64,000 bases of DNA, from contig CAVVAO010000020.1 in the NCBI GenBank assembly GCA_963746285.1, positions 9,476 to 73,475 on the forward strand. The letters are read 5' to 3'. Made by a program: the position numbers and the translations under genes. The notes beneath the pieces are model-generated. The model had not been told where the DNA came from, did not search any database, and was given only the letters and a program-made list of their open reading frames with translations. Of the stretch, positions 1 through 64,000 are shown piece by piece. This DNA is from Ilumatobacteraceae bacterium. GTDB taxonomy: Bacteria > Actinomycetota > Acidimicrobiia > Acidimicrobiales > Ilumatobacteraceae. The stretch's first letter is position 1; each line of letters starts with the position of its first letter.

Positions 1-1
1 C

Positions 2-37
2 GTCGCCTGGGCCATCCTCGCCCGCGACGCCACCTGA
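2..37 (+). CDS. 3' end of an unidentified gene truncated by the window edge
   Basis: Open frame enters the window and ends at TGA 35-37 (..VAWAILARDAT*). It is too short to identify. Confidence 0.2.
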   Translation, partial: VAWAILARDAT

Positions 38-49
38 GCCCGAAAATGC

Positions 50-80
50 GCAGATCCGGCCGCTCAGCGACCGGATCTGC
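50..80. terminator. Hairpin between convergent gene ends (10-bp stem gcagatccgg/ccggatctgc, 11-nt loop)
   Basis: Perfect inverted repeat read directly. On the minus strand it follows the etfA stop (104-106) and is followed by gcATTTTc. Confidence 0.5.
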
Positions 81-103
81 ACAAATTTCGGATGGAGCGT
101 TGT

Positions 104-1072
104 TCAGGAACGGGATTGCAGTGCTTGGAGCAACTGCGGCAGCACCTTGTGTACGTCACCGACGATGCCGAGGTCGGCGACACCGAAGATCGGCGCCTCC
201 TTGTCCTTGTTGATCGCGATGATGTTCTTCGAGCCCTTCATGCCCACCATGTGCTGAGTGGCGCCGGAGATGCCCGCGGCGATGTACACGGTCGGCTTGA
301 CGACCTTGCCGGTCTGGCCGACCTGGTAGCTGTAGGGAACCCAGCCGGCGTCGACGATCGCACGCGACGCTCCGGGCGCACCCTTGAGCGCCTTGGCGAG
401 CGACTCGATCATCTGGTACTTGTCGGCCTCGCCGAGACCGCGGCCACCGGCGACCACGACTGCGGCTTCGTCGAGCTTCGGACCCGAGGTCTCCTCGACG
501 TGCACAGCGGTGACGGTTGCACCACCGGTGGAGCCCAGATCGGGAACCGGAGCCGACACGACCTCGCCGGCGGCACCGGCGCCGGCTTCGGCGACGAAGC
601 TCTTCGGCCGGAACGCTGCGAGGTACGGCCGCTCACCCGTGAAGGTCGAGTTGACCAGCTTGGTGCCGCCGAAGATCGGCGTCTGCACGGTCACCGAGTC
701 GCCCTCGACGGTGATCGAGGTCGAGTTGGTGAGCACTGTGCGGTCGAGCTTGACCGAGAGACGCGCCATCACGTCGCGACCTTCGTAGCTCTGCGGGAAC
801 ATGATCAGGTCGGGACTGTCGCCGCCGTCGATCACGGCCTTCATCGCCGTCGCGACCGCGACACCCGGGAGCGCTCCACCGAGATCGCCCGTCGCGTAGA
901 CCTTCGCGGCGCCGTGGTCTCCGAGGGCCGCTGCGGCACCCCCGCCGTCACCAGCAATGAACGCCGAAACGTTGCCGCCGAGACTGCGGGCCTTGGTCAG
1001 CAGTTCGAGTGTGCCGGTGGTGGGAGCGCCATCGGCGGCCTGCGCGAACACCCAGATGTTGTCGATACCCAT
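104..1072 (-). CDS. etfA: Electron transfer flavoprotein alpha subunit
   Basis: 322-aa ORF with an EtfA-type C-terminal FAD domain (..[54 protein letters not shown]). It lies directly downstream of etfB. Confidence 0.95.
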
Positions 1073-1083
1073 GATCGGTCTCC

Positions 1084-1851
1084 TCAGATGACTTTCAGGT
1101 TGTCGAGGAACTCGACGATCTTGTTGAACGATTCGCCATCGTCCTCGATGACCTCACCGGCCTCGCGGGCAGGAGCATCTTCGACGGAGGTGATCTGCTG
1201 GGCCCACGACACCGACTCGATGCCGAGGTCGGCGGCGGTGACCGTGTCGACCGGCTTGGACTTGGCGGCCATGATGCCCTTGAAGCTCGGGTAGCGGGGC
1301 TCGACGACGCCGGCGGTCACGGAGACCACGGCGGGCAGCGAGCACGTGACCTCGTCGTAGCCGGCCTCGGTCTGACGTGAGACCTTCAGCGTGCCGTCGG
1401 CGATCTCGATGCTCTTCGCAAAGGTGATCGAGGGGAGTCCGAGCACTTCTGCGATCTGTTCCGGCACGGTGCCCGTGTAGCCGTCGGACGACTCGGTGCC
1501 GGCGATGATCAGGTCGACGTCGCCGAGCTTCTTCGACGCGCCGGCGAGCACCTTCGCAGTGGTGAGCGCATCGGCGCCGGCGAGCGACGGATCGCTCACG
1601 AGGACCGCCTTGGCGGCACCCATGGCGAGCGCAGTGCGCAGACCCGAGGTCTCGTCGTTCGGCGCCATCGAGACGAGGCTGACCTCGCCGCCGCCGGCCG
1701 CAGTGACGAGCTGGAGAGCCATCTCGACGCCGTAGCTGTCGGACTCGTCGAGGATGAGCTTGCCATCACGCTTGAGCGTGTTGGTGGAGGGATCCAGCTC
1801 GCCGGGCAGCGCCGGGTCGGGGATCTGTTTCACACAGACGATGACGTTCAT
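1084..1851 (-). CDS. etfB: Electron transfer flavoprotein beta subunit
   Basis: 255-aa ORF with the typical EtfB N-terminus MNVIVCVKQIPDP..., and an 11-nt gap to etfA. Confidence 0.95.
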   Translation of the reverse strand: MNVIVCVKQIPDPALPGELDPSTNTLKRDGKLILDESDSYGVEMALQLVTAAGGGEVSLVSMAPNDETSGLRTALAMGAAKAVLVSDPSLAGADALTTAKVLAGASKKLGDVDLIIAGTESSDGYTGTVPEQIAEVLGLPSITFAKSIEIADGTLKVSRQTEAGYDEVTCSLPAVVSVTAGVVEPRYPSFKGIMAAKSKPVDTVTAADLGIESVSWAQQITSVEDAPAREAGEVIEDDGESFNKIVEFLDNLKVI

Positions 1852-1895
1852 AAGGAGCCCAAGTTACCGGTGCGTCAACTTGCGCCCAAACCCGT

Positions 1896-2849
1896 GTGAC
1901 CAAGTCGCCGCCGCACGTTGCTACCGTCGGCGGCTTGCGGATCCTGTTGGTGGTCAACTCCTTCGCCTCGTCGGTGACGGCACGCAACACCGTCATCGTC
2001 CATCGCCGCCTCAGCCGTGGTCACGACGTCGAGGTCGTCGAGACCAACCGCCGCGGCCACGCCACCCGCTTCGCCCACGATGCAGCCCGCCGCGGGATCG
2101 ACGTGGTCATCGGCTTCGGTGGCGACGGCACCCTCAACGAGGTCGCCACGGGCATCGCCGGCACCGAGACGGCACTCGGCGTGCTGCCCGGCGGTTCGAC
2201 GAACGTGTTCGCCCGGACGCTGGGCCTCCCGAACGATCCGGTCGCAGCCGCCGAACATCTTGCCAACGGCATCGACGCAGCCGACCTGCGCCCCATCGGC
2301 CTGGGTCAGGTCAACGGCCGCTACTTCTGCTTCCACACCGGCGTCGGGTTCGACGCGGCGGTCGTCGAACGAGTCGAGCGGCGCGGTTCACTGAAGCGCT
2401 GGCTCGGGCACCCGCTGTTCATCTGGGCGGGGCTGTCGACGTGGCTGACCGGCTACGACCACCGCACCCCCCACTTCCGCGTGCACGGCGACGGCGGACC
2501 CGACGTCGACGACGGCTACTTCACGATCGTGCTCAACACGAACCCGTACACGTACCTGGGGAACCGTCCGCTGGACCTGTCGCCCGCCGCCACGCTCGAG
2601 CGGGGCCTGGTCGTGATCACGTTCACCACGATGAACGCTGCGGCGATCCTGACCTCGCTGGCCGGCGCGCTGCGTGGGGGCGGGGTGAAACCCGCCGATC
2701 ACCTCGACATCCGCGTCGACGTGACGCACCTCGTGGTCGAGAACGAGACCCCGTTCCCTTACCAGGTCGACGGTGACGCACTCGGGCAGACCAAGCGGCT
2801 CGAGTTCACCCACGTGCCCGACGCCGTCAAGCTCGTGTTCCCGAACTGA
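1896..2849 (+). CDS. Diacylglycerol/lipid kinase family protein
   Basis: DAGK catalytic-domain motifs (LLVVNSFASS.., VVIGFGGDGTLNEV, LGVLPGGSTNVFAR). GTG start at 1896. Confidence 0.85.
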   Translation: MTKSPPHVATVGGLRILLVVNSFASSVTARNTVIVHRRLSRGHDVEVVETNRRGHATRFAHDAARRGIDVVIGFGGDGTLNEVATGIAGTETALGVLPGGSTNVFARTLGLPNDPVAAAEHLANGIDAADLRPIGLGQVNGRYFCFHTGVGFDAAVVERVERRGSLKRWLGHPLFIWAGLSTWLTGYDHRTPHFRVHGDGGPDVDDGYFTIVLNTNPYTYLGNRPLDLSPAATLERGLVVITFTTMNAAAILTSLAGALRGGGVKPADHLDIRVDVTHLVVENETPFPYQVDGDALGQTKRLEFTHVPDAVKLVFPN

Positions 2850-2852
2850 GGC

Positions 2853-3558
2853 TCAACGACCTCCGGGCCACGAGGGAACTGCTGCGGACCGCTCTCGGCC
2901 CAGCGCTGCAAGCGCAACGTCCGGCACGTCGGTGCACACACCGTCGACGCCGAGGCCGGCGATCCGTACGAGGCGAGCCGGGTCGTTGCACGTCCAGGTG
3001 TTGACGGCCAGACCGTGGCGTCGACACAGCGCCATCAACGCCTCGTCGAGCATCGCCTCCTCGGGATGCAACGCCCGGTGTCCCGCGGCGGCGAGCCGCT
3101 CGATCGTCGGCTCGTCGACGGCGAACGAGGTGAGACACCCGGTGGCGATCTCGGGTGCGTACTGGCGACACGCGGCCACCGTGCTCCACGAGAACGAGGA
3201 GATCAACCAGCGGTCGGTCGCGCGCGGGCCTCGTCGTCGCAACTCGTCGATGACCGGGGCGACCATCGCCATCGTCGGGTCGTAGTCGGGATCGACCTTC
3301 GAGTTCTTGATCTCGACGTTCACGAGCATGCGATCGCCGCAGGCGTCGAGCGCCTCGGCCAACGTGGCCGGGGCGAGTGCTTCGACGTCGTCGATCGAAT
3401 CCGGCAACGGGTCGTGCGACCACGAGCAGCCTCCCGGTCACGCTTCGCCGCACGTCGAGTTCGACGCCGTCTGCGCCCATTCGGTCGGCGAGCGAGAAGG
3501 CCTCGGGGGTGTTCTCCGCCGCTGCAGCCGAGGCGCCGCGGTGTGCGAGGACGAGCAT
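2853..3558 (-). pseudogene. Glycerophosphodiester phosphodiesterase (GDPD), one apparent frameshift near 3413
   Basis: The N-terminus MLVLAHRGAS..ENTPEAF..GADGVELDVR lies in the frame of ORF 2827..3558. The rest (..DPLPDSIDD..VNVEIK..NTWTCNDP..GVDGVCTD) lies in ORF 2853..3407. The junction reads gtggtcGcacgacccg. Confidence 0.8.
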
Positions 3559-3733
3559 CGGCCCATGATGGTCGAACAGATCGAACGGAAGGTGAACAAA
3601 GGACGAATGGACCCTTGCGGCAACAGAACGCGGGGCCTACAGTTCCTCCCGGCCCGAGCGGCCCATCGCCCCGCAGCGATGACCCATCCCCCCGGCGGAA
3701 CACCCGCCTCAGCCACTTTCGAGGAGCACCAAC

Positions 3734-4033
3734 GTGTCGATCCTTGCGTCCAGCCTCACCCTTGGAGCCGCAGACTACGAGTGGCGTGATGACGCCATCT
3801 GCCGCGACACCGACCCGGAACTCTTCTTTCCGGTCGGGACCACGGGGCACGCGCTGGTGCAGATCGATCGTGCCAAGGAAGTGTGCGACGAGTGCACCGT
3901 CGCCAAGCAGTGTCTGGATTTCGCGCTCGAGACCAATCAGGACTCGGGCATCTGGGGCGGCCTCACCGAAGAAGAACGCCGCGTCATCCGCCGTCGCCGC
4001 GTCGCCGCTGCCCGCGCCGCACGCGCGAGCTGA
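3734..4033 (+). CDS. WhiB-family Fe-S transcriptional regulator
   Basis: Four Cys in the WhiB arrangement (C-x..-CxxC-x5-C), a GIWGG turn and a basic C-terminal tail. GTG start preceded by gaggag. Confidence 0.9.
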   Translation: MSILASSLTLGAADYEWRDDAICRDTDPELFFPVGTTGHALVQIDRAKEVCDECTVAKQCLDFALETNQDSGIWGGLTEEERRVIRRRRVAAARAARAS

Positions 4034-4090
4034 ACCGCCCCGATCGTCGCAGGGTCATCCGCCGGCGCGGCGCTCGTCGCTGACGGGTGG

Positions 4091-4855
4091 TCAGGACATC
4101 CAGGACGTGACGAGATCGGTGATCGACCCGGTCAGTGCCATCTGGAGGAACGGGCCGAATGACACCCGGTGCACGCCCATCGCGCGCAGGTCGTCGATGG
4201 AGCCGGCAGTCGACCCGTTGACCGGGTGGGCGATGACGTTGATCGGGCCCGAGAGCTCGTCGAGCAGTGTCCTCACCGCATCGGCATCTGGTGCGCGGAC
4301 GGGGTAGACGCACCGGGCGCCGGCCTCCTCGCACGCACGAAGACGACGAATCGCTTCGCCGAGCGGGTCGTCGAACACCTCGGTTCGCCCGAGCAGGACA
4401 TCGGTTCGCGCGTTGATCACGAGCGGCACTCCGGCAGCGTCGGCCGCCGACCGAAGTGCCCCGATGTACTCCGCGTGCTCAGCGACCGAGCGCAGACGCT
4501 GCTCGCTGTGGACGGTGTCTTCGATGTTGATGCCGACGGCGCCGGCGTCGAGGACCCGCTCGACGAGCTCGGTCGCGGCGGTGTCGTAGCCGGACTCCAT
4601 GTCGGCGCTCACCGGCACCTCGACCGCTGCGGTGATGCGACGGATCCCGTCGAGAGCGTCGTCGAGTGACATCGCCTCGTTGTCGCCCTGCCCGCGCGAC
4701 TCTGCGAGGGGGTGGCTGCCGATCGTCAACGCGGGGAATCCGGCGGCGACCACCGCGTTCGCCGACCACGCGTCCCACACCGTGGGCAGGACCAGTGTGG
4801 TACCCGAATGATGTAGGTCGAGCAGGATCTGAGCGCGAGTCGCGAGGTCTGTCAT
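4091..4855 (-). CDS. Isocitrate lyase/PEP mutase family protein
   Basis: 254 aa with ..LVLPTVWDAWSA..VPVSADMESGYD..GAVGINIED.. typical of the ICL/PEPM superfamily. Confidence 0.8.
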   Translation of the reverse strand: MTDLATRAQILLDLHHSGTTLVLPTVWDAWSANAVVAAGFPALTIGSHPLAESRGQGDNEAMSLDDALDGIRRITAAVEVPVSADMESGYDTAATELVERVLDAGAVGINIEDTVHSEQRLRSVAEHAEYIGALRSAADAAGVPLVINARTDVLLGRTEVFDDPLGEAIRRLRACEEAGARCVYPVRAPDADAVRTLLDELSGPINVIAHPVNGSTAGSIDDLRAMGVHRVSFGPFLQMALTGSITDLVTSWMS

Positions 4856-4917
4856 GACACCATCGTGCCAGGCCCGACGACGGCGTCAACACGGGTCGCG
4901 CCGACGAACCTCGCACG

Positions 4918-5463
4918 TCAGTGATCGAGCACCATCGCGACGAGCTGTTCGGCATCGGTGGTAACGAGCGGTTCGCCGAGTACCAGCCGGCGGTAGGTGA
5001 CGGCGCCGGCGAGAGCGCTGCCCGCAAGCCGAGCGTCGATGTCCGGGGCGGCAGCAGCAACGGCCTCGACGAGCGCACCGAACCGTCGCGCGCTGTCCGC
5101 GTGGTGAATCCGAGCCAGCTCCGGGTCGGCCTCGGCCGCACCGGCCAGTGCGATGGCCAGTGATCCGCCCGATCCGTGCAGCGCCTCGATCAGGTGTTCG
5201 ACGAGCCCGACGACTCGCTCACGCGGCGCCTGTGTCGGCTGAGCCGGAGGCTGGATGCTCCGGGCCTCGAGTGCCGAGACCACGACATCGCGCACACTGT
5301 GCCAGTGGCGGTACACGGTGCTGCGCGCGACACCTGCCCTCGCGGCAATGGCGTCGATGGTCAATCCCCCGTAGCCCACCTCGACCAGCTCGGCCAGTAC
5401 CGCTGTCGTACACGCGCCGATGCGACTCGACCACGCGAGGATCGGCTCTCTTGTTTGCAACAC
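4918..5463 (-). CDS. TetR family transcriptional regulator
   Basis: N-terminal HTH ..GYGGLTIDAIAARAGVARSTVYRHW... Divergent from the VOC gene. Confidence 0.85.
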   Translation of the reverse strand: MLQTREPILAWSSRIGACTTAVLAELVEVGYGGLTIDAIAARAGVARSTVYRHWHSVRDVVVSALEARSIQPPAQPTQAPRERVVGLVEHLIEALHGSGGSLAIALAGAAEADPELARIHHADSARRFGALVEAVAAAAPDIDARLAGSALAGAVTYRRLVLGEPLVTTDAEQLVAMVLDH

Positions 5464-5472
5464 TCATGTTGC
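5457..5472. promoter_or_regulatory. 6-4-6 inverted repeat gcaaca-ctca-tgttgc in the TetR/VOC divergent region (candidate operator)
   Basis: Read directly. It overlaps the TetR start codon in the 23-nt gap to the VOC gene. Confidence 0.25.
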
Positions 5473-5486
5473 GCTATGCTACAGAT

Positions 5487-5876
5487 ATGTCGCAGACTGC
5501 TCCGGCCATCTCGTTCCGCTACCTCGTGCACGACGTCCAGGCAGCCGTCGACTTCTACGGGCTCCTCGGTTGCGAGGTCCGGATGCACCCCGGACCTGGC
5601 TTCGCTCAGCTCGCGCTCGATGGCGTCGCGGTCAATCTGAACGCTGTCGGCGGCGAGGGTGGCGCCAGCCAGCAAGTCGGCGGCGAGACCCCCGTTCCGG
5701 GTGGATGGAACCGGATCCAGGTGCGCGTCGACGACCTCGATGGTCAGCTGGCATCGCTGGGCGCCGCCGGCGTTGAACCCGTCGACGGTGTCGTCGAAGG
5801 GCGAGGCGGCCGCCAGGCGCTCGTCCGCGACCCGTCCGGCAATCTCGTCGAACTGTTCGAGCAGTACCGCAGCTGA
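5487..5876 (+). CDS. VOC/glyoxalase family protein
   Basis: The ATG at 5487 is in frame with ORF 5148..5876. The ~129-aa product (FRYLVHDVQAAVDFYG.., ..VRDPSGNLVELFE) is VOC-fold-like. Confidence 0.75.
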   Translation: MSQTAPAISFRYLVHDVQAAVDFYGLLGCEVRMHPGPGFAQLALDGVAVNLNAVGGEGGASQQVGGETPVPGGWNRIQVRVDDLDGQLASLGAAGVEPVDGVVEGRGGRQALVRDPSGNLVELFEQYRS

Positions 5877-5888
5877 GTCCCCCAGCAC

Positions 5889-6158
5889 ATGATCGCGGCC
5901 CGATCGCCGCGCCCGAACGAGGAGGTGTCACCACCTCGCACGCTGATCGATCCTGCCGTGGTCGTCGGCCAGACTGGAGGGGTGGACACGGGCGACCGGA
6001 TGTTGCTGTGGTGCGAAGGCGGCCCGTCGATCGGCCGCGCGACGACGTATCCACCTCCACTCGAGATCGCCGTCGACGGAGGGATGTACATCCTCGTGGA
6101 CGACGGGCCGGTCGAGGAATGGCACTACTCGTTCGTCGACGAGCGACCGCTCGCTTGA
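5889..6158 (+). CDS. Hypothetical small protein
   Basis: 89-aa ORF immediately after the VOC gene on the same strand. No recognisable motif. Confidence 0.3.
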   Translation: MIAARSPRPNEEVSPPRTLIDPAVVVGQTGGVDTGDRMLLWCEGGPSIGRATTYPPPLEIAVDGGMYILVDDGPVEEWHYSFVDERPLA

Positions 6159-6239
6159 CGCCGTCCGGGGGACTCCGTCGTCGGAGCGCGGAGGAGACCC
6201 GGCGATCGAGGCTCCCGGTGCGGGTCTCGACCGGAGTAT

Positions 6240-6638
6240 CTACGGCTCCATGAGCAAACGCAACGAGGCGAGGTCTCGGGCGACGGCGTCGACGTCCGAG
6301 GCAAAGTCGGCTTCGCTCATCGCGGCGAGCCGTCGAACGCTGAACAGGACGTCGCATCCGTCGCCGTTCGCGATGATTCGCATCGGGTTCGTGACCCGCT
6401 CGCCGGATGGCAACGTCACGTCGTGATCGGCGACACCGAAATCGTTCCGATCGACGAATTCGACCGTCACCCGCCCGAGTGGCGAGTCGGCCACCCAGTG
6501 ACCATCGACGTGACGGAGCGGACTGTTCGCGAGACCGGCTGCCCACGTCGACAAGTTCGCTGGATCGGTGACGAAGGCGTAGACGTCGTCTGCGCGACGC
6601 TCGATCGACGTGGAGACGTGGATGGTTTCATGCACCAT
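6240..6638 (-). CDS. SRPBCC (polyketide cyclase/START-like) family protein
   Basis: 132-aa C-terminal part of ORF 6240..7067 starting MVHETIHVSTSIERRADDVYAFVTDPANLSTW.., a typical SRPBCC N-terminus. Confidence 0.7.
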   Translation of the reverse strand: MVHETIHVSTSIERRADDVYAFVTDPANLSTWAAGLANSPLRHVDGHWVADSPLGRVTVEFVDRNDFGVADHDVTLPSGERVTNPMRIIANGDGCDVLFSVRRLAAMSEADFASDVDAVARDLASLRLLMEP

Positions 6639-6747
6639 GCGGACAGTCTGCCGATGCCGGGTGGGGCACCCACGACCGTTGCGGTTTCGTTCGTTCGAGG
6701 TCACCCTCGGTCCGGCCCGTTCGACGAACGTACGTAGTCTCGCCGTC

Positions 6748-7647
6748 ATGGTGCACACGACCGTCGAGTTGAAGCGCTTGTCCGACACCGTCTGGGAGCG
6801 CACCCGGCGGCGACTCGACGGCCTCACCGACGAGGAGTACCGCTGGGAACCCGCACCAGGATGTTGGTCGATCCGGACTCGACGCGACGGCACCCCGTTT
6901 CTGGAGTGGGCGCCGATCGTCCACCCCGACCCGTTCACGACGCTGGCCTGGCGCCTCTGGCATCTGATCGACATGTACGGCGAGGACCGTGCGCCACGTT
7001 GGCTCGACGTGCCACCCCAGGGCGAGGCGGTCGGACTGGATGCGCCCGACCCCGCTCCACCGGTCACCGCGGCCGACGCCTTGGATCAGCTCGACCGCGC
7101 CCACGCTCGTTGGGATGCGCACCTCGCCCTGGTGGACGACGCTCGGCTCGGCGCTCTCATCGGTCCGGTCGGTGGCGAGTACGGCGACGGCACTCGAGCC
7201 GGCTACGTCCTGCACATGCTCGACGAGTTCATCCACCACGGCGCGGAGATCTCGATGCTGCGTGATCTGTATCGGTGGCAGCGACCGATCAGTGTCGACC
7301 CGTTGACCGAGCGGGCGATCCGGGGGGATGTCACGCTGGCGGCCGACGTTGCGTCCGTCGACGCCGAGACCGCATCAGCGTTGCTGAGCACCGCCGCGAG
7401 CTTTGGTCGCTGGGCGCTCGTCGAGGAGCTGCTCGAGCACGGCGCCCCTCCCGCCGTCTCGGGGCGTACACCAGCGCACACCGCAGCCGGCGCCGGCGAA
7501 CTCGACCTGCTGCGCAAGCTCGTCGATCTCGGCGCCGACCTCGGCGCCCGCGACGACGACTTCGATTCCACGCCGCTCACATGGGCTCGGTTCATGCGAC
7601 GCGACCACGTCGTCGCCTGGCTGGAGGGACAGAACGCTCCCGAGTGA
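6748..7647 (+). CDS. DinB-family domain fused to ankyrin repeats
   Basis: The ATG at 6748 is in frame with ORF 6610..7647. The N-terminal half is DinB/mycothiol-transferase-like (..WRLWHLIDMY.., HMLDEFIHHGAEI). The C-terminal part carries ANK consensus (GRTPAHTAAGAGELDLLRKLVDLGADLGARDD..TPL). Confidence 0.8.
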   Translation: MVHTTVELKRLSDTVWERTRRRLDGLTDEEYRWEPAPGCWSIRTRRDGTPFLEWAPIVHPDPFTTLAWRLWHLIDMYGEDRAPRWLDVPPQGEAVGLDAPDPAPPVTAADALDQLDRAHARWDAHLALVDDARLGALIGPVGGEYGDGTRAGYVLHMLDEFIHHGAEISMLRDLYRWQRPISVDPLTERAIRGDVTLAADVASVDAETASALLSTAASFGRWALVEELLEHGAPPAVSGRTPAHTAAGAGELDLLRKLVDLGADLGARDDDFDSTPLTWARFMRRDHVVAWLEGQNAPE

Positions 7648-7861
7648 TCGTGAGGCCGTGACCGGTCGACAGCTCCCCCGCGATGATCGAGGCGCCGGCA
7701 TCGCGTGCTCGGTGTCAAGGCCTGCCGGGTGCGAACCGATACACGATTGTGATCGCTGCGTGGATTGCGTCAGGGTGTGACCCGAGTTCGCACTGCAAGG
7801 TGGCACTCGACGCGACCGTCGACGTCGTCAGCCGGATCGAACTCAGATCGGAGGTCGTCAC

Positions 7862-8116
7862 GTGAGGGACTTCCTGGTCGAGTACGGGAGCCTGCGGTTC
7901 GCACTGGACCGACAGGACTACCGACGGCGCGGCAAACATGGATTCATCGCGAGCGCCCTCCTGCTCGGTTGGTACCTGCTCGTGATGATGATCCTGCTCC
8001 CGATCGCCGCCGTACAGCTCGTCGTCGAGGCCGGCGACGAGCTCCGCGAGGCGAAGCGCGACCCCGACCATCGCGGGCGGATCGTCTCCGGGCGCCGTCG
8101 CCAACCCGATGAATGA
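7862..8116 (+). CDS. Hypothetical small membrane protein
   Basis: 84-aa ORF with a GTG start 7 nt after ggagg and one hydrophobic span (ASALLLGWYLLVMMILLPIAAV). It lies in a locally lower-GC stretch. Confidence 0.35.
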   Translation: MRDFLVEYGSLRFALDRQDYRRRGKHGFIASALLLGWYLLVMMILLPIAAVQLVVEAGDELREAKRDPDHRGRIVSGRRRQPDE

Positions 8117-8152
8117 CGCAGGCGGCGCAGGCAGGCAAGCGTCCTCCACGTC

Positions 8153-8176
8153 GCCGTGCCCGACCTCGGGCACGGC
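8153..8176. terminator. Hairpin gccgtgcccga-cc-tcgggcacggc between convergent genes
   Basis: 11-bp perfect arms read directly, between the end of ORF 7862..8116 and the AraC gene stop (8186). Confidence 0.4.
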
Positions 8177-8185
8177 TCGCCAGCG

Positions 8186-9100
8186 TCACGCCGACCAAGC
8201 GGGCGTCGAACGGGTCCGGCCACTCGGCGGCGTTCCGATGATGCGCTTGTAGGCGCGGCTGAACGCTGCTTCGGAGTCGTAGCCGACGGCTCGACCGACG
8301 GACGCGACGGAGTGGTCACCCCGTTCGAGTAGGGCCGCGGCACGATGCATCCGCCAACGGGCGACGTACGCCATCGGCGGCTCACCGACCAGTTGGGTGA
8401 ACCGGGCAGCGAACGCACTCCGCGACATCGCGGCGTGCGTCGCGAGCGCTGCGACGGTCCACTCGTTCGACGGGTCGGCATGGATGGCCGAGATCGCCGC
8501 ACCGATGTGAGGGTCACGCAGCGCTCCCAGCCACCCGCTTCGCGCGTCGGGGTCGTGTTCGATCCACGACCGGATCGCCTGGATGACGACGATGTCGCAG
8601 AGCCGGCTGATGATCGCCTGATTGCCTGCGCGCGCATCGTGGATCTCGTCGGCGAGCAGGTCGAGCGTGGGGCGCAACCATCCGGTGCGACCGAACGCGG
8701 CACCACGGAGGTGGATGATCGGTGGGAGCGCGTCGATGAGGTGCTGCGTGGCCGCCTGCTCGAATCGGACCCCACCGCACACGACCGTGCTGGGGGCGCC
8801 GCCGCCGCCATAGCGGAGCCGTCCGTAGGTCTCGGTCAGCTCCTCGTGCGGGAGCTCGAACACCGAGCGCACCGGCGCGGGTTCGCGCCCACGGGCAGTG
8901 TGTCCGTGACCGTGCGGCACGACGACGACGTCACCCGGTCCGACCTCGAACGTCTGGTCGTCGACGGTCAGCGTGCAAGCGCCCTCGGTGAGCACGTGGA
9001 ACCACAGGCAGCCTGGCATCGGGGGGAGCTCGATACCCCACGGTTCGGTCAGGTGTGACGGGCAATAGAAGATGCCCGACATCTGGACGGCTTCGAACAC
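8186..9100 (-). CDS. AraC family transcriptional regulator with N-terminal cupin domain
   Basis: C-terminal AraC HTH (..WTVAALATHAAMSRSAFAARFTQLVGEPPMAY..SVASVGRAVGYDSEAAFSRAYKR). Confidence 0.9.
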   Translation of the reverse strand: MFEAVQMSGIFYCPSHLTEPWGIELPPMPGCLWFHVLTEGACTLTVDDQTFEVGPGDVVVVPHGHGHTARGREPAPVRSVFELPHEELTETYGRLRYGGGGAPSTVVCGGVRFEQAATQHLIDALPPIIHLRGAAFGRTGWLRPTLDLLADEIHDARAGNQAIISRLCDIVVIQAIRSWIEHDPDARSGWLGALRDPHIGAAISAIHADPSNEWTVAALATHAAMSRSAFAARFTQLVGEPPMAYVARWRMHRAAALLERGDHSVASVGRAVGYDSEAAFSRAYKRIIGTPPSGRTRSTPAWSA

Positions 9101-9248
9101 CTGGGCGAGCGAGCTGTCGAGGTGGCCGACCGGGCATGGTCAGATGTTGTCACCCAATCGCCGCTTCGTCCACCGTGCAGGACGGATGAGCAAGAAGATC
9201 GGGCTTGTGGTCATGGACCGTCCGCACACGACATGTTTCAGTGGCGCC

Positions 9249-9801
9249 ATGACCATCGACACTCACGCACCACTCACCGACTCCACCCGCTTCGACCGGG
9301 GAGATCAGACGCAGCATCGCCGGCGGATCGTCGACACGCTGGCCGCGAGGTCCTTCATGACCTTGGCCACCGCATCGTCGGGCGGGTTCCCCCACGCCGC
9401 GGGCGTCTCGTACGCGCTCGGCGAGAGCGGCACGCCACGACGACCTCTCCGACCTGACGCTGTACGTCAACACGATGCGATCGAGCCGCAAGGCCCGCAA
9501 CGTCGTGGCCACCGGTCGCGCGGCCGTCGTCGTACCGGTGCGCAAGCTGCCGATCGGCCCACCGTTCACCATCCAGTTCCAGGCCGAGGCCGCCGTCGTG
9601 GCACCGACCGATGCCGAGATCGTCGGTCTCGTGGACGCCGGCCGGCTCGGGGCCGTCACGGGCCACGGCGAACTCGACGAACCCGACAGTTGCTTCATCC
9701 GGCTGCGGCCCCGTGGCCGGGTCCACAGCTACGGCCTCGGCGTGTCGGTGATTGCGCTCGCACGCGATCCGCTCCACGTCGGAGCCCGCTCCATCGGTTG
9801 A
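9249..9801 (+). pseudogene. Pyridoxamine 5'-phosphate oxidase-like (PNPOx/F420-type) family protein, one apparent frameshift near 9435
   Basis: The N-terminus (MTIDTH..RRRIVDTLAARSFMTLATASSGGFPHAAGVSYAL) lies in the frame of ORF 9072..9860. The continuation (..LTLYVNTMRSSRKARNVVATGRAAVVVPV..) lies in ORF 9475..9801. Confidence 0.7.
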
Positions 9802-9873
9802 GTATCGACGCGTCGATCGTGCGCCGCCTACCGACGCGACGCGGCGCGGTTGCAACATGATTCGCTGGGTGGC

Positions 9874-9895
9874 AATATTGCTCTATGACAATATT
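9874..9895. promoter_or_regulatory. AT-rich inverted repeat AATATTG-n8-CAATATT overlapping the ArsR start codon (candidate ArsR/SmtB operator)
   Basis: Perfect 7-bp arms read directly. It is a conspicuously AT-rich patch in GC-rich DNA, and the ATG of the ArsR gene (9885) lies in the spacer. Confidence 0.45.
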
Positions 9896-10271
9896 CGCCG
9901 TCCTCGCCGAGCCGAACCGGCGAGCGATCCTCGACCTGTTGCTCGACGACGAGCAGTCGGTCGGCACGATCGTCGACGCGCTCGACGTCGGCCAGCCCAC
10001 GGTGTCGAAACATCTGAAGGTTCTCCGCGAGGCCGGCCTCGTGAGCATGCGCATCGATGCGAACCGGCGGATCTACGCCTTGCGGCCCCAACCGCTGCTG
10101 GAGGTGGACCACTGGCTGCTCCCCTATCGCCGGCGATGGGCAGAACGTCTCGACGCGCTGGAGCAGTTCCTCGATCAGGACACAGCGGCCACCGCAACGA
10201 CGACAACGACCACGAAGCACACGACAGGACATGGAAAGGAAGAACATGACAGCGACACATCCCCTCGGTGA
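9885..10271 (+). CDS. ArsR/SmtB family transcriptional regulator
   Basis: Winged-helix motif ..LAEPNRRAILDLLL..EQSVGTIVDALDVGQPTVSKHLKVLREAGLV... Confidence 0.9.
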   Translation: MTIFAVLAEPNRRAILDLLLDDEQSVGTIVDALDVGQPTVSKHLKVLREAGLVSMRIDANRRIYALRPQPLLEVDHWLLPYRRRWAERLDALEQFLDQDTAATATTTTTTKHTTGHGKEEHDSDTSPR

Positions 10272-10761
10272 GGTACTGCACGACGACGACGGGGCGGTGG
10301 GCTTGCGCTACGAGCGCCATCTGTCGCATCCCGTCGAGCGCGTGTGGCGAGCGCTGACCGACTCCGACCAGTTGCGCCACTGGCTCCCCGTCGACCTCGT
10401 CGGCGAACGAGTTGCGAACGGCGACCTTCACGCCACCTTCTGGCCCGACGTGGTGGCGAAGTACGAGATCGCCGACCCGACGATGCCCGCGAAGATCCTG
10501 ACGTGGGACCCGCCGCACACGTTCGCGTGGATGTGGGATCGCGACACGCTGATCTTCGAGCTCGAGCCGACAGCCTCGGGCACGCGACTGGTGTTCACCA
10601 CCTGGATCGTCGACACCACGGCAGGAGTCGACAAGACCGCAGCCGGCTACCACGTCTGCCTCGACCAGTTGGTGCAGCTGATCGAGACGGGCGACCCACC
10701 ACCGTTCATCGATGCCGACCCAACCCAACTCGAACTGCGCTACGCCACTCTGCTCCCCTAG
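10246..10761 (+). CDS. SRPBCC / Aha1-like (AHSA1) domain protein
   Basis: The ATG at 10246 is in frame with ORF 10057..10761 (..RHLSHPVERVWRALTDSDQLRHWLP..). This is the classical partner gene downstream of ArsR regulators. Confidence 0.8.
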   Translation: MTATHPLGEVLHDDDGAVGLRYERHLSHPVERVWRALTDSDQLRHWLPVDLVGERVANGDLHATFWPDVVAKYEIADPTMPAKILTWDPPHTFAWMWDRDTLIFELEPTASGTRLVFTTWIVDTTAGVDKTAAGYHVCLDQLVQLIETGDPPPFIDADPTQLELRYATLLP

Positions 10762-10871
10762 CCACATTCCCCTCGTCGAGCAGCCATGATCCCTCGACGG
10801 GTGTTGACGCATCGGCGAGAAGCGGCATCGGTCGTGTTCCGATCTGGGTCGTGCTTCGCGAGACTGCCGAG

Positions 10872-11438
10872 ATGCACCCCGTCGAGCGACTGAAATGTTT
10901 CCTCGAGCCGGCACGGCTGGCGGTGGCCGGGGCGCTCGCCTCGGGCGAGGTCGAGCGCACGACCGTCGACCAGCTGGTGACACGCACCGGCTTGGACCGA
11001 CGCAGCGTGCTGGAGGCACTGGGAGCGCTGCGTGCCGTGGGTCTGGTCGACGACTCGACCGACGGGTTCCAGCTCGATGTGGCCGCGCTTCGCGAGATCG
11101 CGCGGGAGCTCGCGGAGGTGGAGCTGCCCATGGATCCCTTCATCGGAGTCGGGATGACGGACGAGGAACGCAAGGTGCTGTCGCGGTTCTTCCACGGCCG
11201 GACACTGAACGAGATCCCCAGCAATCGCGCCAAGCGAGTGATCGTGCTCGAGCGTCTGGCGCTCGAGTTCGACGTCGGAACGCGCTACCCGGAGTCGGAG
11301 GTCAACGCGATCCTCGGGCGATTCCATCCCGACTGGTCGTCGCTCCGTCGCCACCTCGTCGACGAGGGCATCTTGGATCGTGAGCGCAACGAGTACTGGC
11401 GGGCGGGCGGCAAGGTCGTCGACGTCCCGGTGCGTTGA
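10872..11438 (+). CDS. DUF2087 domain-containing protein (putative HTH N-terminus)
   Basis: The ATG at 10872 is in frame with ORF 10344..11438. The C-terminus FFHGRTLNEIPSNRAKRVIVLERLALEFDVGTRYPESEVNAIL..LRRHLVDEGILDRE..YWR matches my recollection of DUF2087. Confidence 0.7.
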   Translation: MHPVERLKCFLEPARLAVAGALASGEVERTTVDQLVTRTGLDRRSVLEALGALRAVGLVDDSTDGFQLDVAALREIARELAEVELPMDPFIGVGMTDEERKVLSRFFHGRTLNEIPSNRAKRVIVLERLALEFDVGTRYPESEVNAILGRFHPDWSSLRRHLVDEGILDRERNEYWRAGGKVVDVPVR

Positions 11439-11597
11439 CGTCACCTGCGGACACGATGCTCCTCATCGTCGACACCGATGGCGTGGCCGACATCGTTCCC
11501 GACGGTCCATCAGGCTATGCCCGACCTCGGGTCGGTCCCGCGTCCGAGGCGCTGCGACGGTCCTGGCCTACGGGGACAGTCGGTGGTGTAGAGCAGA

Positions 11598-11972
11598 ATG
11601 TTCCCCGTGCGCGTCGTCCGGCTCGATCATGTCCAGTTGGCGATGCCTGCGGGTCGCGAGGCTGAAGCGGTCGCCTTCTACGAAGGGATCCTCGGTCTCA
11701 CCCAGGTTGCGAAGCCCGATCATCTCGCAACGCGCGGCGGCTGCTGGTTCGAGGACGGGGATCTGAAGGTTCACCTCGGTGTCGATTCTGAGTTTCGCCC
11801 AGCGACGAAGGCGCACCCTGCCTTCATCGTCGACGATGTGCGCGGGCTGGCTCGTGCGGCCATCGCAGCTGGGTTCGCCGTCAACGACGACGAGCCACTC
11901 GACGGGTACGACCGCGTCTACGTCACCGATCCCTTCGGCAACCGCGTTGAACTCATGCAACCAGATGCGTAG
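11598..11972 (+). CDS. VOC/glyoxalase family protein
   Basis: 124 aa with ..LDHVQLAMPAGREAEAVAFYEGILGL.. and ..VTDPFGNRVELMQ. Confidence 0.85.
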   Translation: MFPVRVVRLDHVQLAMPAGREAEAVAFYEGILGLTQVAKPDHLATRGGCWFEDGDLKVHLGVDSEFRPATKAHPAFIVDDVRGLARAAIAAGFAVNDDEPLDGYDRVYVTDPFGNRVELMQPDA

Positions 11973-11998
11973 CTGGCGATCGGGGCAAGAATGTCGGA

Positions 11999-12730
11999 AT
12001 GTCGATGTATTCCGGTACCGATGACTTCGAGGGTGCGACGTTCGTGCGAACGAGCTTCAAAGGCGCCACCTTGAGGTCGTGTGATGTCAGCGGTGTGACG
12101 ATGCGCAGCGCCGAGGTGGGTGGGCTCGACATCGACAGCCACGACCTGTTCTTCGGCACCCTCATCGTCAACGGCGTTGACGTCGTGCCGTTGGTGGAGG
12201 CCGAGCTCAACCGGCAGTTCCCCGGCCGTGAGCTGCAGAACGCGAAGACACCCAAGGGCTTACGCGACGGTTGGGTGGCGGTGCAGGCGGCGTGGGACAC
12301 GACGGTGACGAACACGCCGCCGGAACTGGTGGATGCTCACGTCGACGACGAGTGGTCCCTGGCCCAGACCTTGCGTCACCTCGTGCTCGCGACCGACGCC
12401 TGGCTGCGCGGCGGGATCATGGGGATGGAGCAGCCGTTCCACGAGATCGGCCAGATCTTCACTGGTGCGGCCGAGATGGGCTTCGACATCTCGATCTTCC
12501 GGACGGAGGCTCCGGCTTTCGAGGAGATCTTGGCCGTGCGATCCGAACGGCAGCAGCTGGTGACCGATTTCCTGGCCGCTGCCACGCCGGAGCTGCTGGC
12601 CGAGGAGCGCGACAACCCGTGGGGTGGTGGGGACTGGCACCCGAGCGTCGGTGACTGCGTGCGCGTGATCCTGGAGGAGGAGTGGGCGCACCTGCGCTAC
12701 ATCCGGCGCGACCTCGCCCTGCTGGCGTGA
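11999..12730 (+). CDS. Pentapeptide-repeat segment fused to a DinB-family domain
   Basis: The N-terminus has about 7 pentapeptide units (ATFVR TSFKG ATLRS CDVSG VTMRS..). The C-terminus is DinB-like (..WSLAQTLRHLVLATDAWL.., EEEWAHLRYIRRDL). Confidence 0.75.
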   Translation: MSMYSGTDDFEGATFVRTSFKGATLRSCDVSGVTMRSAEVGGLDIDSHDLFFGTLIVNGVDVVPLVEAELNRQFPGRELQNAKTPKGLRDGWVAVQAAWDTTVTNTPPELVDAHVDDEWSLAQTLRHLVLATDAWLRGGIMGMEQPFHEIGQIFTGAAEMGFDISIFRTEAPAFEEILAVRSERQQLVTDFLAAATPELLAEERDNPWGGGDWHPSVGDCVRVILEEEWAHLRYIRRDLALLA

Positions 12731-12900
12731 ACGGAACGGACGGACACGTCGGGCCGTGGCCACCGGCCGGACACGACTCTCGACGCGGTCTCAGCCAGCG
12801 TTCGCTGACAGAGAGACGGGCAGCTGGGACCGGAGAGCTGTGTCGATCGCCGGCGGCTCCGCCGCGTCAACTCAGGGGGCCGTCGATCGGGTCGGGACGT

Positions 12901-13642
12901 ATGGTGCGATCGATGCCGGACCGGATCTTCGCCGAGCCGCGACTTGCAGCGATCTACGACGAGATCGACGGTGACCGGAACGACCTCGACCACTACGAAG
13001 CAATCCTCGACGAGATCGACGCGGCGCAGCGTCCTCGACATCGGTTGTGGCACCGGCGTGCTCGCCTGTCGGCTCTCGGCGCGAGGGATCACGGTCGTCG
13101 GTGTGGACCCGGCACAGGCGTCGCTCGAGGTCGCTCGCCACAAGCCGGGTGCTGAACTCGTCACCTGGCTGTTGGGCGATGCGAGCACGCTGCCGTCGCT
13201 GAGTGTGGACGCGGTCACGATGACGGGCAACGTCGCTCAGGTCTTCGTGCACGACGAGAAGTGGTCGACCGTGTTGAACGCCGCACATTCGGCGCTTCGA
13301 GAGGGTGGCCACCTGGTGTTCGAGACAAGGGATCCCTCCCACCGTGCTTGGGAGGAGTGGATCCGCGAACGGTCGTTGTCGGTGACCGACACTGTCGCCG
13401 GCCGCGTCGAACACTGGGTCGAGCTCACCGACGTTGCGTTGCCGCTCGTGTCGTTCCGTCACTGCTACCGATTCATCGAGACCGGTGACCTCCTGACGTC
13501 AGACTCGACATTGAGATTCCGGGATCGAGATGAGATCACCGCGACGCTCGGTGCCCACGGCTTCATGATCGAGGACGTACGCGACGCTCCCGACCGGCCC
13601 GGCCGCGAGTTCGTCTTCCTCGCGCGCTCGACGTTCTCGTGA
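12901..13642 (+). pseudogene. Class I SAM-dependent methyltransferase, one apparent frameshift near 13028
   Basis: The N-terminus MVRSMPDRIFAEPRLAAIYDEIDGDRNDLDHYEAILDEIDAA lies in the frame of ORF 12682..13155. The SAM motif VLDIGCGTGVLA and the rest lie in ORF 12944..13642. Confidence 0.8.
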
Positions 13643-13672
13643 ACGACGTGCGTTGCAGGAGCGCACGTTGTT
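13642..13672. terminator. Hairpin aacgacgtgcg-n9-cgcacgttgtt after the methyltransferase stop, between convergent genes
   Basis: 10 of 11 arm positions are complementary, read directly. Confidence 0.35.
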
Positions 13673-13747
13673 CACGAGTTCGGCGGCGGTTGTCGACCGA
13701 CCCGGAAGTGCTAGTTCGTGGCACGTCGATCGTGGCGGGTTGCCGCG

Positions 13748-15259
13748 CTAATCGTCCGTCGGGACGCAGAGTTCGATGACGGTGCCGTGTTGGCGGTTGT
13801 AGCCGTCGCCGAGGCCCGCACCGGCGAGATCGTCGCTCGATGCCGGGCGGATGTCGATGGTGCCGTTGAGCTCGGTGGTGACCAGCGTGCGCACGATCGA
13901 GAGCCCGAGGCCCTTCGCGTGATCGATGTCGAAGGCCGGATCGACGCCTCGGCCGTTGTCGACCACCCGGATCGTGAGATTGCGGTCGACCTGCGACAGG
14001 CCCACCTGGACGTCGCCGCCGCCGCTGCCTTCGGGGAACCCGTGATCGACGGCGTTCTGCAGCAGCTCGGTGAGCACGACCGACAGCGGCGTCGCGGTGT
14101 ACGCCGGGATCCGCCCACCGTCGCCGCTCACCGTGAACCTCACCGGACGGTCGGGCGACTGCAGGCCCTCTTCGGCCAGGCGCAGCAACGGCCGGACGAT
14201 CTCGATGAACGCAACGTCCTCACCAGGCTCACGCGACAGCGACTCGTGCACGAGAGCGATCGTGCGGATCCGCCGCACGGACTCCTCGACGGCCGCTTTG
14301 GCCTCGGGGTTCGTCAGGCGACGGGACTGCAGCCGTAGGAGCGACGAGATCGTCTGCAGGTTGTTCTTCACCCGGTGGTGGATCTCGCGGATCGTCGCAT
14401 CCTTGCTCAGCAGCAGCCGGTCGCGTTTGCGCAGCTCGGTCACGTCGCGTACCAGCAGCAGACCTCCCGCGATCTCACGGCCCGCTCCCGAGGACGTCAC
14501 GATCGGCACACACCGACACAGCAACGTGACGTCGGTGCCCTGCTCGAACTCCTCGACGACGGGCTCGAACCGTTCGAAGGCTTGGCGGACCGGGCCGTCG
14601 TGGAAGCCGAGTTCGGCGAGTCGCATCCCGACGGGGTTCGCCTGGATCCCCACCCGGTGCAGCGCGGAGTTGGCGTTCGGGGAAACGTACGTGACCGTGC
14701 CGCTCGAGTCGAGGGTGAGCACGCCATCGCCCACGCGCGGGGCTGCGCTCGAGTCGGCGACGCGCCCGGCGAACGGGAACGAACCCGCCTCGATCATCTG
14801 GACGAACTCTTCGAAGATGTAGGAGTAGTTCCGTTCGAGCTCGCCCAGCGGGCGGCCTGCACGGACCTTCCACTCCTTCGACAGCACCGCGATGATCCGG
14901 CCGCCGTGGCGAATCGGGATCGCGAGCATGCGGGCATGGTTGATCTCCTCGCCGCCACCGTCGACCTCGATCGCGCCCTCGACGCGCTGGCCGCTCTCGA
15001 AGGCCAGTTCGATCAGCTCGGCCTCGTCGCCGTCGGCCCAGGTTCCGATGTAGTCGGTGACGTACATCGTCTGGTTGGTCGCCGGACGAACCTGGTCGAC
15101 GATCAACCACTTGCCGGCCTCGGACCGCACGTAGAGCAGCAGGTCGGCGAAACACAGATCGGCGAGGAACGCCCACTCGGCAGCGAGCCGGTGGAGATGG
15201 TCGATGTCGTCACGGTCGAGCGCTGAGTGCTCGCGGGCCAGTTCGGCGAGAGAGGTCAT
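13748..15259 (-). CDS. pdtaS: Soluble GAF-PAS sensor histidine kinase, PdtaS-like
   Basis: 504 aa from the ATG at 15259. HisKA_2-type H-box (REIHHRVKNNLQTISSLLRLQ) and HATPase N/G boxes (ELLQNAVDHGF, DNGRGV, GLGLSIV). No TM segment. The domain order matches my recollection of mycobacterial PdtaS. Confidence 0.85.
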   Translation of the reverse strand: MTSLAELAREHSALDRDDIDHLHRLAAEWAFLADLCFADLLLYVRSEAGKWLIVDQVRPATNQTMYVTDYIGTWADGDEAELIELAFESGQRVEGAIEVDGGGEEINHARMLAIPIRHGGRIIAVLSKEWKVRAGRPLGELERNYSYIFEEFVQMIEAGSFPFAGRVADSSAAPRVGDGVLTLDSSGTVTYVSPNANSALHRVGIQANPVGMRLAELGFHDGPVRQAFERFEPVVEEFEQGTDVTLLCRCVPIVTSSGAGREIAGGLLLVRDVTELRKRDRLLLSKDATIREIHHRVKNNLQTISSLLRLQSRRLTNPEAKAAVEESVRRIRTIALVHESLSREPGEDVAFIEIVRPLLRLAEEGLQSPDRPVRFTVSGDGGRIPAYTATPLSVVLTELLQNAVDHGFPEGSGGGDVQVGLSQVDRNLTIRVVDNGRGVDPAFDIDHAKGLGLSIVRTLVTTELNGTIDIRPASSDDLAGAGLGDGYNRQHGTVIELCVPTDD

Positions 15260-15281
15260 CACCGTTGATTCTGCCCGAAGT

Positions 15282-16436
15282 TCACGCGTCGCGCAGGTGA
15301 CCGGCCAGACGTCCGAGGCCGGCGAGGTCGTGGATGTCACCGTCGAGCCACGGAACCGACACCATCGTCGGTGCCATCGCTGCCAGCTCCGCCCGCCGGT
15401 CGGACTCCCGCGCCGCGACCAGGGCGACATCGTCGAATCGCATGGCGACCTGCGACAGCACCGACCGCACCTGAGCGACGGGCGCGTCGAGTTCGTCGGC
15501 AACGGCATCGGCGAGCGGCCCCGACGCCTGCTCGAGCAGGGCGGCGGCGCTGTCGGCCGCTTCGCTGCCGGCCAACTCCTCGGGGAGCACCCGGTTGGCC
15601 ACGATCGCCCCGAGGCACATCTCGCGCTCGACGAGCGACCGGGCCAGGAACCGCGCTTCATGGCTCGGCGCCGTCTCGAGGGTGGTCACGACGACGAACG
15701 CGGTGCGCGGGTCGACGAGCAGCGCCTCGACCTCGCGGGCGCGGCGGACGAACCCGCTCTCCATCGCCTGGAACAACACGAAGAAGTCGGCGATGTCCTG
15801 CAGGAACCGTGAGCCCAGGATGCGATCGGCCACCTGATAGAAGGGCTTGGAGGCCACGGTGAAGAGCCGTGACCGGTACGGCACGGTCAGCCAGCGAAGC
15901 AGGCGGCTGCCGAAGAACTCGACCATCCGACCCGGCGCGTCGAGGATCGACAGCGCATTTCGCGACGGTGGCGTGTCGACGATCACGAGGTCGAAGTCGC
16001 CGCGGGCATGCAGGTCATGGAGCTGCTCCATCGCCAGGTACTCGTGGCTGTGCACGAAGCGACTGGTGATGTTCTCGTACAGCGGGTTGGCGAGCACCGC
16101 GTCGCGGGTCTTGGCGTCGGGCGCGTGGCGAATGATCAGTTCGTCCCAGCCGGCCTTGGTGTCGAGCATCGCCACCCACACCTCGCCGCGCACCTTGACG
16201 CCCGCGTCGGCGAATGCCGCCGGATCGATGCGCACCGGGGTGTTGCCGAACTCGTCGAGTCCGAGCGCGCTCGCGAGGCGGCGAGCGGGATCGACGGTCA
16301 ACACGAGCACCCGGCCCTTCTGGCGCGTCGCTGCGGCGATGCCGAGTGCAGCGGCGATCGTGGTCTTGCCGACCCCGCCGGAGCCGGCGACCAGGATCAT
16401 CTCGCGACTGGCCAGGAGGTTGTCGAGATCGCTCAC
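15282..16436 (-). CDS. ArsA/Get3-family ATPase (first of a pair)
   Basis: Deviant Walker A VAGSGGVGKTTIAAA, with ..LVLTVDPARRL.. and DLVIVDTPPS. The GTG start overlaps the stop of the upstream paralogue (GTGA). Confidence 0.9.
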   Translation of the reverse strand: MSDLDNLLASREMILVAGSGGVGKTTIAAALGIAAATRQKGRVLVLTVDPARRLASALGLDEFGNTPVRIDPAAFADAGVKVRGEVWVAMLDTKAGWDELIIRHAPDAKTRDAVLANPLYENITSRFVHSHEYLAMEQLHDLHARGDFDLVIVDTPPSRNALSILDAPGRMVEFFGSRLLRWLTVPYRSRLFTVASKPFYQVADRILGSRFLQDIADFFVLFQAMESGFVRRAREVEALLVDPRTAFVVVTTLETAPSHEARFLARSLVEREMCLGAIVANRVLPEELAGSEAADSAAALLEQASGPLADAVADELDAPVAQVRSVLSQVAMRFDDVALVAARESDRRAELAAMAPTMVSVPWLDGDIHDLAGLGRLAGHLRDA

Positions 16437-17443
16437 GGCGTGCCCCGCCCGTTCGTGCCCCGCTGCGTTGCTCGGCCCGTCGTATGCACCGGGTCGGGAT
16501 CGAGTTCATCGGTCAGCGCGTCGGCGACGAGCGAGACCACACGCGGTCCCGATGCTCGCGCGAACAGTTCGGGCACCGTGACGATCGGCAGGTCGTGTTC
16601 GATCGCGTCCGTGTCCTCGATCCAGTTGCGCAGCCGGTCGAGGTGCGTCGCCCCGGTCGAACGCCGCGACTCGGTGAGACGCGCCGCATCGACGACCGTC
16701 TGCGCTCCGGGGCCTACCGCATCGACGAGGAGTGGCATCGCCTCGTCGAGTCGATCGACGATGGCCTGCTCGCGCCGATTGAACATGGCGGGCAGCACCC
16801 GGTTGGCAATGACCGCGACGGCATGGGCGCCCGTCTCGGCGCGCAGTCGTCCGAGGAGTTCGATCGTCTCGGTGACCGGCATCTCCTCGGGTGTGGTCAC
16901 GACGGCAACGCCCGTGCGAGCGGGATCGTCGAGGATGTCGAGCATCCACTGGGTCTGGTCACGCACGAGGCCGACCTGCACGAGATCGGCGATCACGCGG
17001 GGTGCACCGATCTGGCTGACGATGTGCCCGCTCGCCTCGGCGTCGACGACGACCAGGTCGTAGTTCCGCTCGCGGACCTCCCAGCAGAGCTTTCCGACTC
17101 CGAGGATCTCCTTGACGCCCGGGGCAGCATCGGCGACGAAGTCGAAGGTCGACGCCAGCGGTCCGATCCGACCCAACAGTGGGATCCGGACGAAGAGCCG
17201 CAGGTACTCGCGCAACGAGTCCTCGGTGTTCATCGCCATGGCGAACAGGTTCGGTGCCACCTCGGTCGGCTCGAACTCGAGAGGGCCGACGTCGAACGCG
17301 TTGGCGAGCGCGCCCTTCGCGTCCATCTCGCACACCAGGGTGCGGCGGCCGTGCCGTGCGGCGACATCGGCGATCGCGGCCGCGACGGTGGTCTTGCCGA
17401 CCCCACCCTTGCCGGTGACCCAGAGCAGGTCGAGGTCGAGCAA
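16433..17443 (-). CDS. ArsA/Get3-family ATPase (second of the pair); start uncertain
   Basis: Walker A VTGKGGVGKTTVAAA and DLVVVDAEASGH. The annotated ORF 5' end overlaps DUF3107, so a TTG/CTG start near 17443-17467 is more likely. Confidence 0.85.
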   Translation of the reverse strand: MLDLDLLWVTGKGGVGKTTVAAAIADVAARHGRRTLVCEMDAKGALANAFDVGPLEFEPTEVAPNLFAMAMNTEDSLREYLRLFVRIPLLGRIGPLASTFDFVADAAPGVKEILGVGKLCWEVRERNYDLVVVDAEASGHIVSQIGAPRVIADLVQVGLVRDQTQWMLDILDDPARTGVAVVTTPEEMPVTETIELLGRLRAETGAHAVAVIANRVLPAMFNRREQAIVDRLDEAMPLLVDAVGPGAQTVVDAARLTESRRSTGATHLDRLRNWIEDTDAIEHDLPIVTVPELFARASGPRVVSLVADALTDELDPDPVHTTGRATQRGTNGRGTP

Positions 17444-17469
17444 CCCCGGCCGTCCCGCCGGGCCCAGGT

Positions 17470-17703
17470 TCAGCCTCCGAAGCCGATACGGCGATCGCCG
17501 TCGGCCGAGCCGAGCTCGATGTAGGCGATCTTCGCCGACGGGATCGCGACGTCCTTGCCACGCTTGTCGGTGATCCACAGCACGTCACTCGCACCGGCCA
17601 GCGCCGCCTCGACACGCGACTTGAGATCGTCGCGGTCAGCGTCTTCGGCGAGCTCGATGTTGAGCTCGCGGGGGGCCTGGGTCACTCCGATGCGTACGTC
17701 CAC
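17470..17703 (-). CDS. DUF3107 domain-containing protein
   Basis: 77 aa, MDVRIGVTQAPRELNIEL...IAYIELG.., matching my recollection of the conserved actinobacterial DUF3107 family. Confidence 0.8.
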   Translation of the reverse strand: MDVRIGVTQAPRELNIELAEDADRDDLKSRVEAALAGASDVLWITDKRGKDVAIPSAKIAYIELGSADGDRRIGFGG

Positions 17704-17747
17704 GAACCCACGCTACCTGCGGCCCGGCGCGCCACTACGGTGACGGC

Positions 17748-18389
17748 GTGACCAGCATCGCGATTCCCCTCTTTCCCCGCTTCACGGCGCTCGACGGGAT
17801 CGGCCCGTACGAGGTGCTGCAGCGCATCCCGGACTTCGACGTGACGTTCATCGGTCACGAGCGCGGCGTCGTGCGATCGGACAACGGGATGCTCGGCATC
17901 GAGGTCGACGCCACCTTCGAGGAGATGGCCACGCCCGACGTCGTGGTCTTCCCGGGCGGATTCGGAACCCGCGCACTGATGACCGACGGGCGGGTGCTCG
18001 ACTGGGTGCGCACGGCCCATGCGTCGACCGCGTACACCACCTCGGTGTGCACGGGTTCGCTCGTGCTCGCCGCCGCCGGGCTGCTCGAGGGCCTGACCGC
18101 CACCACGCACTGGGGTGCCCTCGATGTCCTGAGCGAGCACGGAGCGATCCCGACCAGCGAGCGCGTCGTCGAGCACCTCGACCAGCGGATCATCACCGCG
18201 GCCGGCGTCTCGAGCGGGATCGACATGGCGCTTCGCCTCGTCGAACTGCTCGTCGATCGCACCGCTGCCGAGGCCGCTCAGCTGATGATCGAGTACGACC
18301 CGCAGCCGCCATTCGACTCGGGTTCGACCGCCAAGGCCGGCGCCGAGGTGGTCGAGCGGGTCATCGAGTACGCACAAGCCCGCCACTGA
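17748..18389 (+). CDS. DJ-1/PfpI family protein
   Basis: 213 aa with a nucleophile-elbow Cys (SVCTGSLVLAAAGLL) and ..VVFPGG... Confidence 0.9.
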   Translation: MTSIAIPLFPRFTALDGIGPYEVLQRIPDFDVTFIGHERGVVRSDNGMLGIEVDATFEEMATPDVVVFPGGFGTRALMTDGRVLDWVRTAHASTAYTTSVCTGSLVLAAAGLLEGLTATTHWGALDVLSEHGAIPTSERVVEHLDQRIITAAGVSSGIDMALRLVELLVDRTAAEAAQLMIEYDPQPPFDSGSTAKAGAEVVERVIEYAQARH

Positions 18390-18403
18390 CCCGCCCACCG
18401 CGA

Positions 18404-18441
18404 TCACGTACACGATGTGCCTGGCACATCGTGTACGTCAG
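18404..18441. repeat. Palindromic repeat family 1, copy a (tcACGTACACGATGTGCC-t-GGCACATCGTGTACGTcag)
   Basis: 16-bp perfect arms, with a 38-nt identical copy at 24378-24415. It starts at the stop codon (18438-18440) of the minus-strand SDR gene. Confidence 0.85.
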
Positions 18442-19310
18442 TCGGCGAGCGGGGCGAGCGCGGCCGCGAGGTCGTCGACGGTCCACTTGGCGGGCTGCTC
18501 GATGGTCTCGCCCATCTCCCACGAACGCACCCGCTTGACCACGCCACCCTGCGCGAAGAACGTCTCGCCGGTGAACTGACATGCCGTGCTGCTCAGGTAC
18601 GCGACCAACGGCGAGATGTTGGCGGGATCCCACTCGTCGAACACGCCGTCCTTGGGGGTCATGATCTCCTCGAGACCGGGTGTGGCGAGCGTGAGGCGGG
18701 TCCGAGCACCGGGGGCGACGCAGTTGCTCTGCACGTCGTAGCGGGCGAGTTCCTTCGCCGCGATCTGGCTGAACGTGGCAATGCCCGACTTCGCCGCGCC
18801 GTAGTTCGCCTGGCCGGGATTGGAGAACAAACCCGACGTGCTCGAGGTGTGCACGAGATTGCGACGCTTGCCGCGTCCGGCCTTGTGCTCCTCGCGCCAG
18901 TACGCCGCCGCCCACCGCGTCGGCGCGAAGTGACCCTTCAGGTGCACGGCGATCACCGCGTCCCACTCGGCCTCCGTCATGTTCACGATGACGCGATCGC
19001 GCAGGATGCCGGCGTTGTTGACGACGATGTCGAGGTCGCCGAACTCGGCGATCGCGGCGTTGACGAGCCGCTGGGCACCTTCCCAGCTCGCGACGTCGTC
19101 GGCGTTGGCAATCGCATGACCGCCGAGCGCGCGGATCTCGGCGGCGACCTCCTCGGCAGGTGTCTGGTCGCTGCCTTCGCCGTCATTGGCCCCGCCGAGG
19201 TCGTTGATGACGACCTTGGCACCCTCGTCGGCGAACAGCAGCGCGTGCTCCCGGCCGATCCCGCGTCCGGCACCCGTGATGATCGCGACTCGTCCATCGA
19301 GTGAGGTCAT
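18438..19310 (-). CDS. SDR family oxidoreductase
   Basis: TGxxxGIG motif (IITGAGRGIGRE), NNAG, and YxxxK (YGAAKSG). Confidence 0.9.
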   Translation of the reverse strand: MTSLDGRVAIITGAGRGIGREHALLFADEGAKVVINDLGGANDGEGSDQTPAEEVAAEIRALGGHAIANADDVASWEGAQRLVNAAIAEFGDLDIVVNNAGILRDRVIVNMTEAEWDAVIAVHLKGHFAPTRWAAAYWREEHKAGRGKRRNLVHTSSTSGLFSNPGQANYGAAKSGIATFSQIAAKELARYDVQSNCVAPGARTRLTLATPGLEEIMTPKDGVFDEWDPANISPLVAYLSSTACQFTGETFFAQGGVVKRVRSWEMGETIEQPAKWTVDDLAAALAPLAD

Positions 19311-19349
19311 GGTGGCTCCTTGTCGGCCGGTGACCAGCGGTCGCTGCCC

Positions 19350-19365
19350 ACGGTTCCGGAACCGT
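19350..19365. promoter_or_regulatory. Perfect 16-bp palindrome ACGGTTCCGGAACCGT between the kinase-like gene stop and the SDR start
   Basis: Read directly. It lies about 40 nt upstream of the SDR start and about 47 nt downstream of the stop at 19412, so operator and terminator cannot be distinguished. Confidence 0.3.
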
Positions 19366-19411
19366 AGCGATCCGACCTCGACCGCGTCGATTCCCGAACG
19401 GCGACGAGCGG

Positions 19412-21692
19412 CTACAGGAAGATCAGATCGACGGCGGTGCCGCGCGGGAACGTGGCACCCGCCTGGATCTCGTTGCCGTCGACCGACGCCGACACGAAGA
19501 GTCCCGCCGTCGTGCCGAGCAGGCCGTCGATGGTGTACCCCGCGTCGGCGAGCGCTGTCTGCGCTTCGGGATAGGTGAGGCCCGTGAGGTCCGGGAAGGC
19601 GACGAGGTCGGGGCCCTTCGACAGCTGGAACGTGACCGTGCCGCCACGATCGACGGGAGTGGCGGGCGCCGGGGTCTGGGTGACGACACGTCCGACTTCG
19701 ATGTCGTTGCTGAACACGTCATCACCCTGCGCCGAGACGAGCTGCAGCGCGTCGAGTGCGGCGGTTGCCTCCGCAGCGGTGAGATTGACGAGGTCGGGAG
19801 CCGGGCGTGGTTCGGGCCCGAGCGAGGCGGTGATCACGATCGCGGTGTCGGGCAGCACCTGCGCGCCGGCGGTCAGCGCGGCATCACCTTGGACCTGCCA
19901 GCGGATCACCGAGCCGGTGGGGACCTCCTCGGAGTACTCGGCTGGCGCCTCGACCGGAACGAGGCGCAATTCCGTGAGCGTGGCGACCGCGTCGGTCAGG
20001 GTCATGCCGGTCAGGTCGGGCAGCGTGCGCAGTTCGAAGCCGTCACTCACCACGATCACGAAGGTCTCGCCCTCGTCGAGCATCTCACCGGCCGCCGGGA
20101 CCGTCCGCACGACGTGGTCGATCTCGGGGACCTCGTCGCTGCGCTCGCGTTCGGTCTCGATCACCCAACCGTTGCCGGCGATCTCGTTGAGCGCGACCGA
20201 CTCCTCGACGCCCGTGAGGTCCGGGACCTCGAACGACTTGGTGCGTAGCAGCAGCCAGCCGGCGTAGCTCAGCAGGCCGATGCCGACGAGCACGACCAAC
20301 GCGATCACCGTGTACTTGCCCCACGGCCGCTTGGGTCGTTCCTCGTCGTAGAGCACGCCCGACGTCTGCGGCTCGCCGGATACCTCGGACAGCTCGACGG
20401 TGGGCGCTTCGGCGTCGGATGTGTCGGAGCCAGCGGCCGTGATCGGCATCACGACTGTGCCCGACGGACCGGTCGGTGCGCCCGTGGGCGAGACGTCAGC
20501 GCCGACCGGCTCGCTCCCCATGGTCGGATCGGGTTCGGAGGCCACCTGAACGGCGCCGGTCGGCGGATCGGCCAGATCGGTCAACAGCAGCAGCGGGACC
20601 GCAGCGTCCGGAAGCCCAGGGGTGGACTCGGCCGCCTGCGATTCCTCCTCCGAGACCGCTTCCGGCACAGGGTCGTCCGCAAGGTCGTCCTCGGGCTTCG
20701 CCGGTGGGGCCGGATCGACGCGGTGCGAAAGCGACGAGGCGAACAGGCTGGTGGCGAGCACCGGAATCGGCTCGGGCCGCGGAAGGGTCTCGGCGGCCGA
20801 GACGAGCGCCTTCGCGAATTCGGCCGCCGTCCATCGGTCCTCGGAGTCGGGCCGGCCGCCCCGTTCGAGCACCGACGCGAGTGACCCCATGTCGGCGGTG
20901 ACCGGCATCAGTTTGCCGACACGGGCCGCCAATGTCGACACGGTCGAATCACCAGCGAAGGGCACCTTGCCCGTGATCGACTCGATCAGACACAACGACA
21001 GGGCGTACACATCGGTCTTCTCGTCGACATCGAGGCCGAGCGCCTGTTCGGGCGACGAGTAGCGCGCAACATGGGTCGCAACGGTCGCTGGTTCGTGCCA
21101 CGCTTCGGCGCCGAGCAGTCGGGCCATGGCGACGTCGACGACCCGCAGGCGTGCGTCCTCGCCGAACACCAGCTTCGATGGCGTGAGCTCGGTGTGGACG
21201 ATCCCTCGGCTGTGCGCGGCCTCGAGGGCCCGTGCGGCTTCGAGGCCCACCACCAGCGCCTGCGAGGGATCGAGGAGTCGGCCACGGTCGAAGAGATCGC
21301 GCAGGCTTCCGCCGCCGAGGTATTCGACGACCCAGAACAGCGTGGACTCGCCGTCGAACTCGGTCTCGCCCCACCCGAGCACCGACGCGATGTTGGGATG
21401 GTTCAGCGCCATGCCGACTTCGACCTGCCGACGGAATGCCTGGCGGAATGCGGTCGTCACGGCCAGTTCGGGCCGCACGATCTTCACGGTGACCGGCCGG
21501 TTGGCCTCGATGTCGATCGCCTCGGTGATCACCGTGTTGGCACCGGCGGTCACCACGTTCTCGATGCGGTACCGGTCGGCCAACACGCGTCCGACCACGC
21601 TGTCCACCCCTGTGGGGGTCGGATCGGGTGTGTCGGTGTCCACAGCGGGCGAAACGCTATCGGCTGAGCAAGTCGCGTGGAGGGCGGGCATC

Positions 21693-21694
<2 letters not shown>
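19412..21694 (-). CDS. Membrane Ser/Thr protein kinase homologue with four PASTA domains (PknB-like); catalytic motifs degenerate
   Basis: Kinase fold from ..DRYRIENVV.. onward, one TM span (YTVIALVVLVGIGLLSYAGWLLL) and four PASTA-like repeats starting VPDLTG/LPDLTG/APDLVN/FPDLTG. Start taken at the MM at 21694; an internal GTG is also possible. Confidence 0.85.
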
Positions 21695-24352
<2,658 letters not shown>

Positions 24353-24377
24353 CTACGACGTGTGCACCACCCGTCGG

Positions 24378-24415
24378 TCACGTACACGATGTGCCTGGCA
24401 CATCGTGTACGTCAG
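24378..24415. repeat. Palindromic repeat family 1, copy b
   Basis: Identical 38-mer to 18404-18441. It again begins at the stop codon (24412-24414) of a minus-strand gene. Confidence 0.85.
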
Positions 24416-25458
24416 GCGCCGAGCGCGAAACGGGTGGCGGCCGACTGGTCCTGGACCCGCTTGCCGACGTCCGCGGTCAGCCGGACGATCCGGCGTGCGA
24501 CCGACGCGGAGTGCATCGCCAAACCGCAGTGCGGTGTCACGATGCTCTGACGCCGCAACAGCACCGGATCGCAGCCGCGCTGCACCAGGCTGCACCACAG
24601 GTCGCTCAGTGCTCGCCACTGCCGTTCCGAGGTGGATGGAACCGGGCCGTCGGTGGGGACGACACCCCACGCGATGATGCCACCGTCGGCGAGGAAGCGG
24701 GTGAGATAGCCGACCCACTCGACGAGGTCCGGTGCGACCGGCAGCGACACGACGTTCGGCCCGGACGCCAGCAACGTCGCGACGTCGCACGGTGCGCAGC
24801 AGTGCACGCCGGTGAGCGTGGTGGCCGGCAGTGCCGCCATGGCGCTCGACATCCGGTCGATCGCCTCGTCGGGAGGGATCGGGAAGCCGGACTCCATCAG
24901 CTCGGCGAACCAGGGCTCGTCGAGCACCACCATCTGCCGCGAGTTCGGCAGTGCCTCGGTCACCACGGCGGAGAGCGCGGTGAGACGGTCGTGGACCGTC
25001 GACAGTGCGAGGTCGAAGGCCGACTCGCGGTCGAGGCCGGCACGGTGGAGCGCGACGCCGAGCGTGACCGGACCGACGAACTGCCACTTCACCGCAGCAC
25101 CGTCGAGTCGGACCTTGCCGGCGAGGTCGAGGAAGGCTCGAAAGCCGGTGAACGCGTCGCGGCCGATGTCGGTGGAGATCGAGGCAAGCGGCTTCACGGA
25201 GTCCGGATCGACGGTGATGGCCCCGTCAGCGCCGATCGTCACACCCTTCACACCCACGAGCGCCTGGCCGAACATCAACTCGTCGGGTGACCGGCGCGGC
25301 AGCGTCGGGATCGTCGCGACGTCGAACTCGCCGATCGCGAACGCTGCGGCAGCTTCGGGATCGACGTGGGGGAGGCTGCCGATGCCGGCGGTCGCACCGT
25401 CGGCGAACGCGGAGCGGGCAGCGGTCTGCGTACGGACACCCACCTCGAACTCGCTCAC
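24412..25458 (-). CDS. Cobalamin-independent methionine synthase (MetE C-terminal)-like family protein
   Basis: 348 aa from the GTG at 25458, with gggagg 7 nt upstream. It carries a MetE/UROD-like pattern (..GIGSLPH.., ..VVLDEPW.., ..GVHCCA..) and lies next to ligA, as I recall for mycobacteria. Confidence 0.75.
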   Translation of the reverse strand: MSEFEVGVRTQTAARSAFADGATAGIGSLPHVDPEAAAAFAIGEFDVATIPTLPRRSPDELMFGQALVGVKGVTIGADGAITVDPDSVKPLASISTDIGRDAFTGFRAFLDLAGKVRLDGAAVKWQFVGPVTLGVALHRAGLDRESAFDLALSTVHDRLTALSAVVTEALPNSRQMVVLDEPWFAELMESGFPIPPDEAIDRMSSAMAALPATTLTGVHCCAPCDVATLLASGPNVVSLPVAPDLVEWVGYLTRFLADGGIIAWGVVPTDGPVPSTSERQWRALSDLWCSLVQRGCDPVLLRRQSIVTPHCGLAMHSASVARRIVRLTADVGKRVQDQSAATRFALGA

Positions 25459-25668
25459 GACACACCTCCCATCGGTGATCCCCAGTATTTTGCCAGTCCG
25501 GCGGACACCGGTCTGGGATCTCTGCATCGTTCCACGCTGCACGCGACGCGACCGAATCGGTTCGCGCGTCCGGTGATGGTCGAGCGTCACGCCGCGGAAC
25601 TGATGCGTCGTCGGCAGCCTGAGTGCACGCACGGCCGCGATCGTCGGATTCGACGGCAACCTGTTGGG

Positions 25669-26572
25669 ATGTCGACAGCTCCCGACGGATCGATCGACCG
25701 GCTGGCCCGGTTCGCGCCCTGGGTGGCGCGGGTGGCGTGGATCGTCGTCGCGGTGATCGGCGGTGGTGCCGTCGAGTCGGCGATCGACGGGCGGAGTTCG
25801 GCGGTGGCGTGGACGGCAGCGATCGGTGGGTGGACGATCTGGGCGATCGCCGCGCTCGCGCTGGCGATCGCCGCGGTCTGGTCGCTGACCGTCGTCCGGG
25901 TGGTCGTGCCATTGGGACTGGTGGCGACGGTCGGCGCGGCGATCGGCGGTGCCGACCGCGGTCGAATTGGCGCTGTTGGGTGCACCGGCCATCATCACGG
26001 CAGCGGCGGTGATGTCCGCCGAGTTCGGCCGCCGATGGGTGCAGGCGTCGGCGTACGGCGACGAGGAGCGATTCCCACTGCGGCTCCCCGTGGGCGCCGG
26101 CGCGGCGGCGGTCGTGGCGTGGTTGATGTGGGCGCCGACGATGATCGCCGGTCCGCTCCTGCTCGCCGCCGAATCCTGGATCGCGGGCGCGCTGGTGACC
26201 GCGCTGGCGCTTGGCGGTGTCGTGACACTCGGACCGCGATGGCACCGGTTGTCACGGCGGTGGTTCGTCCTGGTGCCGGCCGGGGTCGTCGTGCACGATC
26301 CCGTCGTGCTGGCCGACACCTTCCCGCTGCGAACGGCACAGGTGGCCTCGATCGGGCTTGCTCCTGCCGACACCCAGGCAGCAGATCTGACCGGACCGGC
26401 GAGCGGGTACGCCGTCGAGGTCACGACCACCGAATCGGTGACTGCGGTGTTCGCGTTCACGCCGTCGGAACCGAACGGGAAGGCGATCCACCTGCGTTCG
26501 TTCCTGATCGCGCCGAGCCGTCCTGGTCGGGTCCTGCGATCAGCCCGAACCCGCGGCCTCCCGATCGTCTGA
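25669..26572 (+). pseudogene. Conserved-looking polytopic membrane protein, one apparent frameshift near 25955
   Basis: The N-terminal TM segments lie in the frame of ORF 25366..26658 from the ATG at 25669. The continuation (..ELALLGAPAIITAAAVMSAEFGRRW..) lies in ORF 25949..26572. Confidence 0.55.
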
Positions 26573-26610
26573 CCATCCACCCGTGTCCTCCCGGACCGTG
26601 TCCTTCCGAA

Positions 26611-26648
26611 CCTGTCCTTCCGGACCCGACCCGAAAAGACAGGGTTGC
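26611..26648. repeat. Repeat family 3, copy a (cctgtccttccggacccgacccgaaaagacagggttgc)
   Basis: Identical 38-mer at 60719-60756. It lies 14 nt beyond the mnmA stop and is preceded (26581-26625) by three degenerate ~14-nt units gtccYYccgRacc. Confidence 0.75.
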
Positions 26649-26661
26649 GCGCCGGTGACGC

Positions 26662-27704
26662 TCAGCGGCAGATGCCGCCGCCGAGGACCCGGGTATCGGT
26701 CGGGTCGTAGGCGACGACGCTCTGACCGGGAGCGATGCGACGTTGGGGTTCACGCCAGCGCACCGAGATCGACTCGTCGACGACGGTGATGGTCGCGGGC
26801 AACGCCCGGCCGTGGGCACTGCACTGCACGAGCGCGCTCCCTCGACCGGCCCGTCGACCCAGGCCATCCGATCGACGACGAGTTCATCGCGCAACAGATC
26901 GGCGTCGGTGCCGACGGTGACGGTCGCCGAGGCGCTGTCGACGTCGATGACGTACCGCTTCGGTCCGCCGCCCGGCAGCCCGATGCCCTTGCGCTGGCCG
27001 ACGGTGACCAGTTCGACCGACTCGACCTCACCGAGGTGGCGACCGTCGGTGTCCACGACCGTGCCGGAGCGAAACGGGATCCGCTCGCCGAGGAACGACG
27101 TGCGCCCGCCGGTGGAGGTGATGAAGCACACGTCCTGGCTGTCGGGCTTGGTGGCGGTGCGCAGGTCGATCGACGCGGCGAGCGCACGCAGGTCGGACTT
27201 CTGCATCCCTCCGACCGGGAACATCGTGCGGGCGAGCTGCACCTGGTCGAGCATGTGCACCACGTAGCTCTGGTCCTTCGCCGAGTCGGCGCCTCGTTCG
27301 AGCGTGTAGCGACCGGCGGCGGTCCGCCCGATGGTCGCGTGATGGCCCGTGGCGACCGCATCGAACCCGAGCAGATCGGCCCGCTCGGCGAGACGGGCGA
27401 ACTTGACCGACCGGTTGCACTCGATGCACGGGTTCGGTGTGACGCCACGGGTGTGGGCGTCGACGTACGGCGCGACGACGTGCTCGTCGAAGTCGTCGCC
27501 GAAGTTGAAGACGAGGTGGTCGATGCCGAGCTGCTGGGCGACGCGCCGCGCGTCGTCGACATCGGACACGGAGCAGCATCCCGTGTCGCTGTCGCCGCCC
27601 CACAGCTTCATCGTGACACCGACGACCTCGTGACCCGCGCGCTGCAGCAGCAGCGCGGCGACGGAGGAGTCGACGCCGCCGCTCATGGCGCACATCACCT
27701 TCAT
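26662..27704 (-). pseudogene. mnmA: tRNA 2-thiouridine(34) synthase MnmA, single apparent frameshift near 26815
   Basis: The PP-loop AMSGGVDSSVAA.. through ..MAWVDGPVEG lies in ORF 26457..28208. The conserved C-terminus (LVQCSAHGRALPATITVVDESISVRWREPQRRIAPGQSVVAYD..LGGGICR*) is only readable in a different frame and ends at 26662. Confidence 0.9.
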
Positions 27705-27711
27705 GAGCCGC

Positions 27712-28896
27712 TCACGACGAGCTCCCGATCGCGGCCCCGGCCATCCGACGGCGCAACTGATCGACCGACGTACCGACGACATCGATCGCCCGATCGACGT
27801 CGGCAGCGGTCGTGGTGTGCCCGAGGGTGAGCCGCAGCGCCCCGAGCGCGACCGACCGGTCGACGCCCATCGCAGCGAGGACGTGCGACGGCTCCATCGC
27901 ACCGCTCGCGCACGCGGACGCGGCCGACGCACACACGCCGGCTTCGTCGAGCAGGAACAGCAGCGCCTCGGACTCGATGCCGGCGATGCAGACGTGGGCC
28001 GAACCGGCCACCTTGTGCCCGCGCGGCACGGTCTCGACGACTCCGTCGAGACGGTCCTGCAGCCCGGTGACGAGCGCATCACGAAGGACGGCGAGTCGGG
28101 TGTTCTCCTCGACGCGGTCACGATCGGTGAGCTCGAGCGCAACGGCCGCGGCGACGATGCCGGCGGTGTTGTGGGTGCCGCTGCGACGTTCGCGTTCCTG
28201 CCCGCCACCGATGATCAACGGATCGACCTTCGGCCCGCCCCGTTCGACGAGCACGCCGACGCCCTTGGGACCGCCGAACTTGTGCGCGCTGAGCGAGAGC
28301 AGGTCGACATGCGGGGTGATCTCGCGCAGGTCGAGCCAGCACGCCGACTGAACCGCGTCGGTGTGCAGCAGAGCACCGGGTGCATGGCGCCGCACGACCC
28401 GGGCGACCTCCGCGATGTCGGTGACGGTCCCGACCTCGTTGTTGACCGCCATGACGCTGACGATCGCGACGTCGGACGTCGCATCGAGCACCGCCGAGAG
28501 TTCGTCGAGGTCGACACGGCCGAACGAGTCCACCCCCACCACACGTCCACGCCGGCCGAGGTGCTCCACGACGTGCAGCACCGCGTGGTGCTCGACCGCC
28601 GGGCACACCGCGACCCCGCCGCGACGAGCGACCGCCCCGGTGATCGCCATGTTGTCGCTCTCGGTACCGCAGCCGGTGAACACGACCTCGTTCGGGTGGC
28701 AGCCGACGACGTCGGCCACGGTGTCGCGAGCTTCGTCGACGGCCTGACGTGCCCGACGGGCGAAGCGGTGCGAGCCCGACGGGTTCGCGTACAGCTGCGA
28801 GAAGTACGGCATCATCGCCTCGACCGCCTCGGCGCGCATCGGCGTGGACGCCGCATGGTCGAGATAGGTGATGGCCGGCTCCGTCACCTCGGCCAC
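27712..28896 (-). CDS. iscS: Cysteine desulfurase (IscS/NifS family)
   Basis: 394 aa from the GTG at 28896, with ..YLDHAAST.., the PLP-Lys motif SLSAHKFGGPKG and the active-site loop SAASACASG. Upstream of mnmA, as in other actinobacteria. Confidence 0.9.
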   Translation of the reverse strand: MAEVTEPAITYLDHAASTPMRAEAVEAMMPYFSQLYANPSGSHRFARRARQAVDEARDTVADVVGCHPNEVVFTGCGTESDNMAITGAVARRGGVAVCPAVEHHAVLHVVEHLGRRGRVVGVDSFGRVDLDELSAVLDATSDVAIVSVMAVNNEVGTVTDIAEVARVVRRHAPGALLHTDAVQSACWLDLREITPHVDLLSLSAHKFGGPKGVGVLVERGGPKVDPLIIGGGQERERRSGTHNTAGIVAAAVALELTDRDRVEENTRLAVLRDALVTGLQDRLDGVVETVPRGHKVAGSAHVCIAGIESEALLFLLDEAGVCASAASACASGAMEPSHVLAAMGVDRSVALGALRLTLGHTTTAADVDRAIDVVGTSVDQLRRRMAGAAIGSSS

Positions 28897-28900
28897 GCTA

Positions 28901-28938
28901 CCGATTGCAGCAGGGGTCTGACCCCTGCGGCAATCGCG
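28901..28938. repeat. Repeat family 2 (GGGGTC-W-GACCCC core), copy a: 37-nt near-perfect palindrome
   Basis: ccgattgcagcaGGGGTCtGACCCCtgcggcaatcg, with 16 of 18 arm positions complementary. It fills most of the 58-nt gap between the divergent iscS and methyltransferase starts. Confidence 0.75.
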
Positions 28939-28954
28939 GCCTAGCCTCGGATGG

Positions 28955-29726
28955 GTGCGGGGATACGACCATCGTTCGTACGGCGACGGGTTCGCCGACG
29001 TGTACGACGAGTGGTACGCCGACGTCACCGACGTCGACGCCACGGTCGCACGCATGGTCGAACTCGCCGGTGCCGGCGGGCGCGTGCTCGAACTCGGTGT
29101 CGGTACCGGACGCCTCGCGGTGCCGATGGCGGACGCGGGCCTCCACGTCGTCGGCGTCGACAGCAGCGAGGCCATGCTCGCCAAGCTGAACGAACGTGAC
29201 CCCGCTCGGAGCGTCGACGCGGTGTGCGCCGACATCACCGGCGACCTTCCGGTCGGGCCCTTCGACGTCGTACTCATCGCCTACAACACGATCTTCAACC
29301 TGCTCGGTGAACACGACCAACCGCGGCTGTTCCAGCACGTCGCCGAACGGCTCGCTCCCGGCGGCGCGTTCGTCGTCGAGGCGTTCGTGCCCGTCTCCGA
29401 CGGCGCCGATGGCACGACAACCGTCGTCGAAGGTGACCGTGCGATCGATGGCGGTCGACCACGTCGTGCTGTCGGTGTCGGTCAACCGCCCGAACGAACA
29501 GCTGGCCGAGGGTCAGTTCGTGCAGTTCTCGCAGGACGGCGGCGTGCGGCTGCGGCCGTGGTCGATCCGCTGGGCGACGCCCGAACAGCTCGACGCCATG
29601 GCGATCGCGGCCGGGCTGCGACTCGACGCGCGATTCGGCGACATGGCCGGCACGGCGTTCACGGACGACAGCGCGCAGCACGTCTCGATCTACCGCCGAG
29701 CGGGCGACGGCGTGGCAGCCGGATGA
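28955..29726 (+). pseudogene. Class I SAM-dependent methyltransferase, one apparent frameshift near 29425
   Basis: Motif I VLELGVGTGRLAVP and ..LIAYNTIFNL.. lie in ORF 28955... The C-terminal part (..VTVRSMAVDHVVLSVS..WSIRWATPEQLD..) lies in ORF 29196..29726. Confidence 0.8.
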
Positions 29727-30564
29727 CGACGCCGAAGTTCGGCCTCGGGGTTCCCAACGGCGGCGACTTCGCCGACCCGCGCCGTCTCGCTGAACTCGCC
29801 GCTGCCGCCGAAGCGTCCGGGTGGGACGGCTTCTTCCTGTGGGACCACGTCATCCGCCGCCGGCCGTGGCAGCCGATGGTCGATCCCGTGGGTGTCGCTC
29901 GCCGCGGTCGCGGTGGCGACCGAGCGGATCATCCTCGGGCCGATGGTGACCCCGCTCGCACGACGGCGGGTGTCGGTGGTCGCACGGCAGTCGGTGACGC
30001 TCGACCGGCTGTGCGACGGCCGCCTGCGACTCGGCGTCGGCCTCGGCGCGCCCGACGACGAGTTCACACGGTTCGGCGAGAGCGCCGATCCGAAGCGTCG
30101 GGCGCAGTTGCTCGACGAGTCGCTCGAGGCGTTGCAGCTGCTGTGGTCGGGCGCGGCGGTCTCCTACCGCGGCGACCTGGTGACCCTCGACGACGTCGAG
30201 TTCCGCCCCACCCCGGTCAACGGCCGCATCCCGATCTGGGTCGCCGGTGGCTGGCCGGGCGGCGCGCCCTTTCGCCGAGCTGCACGCTTCGACGGCGTCT
30301 GGCCGGTCGCGAAGGTGGGCGGCTACCTGCAGCGTCGACGAGTTCGTCGAGTGCGTCGCCGAGGTCCAGCGCCTCCGCGACACCGACGATCCGTTCGATG
30401 CGTGCTTCGTCGACCGCAGCCCGGGGCCGGCGACGCCGACGACCACCGACAAGATCGACCGACTCGTCGAGGGCGGGATGACGTGGTGGATCGACTCGCT
30501 CGACGATCCGACGGTCCCGTTCGAACGACACCTCGATCGCGTCCTGGCCGGACCTCCGAGCTGA
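29723..30564 (+). pseudogene. LLM-class (luciferase-like) flavin/F420-dependent oxidoreductase, two apparent frameshifts (about 29888 and 30325)
   Basis: Three consecutive fragments lie in three frames: MTTPKFGLGVPNGG..FFLWDH..VDP / (W)VSLAAVAVATERIILGPMVTPL..TLDRLCDGRLRLGVG / ..VDEFVECVAEVQRL... The ATG overlaps the upstream stop (ATGA). Confidence 0.8.
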
Positions 30565-30577
30565 CGTGCGCAACCGG

Positions 30578-30654
30578 CACGTTTGCGTCGCGATTCTGAT
30601 GGGACGGGTCACCGAATCCGCAACGCGAACGTGAAGTGACCGGGCCCGGCGGGC
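30578..30654 (+). repeat. Repeat family 5, diverged copy (long hairpin with apical gatgggacgggtca)
   Basis: cacgtttgcgtcgcg...cgcaacgcgaacgtg forms a 15-bp stem with 1 mismatch. It is alignable with the two tandem copies at 48080-48243. Confidence 0.65.
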
Positions 30655-30694
30655 TGACCTGGCCAACCGATCACGGGGTACCGTTGGCGGCGCC

Positions 30695-32644
30695 ATGGCG
30701 TACCGCTACCTCTGGACCCCGCAACAGCTCGGCCCCGTCGAGGTGCGCAACCGCATCGTGTTCTCCGCGCACCTCACGAACTACGCACGAGACGGGCTGC
30801 CGACCGAGCAGCACGCCGCCTACTACGGCGCCGCGGGCCGCGGGTGGCACCGGGCTCATCATCACCGAGGAGCACTCGACCCACCCGACCGACTGGCCGT
30901 ACGAGAAGCTGATCCACGGCTTCCACCGCGACGTGATCCCCGGCTACCGCACGATCACCGACGCCGTCCACCGCCACCGCGTCCCGATCTTCGCCCAGAT
31001 CAACCACAACGGCGGCCAGGCCTCCTCGATGTACTCGCGGCTGCCGGTCTGGGCGCCGTCGCCGGTCGCCGACCCGCTGTTCCGCGAGGTCCCCAAGGCG
31101 GTCACCCACGCCGAGATCGACGAGATCGTCGCCGGCTACGCCCTGGTCGCCGAACACTGCGCCGAGGGCGGGTTCGACGGCATCGAGCTGCAGTGCTCGC
31201 ACAGCTCGATCGTGCGTGGCTTCCTCTCCCCCGCCACCAACCACCGCACCGACGACTACGGCGGGTCGCTCGAGAACCGGGCTCGGCTGCTCGTCGAGAT
31301 CGTCGCCGCGGTGCGCGAGGCGATCGGACGCGGCCTGGCGCTCGGCGTGCGGATCTGCGGCGACGAGCTGATCGAGGACGGCACCACGATCGACGACGCG
31401 GTGCGCATCGCCGAGATCGTCGAGGCCACCGGGCCAGGTCGACTACATCAACACCTCGATCGGCGTCGCCACGGCGAGGCTGTTCATGATCGAGGCGTCG
31501 ATGCACATCCCGCCCGGCTACGCCATGTTCATCCCCTCCGCGATCCGCAAGGCCGTCGATCTGCCGGTCGTCGGCGTGGGCCGGTTCAAGGATCCACTCC
31601 AGGCCGAGCGGGCGCTGGCCGAGGGCCACTGCGACCTCGTCGGCGTGGTGCGCGGGCCAGATCGCCGACGCCGACTTCGCCGCCAAGGCCCGCGCCGGCG
31701 CGACCGACGAGACCCGGCTGTGCCTGTCGTGCAACCAGGAGTGCGTCGGCCGGATGGGTCTCAACCGGTGGCTCGGCTGCATCGAGAACCCGCGCACCGG
31801 TCGTGAGTCCGAGGGCGTCGGCTCGGTCAGGATGACGTCGAAGCCGAAGTCGGTGATGGTCGTCGGCGCCGGTCCGGCCGGGCTGCAGGCGGCGATCGCC
31901 GCTCGCCGCAACGGCCATCAGGTGACGGTGTACGAGAAGGAGGCGGTGGCCGGCGGCCAGGTCCGGCTCGCGGCGTCGGTGCCGAACCGGGCCGAGTTCG
32001 GCGACATGATCCGCAACCAGCTCACCGAGTGCCGGCGCCTCGGCGTCGAGTTCCAGTACGGGATCGGGGTGTGGCCGGGACTGGTCGAGGAGCAGCGACC
32101 CGACCACGTGATCGTCGCCACCGGCGCCGAAGCCGCGCGCCCGTAGTGGGTGCCCGACGACGTCGACAACGTCGTCGACGTCCGCGAGGTGCTCGACGGC
32201 TCGGCGCAGCCGTTCGGCGACGTCGTGGTGATCGACGAGATCGGCTTCCACCACGCGACCTCGACCGCCGAGGTGCTCGCCGATCGCGGCTGCGACGTCG
32301 AGATCGTCACGCCGGGCATGGTCGTCGGTCAGGACCTCGGCATCACGCTCGACATGGAGAACTGGTGGATCCGCGCCGGCGAGAAGGGGATCGTGCAGAC
32401 CACCGATCTCGTGCCGATGGCGATGGAGGGCCGCACGCTCACCCTCCTGCACCACCCGACGGGCACCAACGTGACCCGCACGCCCGACTGGGTCGTGCTC
32501 GCCGTGCACGCCAACCCCGTCGAGTGGCTCTACCACGATCTGAAGGCCGCCGGCGTCAGCGTCGAGCGGGTCGGCGACTGCGTCGCCCCCCGCCGCGCCC
32601 ACGCCGCCGTCGTCGAGGGCGAACGCGCCGGCGCCGCCGTCTGA
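30695..32644 (+). pseudogene. Old-yellow-enzyme/2,4-dienoyl-CoA reductase-like NADH:flavin oxidoreductase with C-terminal FAD/NAD(P) domain; 3 frameshifts and an in-frame TAG
   Basis: Fragments lie in ORFs 30695.., 30636.., 31486.., 31754.. and 32150... They read ..GLIITEEHS.., FAQINHNGGQ, HRTDDYGGSLENR, CLSCNQECVG, VVGAGPAGLQAA. Shifts lie near 30830, 31432 and 31655, and a TAG sits at 32144-32146 in frame. Confidence 0.85.
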
Positions 32645-32675
32645 TCACGCCAGGGGTCAGACCCCAGGCGTGATC
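32643..32675. repeat. Repeat family 2, copy b (gatcacgccaGGGGTCaGACCCCaggcgtgatc)
   Basis: 15 of 16 arm positions are complementary. It overlaps the stop of the oxidoreductase and precedes the GH3 start. Confidence 0.75.
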
Positions 32676-32691
32676 GTGCAAGACTCGCGAC

Positions 32692-35228
32692 GTGATCGAC
32701 ATCGACGCGGCACTGGCCGCACTCTCACTCGACGACAAGTGCCGCCTCGTGGCCGGCGAGACCACGTGGCGCACGCACGCGTTCCCCGAGGCCGGCGTCC
32801 CGCAGATCAAGATGTCCGACGGACCCAACGGTGTCCGCGGCGAGGGCCACGGTGGAGCAGGAACGCCCGGCGTGGTGGTGCCGTCGGGCATCACCACGGG
32901 CGCGACATGGGATCCCGATCTGGCCGCCGAACTCGGCGCGCTGCGTCGGCATCGAAGCGATCCGCAAGGGCGCACACATCGTGCTCGGCCCCACCGTCAA
33001 CCTGCATCGCACGCCCGTCGGGGGACGCACGTTCGAGTGCTACAGCGAGGATCCCGAGCTCAGCGGCTCGCTCGGATCTGCCTGGGTCCGCGGCGTCCAG
33101 TCACACGACGTGGCCGTCACCGTCAAGCACTTCGTGGCCAACGACACCGAGGTCGAACGGATGACCGTCGACGTCGACGTCGACGAGCGCACGCTCCGCG
33201 AGCTCTACCTCCGACCGTTCGAGCGCACCGTCAAGGAAGCGGGCGCCTGGGGCATCATGAGCTCGTACAACAAGGTCGCCGGCGAACACGCCGCACAGAA
33301 CCGACGGCTGCTCACCGAGATCCTGCGCGACGAGTGGGGCTTCGACGGTTTCGTCGTGTCCGACTGGTACGGCGTCCACGAGGCCGCCCCCGCGGCGAAC
33401 GCCGGCCTCGACCTGGAGATGCCCGGACCGGTGCGCGTCTACGGCGACAAGCTGGTGGCCGCGGTCGAGCGGGGCGACGTCGACGAGGCACAGGTCGATC
33501 GGCTCGTGCGCGACCTGCTCGTACTCGCCAACCGGGTGCGCGCCGACGAGCGCTCGGCCGACCGAGCCGAGGAGTCGGTCGACGACCCGGACGAGCGGGC
33601 GCTCACCCGACGTGCGGCGATCGCCGGCACCGTGCTGCTGCGCAACGAGCCCCGTCAGGCCGGCGCCGCGCCCGTCCTCCCGGTCGACGCGACCGACGAT
33701 CCGGCGGTCGCGGTGATCGGCCCGAACGCGGCGATCGACCGGTGCATGGGCGGTGGTTCGGCCAGCCTCACCCCGTTCCGCCACCGCACGTTGCTCGCAG
33801 GCGATCACCGACCGCCTCGGCCCGGGCACGGCGACCGATGCCGAGATCGTGTACGAGACCGGTGTGCGCATCGACCGGCTCACCCCGGTCGTCCGCAAGG
33901 GCCAGCTCGCTCAGCCCGACCGGCGACCCGGGACTCACCGTCTCGTACGTCAACGGCAGCGACTGGACCGCCGATGTCGTCCTCGAACAGCCGACACCGA
34001 CCACGCTCGTCCGATTCTTCGGATCGGTTCCCGCGGGCGTCGACCCACGGAAGTTCTCGGCCCGGATCGAGGGCTCGTTCGTCCCCGACGTCGACGGGCC
34101 GCACACGATCGGCGTCGTGACCACCGGCCCGATGGCCGTCGCGGTCGACACCGGCAACGGCCTCGAGGAGGTGCTCGACGATCGGGACATGTCGCTGCCG
34201 CGCAGCGAGGAGTTCTTCGGCTACGGGAGCATCGAGGTCACCCACGACATCGAGTGCCGCGCCGGCCAGGCCGTTCCGCTGGACATCGGTTTCGCAACAG
34301 CGTCAGGCAACGGGTTCGCCGCGATCCGCGTCGGGATCCGCCCGCCGGAACCGGCCGACCTGATGGACCGGGCCGTTGCCGCTGCCGCCGACGCCGACCT
34401 CGCGGTGGTGATGGTCGGCACGAACGACGAGTGGGAGACCGAGGGTCACGATCGCACGACGATGGACCTGCCCGGCCGCCAGGACGAACTCGTCCGCCGC
34501 GTCGTCGCGGCGAATCCGAACACGGCGGTGATCGTGAACGCCGGATCGCCGGTGACGATGGACTGGGCCGAGCCGGACGATCCGGGTTCGGCACCTGCCG
34601 TTCTCACGTCGTTCTTCGCCGGCCAGGAACAGGCCGAGGCACTCGTCGACGTGCTCCTCGGTGTCGCCGATCCCGGCGGCCGTCTGCCCACGACCATCCC
34701 GAAGCGCCTCATCGACCATCCCGCGTACCTCTTCCTCGCGCCCGACCACGACAGCACCGGGGCCGGCACCCAGCGCTACGGCGAGGGCCTGTTCATCGGC
34801 TACCGCGGGTACGACGCCCGCGAACTCGCTCCCCGGTTCGCCTTCGGCCACGGCCTGAGCTACGGCGCCGCCGACTGGGGTGAGCCGACCGCCTCGGCCA
34901 CGACGATCGCGGTCGGCGACACGGTCGACGTGACGGTGCCGGTGACGTGCCACCGGCGAACCGCGACGCGACCGTCGTCGTCCAGGGCTACGTCGCGCCG
35001 GTGGCACCGATCGGCCGTCCGACCGCCCGAAGGAACTGAAGTCGTGGGCCAAGCTCGTGGTCCCGGCGGGCTCCACAGTCGGACGCGACGCTGCACTTCG
35101 GCCCCGAGGCGTTCCACCACTGGGACACCGCGACCGCCGGCTGGCTGATCGAACCGGGCGAGTACGACCTCGTCATCGGCGCCTCGGCCGACGACGAACA
35201 CGCCCGCATCCGCATCACCGTCACCTGA
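32692..35228 (+). pseudogene. Glycoside hydrolase family 3 beta-glucosidase, at least 7 apparent frameshifts
   Basis: GH3 motifs are spread over three frames (KMSDGPNGVRG; GPTVNLHRTPVGGRTFECYSEDP; KHFVANDTE; GFVVSDW; ..NDEWETEGHDR..DLPG.Q..L; C-terminal ..HFGPEAFHHWD..W.IEPGEYDLVIGASADD). Shifts lie near 32945, 33795, 33905, 34948, 34961, 35015 and 35080. Confidence 0.9.
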
Positions 35229-35242
35229 CCGCAACTCACCCG

Positions 35243-35364
35243 CCCAGCGATGAGCCAACCGCCCGAATAGCGACACTTCGCTCATCGCACACCGGAGACC
35301 TGACCCAGCGATGAGCCAACCGCCCGAATAGCGACACTTCGCTCATCGCAGACCGGAGACCTGA
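35243..35364 (+). repeat. Repeat family 4: two tandem 61-nt units, each with the hairpin gcgatgagc-n24-gctcatcgc
   Basis: Units 35243-35303 and 35304-35364 differ at one position. An inverted, diverged copy lies at 50877-50923. Confidence 0.85.
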
Positions 35365-35419
35365 CGGGCGGAGCGATCGAGGGCGACAGGCCGACGATGG
35401 CCGCTAGCGTCGGAGCGTC

Positions 35420-36109
35420 ATGGTCGGCATCGTCGCCAACATCATCACCGACTTCACCGACTGGATCGACGAGTTCTCCGCGAACTGGTGGTTCCTGCTC
35501 GTCATCTTCGCGGTGGCGCTGCTCGACTCGGTGCTCCCGATCGTCCCGGGCGAGACGACGGTCATCGCGGGCGGCGTCGCTGCCGGCGCCGGCAATCAGA
35601 GCCTGGCCCTCGTGATCTTCGCCGGTGCGTCCGGCGCCTTCATCGGCGACAACCTCGCGTACTCGATCGGCAACCACTTCGAACCACGGGTGCGGGCGTG
35701 GGCCGCACGCAAACCGAACCGTGCGGCCCGGCTCGATTCGGCCGGGCGCCAGATCAAGAAGCGCGGCGGGATGCTGCTCGTCACGGCCCGATTCATCCCG
35801 GGTGGGCGCAGCATCCTCACGATCTCGTCGGGCATCACCCAACAACCACGAGTGTGGTTCGCGACCTGGGTGGCGATCGCGGTGACGATCTGGGCGACGT
35901 ACGCGGCCGTGCTCGGCTACCTGTTCGGACAGGCGTTCGAGGACAACCACACCGCGGCGTTCTGGCTGGCGTTCGGCACGGCCCTGTCGATCACCCTGCT
36001 CGTCGAGGTGATCCGCTGGATCAGGGATCGCCGAGCCGCGAGCAGGGCGATACCGGCCGTCGCAGTGATTGCGCACGCCGACGACGCCGACCGTACGCTG
36101 GGCGGATGA
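35420..36109 (+). CDS. DedA/VTT-domain family membrane protein
   Basis: 229 aa with ..LLDSVLPIVPGETTVIAGG.. and ..FIPGGRS... Its stop overlaps the next start (ATGA at 36106-36109). Confidence 0.85.
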   Translation: MVGIVANIITDFTDWIDEFSANWWFLLVIFAVALLDSVLPIVPGETTVIAGGVAAGAGNQSLALVIFAGASGAFIGDNLAYSIGNHFEPRVRAWAARKPNRAARLDSAGRQIKKRGGMLLVTARFIPGGRSILTISSGITQQPRVWFATWVAIAVTIWATYAAVLGYLFGQAFEDNHTAAFWLAFGTALSITLLVEVIRWIRDRRAASRAIPAVAVIAHADDADRTLGG

Positions 36110-37076
36110 TCGCTCTGGTCCCGGTTCGCGACGGCGTGCTGCCCGCCGGCGCACCCGACGCGATCGCCGAGGCCGGCGGCCGCGTCGTGATCGCCGGATC
36201 GGGGACCGCCGACGCCGCCATCGACGGGCTGGCATCGCAGGTGTACCTCGCCGAACTCGGCCCCGTCGAGATCGCACGCTGGACCAACGCCCTGGCATCC
36301 GCCGTCGCCAATCTCGCCGACAGCGACATCGTGGTCCTCCCCCACTCACCGGACGGCCGCGACCTCGCCCCCCGCCTGGCCGCAGCACTCGAGCGACCGC
36401 TGCTCGCCGGCGCTACCGAGGTCGGCGCCCACCGCGTCCGTGTCGCCGCGCCGCGGCGGACTCGAACTTCACGAGCTCCGGCCGACCGGTCCGTTCGTCG
36501 CCACGCTGCAACCGGGCACCCGCGGCGGCCTCACGCTCGGCACGCCGCCCGAGGTGCACCAGCTCGATCTCGATGCCGCCACCATGCCTTTCGGGTCGGG
36601 TCCGAAAAGACGGGTCCGAAAGACTGGCGAGACGCACGACGCGCAGGTGGTCGAGGTGTTGCCGCCCGACGTGATGACGATGGACCTCACCGAGGCGAGC
36701 CGGATCGTGGGCGGTGGCGCCGGCCTCGACAGCAATGATCGCTTCGTCCAACTCGACCGATTCGCGGTCGCCATCGGGGGCGTGATGGGAGCCACCCGGG
36801 TGATCACCGACCGCTCGTGGGTGCATCACGACCGTCAGATCGGCACGACCGGCGTGGTCGTCGACCCCGAGCTGTACCTGTCGTTCGGTGTGAGCGGCGC
36901 CGTCCAGCACACGAGCGGGCTCGGCCAACCCGACCACATCATCAGCGTGAACACCGATCCGCACTGTCCCGATGATGTCGATGTCCGACCTCGCGATCGT
37001 CGCCGACGCCAACGAGACGCTCGAGGAACTGCTTCGTCAACTCGACGCCACCGACGCGACGCGGGAGACCTCGTGA
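36106..37076 (+). pseudogene. EtfA/FixB-like electron transfer flavoprotein alpha subunit (second copy), two apparent frameshifts (about 36445 and 36968)
   Basis: The N-terminus MIALVPVRDG.. lies in the frame of ORF 35488... The FAD-domain core (..IVGGGAGL..FAVAIGGVMGATRVITD..W..QIGTTGVVV.P.LYLSFGVSGAVQH) lies in ORF 36440... The C-terminus PMMSMSDLAIVADANETLEELLRQL..* lies in a third frame and ends at 37076. Confidence 0.8.
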
Positions 37077-38372
37077 CCCTCGACGCCATCGTGGTGGGCG
37101 CCGGACCGGCGGGGTCGGCGGCCGCCACGGTGCTGGCCCGCAAGGGCTACTCGGTGATCCTGCTCGAACGGGGTTCGTTTCCCGGGTCGAAGAACATGTA
37201 CGGCGGCGTGGTGTACCCGCGCATCCTCGATCAGCTGCACCCCGAATGGTGGAACGACGCGCCGATCCAGCGCTGGATCACCCGCCGCTCGACGATGGTG
37301 CTCACCGACACCCAGGCGCTCACGGTCGACTTCCGCTCGGCCAACTGGGGCCGACCTCCCTACAACGGCGCCACCGCGTATCGCCCCGACTGGGACCACT
37401 GGCTGGCGAGCAAGGCCGAGGCCGACGGTGCCCAGCTCGTCTGTTCCACCACCGCCACCGGCCTGCTGCGCGACGCGGGCGGCCAGGTCATCGGCGTCAC
37501 CACCGACCGCCCCGACGGCGACCTGCACGCTCGCGTCGTCATCGCCTGCGACGGTGTGAACAGCTTCCTCGCCAAGGAGGCAGGTCTGTACGGCGAGGTC
37601 GACGCCGCCAACTACACCGTCGGCGTCAAGGAGACCATCGCGCTGCCCAAGCACGTGATCGACGAGCGCTTCGGCGTGCGCGATCGCGAGGGGGTCGACA
37701 TCGAGATCCTCGGTGGCACATCGGGCGTGAACGGCGGAGGGTTCGTCTACACGAACCTCGACACGCTCGCCGTGGGCGTGGTGCTGAAGCTCCCCAAGCT
37801 CGCCGCCCAGCAGCTGCGGCCCGAGGAGATCATCGCCAACCTCAAGGTCACACCCGGGCATCGCCCCGCTGGTCGAGGGTGGCGAGATCAAGGAGTACTC
37901 GGCCCACGTCATCCCCGAGGCCGGCCTGTCGATGATGCCGAAGATGACCGGCGACGGGATGTTGGTCGCCGGTGACGCCGCGGCGTTGTGCCTGGCGGCC
38001 GGCATCTGGCTCGAAGGCGTGAACTTCGCGATGGCGAGTGGGATGTACGCCGCCGAGGCCGCCGCCGAGGCGCTCGCCGCGAACGACACCTCGGCCGACG
38101 GGTTGGCCGGATACGAACGGCGCCTGAACGACACGTTCGTGCTCCGCGACCACCGCAAGCTCCGTCGCGCCCCGTCGCTCGTGCTGTCCGATCGCGTTCA
38201 GCATCTCTATCCAGACATGATCGCCAATACGGTGGAGCGCATGTTCCGCGTCGACAATCCAGCACCCAAGCCGGGCCTGCGGCGCATGCTCGACGAGGAG
38301 CGCAGACGCGCCGGCGTCAAGCTCAAGGATCTGGCGCGCGACGCTCTCGACGGCCTGCGGAGTTTCGGGTGA
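37073..38372 (+). pseudogene. fixC: FixC-type ETF-quinone oxidoreductase (FAD), one apparent frameshift near 37850
   Basis: The GTG start overlaps the upstream stop (GTGA). Motifs include DAIVVGAGPAGSAAA..LLERG.FPG.KN..GG and, after the shift, ..APLVEGGEIKEYSAHVIPE.G...PKMTGDGMLVAGDAA.. Confidence 0.85.
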
Positions 38373-38665
38373 GCGAGCGCTGGCCCGAGCTCTCGTTCGA
38401 GGACCTGATCGGCACGACCCGCTTCGACGTCCACGAGCGCGCCCACATCACCGTCGACGACGAGATCTGCGCCGACTGCTCGACCCGCGGTTGCGTGGTC
38501 GCCTGCCCCGCCAACCTGTTCGTGCCGACGAGCGACGGCGGGATCCTCTTCAACTACGAGCAGTGCTTCGAATGTGGCACGTGCTACCTGGTGTGCAACG
38601 AGGAAGGCGCCATCACCTGGACCTATCCCGAGGGCGGCCACGGCGTCGTCTTCAAGCGAACCTGA
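38369..38665 (+). CDS. fixX: FixX-type ferredoxin-like protein
   Basis: 98 aa from a GTG overlapping the fixC stop (GTGA). It carries CxxC..C..CP and C..C..C motifs (ICADCSTRGCVVACPANLF..CFECGTCYLVC). Confidence 0.85.
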   Translation: MSERWPELSFEDLIGTTRFDVHERAHITVDDEICADCSTRGCVVACPANLFVPTSDGGILFNYEQCFECGTCYLVCNEEGAITWTYPEGGHGVVFKRT

Positions 38666-38683
38666 CGGCGCGATGGGGACCTC

Positions 38684-39568
38684 GTGACGATCGCCGTCTG
38701 CTGGAAGTGGGTGTCGCTCGACCGCGAGCGTGAAGCCGACCGACGGTGGTCGGGTGTCTCTGCCGCCGACGAGGCGGCGCTCGAGGTCGCGCTGGGCCTC
38801 GCCGAACGAGCCGACGAGACACCCGGCGCGCCCCCGAGTGAGGTCACGGTGATCTGCCTCGGACCGCCGAGCGCAGACGACGTGCTGCGCGACGCCATCG
38901 CGGCCGGAGCCACCGCTGCCGTGCGTGTCGACGCCTCGACCGAACTCGACAGCCAGGTCGTCGCCGTCGCACTCGCCGAACACCTCGGCGACCGGGATCT
39001 CGTCGTGTGCGGCGACTACTCGCTCGATCGCGGCACCGGCTCCGTCCCGGCGTTCCTCGCCGGCGAGCTGTCGATGGCCCAGGCGCTCGGGCTGGTGGAG
39101 GTCGACCTCGACCGCAACGACGCGGGCACGCGGTCCCCGGAGACCCGGGCTCGGGGAACCACGACCGCCCTGCGCGTCGTTCGGCGTCTCGACGGCGGGC
39201 GGCGCGAGATCCTCGACGTGACCCCGCCGGCGGTGCTGTCCGTCGAGGGCTCGACCGCGTCGCTGCGCCGTGCGTCGCTGGCGGCGTCGCTGGCTGCTCG
39301 CACCGCACCGGTCACGACGGTTCGCGGACCACATGGCCGCCTCCCGGAGGCCGAGATCCACCCGTACCGGCCGAGGGCACGCGTCCTGCCCGCCCCCAAG
39401 GGTCGGTCGCTCGACCGCGTCCGCCAGATCCTCGACGTCGGCGGCAGCGACACACACGCCGAACTCGTCACGCTCGACGCACCGGCGGCCGCGTCGAAGA
39501 TCCTCGACCAGCTCCGCAGCTGGGGGTACCTCGATGCTCCTGCATCGGGACGCCCCGGAGCGCGCTGA
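38684..39568 (+). CDS. EtfB/FixA-like electron transfer flavoprotein beta subunit (second copy)
   Basis: 294 aa with MTIAVCWKWV.., ..LVVCGDYSLDRGTGSVPAFLAGEL.. and an EtfB-like fold pattern. It is divergent from the canonical EtfB at 1084-1851. Confidence 0.75.
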   Translation: MTIAVCWKWVSLDREREADRRWSGVSAADEAALEVALGLAERADETPGAPPSEVTVICLGPPSADDVLRDAIAAGATAAVRVDASTELDSQVVAVALAEHLGDRDLVVCGDYSLDRGTGSVPAFLAGELSMAQALGLVEVDLDRNDAGTRSPETRARGTTTALRVVRRLDGGRREILDVTPPAVLSVEGSTASLRRASLAASLAARTAPVTTVRGPHGRLPEAEIHPYRPRARVLPAPKGRSLDRVRQILDVGGSDTHAELVTLDAPAAASKILDQLRSWGYLDAPASGRPGAR

Positions 39569-39577
39569 GCCGCCGCG

Positions 39578-41542
39578 ATGCGACTGGGCGACGCGACGTG
39601 GCCGGAGGTCCACGGCATCACACGACGGCGTACCGACGAAGAGGCACCCGCGCCCATCGTGTTGATTCCGGTCGGCTCGACCGAGCAGCACGGACCCCAC
39701 CTCCCGCTCGCGACCGACACGATCATCGCCGAGGAACTCGCCGGGCGGGCGGTCCACCACACCGATGGCCTGATGATCGGCCCGACGATCGGTGTGACAT
39801 CGTCCGGTGAGCACGCCGGCTTCCCGGGCACGCTGTCGATCGGTTCGACGGTGACCACCTCGGTGATCGTCGAGTTGGTCCGCAGTGCCGACTGGGCTGC
39901 GGGCGTCGTACTGGTCAACGGTCACGGCGGGAACCACGCCTCGATCTCCGAGGCCGTGGCGATCGTCACCGCGGAGGGGCGTCGCGCCCTCGCCTGGTCG
40001 CCGAAGTGGCCGCAACGTCGCGACGGCGGGCCTGCCGATCTCCACGCGGGGCGTATCGAGACCTCGATGATGCTGGCGATCGATCCCGGCCTGGTGCGAC
40101 TCGAACTCGCCGAGCGAGGCGCCGACGCCACGATCGCGGAACTCCGTGAGCGGGGCGTGCGCGCCGTGAGCGCCAGCGGTGTCCTCGGTGACCCCGACGG
40201 TGCGTCCGGTCGGGAGGGCGAACGGTTCATCACCGCGTTCGTCGCCGACCTCGTCCACCAGATCGAGCGCTGGCGACCGCTCGACCCTCCGGCACGGATG
40301 GCTGAGGTGCGGCTCCGAGTCGACGGGTCCTGGCAACGGTTCGGCGACGCCGTGCTGGCGGGGTCGCCGCTGCGCCTCTTCCGCCTGACCGCAGGCGGCG
40401 TCGCGGTCGCCGAGGACATCGAAGCAGGCCGCGAGGTGCGCCGCTCGACCTTGACCGACCGTCTCACCGACGCCGGCGCGGCACATCCGATGCCAGCGAC
40501 CGCGTCGTCGCAACGGTTCTCCGTCGATGACGTCACCGTGGTCACACCACAGCTCGGCGGCGTCGCCCACGACGACGGGCGCCTCACCGTCGACGACGGA
40601 TCCGTTCCCCCGCTCGCCTCGGCAAGCGTACGGCTCGACGCCAACCGAGGTCCCGCAGCGGCGCGGAATGCCGCGAGACCGCTCGTCGCCACGCCGCTCG
40701 TCGCGTTCGTCGACGCCGACGTCACCACGTCGCGACGGGAGTGGTTCGTTCCGTTGCTCTGGCATTTCGACGACCCTCGGGTCGCGATGGTCGCTCCCCG
40801 GGTACGGGGCGAGGTCCGGTCGCCGCTCGACCTCGGTGATCAGCCGGGTCGGGTCCGCGCCGGAACCCGGGTGAGCTACGTGCCGGGCGCGGCGCTGGTG
40901 GTGCGTGTCGAGGCGCTCGACGCGATCGGGGGCTTCGACGAGCGGCTGCGCTTCGGCGAGGACGTCGACCTGGTCTGGCGTCTCGACGACGCCGGATGGC
41001 ACTGCCGCTACGACCCCGCCGTGACCGTGTGGCACGAGCCACGCGACACCTGGCGGGCACGACTCCGCCAACACGCCGGCTACGGGACTTCCGCCGCGCC
41101 GCTGGCGTTGCGACACCCGAGGGCCTTGTCGCCGCTGCACGTGAACGGCTGGACCGCAGCGACGTGGTCGATGGCGCTGCTGGGTTGCGTCGCGGGAGCG
41201 CTCGCGTTGGGAGCGGGCAGCAGTGCGGCCCTCATCCGCAAGCTGCCCGACGTACCGCCCCGCGCCTCGTTCGGGCTGGCGGTGCGCGGCCACCTCCTCG
41301 CGGGTCGACAGATCGCCGAGTCGGCTCGCCGGGTCTGGTGGCCGATCCTCGTCGTTGCGGCGCTCGTGTCTCGTCGCGCCCGCTGGTGGGCGGCGCTCGC
41401 ACTGTTGAGCGATGTGCGCCGCGCCCCGACCGACCTCGCGTACGGCTGGGGGGTGTGGGTCGGAATGCGCCGCGTGCGCACGCTGGCGCCGCTGGTGCCC
41501 CGCCTCAGCGCATGGCCGGGGCGTCAGCGGACACGTGCGTGA
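39578..41542 (+). CDS. mftE-mftF: In-frame MftE-like (creatininase-family peptidase) and MftF-like (mycofactocin glycosyltransferase) open frame
   Basis: Residues 1-240 carry the creatininase motifs (PVGSTEQHGPHLPLATD, NGHGGN, HAG..ET). From MAEVRLRVDG (ATG 40298, same frame, no stop) the sequence aligns by eye with mycobacterial MftF (LAGSPLRLFRL; VAFVDADV; W..LL.HF.DPRVA.VAPR; SYVPGAALV; GEDVDLVWRL; C-terminal TM region). Confidence 0.85.
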   Translation: MRLGDATWPEVHGITRRRTDEEAPAPIVLIPVGSTEQHGPHLPLATDTIIAEELAGRAVHHTDGLMIGPTIGVTSSGEHAGFPGTLSIGSTVTTSVIVELVRSADWAAGVVLVNGHGGNHASISEAVAIVTAEGRRALAWSPKWPQRRDGGPADLHAGRIETSMMLAIDPGLVRLELAERGADATIAELRERGVRAVSASGVLGDPDGASGREGERFITAFVADLVHQIERWRPLDPPARMAEVRLRVDGSWQRFGDAVLAGSPLRLFRLTAGGVAVAEDIEAGREVRRSTLTDRLTDAGAAHPMPATASSQRFSVDDVTVVTPQLGGVAHDDGRLTVDDGSVPPLASASVRLDANRGPAAARNAARPLVATPLVAFVDADVTTSRREWFVPLLWHFDDPRVAMVAPRVRGEVRSPLDLGDQPGRVRAGTRVSYVPGAALVVRVEALDAIGGFDERLRFGEDVDLVWRLDDAGWHCRYDPAVTVWHEPRDTWRARLRQHAGYGTSAAPLALRHPRALSPLHVNGWTAATWSMALLGCVAGALALGAGSSAALIRKLPDVPPRASFGLAVRGHLLAGRQIAESARRVWWPILVVAALVSRRARWWAALALLSDVRRAPTDLAYGWGVWVGMRRVRTLAPLVPRLSAWPGRQRTRA

Positions 41543-42146
41543 ACCGAGCGACGTCCGTGGCGGCGGGCACTTCCTCCCGAGCCTCGACGATCGCGCCGCC
41601 GCAGCCGGTCGCTGATGTCGTTGCAGTCGGCACAGCCCCAGATCGCGCTGTAGGCGATGCAGCCGAGACAGATCGCGAAGACGGCTTCGAGCGTGGCGGC
41701 CACCGCGAGCAGCCCCGTCAGCACCAGCGCGACGCTCGGGTGCACCGAGCGCCCACGCGAGCGATGCCGACGCCGTGAAGGCGAGCCCGATCGCCTGCGC
41801 GAAGCGCTTCGGCCGAGCCGGGAACCTGCCGCGATTCGAACCCTGGTCGGCGGCGATGCAGCTGTCGCTCGACTGCAGGGGTGGCGATCCTGGTGACGAA
41901 CTGTCCGAGCGGCGAGAGGGTCGGTCCGGTGGCCACGCGTGCGAGGAAGCCGTAGGTGAGCGGCACGAGCACCCACCACTCGCGCACGACGAGGAACACG
42001 ATCGCCTGGGCCACGACACCGGCGGCGACGAGGCGGGCCGAGGTCTCGTTGACCGGGTCCGGAAAGCTCAGCAGTCCTCGCAGGTTCACCTCGGAAACGC
42101 TATCGCCGACAATCCCGATCAACAAGGTCGGGATTCGTGGAGCCAT
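41524..42146 (-). pseudogene. DUF4395 domain membrane protein, at least 2 apparent frameshifts
   Basis: The fragments lie in three frames: N-terminus (..SFPDPVNETSARLVAAGVV..LTYGFLARVATGP.LSPLG), middle (..PKRFAQAIGLAFTASASL..) and C-terminus (..AATLEAVFAICLGC..). Confidence 0.55.
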
Positions 42147-42193
42147 CGAGTGCGTCGCTCCCGCGGCGACGACTCGCCAGTAGCGTCGCCGAC

Positions 42194-43113
42194 GTGACGA
42201 TCACCCTCACTGTGCGCACCGCGTCGTGGCGGGCTCACGTCGCACGCGTCGCGAACACCGTCGAGGGACTCGTCCCCGTCGTGAAGGGCAACGGCTACGG
42301 GTTCGGACGCGTCGCCCTCGCCGAGATCGCCGCCGAGTTCTGCGACACCGTGGCGGTCGGCACCGTGCACGAACTCGACGGGTTGCCCGACCGATCTCCA
42401 CGCGGTCGTCCTCACGCCGACGCTCGTCTGCGCCGGCATCGACGGACCCGGTGCTGACCGTCGGCCAACGGGCCCACCTCGAGTGCCTCGACGGATGGGA
42501 CGGCAGGGTGCTCGTCAAGCTCGAATCGTCGATGCACCGCTACGGCGGAGGCATCGAACTGGTCGACGTCGCCCGGGAACGAGGCCTGGACGTGATCGGC
42601 GTCAGCATCCACCTTCCCCTGGCCGGATCGCCCGCCGAGCATGCCGACGAGATCCGCACGACGATCGCCGAGGTCGACGCCGACCTCCCGGTCTGGCTCA
42701 GCCACCTCGATCCCGCGACGTACGACTCACTGCCCGCGACGCACACCTATCGCCTCCGCCTCGGTACGTCGCTCTGGCACGGCGACAAGTCCACGTTGCA
42801 GCTGCACGCGGACGTCCTCGACGTCCGAGCGATCCGCGCCGGCGAGCACGCCGGCTACCACCAGGGCCCGGTCGGCGACGACGGCCACCTCGTGATGATC
42901 GGCGCCGGCACGGCCAGCGGGGTCACGGCACTGCCCGACGGCCGCAGTCCGTTCCACTTCGAACGGCGGCGGCTTCGACTCCACGAGGCCCCCCACATGC
43001 ACACCTCGATGGCGTTCGTCCCCGCCGGCGATCCCGTTCCCGACATCGGCGAGCGCGTCGACGTGCAGCGGCCGCTCACGATGACGACCGTCGACACCGT
43101 CGACTGGATCTGA
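42194..43113 (+). pseudogene. Alanine racemase-fold (PLP) family protein, one apparent frameshift near 42395
   Basis: PLP-Lys motif VVKGNGYGFG in ORF 42137.., with the remainder in ORF 42226..43113 (..KLESSMHRYG.., ..LSHLD..). Confidence 0.7.
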
Positions 43114-43128
43114 ACGACGGGTCTCTCG

Positions 43129-44262
43129 GTGGGCCTGAGCGTTCCGACCTCGACGTTCGCCGACACCGCTCCGTCCGCCCGGCTCGCGGGACCCGACGTG
43201 GTCCGCGCCGTCGCCCTGATCGGCGTGGTCGTCATGAACTTCCACGGCTACCTGATCCTGCGCGCCATCGATTCGGGTGAGCGTCGATGCTCGCACCGGA
43301 TGGCTCGACGAGCTCTTCGATCCGTGGGACGGGCCGCTGTCGACACGCTTCGCGGCGACATTCGTCCTCGTCGCCGGCGTCGGCGTGACGCTGCTCACAC
43401 GGCGCGCACTCGGCGATCCCGCACGCGTCAGGGAGATGCGATGGCGCCTGGTCCGGCGCGGCGTGCTGCTGTACGTCGTCGGACTGCTGCTCGAACAGAT
43501 CTGGCCGGGAACGATCATCGTCTACTACGGGGTGATGTTCGTGCTGGCGGCAGGAATCTTCACCTGGCGGTCGCGATGGATCGTCGCGACCGGGGTCATC
43601 ACCGCGGTCGCCTCCACGCCTGCTGCGGTCGTGGAGATTCGACCGTGCCCGCAACGGCGCGTCGACGAGTTGGCTCACGTCGCCCGGCGACGACTCGATC
43701 CGCCGTTACGTCTTCGACGTGTTCGTCAACGGGACGCACCCGTTGCTGCCGTGGTTCTCGTTCCTCTGCGCGGGGATCGTGCTGGGCCGGATCCTGCCGT
43801 TGCGGTGGTGGCGGCGGGCGACCGTCAGCGTCGGGCTCGCATCCGTGTCGGGCGCGTGGATCCTGTCGGCGCTCCTCGCTTCCGGCGCAGGCGACGTCGA
43901 CGGCCTCGCAGGGGTCGATCTTCTCGACGGACCCGCTCGACCGCAGCATCGTCTACGTGGCGAGCGCGTTGGGCACGGCACTGCTCGCGTACGCCGCGAT
44001 CGACTGGCTGGCCGAGCGCTTCCCAGGGCGACCGACCCGTTGCGCCGCGCCGGACAGCTGACGCTGTCGCTGTACCTCGCCCACGTCTTCGTGTTCAACC
44101 TGCTGGTCGACTGGCTCGGATGGATCGAACCGGCCGGCACCTCGCGCGGCGTTGCTCTTCGCCGCAGGTTTCTGGGTGGCAGCGATCGCCCTGGCAGCGT
44201 GGTGGCAGCGCCGATTCGGACGGGGCCCCGCCGAGTACGTCTACCGGGCGTTCGGCGGCTGA
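43129..44262 (+). pseudogene. DUF418/YeiB-like membrane protein, about 5 apparent frameshifts
   Basis: Hydrophobic fragments alternate among all three + frames (..VRAVALIGVVVMNFHGY.. / ..FAATFVLVAGVGVTLL.. / ..NGTHPLLPWFSFLCAGIVLG.. / ..YVASALGTALLAYA.. / ..QLTLSLYLAHVFVFN.. / ..GRGPAEYVYRAFGG*). Confidence 0.65.
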
Positions 44263-45236
44263 CTGCGTGAACTCGACGAACGACGCCGTGCTGCACGCCG
44301 GAGTCCTCGCCATCCCACCGCGCCCGCGCCGACGAGCGGACCCTGTTCGCCCAACCTCGACGGCGTGATCCGTGCCCCTCGACTGTACGGCTGGCGCGCG
44401 TGTTCGTCGAGCGACACCTGAGCAGCGTGGAAGAACGTCGACCCGAAGCCGAGTGCCACGCTTCCGCCGACCACGACGAGCGACAGGTCGAACGCGTTGC
44501 ACATCGACGCCGCAGCACGCCCGACGAGATCGCCGGTGCGCTGCATGATCTGGTACGACGGCTCGGACACCGGACGACCGGTGATGGCGTCGATGGCCTG
44601 GCCGGACGCCTCGGCTTCGAGGCACCCCTGGGTTCCGCACGTGCAGCGACGCCCACCCGGTTCGACGATGAAGTGACCGATCTGGCCGGCGTAGCCCGAT
44701 TCGCCGTCGAGGAGGTCGCCGTCGAGGATGATGCCGCCCGAGACGCCGGCCGACACGGTGATGGCGCAGAAGTTCGGCTGACCGCGAGCAGCGCCGAGCC
44801 AGCCTTCGGCGAGCGCCAGCGCCTTCGCATCGAGGTCGCCGTACACCGCGTGTCCGGACAGCTCGACGAGGCGTGACCGCAGCGGGAAGTCGCGCCAGCC
44901 GGGCACGCTGAGCGGCGACACGAGCTCGAGACCCCGGCTGGCGTGGGCTCCGCTGGTGACACCGAGACCCCGCACGTTCACCGAGTGCCGGGATCCGGCA
45001 CGTTCGAGCATCTCGGTGACGATCGACGCGAGCGCCGTGTACTGCGATTCGGGGCCGACGTCGGCTTCGATGAGTGCCCGGGCCCGATCGATCAGCACCC
45101 CACGCGTGGTGACCAGACCGGTCTGGAAATGCGTGGCGCCGACATCGACCGCCAGCACGACATCGCCGAGCGGCTCACTCGAGGCGGGGCTCGGTGTAGC
45201 GTCGGGGTCGACCGGTTCGGCAGCGACATCGGACAT
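44241..45236 (-). CDS. ROK family sugar kinase/regulator
   Basis: 331 aa with LAVDVGATH.. (ATP site), the ROK signature and the Zn motif ..CTCGTQGCLEAEASG... Confidence 0.85.
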   Translation of the reverse strand: MSDVAAEPVDPDATPSPASSEPLGDVVLAVDVGATHFQTGLVTTRGVLIDRARALIEADVGPESQYTALASIVTEMLERAGSRHSVNVRGLGVTSGAHASRGLELVSPLSVPGWRDFPLRSRLVELSGHAVYGDLDAKALALAEGWLGAARGQPNFCAITVSAGVSGGIILDGDLLDGESGYAGQIGHFIVEPGGRRCTCGTQGCLEAEASGQAIDAITGRPVSEPSYQIMQRTGDLVGRAAASMCNAFDLSLVVVGGSVALGFGSTFFHAAQVSLDEHARQPYSRGARITPSRLGEQGPLVGAGAVGWRGLRRAARRRSSSSRSQPPNAR

Positions 45237-45274
45237 CGGTCAACGAACGGTAGCGCCGCCCGGCAACGAGCGTC

Positions 45275-47044
45275 GTGAGAACGCACTTGACTCCGAAGGG
45301 GCTCGTGCCGATACCTCCATCGCCATGTCTCCGCCCGCAGCGACTTCCGGACGCGTTCCGCGTCGTCCGCTCCGTCGAAGCGCTGGCACGCTCGACGGCC
45401 GCGGTCGTCGCGGTCGCGGTGACTGCCGGGGTCGCCTCGCCGATCGTTCGCGCCGACGACACGGCACCCACATCGAGCACTGCCACCACCACACCCACGA
45501 CCGCTCCGGCACCGCCGCCTCCGCCGCCCGTCCCCCCGGCGCCAGCCACGACCGCCGCCACCGCGACGCCGACCACGAACGCTCCCGCACCCACGACGAC
45601 CGCACCGCCACCGACGTCCACCACGATCGCGCCGGCCGCACAGAACGTCATCGCGTATCCCAGCCAGATCGCCAACATTCTCGCCACCATCCGTTACGTC
45701 GAATCTCGCGGCAACTACACCGTGGTGCCGAACAAGGGTCGGGCGTCGGGTGCCTACCAGTTCATCACCTCGACCTGGGACGGCTACGCCGGCTACCCCG
45801 AGGCCTACCTGGCACCACCGGAGATCCAGGACGAGCGAGCGGCCGCCGACGTCAACCGGTTCCTGGCCCAGTGGAACAACGACGTCTCGATGATCCCGAT
45901 CATGTGGTACTACCCACGCGCCGCTCGGGACCCCACGCTGCTCGACATCGTGCCGGTGCCCTCTGCCGGCAACGTCCTGACGGTCCGCGAGTACCAACAA
46001 CGCTGGCTCGGCGTCTGGGCGTTCCTCTCCGGGCAACCGATCCCACAGACGCTGACGGCCGAAGCACGAGCGGCGCGGATCGGATTCGCACCGGAACTCG
46101 CTCCGCCCAGCGCCGTCGATCCGTCGACGCCGGCGGTCGAACGGACCGCCGAGGTGGCGTTCCCGGTGCTCGGCCCGACTCGACTCGCCGCGCCGGACTG
46201 CGGCGACGCGCAGGACGTCGCCGAGAACGCCGGCAGCACCGGCTCACCAGCCGAGATCGAGGCCGCCGGTTTGTGCGCCGAGGAAGCGCCCGGCATCGTC
46301 TTCGGCGTCAAGATGCAACCGGTGCTCGCGGTCGTCGACGGGGTGATCACCGACGTCCGCAACGTGCCGGGCGACACCATCTCCGTGACGATCACGGACG
46401 CCACGGGGCGCAGCTTCGTGCTCGCCGGGTTCAACGACGACACGCCCGGCACCAACGACGGCGCCGCACCCGACCATCTCCGCTTGAGCGCACTCGCGGT
46501 CGTGGGCCAGAGCGTGCGCGCCGGCCAGGTGCTCGGGTTCATGGGCGACACCGACCCGCTGCCGCTCGGCATCCGGTCCGACGTGCCCACCGACGCGACC
46601 GTCCAGATCCCGATCGACGAGGTCGCGCCGCACATCCGATTGACGATCACCGACCTCGACGGAACGCCGGTCGACGCCTACGGACCCGTGATCGACGCCC
46701 TGTTCCGGCAGGTGTGCTCGGTGGGCATCGGCCCATGGTCGGGCATCCCGAACGGTTCGGGCCTCGACCCGGTCGTCACCGAGACCACCGACGACAACCG
46801 CCAGATCGACTCCGAATGGGAGATCACCTCGACCGGCGAGGTGATCGCATCGGGGTGGGCAGCGATGATCTACCCCAGCGAGAGCTGCGGTTGGGCGCCA
46901 CCCGAGAAGCGCGGGCCCGGCGCGGCGGGCCCGACGACGATTCCGGTCAGCTGGATGACGCCGATCGACCTCCCGACCTCGATCTGGGTCGAACTCGCCG
47001 TGCGCGACGACACCTCGCTTCCGGTGCCGATGATGCGGCCCTGA
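45275..47044 (+). CDS. Secreted cell-wall hydrolase-like protein (transglycosylase-like and LytM/M23-like regions, Pro/Thr/Ala linker)
   Basis: Signal-like N-terminus and a P/T/A-rich tract (45.47-45.64 kb). It also has ..IRYVESRGNYTVV..ASGAYQFITSTW.. and a beta-rich C-terminal region (..VLAVVDGVITDV..GQVLGFMGDT..). The true start may be internal. Confidence 0.65.
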   Translation: MRTHLTPKGLVPIPPSPCLRPQRLPDAFRVVRSVEALARSTAAVVAVAVTAGVASPIVRADDTAPTSSTATTTPTTAPAPPPPPPVPPAPATTAATATPTTNAPAPTTTAPPPTSTTIAPAAQNVIAYPSQIANILATIRYVESRGNYTVVPNKGRASGAYQFITSTWDGYAGYPEAYLAPPEIQDERAAADVNRFLAQWNNDVSMIPIMWYYPRAARDPTLLDIVPVPSAGNVLTVREYQQRWLGVWAFLSGQPIPQTLTAEARAARIGFAPELAPPSAVDPSTPAVERTAEVAFPVLGPTRLAAPDCGDAQDVAENAGSTGSPAEIEAAGLCAEEAPGIVFGVKMQPVLAVVDGVITDVRNVPGDTISVTITDATGRSFVLAGFNDDTPGTNDGAAPDHLRLSALAVVGQSVRAGQVLGFMGDTDPLPLGIRSDVPTDATVQIPIDEVAPHIRLTITDLDGTPVDAYGPVIDALFRQVCSVGIGPWSGIPNGSGLDPVVTETTDDNRQIDSEWEITSTGEVIASGWAAMIYPSESCGWAPPEKRGPGAAGPTTIPVSWMTPIDLPTSIWVELAVRDDTSLPVPMMRP

Positions 47045-47076
47045 GCGATGGCTGCCGCTGCGTCGAGGCCCGCTGG

Positions 47077-48049
47077 TCAGCCGACGCGGCGGGCGTCCTC
47101 GATCAGGTTGATCTCGTACAGGACCTCGTCGAGCGCGTGTTCGGCGCTGATCGCCGAGAACCGCTGCGGGTTCTCCGGGGTGCAACATGACGGCACCGGC
47201 GACAGGATCGTCCACGGCCGGGGGTGGCAGAACTGCACCACGCTGTACCGCTCGCCTTCGTAGCCCGGCGCGGCCACGACTCGGTGCCACCCGATGGGGA
47301 TGACACCGTTGGTGAGCCGCTCCAGCATGATCCCGGTGTTGACGATCACCGCATCGTCCGGTGGCGTCGCATCGACCCACTCGTCGCCGACTCGCACCTG
47401 CAGGCCCGGGCGCCGTCGCCCGCGGGAGCGCCGTGATCAGGTTGATGTCGCCGTGTTGGCCTGCCCATTCGTGGCCCTCGGCCGCGAGCTCGGACATCGC
47501 GGGATAGCGGATCGCCCTCGTCAGCGTCGGGCCGTCGGCGACCATGTCGTCGAAGAACGTCTCGTGGCACCCGATGCCTTCGGCGATCACCCGCAGGAAC
47601 CGGCGCTGCAGGTCGGCGATCGACTCGTGGAAGCGGTACAGCACGTCGGTGATGCCCGGCACCGCCGACTCGGGCAGCAGCTGGTCGGGGTACGCCGTCG
47701 GGAACTTGGTCTTCAGGGGATGTCCGGCGGCGATCGGGGCCGACCAGTTGAGCATCTCCTTCCAGTCGGGCTTGTCGCTCGACGCGGCCGTCTCGACCAG
47801 CAGGCCGGTGTACCCGGTCTGGCCGTGAGCTCCCGGCGCGATGAACTGCTGCTTGGTCGCTTCGTCGAGCTCGAAGAACTCGCGGAGCATTCCGTAGGTG
47901 GTGTCGAGGAGGTCGTCGGAGAGATCGTGACTCGTGTACACGAAGCCGGTCGCGAGGCTCCGGCGGACACCGTCGACGACGGCCCGACGGCTGGCACCGG
48001 TACTGGACTCGAACGCGAGCAGGTCGACATCGAGGATCTGATCGGTCAT
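47077..48049 (-). pseudogene. 2OG-Fe(II) oxygenase (isopenicillin-N-synthase-like) family, one apparent frameshift near 47410
   Basis: The N-terminal DIOX_N-like part and ..GQHGDINLITAL.. lie in ORF 46244..48130 from the ATG at 48049. The C-terminal part (..GLQVRVGDEWVDA...IVNTGIMLERLTNGVIP...HRVV..) lies in ORF 47077..47397. Confidence 0.8.
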
Positions 48050-48079
48050 CCTCGCAACGCTACCCCCACCCCCAACCCC

Positions 48080-48243
48080 CACGTTTGCGTTGCAGAACGG
48101 ATGGGACGGGTCATCCGAAACCGCACACAAACGTGTTCTGGCCCGGTGGGCGACGAGCCCACCACGTTTGCGTTGCAGAATGGATGGGACGGGTCATCCG
48201 AAACCGCACACAAACGTGTTCTGGGCCGGTGGGCGACGGGCTC
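48080..48243 (+). repeat. Repeat family 5: two tandem ~83-nt structured units
   Basis: Units 48080-48162 and 48163-48243 differ at only a handful of positions by eye. Each has an outer stem cacgtttg/caaacgtg, an inner hairpin cggatg-ggacgggt-catccg and a ggcccgg tail. They are preceded by the C-rich tract 48064-48080. Confidence 0.85.
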
Positions 48244-49237
48244 AGACGGGGGCGCCGTCGGGGGCGAAGAGTGCCGTCCAGCCGCCGGTGTGGATGAAGA
48301 CGACGTCGGAACCGAAGCGATGTTCCGCAGCGAGGCCGAGCAAGCCCGAGCATCCCTTGCCCGAGTAGGTCCGGTCGAGCAGCCAGCCGCCGTGTCGGGC
48401 CGCCCACCGGATGGCATCATCGCCGGCCGCGGTCGGCACGGCGTAGTCATCGCCGATCCACCGGGTGTCGACCTCGACGTCCTCCTCGGCCACGATGGCG
48501 GTCGATTGCATCAGGGTGAGTGTCTGGTTGGCCATTCCGGCAATGTCGGGCCGTCCGACGTTCACGCCCTTGGCGACACCGATCGCGACGACGGCGGGAA
48601 CGTCCCGGCCGGCATGTGCGGCGGCGGCACGACCCGCGAGCAACCCGGCGTGCGTGCCGCCGCTCGACGACGTGAACACCACATGGCTCGGCGACACGCC
48701 GGCTGCGTCGCACTGGTCGAGCAGCTCGATGAACGCCGCTGCATAACCGAGTGCACCGACGGCCGTGCTGCCGCCGATCGGGATCGAATAGGGCGACAGG
48801 CCCTCCGCAACGAGTTGCTCCGTGACCGCCTCGCGGGCGATCTCGAGCTCACCCCAGTGGCTCTCCTCGGCGCCGGTGAAGTGCAGTTGCGCGCCGAACA
48901 GCATCGACAGGAGCTGATTGCCCGTCGCCACGGCGGGCCGGTCGCCGGACAGCACCAGGTGCGTCTCGAGCCCGAGTCGAGCCCCGGCCGCCGCGGTCAT
49001 CCGGCAGTGGTTCGACTGGGCCGCACCGACCGTGACGAGCGCCCGCGCGCCCGTCGCCAGCGCCTCACCGCACAGGAACTCGAGCTTGCGCGCCTTGTTG
49101 CCGCCGCCGCCGAGGCCCGTCAGGTCGTCGCGCTTCACCCAGAGCCGGCTCGCTCCTGCGAGTGTCGGGCCGACCTCGAGCGGCGTCGGCAGCGTGGCGA
49201 GCGTGGCTCGTTCGAGATGATCGAACACTGCGCCCAT
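48242..49237 (-). CDS. PLP-dependent ACC deaminase/D-cysteine desulfhydrase family protein
   Basis: 331 aa with ..LWVKRDDLTGLGGGGNKARKLEFL.. (PLP-Lys) and ..GAAQSNHCR... Confidence 0.9.
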   Translation of the reverse strand: MGAVFDHLERATLATLPTPLEVGPTLAGASRLWVKRDDLTGLGGGGNKARKLEFLCGEALATGARALVTVGAAQSNHCRMTAAAGARLGLETHLVLSGDRPAVATGNQLLSMLFGAQLHFTGAEESHWGELEIAREAVTEQLVAEGLSPYSIPIGGSTAVGALGYAAAFIELLDQCDAAGVSPSHVVFTSSSGGTHAGLLAGRAAAAHAGRDVPAVVAIGVAKGVNVGRPDIAGMANQTLTLMQSTAIVAEEDVEVDTRWIGDDYAVPTAAGDDAIRWAARHGGWLLDRTYSGKGCSGLLGLAAEHRFGSDVVFIHTGGWTALFAPDGAPV

Positions 49238-49245
49238 GCTAGGCA

Positions 49246-49935
49246 GTGGGGCCGATGCCCACCGACTGGAACCCGCTGCTGCGCGATCAGTTCGAGCTGC
49301 CCTACTGGGTCGAACTCCAGCAGTTCGTCGCGCGCGAGCGCCGGGAGCATCCGGTGTACCCGCCGGCCGACGAGGTGTTCACGGCGCTCCACCTCACGCC
49401 GTACGCGGACGTGAAGGTGATGATCCTGGGTCAGGATCCGTACCACGGCCCGGGACAGGCTCACGGGCTGTGTTTCTCGGTGCGACGAGGCGTGCGCGTT
49501 CCTCCGTCGTTGGTGAACATCCACAAGGAACTGCACGCCGACGTCGGCGTGGCGATCCCCGACCACGGCAACCTCGAGCCGTGGGCGAGACGCGGCGTGC
49601 TGCTGTTGAACACCACGCTCACCGTTCGGGGAGGTGCCGCCGGCTCACACCAGAACCACGGGTGGGAGACCTTCACGGACCAGGTGATCCGAGTCGTCGA
49701 CGCCAAGGCCGACCCGGTGGTGTTCGTCCTCTGGGGTGCCTCGGCACGTCGCAAGCGGGCGCTGATCGACACAACCCGACACACCGTGATCGAATCCGCT
49801 CACCCGTCACCGTTGTCGGCCCACAACGGATTCTTCGGGAGCAGACCGTTCAGCCGGACGAATGCCGCACTGATCGCCGCCGGACGAGGGCCGATCGATT
49901 GGGATCTGAGTGGCCGGGTAGTCACCGACGAATGA
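49246..49935 (+). CDS. ung: Uracil-DNA glycosylase (family 1)
   Basis: Motifs ..VKVMILGQDPYHGPGQAHGLCFSV.. and ..HPSPLSA... Confidence 0.9.
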   Translation: MGPMPTDWNPLLRDQFELPYWVELQQFVARERREHPVYPPADEVFTALHLTPYADVKVMILGQDPYHGPGQAHGLCFSVRRGVRVPPSLVNIHKELHADVGVAIPDHGNLEPWARRGVLLLNTTLTVRGGAAGSHQNHGWETFTDQVIRVVDAKADPVVFVLWGASARRKRALIDTTRHTVIESAHPSPLSAHNGFFGSRPFSRTNAALIAAGRGPIDWDLSGRVVTDE

Positions 49936-49948
49936 GGAGCAGAGGCTG

Positions 49949-50845
49949 ATGCCGTGGACGACGAGTGATCGGGTGGTGCAACTCCGCCAGCGACACGTGG
50001 CCATCGACGTGTTCGTCGACACGCTGGACGGTTGGCGACGGCACATCTCGGGACGCAACGCGTCGGTGATCGCCTTCTTCGGATTCCTGTCGATCTTCCC
50101 GCTCCTGCTCGCCGCCACGACGATCCTCGGCTTCGTGTTGGAGGGCAACGAGGACCTCCAGCAGCGCATCATCGACGGCGCGCTCGCCGACATCCCGGTG
50201 CTCGGCCGCGAACTCGAAGCCGACCCCACGTCGCTGACCGGCAGCTGGCTCGCGCTGATCGTCGGGCTCGGCGGCGCGCTCTGGTCGTCGACGAAGGCAT
50301 TCGTGGCACTGCAGATGGCCCAGGACGACGTGTGGGAGGTGCACGTCGACCATCGGGCCGCCATGCCTGCGCAGCGCGGGAAGGCGCTGCTCGGCATCCT
50401 CTTCATCGGCGGACAGCAGATCGGAACGCTGGTACTCGCGACGCTGGTCAGCGCCGCTGACCTCCCACTCGGCGGCCGTCTGCTCCTCATCGTCGCAACC
50501 GTCGCCATCAACGTCGCCGTGCTTGCCGCGATGTTCCGGTTCCTCACCTCGGCCGCGCCGACGTGGAGCGACGTGTGGCCGGGCGCGGTCATCGCCGGCC
50601 TGGTGTACACCGTCCTGCAGCACTTCGGACCGCGGATCGTGAACATGATCACCGACAACGCCAGCAACACCTACGGACCGTTCGCCGTCGTGCTCGGGCT
50701 CGTCACGTGGCTCGGCCTGCTGTCGATCTCGGCGCTGATGAGCACCGAGTTGAACGCGGCGCTCGTCCGACGTGGTGAAGGCTCGCTCGATCGGCTGCAA
50801 CCCGCCGATGAGCCCGCCGAGCGACCCGCACCCGCCACCGCCTGA
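49949..50845 (+). CDS. YihY/BrkB family membrane protein
   Basis: 298 aa with ..ASVIAFFGFLSIFPLLL.. and multiple TM segments. Confidence 0.8.
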   Translation: MPWTTSDRVVQLRQRHVAIDVFVDTLDGWRRHISGRNASVIAFFGFLSIFPLLLAATTILGFVLEGNEDLQQRIIDGALADIPVLGRELEADPTSLTGSWLALIVGLGGALWSSTKAFVALQMAQDDVWEVHVDHRAAMPAQRGKALLGILFIGGQQIGTLVLATLVSAADLPLGGRLLLIVATVAINVAVLAAMFRFLTSAAPTWSDVWPGAVIAGLVYTVLQHFGPRIVNMITDNASNTYGPFAVVLGLVTWLGLLSISALMSTELNAALVRRGEGSLDRLQPADEPAERPAPATA

Positions 50846-50876
50846 GTCCGCGCCCGGATCGCCTCCGATGAGCGGC

Positions 50877-50923
50877 CAGCGATGAGCGAAAAGCCGCTAT
50901 CCGGGCGGTTCGCTCATCGCTGG
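50877..50923 (-). repeat. Repeat family 4, inverted diverged copy (ccagcgatgagcgaa-n17-ttcgctcatcgctgg)
   Basis: 15-bp perfect arms. The loop is alignable with the reverse complement of the 35.2-kb units. It lies between convergent stops at 50845 and 50939. Confidence 0.75.
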
Positions 50924-50938
50924 CGGGTGGGCGGGTCG

Positions 50939-52183
50939 TCACTCGGACAGGTGGGTGACGATGGAACTCGCGGACTCGAGCGTGCGGTGCACCGGGCACT
51001 TGTCGGCGATCTCGAGCAGTCTTGCCCGGTTGGCCTCGGTGAGGTCGTCGCCGGCCAGCGTGACGACACGCTCGAACCGGTCGATCATGCCCGACCGACC
51101 GGCCAGCAGTTCGTTGTCGGCGCACTCGACACAGTCGTTCGCGTGCACCTTGCCGTGGCTCACCGCGACGGTGACCCGGTCGAGCGGCAGGCCCTTGCGA
51201 TCTGCATACATCCGCAGCGTCATCGAGGTGCAAGCACCCAGCGCCGCTCCGAGCAGGTCGTACGGCGACGGACCGGCGTCGAAGCCTCCGACGGATTCGG
51301 GTTCGTCGGCGAGCAGCCGATGGCGGCCGACGACGACGTGATTCAAGAACGGTCCCTGGGTGGTTTCGGCCACGACGACGGCGGCCGATGCGCGCGGCGC
51401 GTCGAGTGCCCCGCTCTCGTCGACGATGTAGCGCGCAGCGAACGCACCGATCATGTCGGCGGCAAAGCGTGCGTCGCCGCGATCGGTCAGCAGATGGTCG
51501 GCGCCGTCGAGCGACACGAAGCTCTTGGGGTGGCGCGCCGCCTGGAAGATCTCGGCAGCGTGATCGACCGAGACGGTGTTGTCGACCGGCGAGTGCAGAA
51601 CGAGCAACGCCCGCTTCATCGTGCGCACCCGATCGGTGACCACGTGCGCCCGGAGGTCGTCGACGAACTGCTGGCGAATGGTGAAGTGCCGTCCGGCCAG
51701 CTCGACCTCGGCAACACCTGTGGCGGCGATCTCCTCGAGTGACGACCGGAAGACGTCGGTGACGTGGTCGGGACTGGCGGGGGCGCCGATGGTGGCAACG
51801 GCGCGCACCTCGGCGATGTCCGTCGCCACCGCGAGTACCGCCGACCCGCCCAACGAGTGCCCGACCAGCAGCTGCGGCGCCCGGTGTTCGGCGCGCAACC
51901 AGTCGGCAGCCGCCACCAGGTCGTCGGTGTTCGAGGTGAAGTTGGTGCTCTCGAACTCGCCGTCGCTCATGCCGAGCCCGGTGAAATCGAAGCGCAGCAC
52001 GCCGAACCCGAGATCGGTGAGCGCATTCGCGATCCGCGACGCCGCTGCGATGTCCTTGCCGCAGGTGAAGCAGTGAGCAAACAGCGCGTAGGCGCGGGGC
52101 GGGCCGGCCGGGAGGTCGAGACGGGCAGCCAACTCGGCACCGCGACCCCCCGGGAAGCTGACTCGTTCGATGCGTGCGGCCAT
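50939..52183 (-). CDS. Bifunctional alpha/beta-hydrolase / OsmC-family protein
   Basis: The N-terminus has a nucleophile elbow (GHSLGG). The C-terminus is OsmC-like (..GPSPYDLLGAALGACTSMTL..). Confidence 0.85.
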   Translation of the reverse strand: MAARIERVSFPGGRGAELAARLDLPAGPPRAYALFAHCFTCGKDIAAASRIANALTDLGFGVLRFDFTGLGMSDGEFESTNFTSNTDDLVAAADWLRAEHRAPQLLVGHSLGGSAVLAVATDIAEVRAVATIGAPASPDHVTDVFRSSLEEIAATGVAEVELAGRHFTIRQQFVDDLRAHVVTDRVRTMKRALLVLHSPVDNTVSVDHAAEIFQAARHPKSFVSLDGADHLLTDRGDARFAADMIGAFAARYIVDESGALDAPRASAAVVVAETTQGPFLNHVVVGRHRLLADEPESVGGFDAGPSPYDLLGAALGACTSMTLRMYADRKGLPLDRVTVAVSHGKVHANDCVECADNELLAGRSGMIDRFERVVTLAGDDLTEANRARLLEIADKCPVHRTLESASSIVTHLSE

Positions 52184-52275
52184 CCGCCGACGGTACCCCG
52201 ACTACGCTCACCCCGAATGTACGTCGTCGTCCCTGTCGTCCACCGTCGGCGGGCGGACCAGGTGAGCACGATCAC

Positions 52276-54114
52276 ATGACTGCAGCGATGTGGGCAGCCA
52301 CCGAATCGACGCTCGGGCCGACGCTCGCACTCATTCTGGGAGCAGGAATGCTCGCTCAATGGATCGCGTGGCGCATCCAGGTGCCGTCGATCATCGCGCT
52401 GCTCGTTGCGGGGCTCCTGCTCGGGCCGGTCACCGGCGTCGTCGAGCCGGATGAACTGCTCGGTGGAACCCTGTTCCCGCTGGTGTCGTTGGCGGTCGCA
52501 CTGATCCTGTTCGAGGGCGGCCTCGACCTGCCACCACGCGAGTTGCGCAACACCGGCACCGTCGTACGTCGGCTGATCACCGTCGGCGCGGTCGTGACGT
52601 TCCTCGTCGCCTGGTACTCGGCTCGCGAGGTGTTCGACATCTCGAATCAGGCGGCCATCCTGCTCGGCGCCGTCCTCGTCGTCACGGGCCCCACCGTGGT
52701 GGGGCCGCTGCTGCGGTTCGTGAGACCGGCCGGTCCGACCGGACCCATCCTGCGAGCCGAAGGCGTCCTGATCGACCCGATCGGAGCGACGGCGGCGCTG
52801 ATCGCGTTCGAGATCGTCATCACGGACGCGCCTGACGAAGCGGTCGCGAGCGTCGTCGGCGTGGTGCTGTTGACGATCGTGGCCGGCGCGGGCATCGGTC
52901 TGGCCGCCGCCATCACGCTCGACACAGCGCTGCGACGATTCCTCATCCCCGACCAACTCACGGTGCCGACCACGTTTGCATTCGTCGTCGCCGCGTTCGT
53001 CGCCACCAACGAGATCCAGGAGGAGGCGGGACTGCTCGCCGTGACGGTGATGGGCATGTACCTCGCGCGGCGCGAGAGCTCGACGATCCGCCAGGTCCTC
53101 GAGTTCAACGAGAGCCTTCGCACGCTGCTGATCTCGTTCCTCTTCATCCTGCTCGCCTCGAGGATCGAACCCGATGCCCTGCGAGACGTCGCCCTGCCCT
53201 CGCTCGCGTTCCTCGCCGTGTTGGTCCTCATCGCGCGACCGCTCTCGGTCGTGTTCTCCACGGTGCGAACCTCGCTCAGTTGGCGCGAGCGGGTCTTCCT
53301 GATGACGATGGCACCGCGCGGCATCGTCGCCGCTGCCGTGTCCGCGATCTTCGCGATCCGCCTCGAAGAGGAGCGCATCCCCGACGCCGCGAAGATCGTC
53401 CCGATCGTGTTCCTCGTCATCATCGGCACGATCGTCGTCTACGGCTTTCTCGCCGGCCCCGCGGCACGGGCGCTCGGACTCGCCGAGGCGCAGGCCGACG
53501 GCGTGCTCATCGCCGGGTCCCACGCCGTCGCCCGTGGCCTCGCCACCGAACTGGACAAGCGCAACGTCAAGACGCTGCTCGTCGACACCGACCCGTACAA
53601 CGTCACCCGCGCGATCGCAGGCGGCCTCCGGGCCCGGCGGATGAGCGTGCTCGCCGAGAATGCCAACCACGACCTCGATCTGCGCGGCATCGGTCGGCTG
53701 CTCGCGTTCACGTCGAACGACGAGGTGAACGCGTTGGCAACCGCCCGCTTCGCTCGAATCTTCGGCCGGCGCGAAGTGTTCCAGCTCGCGCCGAGCGCTC
53801 GTCGAAGCGGCGACCCGTCGGTCCCCGCCGAACACCTCGGACGACTCGTCGGCATCGAGGGCATCACGTACGCGACGCTCGACGAACGCTCACGCCAGGG
53901 ATGGCGCGTTCGCACCGCCAACGGTGGAGAGGCGATCCAGCAGGCCGTGGACGAGCACCTCTTCCTCCCGGTGGTACGCATCGTCGAGGACAAGATGGCG
54001 TTCCTGTGCCACAACGATCCCGTTCCGACCGAAGGTGAGGTCATCGGCCTCGCCGCCCCGTCCCTCCAAAAGCAACTCGATGAGGAAACCTCGATCGGCC
54101 AAGACGCCGTCTGA
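52276..54114 (+). CDS. CPA1-type cation:proton antiporter with C-terminal RCK/TrkA-like domain
   Basis: The ATG at 52276 is in frame with ORF 52174..54114. It has about 12 TM segments (..LFEGGLDL.. motif) followed by a soluble Rossmann-like region (GVLIAGSHAVARGLA..). Confidence 0.85.
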   Translation: MTAAMWAATESTLGPTLALILGAGMLAQWIAWRIQVPSIIALLVAGLLLGPVTGVVEPDELLGGTLFPLVSLAVALILFEGGLDLPPRELRNTGTVVRRLITVGAVVTFLVAWYSAREVFDISNQAAILLGAVLVVTGPTVVGPLLRFVRPAGPTGPILRAEGVLIDPIGATAALIAFEIVITDAPDEAVASVVGVVLLTIVAGAGIGLAAAITLDTALRRFLIPDQLTVPTTFAFVVAAFVATNEIQEEAGLLAVTVMGMYLARRESSTIRQVLEFNESLRTLLISFLFILLASRIEPDALRDVALPSLAFLAVLVLIARPLSVVFSTVRTSLSWRERVFLMTMAPRGIVAAAVSAIFAIRLEEERIPDAAKIVPIVFLVIIGTIVVYGFLAGPAARALGLAEAQADGVLIAGSHAVARGLATELDKRNVKTLLVDTDPYNVTRAIAGGLRARRMSVLAENANHDLDLRGIGRLLAFTSNDEVNALATARFARIFGRREVFQLAPSARRSGDPSVPAEHLGRLVGIEGITYATLDERSRQGWRVRTANGGEAIQQAVDEHLFLPVVRIVEDKMAFLCHNDPVPTEGEVIGLAAPSLQKQLDEETSIGQDAV

Positions 54115-54153
54115 CACCGTCTGGCACCCGTCTGGCACCCGTCGCGTCGTTCG

Positions 54154-54246
54154 CCTGCGGCACCGGGGTCAGACCTCGGTCTGAGCCGTCGCGCCGTGCC
54201 TGCGGCACCGGGGTCAGACCTCGGTCTGACCCCTGGCGTGCAGCGA
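54154..54246. repeat. Repeat family 2, copies c and d: tandem 32-mers gcctgcggcaccGGGGTCAGACCtcGGTCTGA
   Basis: Copies lie at 54154-54185 and 54199-54230. The second completes an 11-bp-arm palindrome (54211-54234). Short direct repeats cacc(c)gtctgg lie at 54115-54140. Confidence 0.8.
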
Positions 54247-54292
54247 TCGCGTCAGATCAAGCAACCCGAAGGCCCCGAACTGCAGCGCCGCC

Positions 54293-55732
54293 TCAGTGCT
54301 TGATCATGACGTGCTTGACCTCGGTGTACGCCTCGACGGCATACATCGACATGTCCTTGCCGTAGCCCGACTGCTTGAAGCCGCCGTGGGGCATCTCGGA
54401 GATGATCGGGATGTGGTCGTTCACCCACACCGCACCGAACTGCAATGCCTTGCTCATCCGCATCGCCCGGCCGACATCGCTCGTCCAGACGCTCGCTGCG
54501 AGGCCGTAGTCGACGTCGTTGGCCATCGCGAGCGCGGCGTCCTCGTCGGCGGCCGACTGCACCGTCACGACCGGGCCGAACACCTCGCGCTGCACGATCT
54601 CGGACGACTGGCCGGGTCCGACCACGACGGTCGGCTCGTAGAAGAATCCAGGACCCGAGCGCGTCGATCCACCGACGGTGACCTCGGCGCCCGCCTCGCG
54701 TGCCCGATCGACATAGCCAGCGACCCGGCTGCGATGCACGTCGGAGATCACGGGTCCCATCTCGGTGTCGGCCGACATCGGGTCGCCGACGTTGACGGTG
54801 CCGACCGCGTCGGTGAGTTGGTTGACGAAGTCGTCGTGGACCTTCGAACCGGCGATGACCCGGCACGGCGCGGTGCAGTCCTGTCCGGAGTTGTAGAAGG
54901 CCATGCCCTTGAGCATCTCGACGGCCGCTTCGACGTCGGCATCGTCGAAGATGATGACCGGCGCCTTACCGCCCAGTTCGAGGTGGACCCGCTTGAGCGT
55001 GTCGGCCGACGACCGAGCAACGGCCTTGCCCGCGCCGACGCTTCCGGTGATCGAGATCATCGCGACGCCGGGATGCTCGCTCAGCGCAGCGCCGGCGACG
55101 TGTCCCTGACCGCATACGACGTTGAACACGCCCGGCGGCAGCACGTCGGCGGTCAGTTCGGCCAAGCGCAGAACCGAGTAGGGGGTGAGCTCGGAGGGCT
55201 TGAGGACCACGGTGTTGCCGGCAGCGAGCGCCGGGCCGAGCTTCCACGTGGCCATGTTCAGCGGGTAGTTCCACGGCGTGATGGAGGCGACCACGCCGAG
55301 CGGATCGCGGCGAACCATCGAGGTGTAGCCGGCCATGTATTCGCCCGCCGCCTTGCCCTCGAGGAACCGGCAGGCCGAGGCGAAGAAGCGCCAGTTGTCC
55401 TTGGTGAGGTCCATCTCGAACTCGACGATGCCGACGGGCTTGCCGACGTTCTCGCACTCGATGTTCGACAGCTCGTCGATGTTGGCGTCGATGATGTCGG
55501 CAACACGATGCAGCGTCTCGCTGCGCTCGCGAGGAGTCAGCGCCGACCACGCCGGGAACGCCTGGGACGCCGCGGCGACCGCGGCGTCGACGTCGGCGGC
55601 ACCAGAGGCGGGCACGTTGCCGATCACCTCGCCGGTCGCCGGGTTCACCACCGCGTCGGTGGCACCGTCGGCGGCGGGGCGCCAGTCGCCGCCGATGAAG
55701 TTCGAATCGAGTGAGGACAGCGTCGTTGCCAT
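54293..55732 (-). CDS. Aldehyde dehydrogenase family protein (aminobutyraldehyde dehydrogenase-like)
   Basis: 479 aa from the ATG at 55732, with ..[11 protein letters not shown].., catalytic ELGGKAP and ..[11 protein letters not shown]... Confidence 0.9.
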
Positions 55733-55955
55733 GTGCACAGAATGCCACGTACGCGACTCGATCCAGGCCAGCGGCGAGGGTCCGCTCGGGCTGCCGCAGC
55801 GTGGTTCGATCGTCGACGTCGCTGGTCGCCGTCGATTGTTGCCGGCGCGTGAACGTCTCCGACGGCGTTGTCTTCGCGGTCGGGTCCGAAATGTAGTGTG
55901 GCGCACACATGAACAACAGGTGTCGTGCCGGCCGTCGGCGTGGGGAGGAGACCAG

Positions 55956-57098
55956 GTGACCGAGACCGTCATCCAACTCGACCACGTCCGCAAATCGTTC
56001 GGCGACTTCGTCGCGGTCGAACACGCCGACTTCGGAATCCGTCAAGGCGAATTCTTCGCCATGCTCGGCCCCTCGGGTTGCGGTAAGACCACGACGCTCA
56101 AGATGATCGCCGGGTTCGAACAGCCGACGTCGGGCAAGGTGCTGCTGAACGGTTCCGACGTGAGCCGGGTCCCGCCGTACAAGCGCAACGTGAACACCGT
56201 GTTCCAGCAGTACGCGCTGTTCCCCCACATGACCGTGGCCGACAACGTGCGGTTCGGACCGCGGTCGAAGAAGGTGCCCAAGAACGAGTACGAGCCGAAT
56301 GTGGCGCAGATGCTCGAGGTCGTCCGCCTCGGCGAGTTCGCCGACCGACGGCCGTCGCAGCTGTCGGGTGGCCAGCAGCAACGCGTCGCCCTCGCCCGAG
56401 CGCTCGTGAACTTCCCGAGCGCGCTCCTGCTCGACGAACCGCTCGCCGCCCTCGACCTCAAGCTGCGCGAGGCGATGCAGTTCGAACTCAAGCGCATCCA
56501 GCGCGAGGTGGGCATCACCTTCGTGTTCGTCACCCACGACCAGGGTGAGGCGCTCACGATGAGCGACCGGATCGCCGTGATGAGCGAGGGGCGCGTCGAG
56601 CAGATCGGCACGCCCGAGGAGATCTACAACAGCCCGGCGTCACTCTTCGTCGCAGGATTCATCGGCTCGGCCAACCTGCTGCCCGGCGACGTCGTGAGCA
56701 CCGACGGCGACGACACGGTGGTCGCGCTCACCGCCGGCCACACCGTCCGGGCTCGCACCGACGTCGAACGCCCCGCCGGCACGCCGGTGTCGGTGATGCT
56801 GCGTCCCGAACGTCTGACCGCATCGACAACTCCTCGCGACGACGGCCGCTCGATCGAGGGCACCGTGGCCGACGTCGTCTTCCAAGGAGCGACGGCGCGC
56901 GTCGTCGTGCACCTCAGCGACGACAGCGAAGTCATCGCCAGCGTGGTCACCGGAACAGATCTTCCGTTCCTCATGCCCGGCAGCACGGTGCACCTCACGT
57001 GGACGCCGGGCAGTGCATTCCTGCTGTCGGGTTGGCCGCGTCGGCCGGGTGCGACCGCGAGCGACATCGACACCCTCGAAGCACTCGCCGACGCCTGA
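55956..57098 (+). CDS. potA: Spermidine/putrescine-type ABC transporter ATP-binding protein
   Basis: GTG start after ggggaggag. Walker [10 protein letters not shown], signature [15 protein letters not shown], Walker B LLLDEPL, and a TOBE-like C-terminus. Confidence 0.9.
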
Positions 57099-57180
57099 CC
57101 CGAGCCATGGGCCGACTCCGACCAAGATCTCACCGAGCACCAGTAATCGAAACGACTGACACCAGAGAGAGAAAGACATC

Positions 57181-58404
57181 ATGACCACGCCACGCTCCAA
57201 CCCGTTCCGCTCACCGTTCGGCCGCTCCGGCCTGACGCGGCGCCAGCTCCTCGCCCGCGCCGGCGCGCTCGGCGCCGCCGGCGTGTCCTTGCCGGCGATC
57301 CTCGCCGCCTGCGGCAGCGACAGCGACTCGGGCTCAGCGGGCTCGACGCCGGCCACGTCGGGAAGCACGGCCGGTGGAGGAGGCGGCGGCAGCCTCTTCT
57401 TCGAGAACTGGCCGTCGTACATCGACCCGACCGAGGACGGGCTCACCGGTACGGTCGACCGCTTCATCGAGGCGACGGGCATCGACATGCGCTACACCGA
57501 GGCCTTCAACGACAACAACGAGTACTTCGCCAAGATCCAGCCACTGCTCGCCCGCGGCGAGCCGATCGATCCGGACATCATCGCCCCGACGAGTTGGCTG
57601 GCCAACCGCCTGATCACGCTCGGCTGGCTCGAGAAGCTGCCCATCGACCAGGTCCCCAACGCCGCCAACCTGCGCGCCGACCTGCAGAACCCGTCGTGGG
57701 ACTCGACCGGCGAGTACAGCCTGCCGTGGCAGACCGGCTTCGCTGGCATCGCCTACAACCTCGACGCAACCGGCCGCGAGATCACCAGCGTCGATGACCT
57801 GTTCGACCCCGAGTTCGCCGGCAAGGTCGGGGCCCTCACCGAGATCCGCGACACGATCGGCGTCATCGCCATGAGCCTCGGCATCGACATCTCGACGCTC
57901 GAGACCTTCGACGACGCAGCTCCCGCCTTCGACAAGCTCCAGGAAGCCAAGGATTCCGGCCAGATCCGCCGGTTCCACGGCAACGACTACTTCGACGACC
58001 TGTCGAACGGAAACCTGGCGATCACGATCGGCTGGTCCGGCGACGTCGCCGCGATCGCCCGCGACAACCCGGCGGTCAAGTTCGTGTTCCCGGAGAGTGG
58101 CGCCACTTCTTGGGCCGACACGATGGTCATCCCGAAGGGCTCGCAGAACATCGACGCAGCCGCCCAGTGGATGAACTTCGTCTACGACCCGGTGCAGGCC
58201 GCCCAGATCACGACGTGGGTCGGGTACGTCTCGCCAGTGGCCGGTGTGCGCGAGGAGGTCGAGAAGCTCGACGCCGACCTCGCGAACGACCCGCTCGTGT
58301 TCCCCGACGACGCCACGCTCGCCAACACCAAGGGCTTCGCTTCATTGAGCGAAGCGGCCGAGATCGAGTACGACGCCGCATTCTCGGCGATCATCGGAGC
58401 CTGA
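57181..58404 (+). CDS. potD: Polyamine ABC transporter substrate-binding lipoprotein (Tat-type signal)
   Basis: RRQLLARAG..AILAACGSD lipobox, and a PotD/PotF-like body (..NWPSYID.., ..GWSGD..). Confidence 0.85.
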   Translation: MTTPRSNPFRSPFGRSGLTRRQLLARAGALGAAGVSLPAILAACGSDSDSGSAGSTPATSGSTAGGGGGGSLFFENWPSYIDPTEDGLTGTVDRFIEATGIDMRYTEAFNDNNEYFAKIQPLLARGEPIDPDIIAPTSWLANRLITLGWLEKLPIDQVPNAANLRADLQNPSWDSTGEYSLPWQTGFAGIAYNLDATGREITSVDDLFDPEFAGKVGALTEIRDTIGVIAMSLGIDISTLETFDDAAPAFDKLQEAKDSGQIRRFHGNDYFDDLSNGNLAITIGWSGDVAAIARDNPAVKFVFPESGATSWADTMVIPKGSQNIDAAAQWMNFVYDPVQAAQITTWVGYVSPVAGVREEVEKLDADLANDPLVFPDDATLANTKGFASLSEAAEIEYDAAFSAIIGA

Positions 58405-58457
58405 GAGTTCACCTCGCGTGACCACCGTCGTCGACGACGTCGGCACCGCACGTCGCG

Positions 58458-59500
58458 GTGTCAAGCGCCCCGAGCTCATCGGGCTCGGGCGCGCTCGTCG
58501 GCGCCGGCGCGCTCCTCGCTGCGATCGGCACGCGACTGATCACCGGGCCGATCGCGATCCTGGCGCTGTCGCTGGTGCTGGCCAGCGTGCTGATGCTGAT
58601 CGTCGTCGCGGTCACCGGCACACCGGAGACCAGGCGCAAGATCGCGCCGTACGGGCTGCTCAAGCCCGGCATGCTCTGGTTGGCGCTGTTCTATCTGGCG
58701 CCGCTGTTCACCCTGCTGCGGCTGTCGTTGTCGACGCTGCCGAGCCGGTTCGCCGTCGAGGCCGAGTTCGACTGGAACTTCGACAACTACGTCACCGCGT
58801 TCACCGACTTCGGGCCGCAGTTCCAGCGAGCGTTCGTCTACGCCGGCATCGCCACCGTGCTCACGATCGTGATCGGCTACCCGCTCGCCTACGTGATCGC
58901 CTTCCGCGGCGGCAAGTACCGAACGCTGCTGCTCGGGCTCGTGGTCATCCCGTTCTTCACGTCGTACCTGATCCGCACCATCGCGTGGCGGAGCCTGCTG
59001 TCCGACAACGGGCTTCGCGACCGGCTTCATCGACGCGGTCGGTCTCACCTGGTTCTTCGAGGCCGCGAACATCATGGACAACGGCCGGTTGATCAACACG
59101 CCGGCCGCCGTGATCTTCGGGCTCACCTACAACTTCCTGCCGTTCATGATCCTGCCGATCTACGTGAGCCTGGAGAAGATCGACGTCCGGCTGCGTCGAC
59201 GCGGCGAAGGACCTGTACTCGACCTCGACGTCGGCGTTCGCGAAGATCATCGTGCCGTTGTCGGTGCCGGGGATCTTCGCCGGCACGCTGCTGACGTTCA
59301 TCCCCGCCGCCGGCGACTTCGTCAACTCGCTCTACCTCGGCAGTCCGAACACCACGATGATCGGCAACTCGATCCAGGACCAGTTCCTCGTGCAGAACAA
59401 CGTGCCGCTGGCGTCGGCGATGTCGTTCGTGCTGATGTTCATCATCACGGTGTTCGTGATCATCTACAGCCGGTTCTTCGGGACCGAGGACCTGGCGTGA
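58458..59500 (+). pseudogene. potB: Polyamine ABC transporter permease (PotB-like), two apparent frameshifts (about 59011 and 59195)
   Basis: Fragments lie in ORFs 58458.., 59074.. and 59252... The first junction reads aacGGGctt where aacggcttc restores ..SDNGFATGFIDAVGLTWFF... It carries an EAA-type loop (..DAAKDLY..). Confidence 0.8.
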
Positions 59501-59510
59501 GGACCGCCGA

Positions 59511-60328
59511 ATGAGCGCGCCGACGCTCCACGGCGGGCCGCATCGCCCGGTTTGCGTTGAACGCCTATGCAGGCCTCGCCCTGCTGTACCTGTTCGTGCC
59601 GATCATCTGGATCGTCGTGTTCTCGTTCAACCAAGCCCAAGGGCAACTACAACGTCGAGTGGCAGGAGTTCACGCTCGACAACTGGGCGGACCCGTTCGC
59701 CGACGAGGCACTGACGAACGCCTTCGTCGAGAGCCTGAGGATCGCGGCGATCTCGACGCTGATCGCCACCGTGCTCGGCTCGATGATCGCGATCGCGCTG
59801 GCCCGCTACCGCTTCCGCGGCAGCGGGCCGCTCAACTTCTTCCTCGTGCTGCCGCTCACCACTCCCGAGATCGTGCTCGGCTCGTCGCTCGCCACGCTGT
59901 TCCTCGACTGGGACATCACGAGAGGCTTCACCACGGTGGTGATCGCCCACGTGATGTTCCAGGTGAGCTTCGTTGCGCTCACCGTGCGCGCCCGCGTACG
60001 CGGGTTCGACTGGACGCTCGAACAGGCGGCGCAGGATCTCGGTGCGTCACCGATCCGCACGTTCTGGAAGGTGACGTTCCCGTTGATCCTGCCGGGGATT
60101 CTCGCCGCAGCGCTCCTGTCGTTCGCGCTGTCGCTCGACGACTTCATCATCACGCTGTTCAACGCGGGGTCGTTGGTGACCTTCCCGCTGTACATCAACG
60201 GTAGTTTCCGGGTGAAGTTCCCGCCGGAGGTCAACGTGCTGGCCTCGGTGATCCTGCTGGTCAGCGTCGCGCTGATGCTGAGCGGAACGATCTGGGGTGC
60301 CCGCGGGCGCCGCAAGTCTGCGACGTGA
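59511..60328 (+). pseudogene. potC: Polyamine ABC transporter permease (PotC-like), about two apparent frameshifts (about 59530 and 59635)
   Basis: The ATG at 59511 opens one frame. ..RFALNAYAGLALLYLFVPIIWIVVFSFN lies in the frame of ORF 59557.., and the rest (..WQEFTLDNW..EQAAQDLGASP..) lies in ORF 59567..60328. Confidence 0.8.
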
Positions 60329-60717
60329 CCGAGACCGAGATTCGGCACGTCTTCGTGTACGGCACGCTTCGGCCCGGCGACGTTCGTTGGCACTTCCTCG
60401 AACCCTTCGTCGTCGACGGCGGTTGGAGCGACAGCGTGGGCGGGCGACTGTTCGACACCGGACTCGACTATCCCGCCGCGCTGTTCGGCGCTGACGGCAC
60501 GATCCACGGCCACACCTTCGCCCTGCTGGAAGCGTCGATGCACCGCGCCCTCGAGGTGCTCGACGACGTCGAGGGCGTCGTCGACGGCGAGTACGCACGG
60601 CAGATCGTACGCACCGGCCGCGGCGTCGACGCCTGGGCCTACGCGGGTGGCGCCGACCTCGCCCTCATCGCGATCCCCTCCGGCGACTGGTTCCAGCACC
60701 GCCCACCCTCCCCCTGA
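60325..60717 (+). CDS. Gamma-glutamylcyclotransferase (AIG2/GGCT-like) family protein
   Basis: 130 aa with VFVYGTLRPG.. and ..YPA...G.I.G.... Its start overlaps the potC stop. Confidence 0.75.
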   Translation: MTETEIRHVFVYGTLRPGDVRWHFLEPFVVDGGWSDSVGGRLFDTGLDYPAALFGADGTIHGHTFALLEASMHRALEVLDDVEGVVDGEYARQIVRTGRGVDAWAYAGGADLALIAIPSGDWFQHRPPSP

Positions 60718-60718
60718 T

Positions 60719-60756
60719 CCTGTCCTTCCGGACCCGACCCGAAAAGACAGGGTTGC
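60719..60756. repeat. Repeat family 3, copy b
   Basis: Identical 38-mer to 26611-26648. It begins 2 nt after the GGCT stop and lies upstream of dinB. Confidence 0.75.
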
Positions 60757-60773
60757 CTCACTGTTGCCCAGAT

Positions 60774-60789
60774 GCGAACATGTGTTCGA
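60774..60789. promoter_or_regulatory. LexA (SOS) box candidate GCGAAC-ATGT-GTTCGA overlapping the dinB start region
   Basis: It matches the actinobacterial consensus TCGAAC-N4-GTTCGA at all conserved positions except the first. It sits on the candidate dinB ATGs at 60780 and 60789. Confidence 0.55.
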
Positions 60790-61991
60790 TGTCGGTGTCA
60801 ACGCGAACGGAGGCGACGATCCTGCACGCTGATCTCGACTCGTTCTATGCATCGGTCGAACAGCGCGATGATCCGGCGCTCCGGGGCAAGCCGATCGTGG
60901 TCGGCGGTGGAGTGGTGCTCGCCGCCAGTTACGAGGCCAAGGCATTCGGCGTGCGCACGGCGATGTCCGGGTCGGCCGCACGACGGGCCTGCCCGAACGT
61001 CATCGAGATCCCACCCCGTTTCGACGCCTACACCGAGGCGAGCCGACGGGTGTTCGACATCTTCCGCGACACCTCACCGATTGTCGAACCGATGTCGATC
61101 GACGAGGCGTTCATCGACGTCGCGGGCCTGTGGCGGATCGCCGGAACACCGACCGAGATCGCCACCGGGCTACGTGGCCGTGTCGCCGACGAGGTCGGAC
61201 TACCGATCAGTATCGGCGTCGCGCGCACCAAGTTCCTGGCCAAGGTCGCGAGCGCCGTCGCCAAGCCCGACGGGCTGTTGGTCGTGGAACCGGCCGGCGA
61301 GCTCGACTTCCTCCATCCACTTCCCGTCCAGCGCTTGTGGGGCGTTGGCGCAGTGACCGCCGCGAAGCTGCACGATCGGGGCATCCACACCGTCGCCGAG
61401 GTCGCAGCGATGTCTCCGGACGCGCTCGTGGCGATCGTCGGACGGGCGATGGGTCACCAGCTCCATGCGCTGGCGCACAATCGCGACGCTCGTCGGGTCA
61501 CCACCGGTCGACGCCGAGGATCGATCGGATCTCAACAGGCGTTGGGTCGACGACGACGCTCGCGCGACGAGATCGACGTGATCCTGTGGCGCCTGGTCGA
61601 TCGCGTCACCGGCCGGATGCGCCGGGCCGACCGAGTCGGCCGAACGATCACGCTCCGGCTTCGGTTCGACGATCTCACCCGCGCCACGCGATCACACTCG
61701 CTCCCCGATGCGACGTCGGCGACGGCGGTGGTCCATGCCGCTGCCTCGGCGGTCCTCGACGCAGCGTGGCCGCTCGTCGAGGAACGCGGCATCAGCCTGC
61801 TGGGACTGTCGGTCGGCAATCTCGCCGATCACGACGCCGTCCAACTCGTCCTGCCATTCGAGCGCTGTGACGAGGAACGCCTCGACACCGTCGTCGACGC
61901 CGTCCGCGAGCGGTTCGGTCGCACCGCGCTGCAGCGAGCAACGACGATGCGCGGCGATCCCGGGATCCAGCTCCCGATGCTCCCCGACTGA
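60780..61991 (+). CDS. dinB: DNA polymerase IV (Y-family)
   Basis: ..ILHADLDSFYASVEQRDDP.L.GKPIVVGG.., ..SIDEAFIDV.., ..GVARTKFLAKVAS... The start could be 60780, 60789 or 60795 in the frame of ORF 60753..61991. Confidence 0.9.
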   Translation: MCSMSVSTRTEATILHADLDSFYASVEQRDDPALRGKPIVVGGGVVLAASYEAKAFGVRTAMSGSAARRACPNVIEIPPRFDAYTEASRRVFDIFRDTSPIVEPMSIDEAFIDVAGLWRIAGTPTEIATGLRGRVADEVGLPISIGVARTKFLAKVASAVAKPDGLLVVEPAGELDFLHPLPVQRLWGVGAVTAAKLHDRGIHTVAEVAAMSPDALVAIVGRAMGHQLHALAHNRDARRVTTGRRRGSIGSQQALGRRRRSRDEIDVILWRLVDRVTGRMRRADRVGRTITLRLRFDDLTRATRSHSLPDATSATAVVHAAASAVLDAAWPLVEERGISLLGLSVGNLADHDAVQLVLPFERCDEERLDTVVDAVRERFGRTALQRATTMRGDPGIQLPMLPD

Positions 61992-62233
61992 CAGCTCACC
62001 GGTTGCAGGGTTCATCAGCGGATCGGGACGACTCCGCCGGTGCGATGGCGCCATTTGCCGGCAGCCGTCGGAGTTCGTGTCAGCACCGATCGCCGCGTTG
62101 GACGTAGGCGCTGACACAAACGCAGATCAACCCAGGACCCAAGCCGTCGGCGACGACTCCGCTGAGGCCCTCAGGTGCCGGCGTCGCCAGCCGGACTGAC
62201 GGTTGCCCGACGAGCGCGCGTACATTCGACTTC

Positions 62234-63127
62234 ATGAGCGCACGAGATCGACTGACCGGCCCCTCCAACCTCGGCGTGTGGTACTTCACCGACGCGATGA
62301 CCGCAGGGCAGGCCGCCGAGACGGCCGGCCGGATCGAGTCGCTCGGGTACTCGACGCTGTGGGTGCCCGACACGGTCGGTCGCGATCCGTTCGCCCACCT
62401 TGCCTGGCTCGGATCGCAGACATCCACGCTGCAGTTCGCCACCGGGATCGCCAGCATCTTCTCCCGTCATCCGGGCCCGATGATGCAGGCCGCGAACACA
62501 CTCGCCGAGCAGACCGATGGGCGGTTCGTGCTCGGGCTCGGTGTCAGCCACGAGCCGATGGTCGCCGGACTTCGTAAGCTCGACTACTCCAAGCCGCTCA
62601 CCCAGATGCGCGCCTATCTCGAGGCGATGGATGCCTCGCCGTACATGGCGGTGCCACCGGCGGAGAAGCCGCTCCGACTCCTCGCTGCGCTCGGCCCGAA
62701 GATGCTCGAACTGTCGGCGACCGCGGCCGACGGTGCGCACCCGTACTTCGTGACGCCCGAGCACACCGCCGAGGCACGTGCGGCGATCGGTCCCGACAAG
62801 CTGCTGTGCGTCGAGCAGAAGGTGATCCTGTCGACCGATGCCGACGCAGCTCGCGCTGCCGCCAACGTTCAGATCGACCGCTACGCCGGCCTGCCGAACT
62901 ATCGGAACAACTGGAAGCGCATCGGGTTCACCGAGGACGAGATCGAGCAGCGCGACCACCGCTTCGTCGACCACGTGATCGTCTGGGGCGACGAGGACCG
63001 CGTCCGCGCCGGTATCCAGGCTCACTACGACGCCGGCGCCGACCACGTCTGCATCCAGCCGGTCTCCACCGAGGGTCCGGTCACCCTCGACTGGAACGTG
63101 CTCGAAGCCCTCGCCCCGAACGCCTGA
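62234..63127 (+). CDS. LLM-class F420-dependent oxidoreductase
   Basis: 297 aa with ..LGYSTLWVPD..GRDPF.., ..FVLGLGVSH.. and ..GADHVCIQ... Confidence 0.85.
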   Translation: MSARDRLTGPSNLGVWYFTDAMTAGQAAETAGRIESLGYSTLWVPDTVGRDPFAHLAWLGSQTSTLQFATGIASIFSRHPGPMMQAANTLAEQTDGRFVLGLGVSHEPMVAGLRKLDYSKPLTQMRAYLEAMDASPYMAVPPAEKPLRLLAALGPKMLELSATAADGAHPYFVTPEHTAEARAAIGPDKLLCVEQKVILSTDADAARAAANVQIDRYAGLPNYRNNWKRIGFTEDEIEQRDHRFVDHVIVWGDEDRVRAGIQAHYDAGADHVCIQPVSTEGPVTLDWNVLEALAPNA

Positions 63128-63189
63128 TTACATCGCGGGTCTGACCCCTGATGTAATCGTTACAACACGGGTCAGACCCGCGATGTAAT
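63125..63189. repeat. Repeat family 2, copies e and f: nested inverted repeats around GGGTCtGACCCC and GGGTCaGACCC
   Basis: gattacatcgcgggtctgaccc (63125-63146) is the exact reverse complement of 63168-63189. An additional inner arm gatgtaatc lies at 63149-63157. The element sits between convergent stops at 63127 and 63193. Confidence 0.8.
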
Positions 63190-63192
63190 CGG

Positions 63193-64000
63193 TCAGGCGC
63201 CGAGGCGGTCGAAGATGTTGCGGGTGATCTGCTCGACGTCGCGGTCACGCTCCGCCAGGCCCCAGATCCAGTCGGTGCAGCCGCTGGTGATCACCGTGCC
63301 ACCGCCGGGTGTCACGAACGTGCCGAGCACGGCGTGGCCGTGTGCGATCCGTTCGACCGCCTCGGGGCTGCGTTCGTCGAACAACCGCGAGGAGATGAAC
63401 TCGATCTCCGACGGTTCGTGCGGCGCCGGCGGGCGCGAGGCGGTCGTCCGGGTGAAGTGTGCAGCGGGCGCGGTCCCCAGGATCTCGAAGTTGCTCGGCG
63501 TACCATCGGCGCCGGTCGGGTACGGCAGGCCGTCGCGGTAGGCGAAGTCGCAGCCGTCGCACTCGTAGCCGACGATCGTCGCCGCCGCGCCGAGGAGATC
63601 GCCGTAGTCGAGACCGGTCCCGTCGAAGATCCAGTGCTCGGGACGATGCAGCGTGTAGCCACCGGCACCCTTGGTGGCCCGCTTGCCGATGCGGTGATAC
63701 CCGCCACGGCTGAAGCTGACACCGGTCATGTGGTTCTCCGGCCGCTCCAACAGGTGGTCGGACCAGATCGTGGTGAGCTCGGCCTGCCGGTCTGTGCCGA
63801 AGACCGGATCGTGTTTGAACAAGCCCTTGTACCCGACCATCGTCGCGGCCGGACCAGATCCTCCGGGACCGGTCGGATCCTCGAGCCGCACCTGCCAGAA
63901 GGCGGTGTTGCCGGAGAAGAACACCGTGTGGCCACCGCGGGCAGCGAACGCTTCGACCGTGTCTCGCATCGGTGCCGACCAGTACTCGTCGTGGCCGATC
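63193..64000 (-). CDS. N,N-dimethylformamidase large-subunit-like family protein (5' end outside window)
   Basis: The frame stays open to the window edge (..IGHDEYWSAPMRDTVEAF..FFSGNTAFWQVR..). The family assignment is from memory of the GHDEYWS/..NT.FWQ pattern and is only moderately certain. Confidence 0.6.
   Translation of the reverse strand, partial: IGHDEYWSAPMRDTVEAFAARGGHTVFFSGNTAFWQVRLEDPTGPGGSGPAATMVGYKGLFKHDPVFGTDRQAELTTIWSDHLLERPENHMTGVSFSRGGYHRIGKRATKGAGGYTLHRPEHWIFDGTGLDYGDLLGAAATIVGYECDGCDFAYRDGLPYPTGADGTPSNFEILGTAPAAHFTRTTASRPPAPHEPSEIEFISSRLFDERSPEAVERIAHGHAVLGTFVTPGGGTVITSGCTDWIWGLAERDRDVEQITRNIFDRLGA

Follow-up and report, generated by a model that had tools for sequence, protein, structure and literature searches.

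A predicted ETF/FixCX operon in the downstream half of an Acidimicrobiia-type mycofactocin gene cluster

The region at 35420–41542 of the window (the whole 64-kb stretch of DNA that was analysed) is, judged by its gene content and family matches, the 3' (downstream) half of an Acidimicrobiia-type mycofactocin gene cluster. Its seven genes, encoding DedA, mft-EtfA, FixC, FixX, mft-EtfB, MftE and MftF, follow one another in that order on the (+) strand and would form one translationally coupled operon. The dedicated electron transfer flavoprotein (mft-ETF) would accept electrons stemming from reduced mycofactocin, and FixCX, an ETF:quinone oxidoreductase, would relay them to menaquinone, a job filled in mycobacteria by the GMC enzyme MftG. 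The identity and conservation of the region are held with high confidence, and the electron route taken alone is tentative, at best close to an even chance; the statement as a whole, comprising the cluster half, the operon, the route to menaquinone and frame breaks due to assembly error, is slightly favoured.

Gene content of the region

The features of the region and the second ETF locus of the window are as follows.

104–1851, (−): housekeeping etfB (1084–1851) and etfA (104–1072); NCBIfam ETF matches, open reading frames (ORFs), close homologues annotated as ETF alpha
30695–32644, (+): mycofactocin-system FadH/OYE family oxidoreductase 2 (OYE2); TIGR03997; FMN, [4Fe-4S] and FAD/NAD-type domain
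32692–35228, (+): GH3 beta-glucosidase with several frame breaks; NCBIfam beta-glucosidase matches in two stretches
35249–35347, no strand: REP-like palindromic 38-nt element, two tandem copies with a 61-nt period, in the GH3–DedA spacer
35420–36109, (+): DedA/VTT-family membrane protein, first gene of the operon; PF09335 VTT_dom 60.6 bits, weak DedA/UptA family matches
36106–37076, (+): mft_etfA, mycofactocin-associated ETF alpha subunit; NF038209, two larger pieces at 112.3 and 194.9 bits
37073–38372, (+): FixC-type ETF:quinone oxidoreductase flavoprotein; pieces match NF007542/NF007450 (FixC)
38369–38665, (+): FixX, ferredoxin-like, two 4Fe-4S-type Cys motifs, intact; NF011993 FixX 51.5 bits, Fer4_9
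38684–39568, (+): mft_etfB, mycofactocin-associated ETF beta subunit, intact; TIGR04503 216.9 bits (cut-off 200)
39578–40305, (+): MftE, creatininase-family peptidase; TIGR03964 229.2 bits (cut-off 172), dN/dS 0.11
40307–41542, (+): MftF-like GT2 glycosyltransferase, GTG start, 411 aa, C-terminal membrane segments; TIGR03965
41505–42146, (−): convergent DUF4395 gene overlapping the 3' end of mftF; PF14340 in orthologues; the end at 41505 is an estimate from the overlap in relatives

The stop and start codons of neighbouring genes overlap at 36106–36109 (ATGA, DedA/etfA), 37073–37076 (GTGA, etfA/fixC) and 38369–38372 (GTGA, fixC/fixX), and the spacers are 18 nt between FixX and EtfB and 9 nt between EtfB and MftE. 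An earlier note on this DNA had given the same overlaps and gaps, which the junctions confirm, and its gene order and same-strand layout are borne out by the ORFs and family matches. Its reading of six intact genes was an artefact of single-base indels, as the EtfA and FixC frames are interrupted here and the single MftE/MftF gene is two. The convergent DUF4395 gene marks the boundary of the operon. DedA has a dN/dS of 0.12 against its orthologue at locus L001.

MftE exceeds the cut-off of its family, and TIGR03965 is by far the best match of MftF, which at 272.9 bits falls just below the cut-off of 280 (dN/dS 0.12), so that membership of the mycofactocin families holds for the former and is borderline for the latter. 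MftF homologues of 411 aa carry the name mycofactocin system glycosyltransferase. An MftE/MftF fusion, suggested by the 654-aa ORF at 39578–41542, was rejected: a 1-nt deletion at about 40289, 15 nt ahead of the mftE stop, shifts the last mftE codons into the mftF frame, whilst alignment of the junction with eight relatives shows that the normal mftE stop (TGA, 40303–40305) and the mftF GTG at 40307 are both there. Of 67 related loci, 65 have mftE and mftF as two distinct genes.

The ETF subunits and FixCX

NF038209 is the sole strong family match of the EtfA pieces, in which PF00766 (ETF_alpha) is also present; the intact L001 orthologue (91% identical) scores 352.4 bits against a cut-off of 240. 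Since both subunits match the NCBIfam families for mycofactocin-associated ETF alpha and beta (NF038209, TIGR04503), the link between mycofactocin and an ETF is already catalogued, and the claim of a dedicated, mycofactocin-linked ETF paralogue, beside the housekeeping etfBA pair that is indeed present on the minus strand, stands. The window's beta subunit lies above its cut-off and mycofactocin genes are adjacent; the families are, however, defined bioinformatically, and the window's alpha subunit is split by single-base insertions. A search of the accessible literature found no experiment or paper connecting mycofactocin with an ETF.

As in the FixABCX/EtfABCX systems (Azotobacter vinelandii Fix; Thermotoga maritima, 7KOE), four subunits, ETF alpha, ETF beta, FixC and FixX, are encoded together, although the order here is alpha-C-X-beta rather than beta-alpha-C-X and the genes are embedded between DedA and mftE-mftF. 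The intact L001 FixC orthologue matches T. maritima FixC (7koe_C) at 1.2e-75 and ETF-QO (2gmh) at 1e-21, with a fixC dN/dS of 0.07–0.12; FixX matches 7koe_D at 2e-17, has a dN/dS of 0.02 and is found as an identical protein on 21 other contigs. Compared with T. maritima EtfABCX, by contrast, the ETF subunits are highly divergent (beta 2.7e-7, alpha 1e-20). EtfB is distant from solved ETF beta chains (best match 4kpu_B, 2.6e-9; 1o94_C also matched), with 155 clusters at 50% identity matching it at E<=1e-30, and the mft-ETF subunits are equally far from bifurcating and canonical solved ETFs.

OYE2 as the candidate electron donor

OYE2 is a further mycofactocin-family gene, absent from the earlier note. 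Its joined pieces reach 808 bits with TIGR03997 (cut-off 793.15) and the N-terminal piece alone also matches, the gene being spread here over four frames by three frame breaks, 2.8 kb upstream of the operon. Of 57 loci, 54 carry it ahead of the operon. Among solved structures the intact L089 orthologue comes nearest to 2-naphthoyl-CoA reductase (6qkg), FadH (1ps9), histamine dehydrogenase and trimethylamine dehydrogenase (TMADH), the last with a structure in complex with ETF (1o94). The physiological electron acceptor of TMADH is ETF. By analogy with trimethylamine and histamine dehydrogenases, OYE2 would be the likeliest entry point for electrons originating from reduced mycofactocin. The TMADH-ETF pair of Methylophilus methylotrophus resembles the present arrangement in that OYE2 is homologous to TMADH (about 6e-50), an ETF is encoded nearby and EtfB matches the corresponding chain, and differs in that OYE2 is nearer to 2-naphthoyl-CoA reductase and FadH and that a GH3 gene separates it from the ETF genes.

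With the GH3 gene and REP-like hairpins in between, OYE2 and the ETF genes are unlikely to share a transcript here. The GH3 gene, found in 38 of 57 loci, is a soil-clade insertion that separates OYE2 from DedA, and its L001 orthologue is an 841-aa protein with Glyco_hydro_3, 3_C, PA14 and Fn3-like domains. Many relatives have 1–4 copies of the REP-like element (GATGAGCcAA-N18-TTCGCTCATC) in the GH3–DedA spacer, and intergenic sites with no relation to the operon carry it too, as at 50881–50918 of the window.

Conservation and cluster context

A relative is encoded at 413 genome loci, and the best 80 of these bear labels of Acidimicrobiia (mostly Ilumatobacteraceae) or of phylum or class level only, apart from three odd labels (Gemmatimonadaceae, Bifidobacterium). 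All seven genes are collinear in 57 of the 63 Acidimicrobiia loci with enough flank, the alpha-C-X-beta order included, so the linkage of ETF/Fix genes to mftE-mftF that the earlier note had proposed to check is kept in relatives. In L085/L135 and L147 one strand carries mftA-mftB-mftC-OYE1-...-OYE2-...-EtfA-FixC-FixX-EtfB-MftE, and in L085 MftA, MftB, MftC and OYE1 all score above their family cut-offs. L104 and L149 have mftABC-PlsY-DedA-MftE-MftF with the ETF genes absent, and L207 has mftABC-PlsY-DedA followed by MftF, with neither MftE nor an ETF detected; the ETF/FixCX block thus appears to act as a cassette inside the mft cluster.

All predicted coding segments of the window were scanned with NCBIfam and none matched MftA, B, C, D, R or G, and a search of the window for the MftA C-terminus and radical-SAM motifs was likewise negative. 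For the window's clade, mftABC lies neither within 35 kb upstream nor within 22 kb downstream of the operon and was not located in the genomes of the soil clade; two soil-clade contigs lack it at the place where a freshwater relative carries it, and in most loci it is unlinked to the operon. The absence of mftABCD from the window, which the earlier note had regarded as unusual, is confirmed; it would reflect a split cluster typical of the soil clade and is no evidence for working without mftABCD. Set against Mycobacterium mftABCDEF(G), MftE and MftF are adjacent in the usual order and related lineages carry mftA-mftB-mftC upstream on the same strand, whereas mftD and mftG are absent here and DedA, PlsY, two FadH/OYE enzymes and ETF/FixCX are interleaved.

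The GMC/MftG signature is absent from the window and from 94 other loci, and was found in three canonical control clusters. MftG is reported to be absent from about a quarter of mftC genomes, and residual mycofactocinol oxidation to remain without it (PMC11778925); the table of the same paper gives four Acidimicrobiia isolates, Ilumatobacter coccineus, Iamia sp. and two Aquihabitans spp., as having MftC but lacking MftG. The role proposed here for ETF/FixCX resembles that of mycobacterial MftG (eLife 2025, PMC11778925), namely mycofactocinol re-oxidation with delivery of electrons to the respiratory chain by proteins encoded with mft genes, although the two belong to unrelated protein families.

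Frame breaks and alternative readings

GC3 frame analysis and three-frame translation located two private 1-nt insertions in etfA (36448 and 36967) and one in fixC (37848), and the DUF4395 gene has three more (41595, 41736 and 41816). Across the 6.9 kb at 35300–42200 there are seven private 1-nt indels, against 0–2 non-triplet private indels in each of eight relatives. That the frameshifts are genuine, the operon being a decaying mycofactocin remnant that had already lost mftABC, would account for the three breaks in etfA/fixC and one in mftE of the sequence as given and for a window devoid of mftABCD, but is most improbable. Every indel is a private single base, the restored frames are free of stops, and dN/dS is 0.02–0.17 except in one 35-codon piece (0.45; the etfA pieces span 0.14–0.45). 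Breaks of the same type occur at about twenty other places in the window, including the NAD-dependent DNA ligase gene (ligA); fragmentation is similar in L005, L055 and L057, whose contig names are of long-read style, whereas relatives from short reads at about 90% identity are intact. With private indels, stop-free restored frames, low dN/dS and a broken ligA, assembly error is the likeliest cause, and the etfA and fixC breaks and the MftE-MftF read-through are most likely of this origin rather than biological.

The names MftE and MftF might be due to association, the enzymes and the ETF acting on a different substrate, as the soil-clade MftF is under its equivalog cut-off and 48 residues shorter than that of L085 and most loci have no linked mftABC; this is very unlikely, given that MftE exceeds its cut-off, the orthologous L085 MftF reaches 366.5 against 280, and the L085/L135 and L147 operons are contiguous with bona fide mftA-mftB-mftC. 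Accepting a mycofactocin role, the ETF and FixCX could instead serve biosynthesis rather than recycling, with OYE1/OYE2 standing in for MftD as the FMN-dependent enzyme that makes the redox-active keto-amide by oxidative deamination and passes electrons via ETF to quinone, not oxygen. The MftD motif VSNHGGNNLD occurs in 20 of 120 canonical clusters and not in the window, 94 other loci or L104, L147, L149, L151 and L207 (an absence that applies to the fetched loci), OYE2 falls within the amine-oxidising, ETF-linked dehydrogenase family, and OYE1 directly follows mftC in L085, L086, L147 and L151. Nevertheless, L104 and L149 have no OYE, ETF or MftD nearby, which suggests that MftD may be encoded elsewhere, and four genes for electron transfer would be a heavy outlay for a step required only in catalytic amounts; we regard this reading as quite unlikely.

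Somewhat less unlikely is a module that runs in reverse or bifurcates: oxidation of NADH or mycofactocinol, as mid-potential donor, would be coupled to quinone reduction to yield low-potential electrons. These could go to the radical-SAM maturase MftC, or could maintain mycofactocin, or the ETF itself, in a reduced state from which FadH/OYE-type ene- or dienoyl-reductases would draw. In favour, FixC and FixX are plainly homologous to their counterparts in the bifurcating T. maritima system, EtfB finds its best, albeit weak, solved matches among bifurcating ETFs (4kpu_B, 7koe_A), and the solved structures that OYE2 most resembles are those of reductases. Bifurcation is known for characterised Fix-type ETFs of four subunits, A. 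vinelandii Fix among them, and is predicted for Fix-like homologues (PMC6085437). The divergence of the ETF subunits from every solved ETF speaks against this, and the operon retains mftE/mftF and OYE2 even where mftC is elsewhere, with which an MftC-dedicated role fits poorly. Acidimicrobiia of this kind, the hosts, are moreover mostly aerobic organisms of soil and freshwater.

The seven-gene arrangement occurs widely and has names in existing databases; its function is predicted from sequence, and an ETF-to-quinone route in place of MftG is plausible.

Gene layout of the operon

The window has a G+C content of ~69%. At this composition ordinary open reading frame (ORF) lists fill up with spurious frames, and the coding frame was therefore located by third-position GC. 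Frame analysis, family matches and a check of the junctions show that the reported gene layout, overlaps and gaps are real, with the genes placed as follows:

35420-36109, plus strand, DedA/VTT
36106-37076, plus strand, ETF alpha
37073-38372, plus strand, FixC
38369-38665, plus strand, FixX
38684-39568, plus strand, ETF beta
39578-41542, plus strand, creatininase and GT2 ORF, 654 aa
104-1851, minus strand, housekeeping etfBA pair

The operon junctions are ATGA, GTGA and GTGA overlaps followed by gaps of 18 and 9 nt, with etfA, fixC and fixX linked by the 4-nt overlaps. The six-gene reading of the earlier note holds for gene order but not for continuity, since etfA and fixC carry frame steps in the window, the coding frame moving by +1 near 36448 and 36967 in etfA and near 37848 in fixC. 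A scan of 35100-42300 found no promoters or terminators, and an Rfam search of the window gave no match.

Frame breaks and the apparent MftE/MftF fusion

The short-read metagenome contig L001, which has 89-91% DNA identity to the window in this stretch, carries the same genes intact. Private indels in 35300-42200 were called by aligning the window first with L001 and afterwards with eight relatives; seven 1-nt indels are private to the window, and each of the eight relatives has 0-2 private indels of non-triplet length.

Intact L001 proteins: DedA, 229 aa; EtfA, 323 aa; FixC, 432 aa; FixX, 98 aa; EtfB, 283 aa; MftE, 246 aa; MftF, 411 aa
Private 1-nt insertions in the window: 36448, 36967, 37848, 41595, 41736, 41816
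Private 1-nt deletion in the window: 40289, 15 nt ahead of the mftE stop

The single MftE/MftF ORF described previously is a product of the deletion at 40289. In relatives the mftE-mftF junction reads TGA-C-GTG, and the window keeps both the TGA (40303-40305) and the GTG (40307), but MftE is thrown into the mftF frame; 65 of 67 related loci encode the two proteins separately. MftE also runs into MftF without a stop in L067 (12385-14349), which might be a genuine fusion or another error, and in L057 (10811-13048), a heavily fragmented long-read metagenome-assembled genome (MAG).

The frame-repaired pieces contain zero stop codons, and dN/dS against L001 is 0.02-0.17 on either side of each break, as in intact genes, with one 35-codon piece at 0.45. 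Elsewhere in the window there are around twenty further abutting same-strand coding segments in shifted frames, nearly all +1 (22288-24304, 28979-35228, 41505-43877 and 58494-59494), which cluster at 22-44 kb and in potB. Among the broken genes are ligA (NAD-dependent DNA ligase), those for a methyltransferase and an LLM oxidoreductase, an alanine-racemase-like gene, DUF418 and potB, and the OYE2 (mycofactocin-system FadH/OYE oxidoreductase 2), GH3 and DUF4395 genes carry 3, about 4 and 3 breaks respectively. This distribution suggests an error-prone assembly stretch at 22-44 kb and in potB. Three further loci whose contig names resemble long-read assemblies (L005, L055 and L057) are fragmented in the same way. 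Together, the stop-free repaired frames, the low dN/dS, the other breaks and these fragmented contigs point to assembly error, and recent pseudogenisation, in which the frame breaks would be real, is very improbable. The broken genes and the apparent fusion are thus most likely sequence errors, a caution for readers of this stretch.

Family membership of the encoded proteins

EtfB matches TIGR04503 (mft_etfB, 'mycofactocin-associated ETF beta subunit') at 216.9 bits (E 3.7e-64, profile positions 20-289 of 290), passing the cut-off of 200. The EtfA pieces have NF038209 (mft_etfA) as their sole strong match, scoring 112.3 bits (profile 1-108) and 194.9 bits (profile 113-278) against a full-length cut-off of 240; the intact EtfA of L001, with 91-92% amino acid identity over these pieces, reaches 352.4 bits, and the window EtfA would reach the cut-off if its two private 1-nt insertions were taken out. 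These matches mean that the names of database families already record an association of this ETF with mycofactocin, as the earlier note had supposed. In the searchable literature no paper was found that names mycofactocin alongside either ETF or Acidimicrobiia.

The assignment of the creatininase and GT2 halves stands for MftE (39578-40288), which matches TIGR03964 at 229.2 bits (cut-off 172) and PF02633 Creatininase at 185 bits. For MftF (40307-41542) TIGR03965 is the top match by >200 bits, but the score of 272.9 bits in the window (267.3 in L001) does not reach the cut-off of 280. The protein has 411 aa in the soil clade, the relatives of the window that carry a GH3 gene between OYE2 and DedA, versus 459 aa in the freshwater lineage, where the positional orthologue in contig L085 (11430-12809) scores 366.5 bits. 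The soil-clade shortening of 48 residues relative to L085 falls towards the N-terminus of the GT2 domain and accounts for a score just under the NCBIfam equivalog cut-off (about 270 versus 280 bits). MftF also matches Pfam Glyco_tranf_2_3, Glyco_trans_2_3 and Glycos_transf_2, and its translation shows the acidic motifs VDDGS and FVDADV.

FixC matches chain C of the Thermotoga maritima EtfABCX structure (7koe_C) at 1.2e-75, in its intact L001 orthologue, and FixX matches 7koe_D at 2.2e-17. On sequence similarity they are clear homologues of these two chains, and they fall short of the cut-offs of the NCBIfam FixC and FixX models, which are tuned to E. coli. Like FixABCX/EtfABCX, the window therefore co-encodes a FixC-type ETF-QO flavoprotein and a FixX ferredoxin with ETF alpha and beta.

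Conservation across Acidimicrobiia

An alignment of 62 diverse ETF-beta representatives was used to scan 185,579 species genomes, giving 413 loci, the best 80 of which are labelled Acidimicrobiia (mostly Ilumatobacteraceae MAGs) or carry only phylum- or class-level labels, apart from three odd ones (Gemmatimonadaceae, Bifidobacterium). The cluster entries of ten ETF-beta representatives yielded no taxonomy. DedA-EtfA-FixC-FixX-EtfB-MftE-MftF is collinear on one strand in 57 of the 63 loci with enough flank, OYE2 lies upstream in 54 of 57, and mftF directly follows mftE in 65 of 67. The linkage of mft_etfA/mft_etfB to the adjoining MftE/MftF genes in the window is thus kept in relatives, and in some it is contiguous with mftABC. 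L085, and the near-identical L135, carry in one run mftA-mftB-mftC-OYE1-PlsY-OYE2-DedA-EtfA-FixC-FixX-EtfB-MftE-MftF, where OYE1 is the OYE paralogue after mftC; the mftA product ends IDGMCGVY, and MftA, MftB, MftC, OYE1 and MftF each score above their family cut-offs. L147, a high-GC metagenome contig, has mftA-B-C-OYE1-...-OYE2-...-EtfA-FixC-FixX-EtfB-MftE on one strand.

Two other contigs, L104 (5233-10045) and L149 (445-5268), have the order mftA-mftB-mftC-PlsY-DedA-MftE-MftF with no ETF, OYE or MftD, and L207 (88-4130) has the same order, again with none of the three and with MftE not detected. This order indicates that DedA and PlsY belong to the Acidimicrobiia type of mycofactocin cluster, of which the PlsY-like acyltransferase and the DedA membrane protein appear to be regular members, and that the ETF/FixCX block behaves like a cassette placed between DedA and mftE.

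Other genes occur at or near these loci. L069 has a secreted protein (10780-12321) between etfB and mftE, with a beta-propeller repeat look judged by eye only, and in the same place (10864-14043) L072 encodes a LuxR-type response regulator, a histidine kinase and a low-complexity protein. In the freshwater contigs L086 and L087, mftABC-OYE1 stands apart as a locus of its own, next to two Zn-dependent alcohol dehydrogenase genes divergent from mftA (L086 6944-9464, L087 7099-9518; one is split in L086), which are likely to be mycofactocin-dependent.

Absence of mftABCD and mftG

In the canonical mycofactocin cluster mftA, mftB, mftC and mftD adjoin mftE/mftF, which is not so in the window. A comparison of all its predicted coding segments with NCBIfam found no MftA, MftB, MftC, MftD, MftR or MftG, with no matches to TIGR03969, TIGR03967, TIGR03962 or TIGR03966, and a motif search of the window found no ORF ending ...G[VIL]Y-stop and no in-frame radical-SAM motif. 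The reported absence of mftABCD is upheld by these scans, mftABC being absent within 35 kb upstream and 22 kb downstream of the operon. Exact-sequence searches gave no hit for the window's MftE/F ORF or its housekeeping EtfA, and for the housekeeping EtfB only a 1.9-kb contig, so the source contig is covered here as far as the window reaches.

The mftABC-OYE1 locus of L086 lies ~8 kb from housekeeping etfAB, and mftABC is not at the equivalent position in L093 and L094, two soil-clade contigs carrying the operon. A protein search with the MftC of L085 returned, among matches of at least 80% identity, only freshwater relatives and none on a known operon-bearing contig. Metagenomes scanned for the C-terminus of MftA gave high-GC contigs (L100, L132, L158, L190 and L208) that have no established tie to the window's genome and carry an Ilumatobacteraceae-like MftC, 79-82% identical to that of L085. 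MftE and MftF are under purifying selection (dN/dS 0.11-0.12), an argument for continued production of their substrate, and the cultured Ilumatobacter coccineus has MftC (PMC11778925).

The VSNHGG motif of MftD was not found in the window, and the longer VSNHGGNNLD was found within ~10 kb of none of the Acidimicrobiia-type clusters (the window, L001-L094, L104, L147, L149, L151 and L207); it is present in 20 of 120 canonical clusters. In Acidimicrobiia-type clusters, either mftD is unlinked or its job is done by another enzyme.

For MftG, the mycofactocin dehydrogenase of mycobacteria, there was no NCBIfam match to the GMC-family TIGR03970 in the window, and neither the window nor the 94 other loci examined contain the PROSITE GMC signature, which is present in 3 long canonical clusters used as positive control. 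mftG is present in 235 of 311 mftC genomes, about a quarter lacking MftG, and the MftC-positive, MftG-negative organisms include Ilumatobacter coccineus, an Iamia sp. and two Aquihabitans spp. (PMC11778925). The MftG mutant keeps residual mycofactocinol oxidation (PMC11778925).

OYE2 and its surroundings

The OYE2 gene (30695-32644) scores 808 bits against TIGR03997 (cut-off 793.15) as a frame-repaired concatenation of pieces (30855-32617), and its translation shows the Cys motif CLSCNQEC...C. In the window OYE2 and DedA are set apart by a GH3 beta-glucosidase gene and a pair of REP-like hairpins.

The GH3 gene (window 32692-35228, L001 1089-3614) occurs at this position throughout the soil clade, which makes up 38 of the 57 loci. 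MftF adds the beta-1,4-glucose chain of mycofactocin, and it is conceivable that the beta-glucosidase trims this chain.

The REP-like element is a 38-nt palindrome, GATGAGC(G/C)AA-N18-TTCGCTCATC, with 1-4 tandem copies at a 61-nt period and an inner stem that varies between lineages with compensatory changes. It is scattered over intergenic sites in these genomes and has no Rfam match:

Window: 35249-35286, 35310-35347, 50881-50918
Relatives: L007 6503-6662, L014 4288-4447, L005 20606-20704

An operon-specific operator role for the hairpins upstream of DedA was rejected, because the element also lies at unrelated intergenic sites.

A candidate electron route

The comparison across loci shows a mycofactocin cluster that lacks MftG and whose conserved members include a dedicated ETF, a pair of proteins forming an ETF:quinone oxidoreductase, and an Fe-S flavoenzyme of the FadH/TMADH family. 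The TMADH-ETF pair (1O94) offers an analogy for OYE2 and the ETF, because OYE2 matches TMADH at ~6e-50. By this analogy, nicotinoprotein dehydrogenases would reduce the cofactor to mycofactocinol, OYE2, or the ETF directly, would oxidise it, and the ETF electrons would pass through FixCX to menaquinone. Replacement of MftG in Acidimicrobiia by such a chain (FadH/OYE-type Fe-S flavoenzyme, dedicated and highly divergent ETF, FixCX, menaquinone), with an OYE paralogue that might replace MftD, is a tentative proposal that we regard as possible rather than probable. If true, this would be the first ETF fed by a peptide-derived cofactor, where the donor is otherwise NADH or a dehydrogenase acting on acyl-CoA or amines.

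There are several rival readings. The ETF/FixCX set could run in reverse or play a bifurcating FixABCX-like role, and the mft ETF subunits resemble solved ETFs of the bifurcating and the canonical kind equally, and only distantly. The role could instead be biosynthetic, the OYE enzyme acting in place of MftD with the ETF as acceptor, or the substrate could be one other than mycofactocin.

The earlier note is thus partly confirmed in its observation and partly supported in its interpretation. The window copy itself is error-laden and adds no unique biology beyond its intact relatives, and its kind of ETF is already named in databases. The DedA and PlsY-like proteins in the cluster, together with the missing MftD, indicate that mycofactocin biosynthesis varies in ways still to be explored. 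The operon is strongly conserved inside the mycofactocin cluster of an abundant soil and freshwater actinobacterial class with no MftG in its clusters, and it is a concrete candidate for the path by which electrons return from mycofactocin to respiration in MftG-less mftC genomes.
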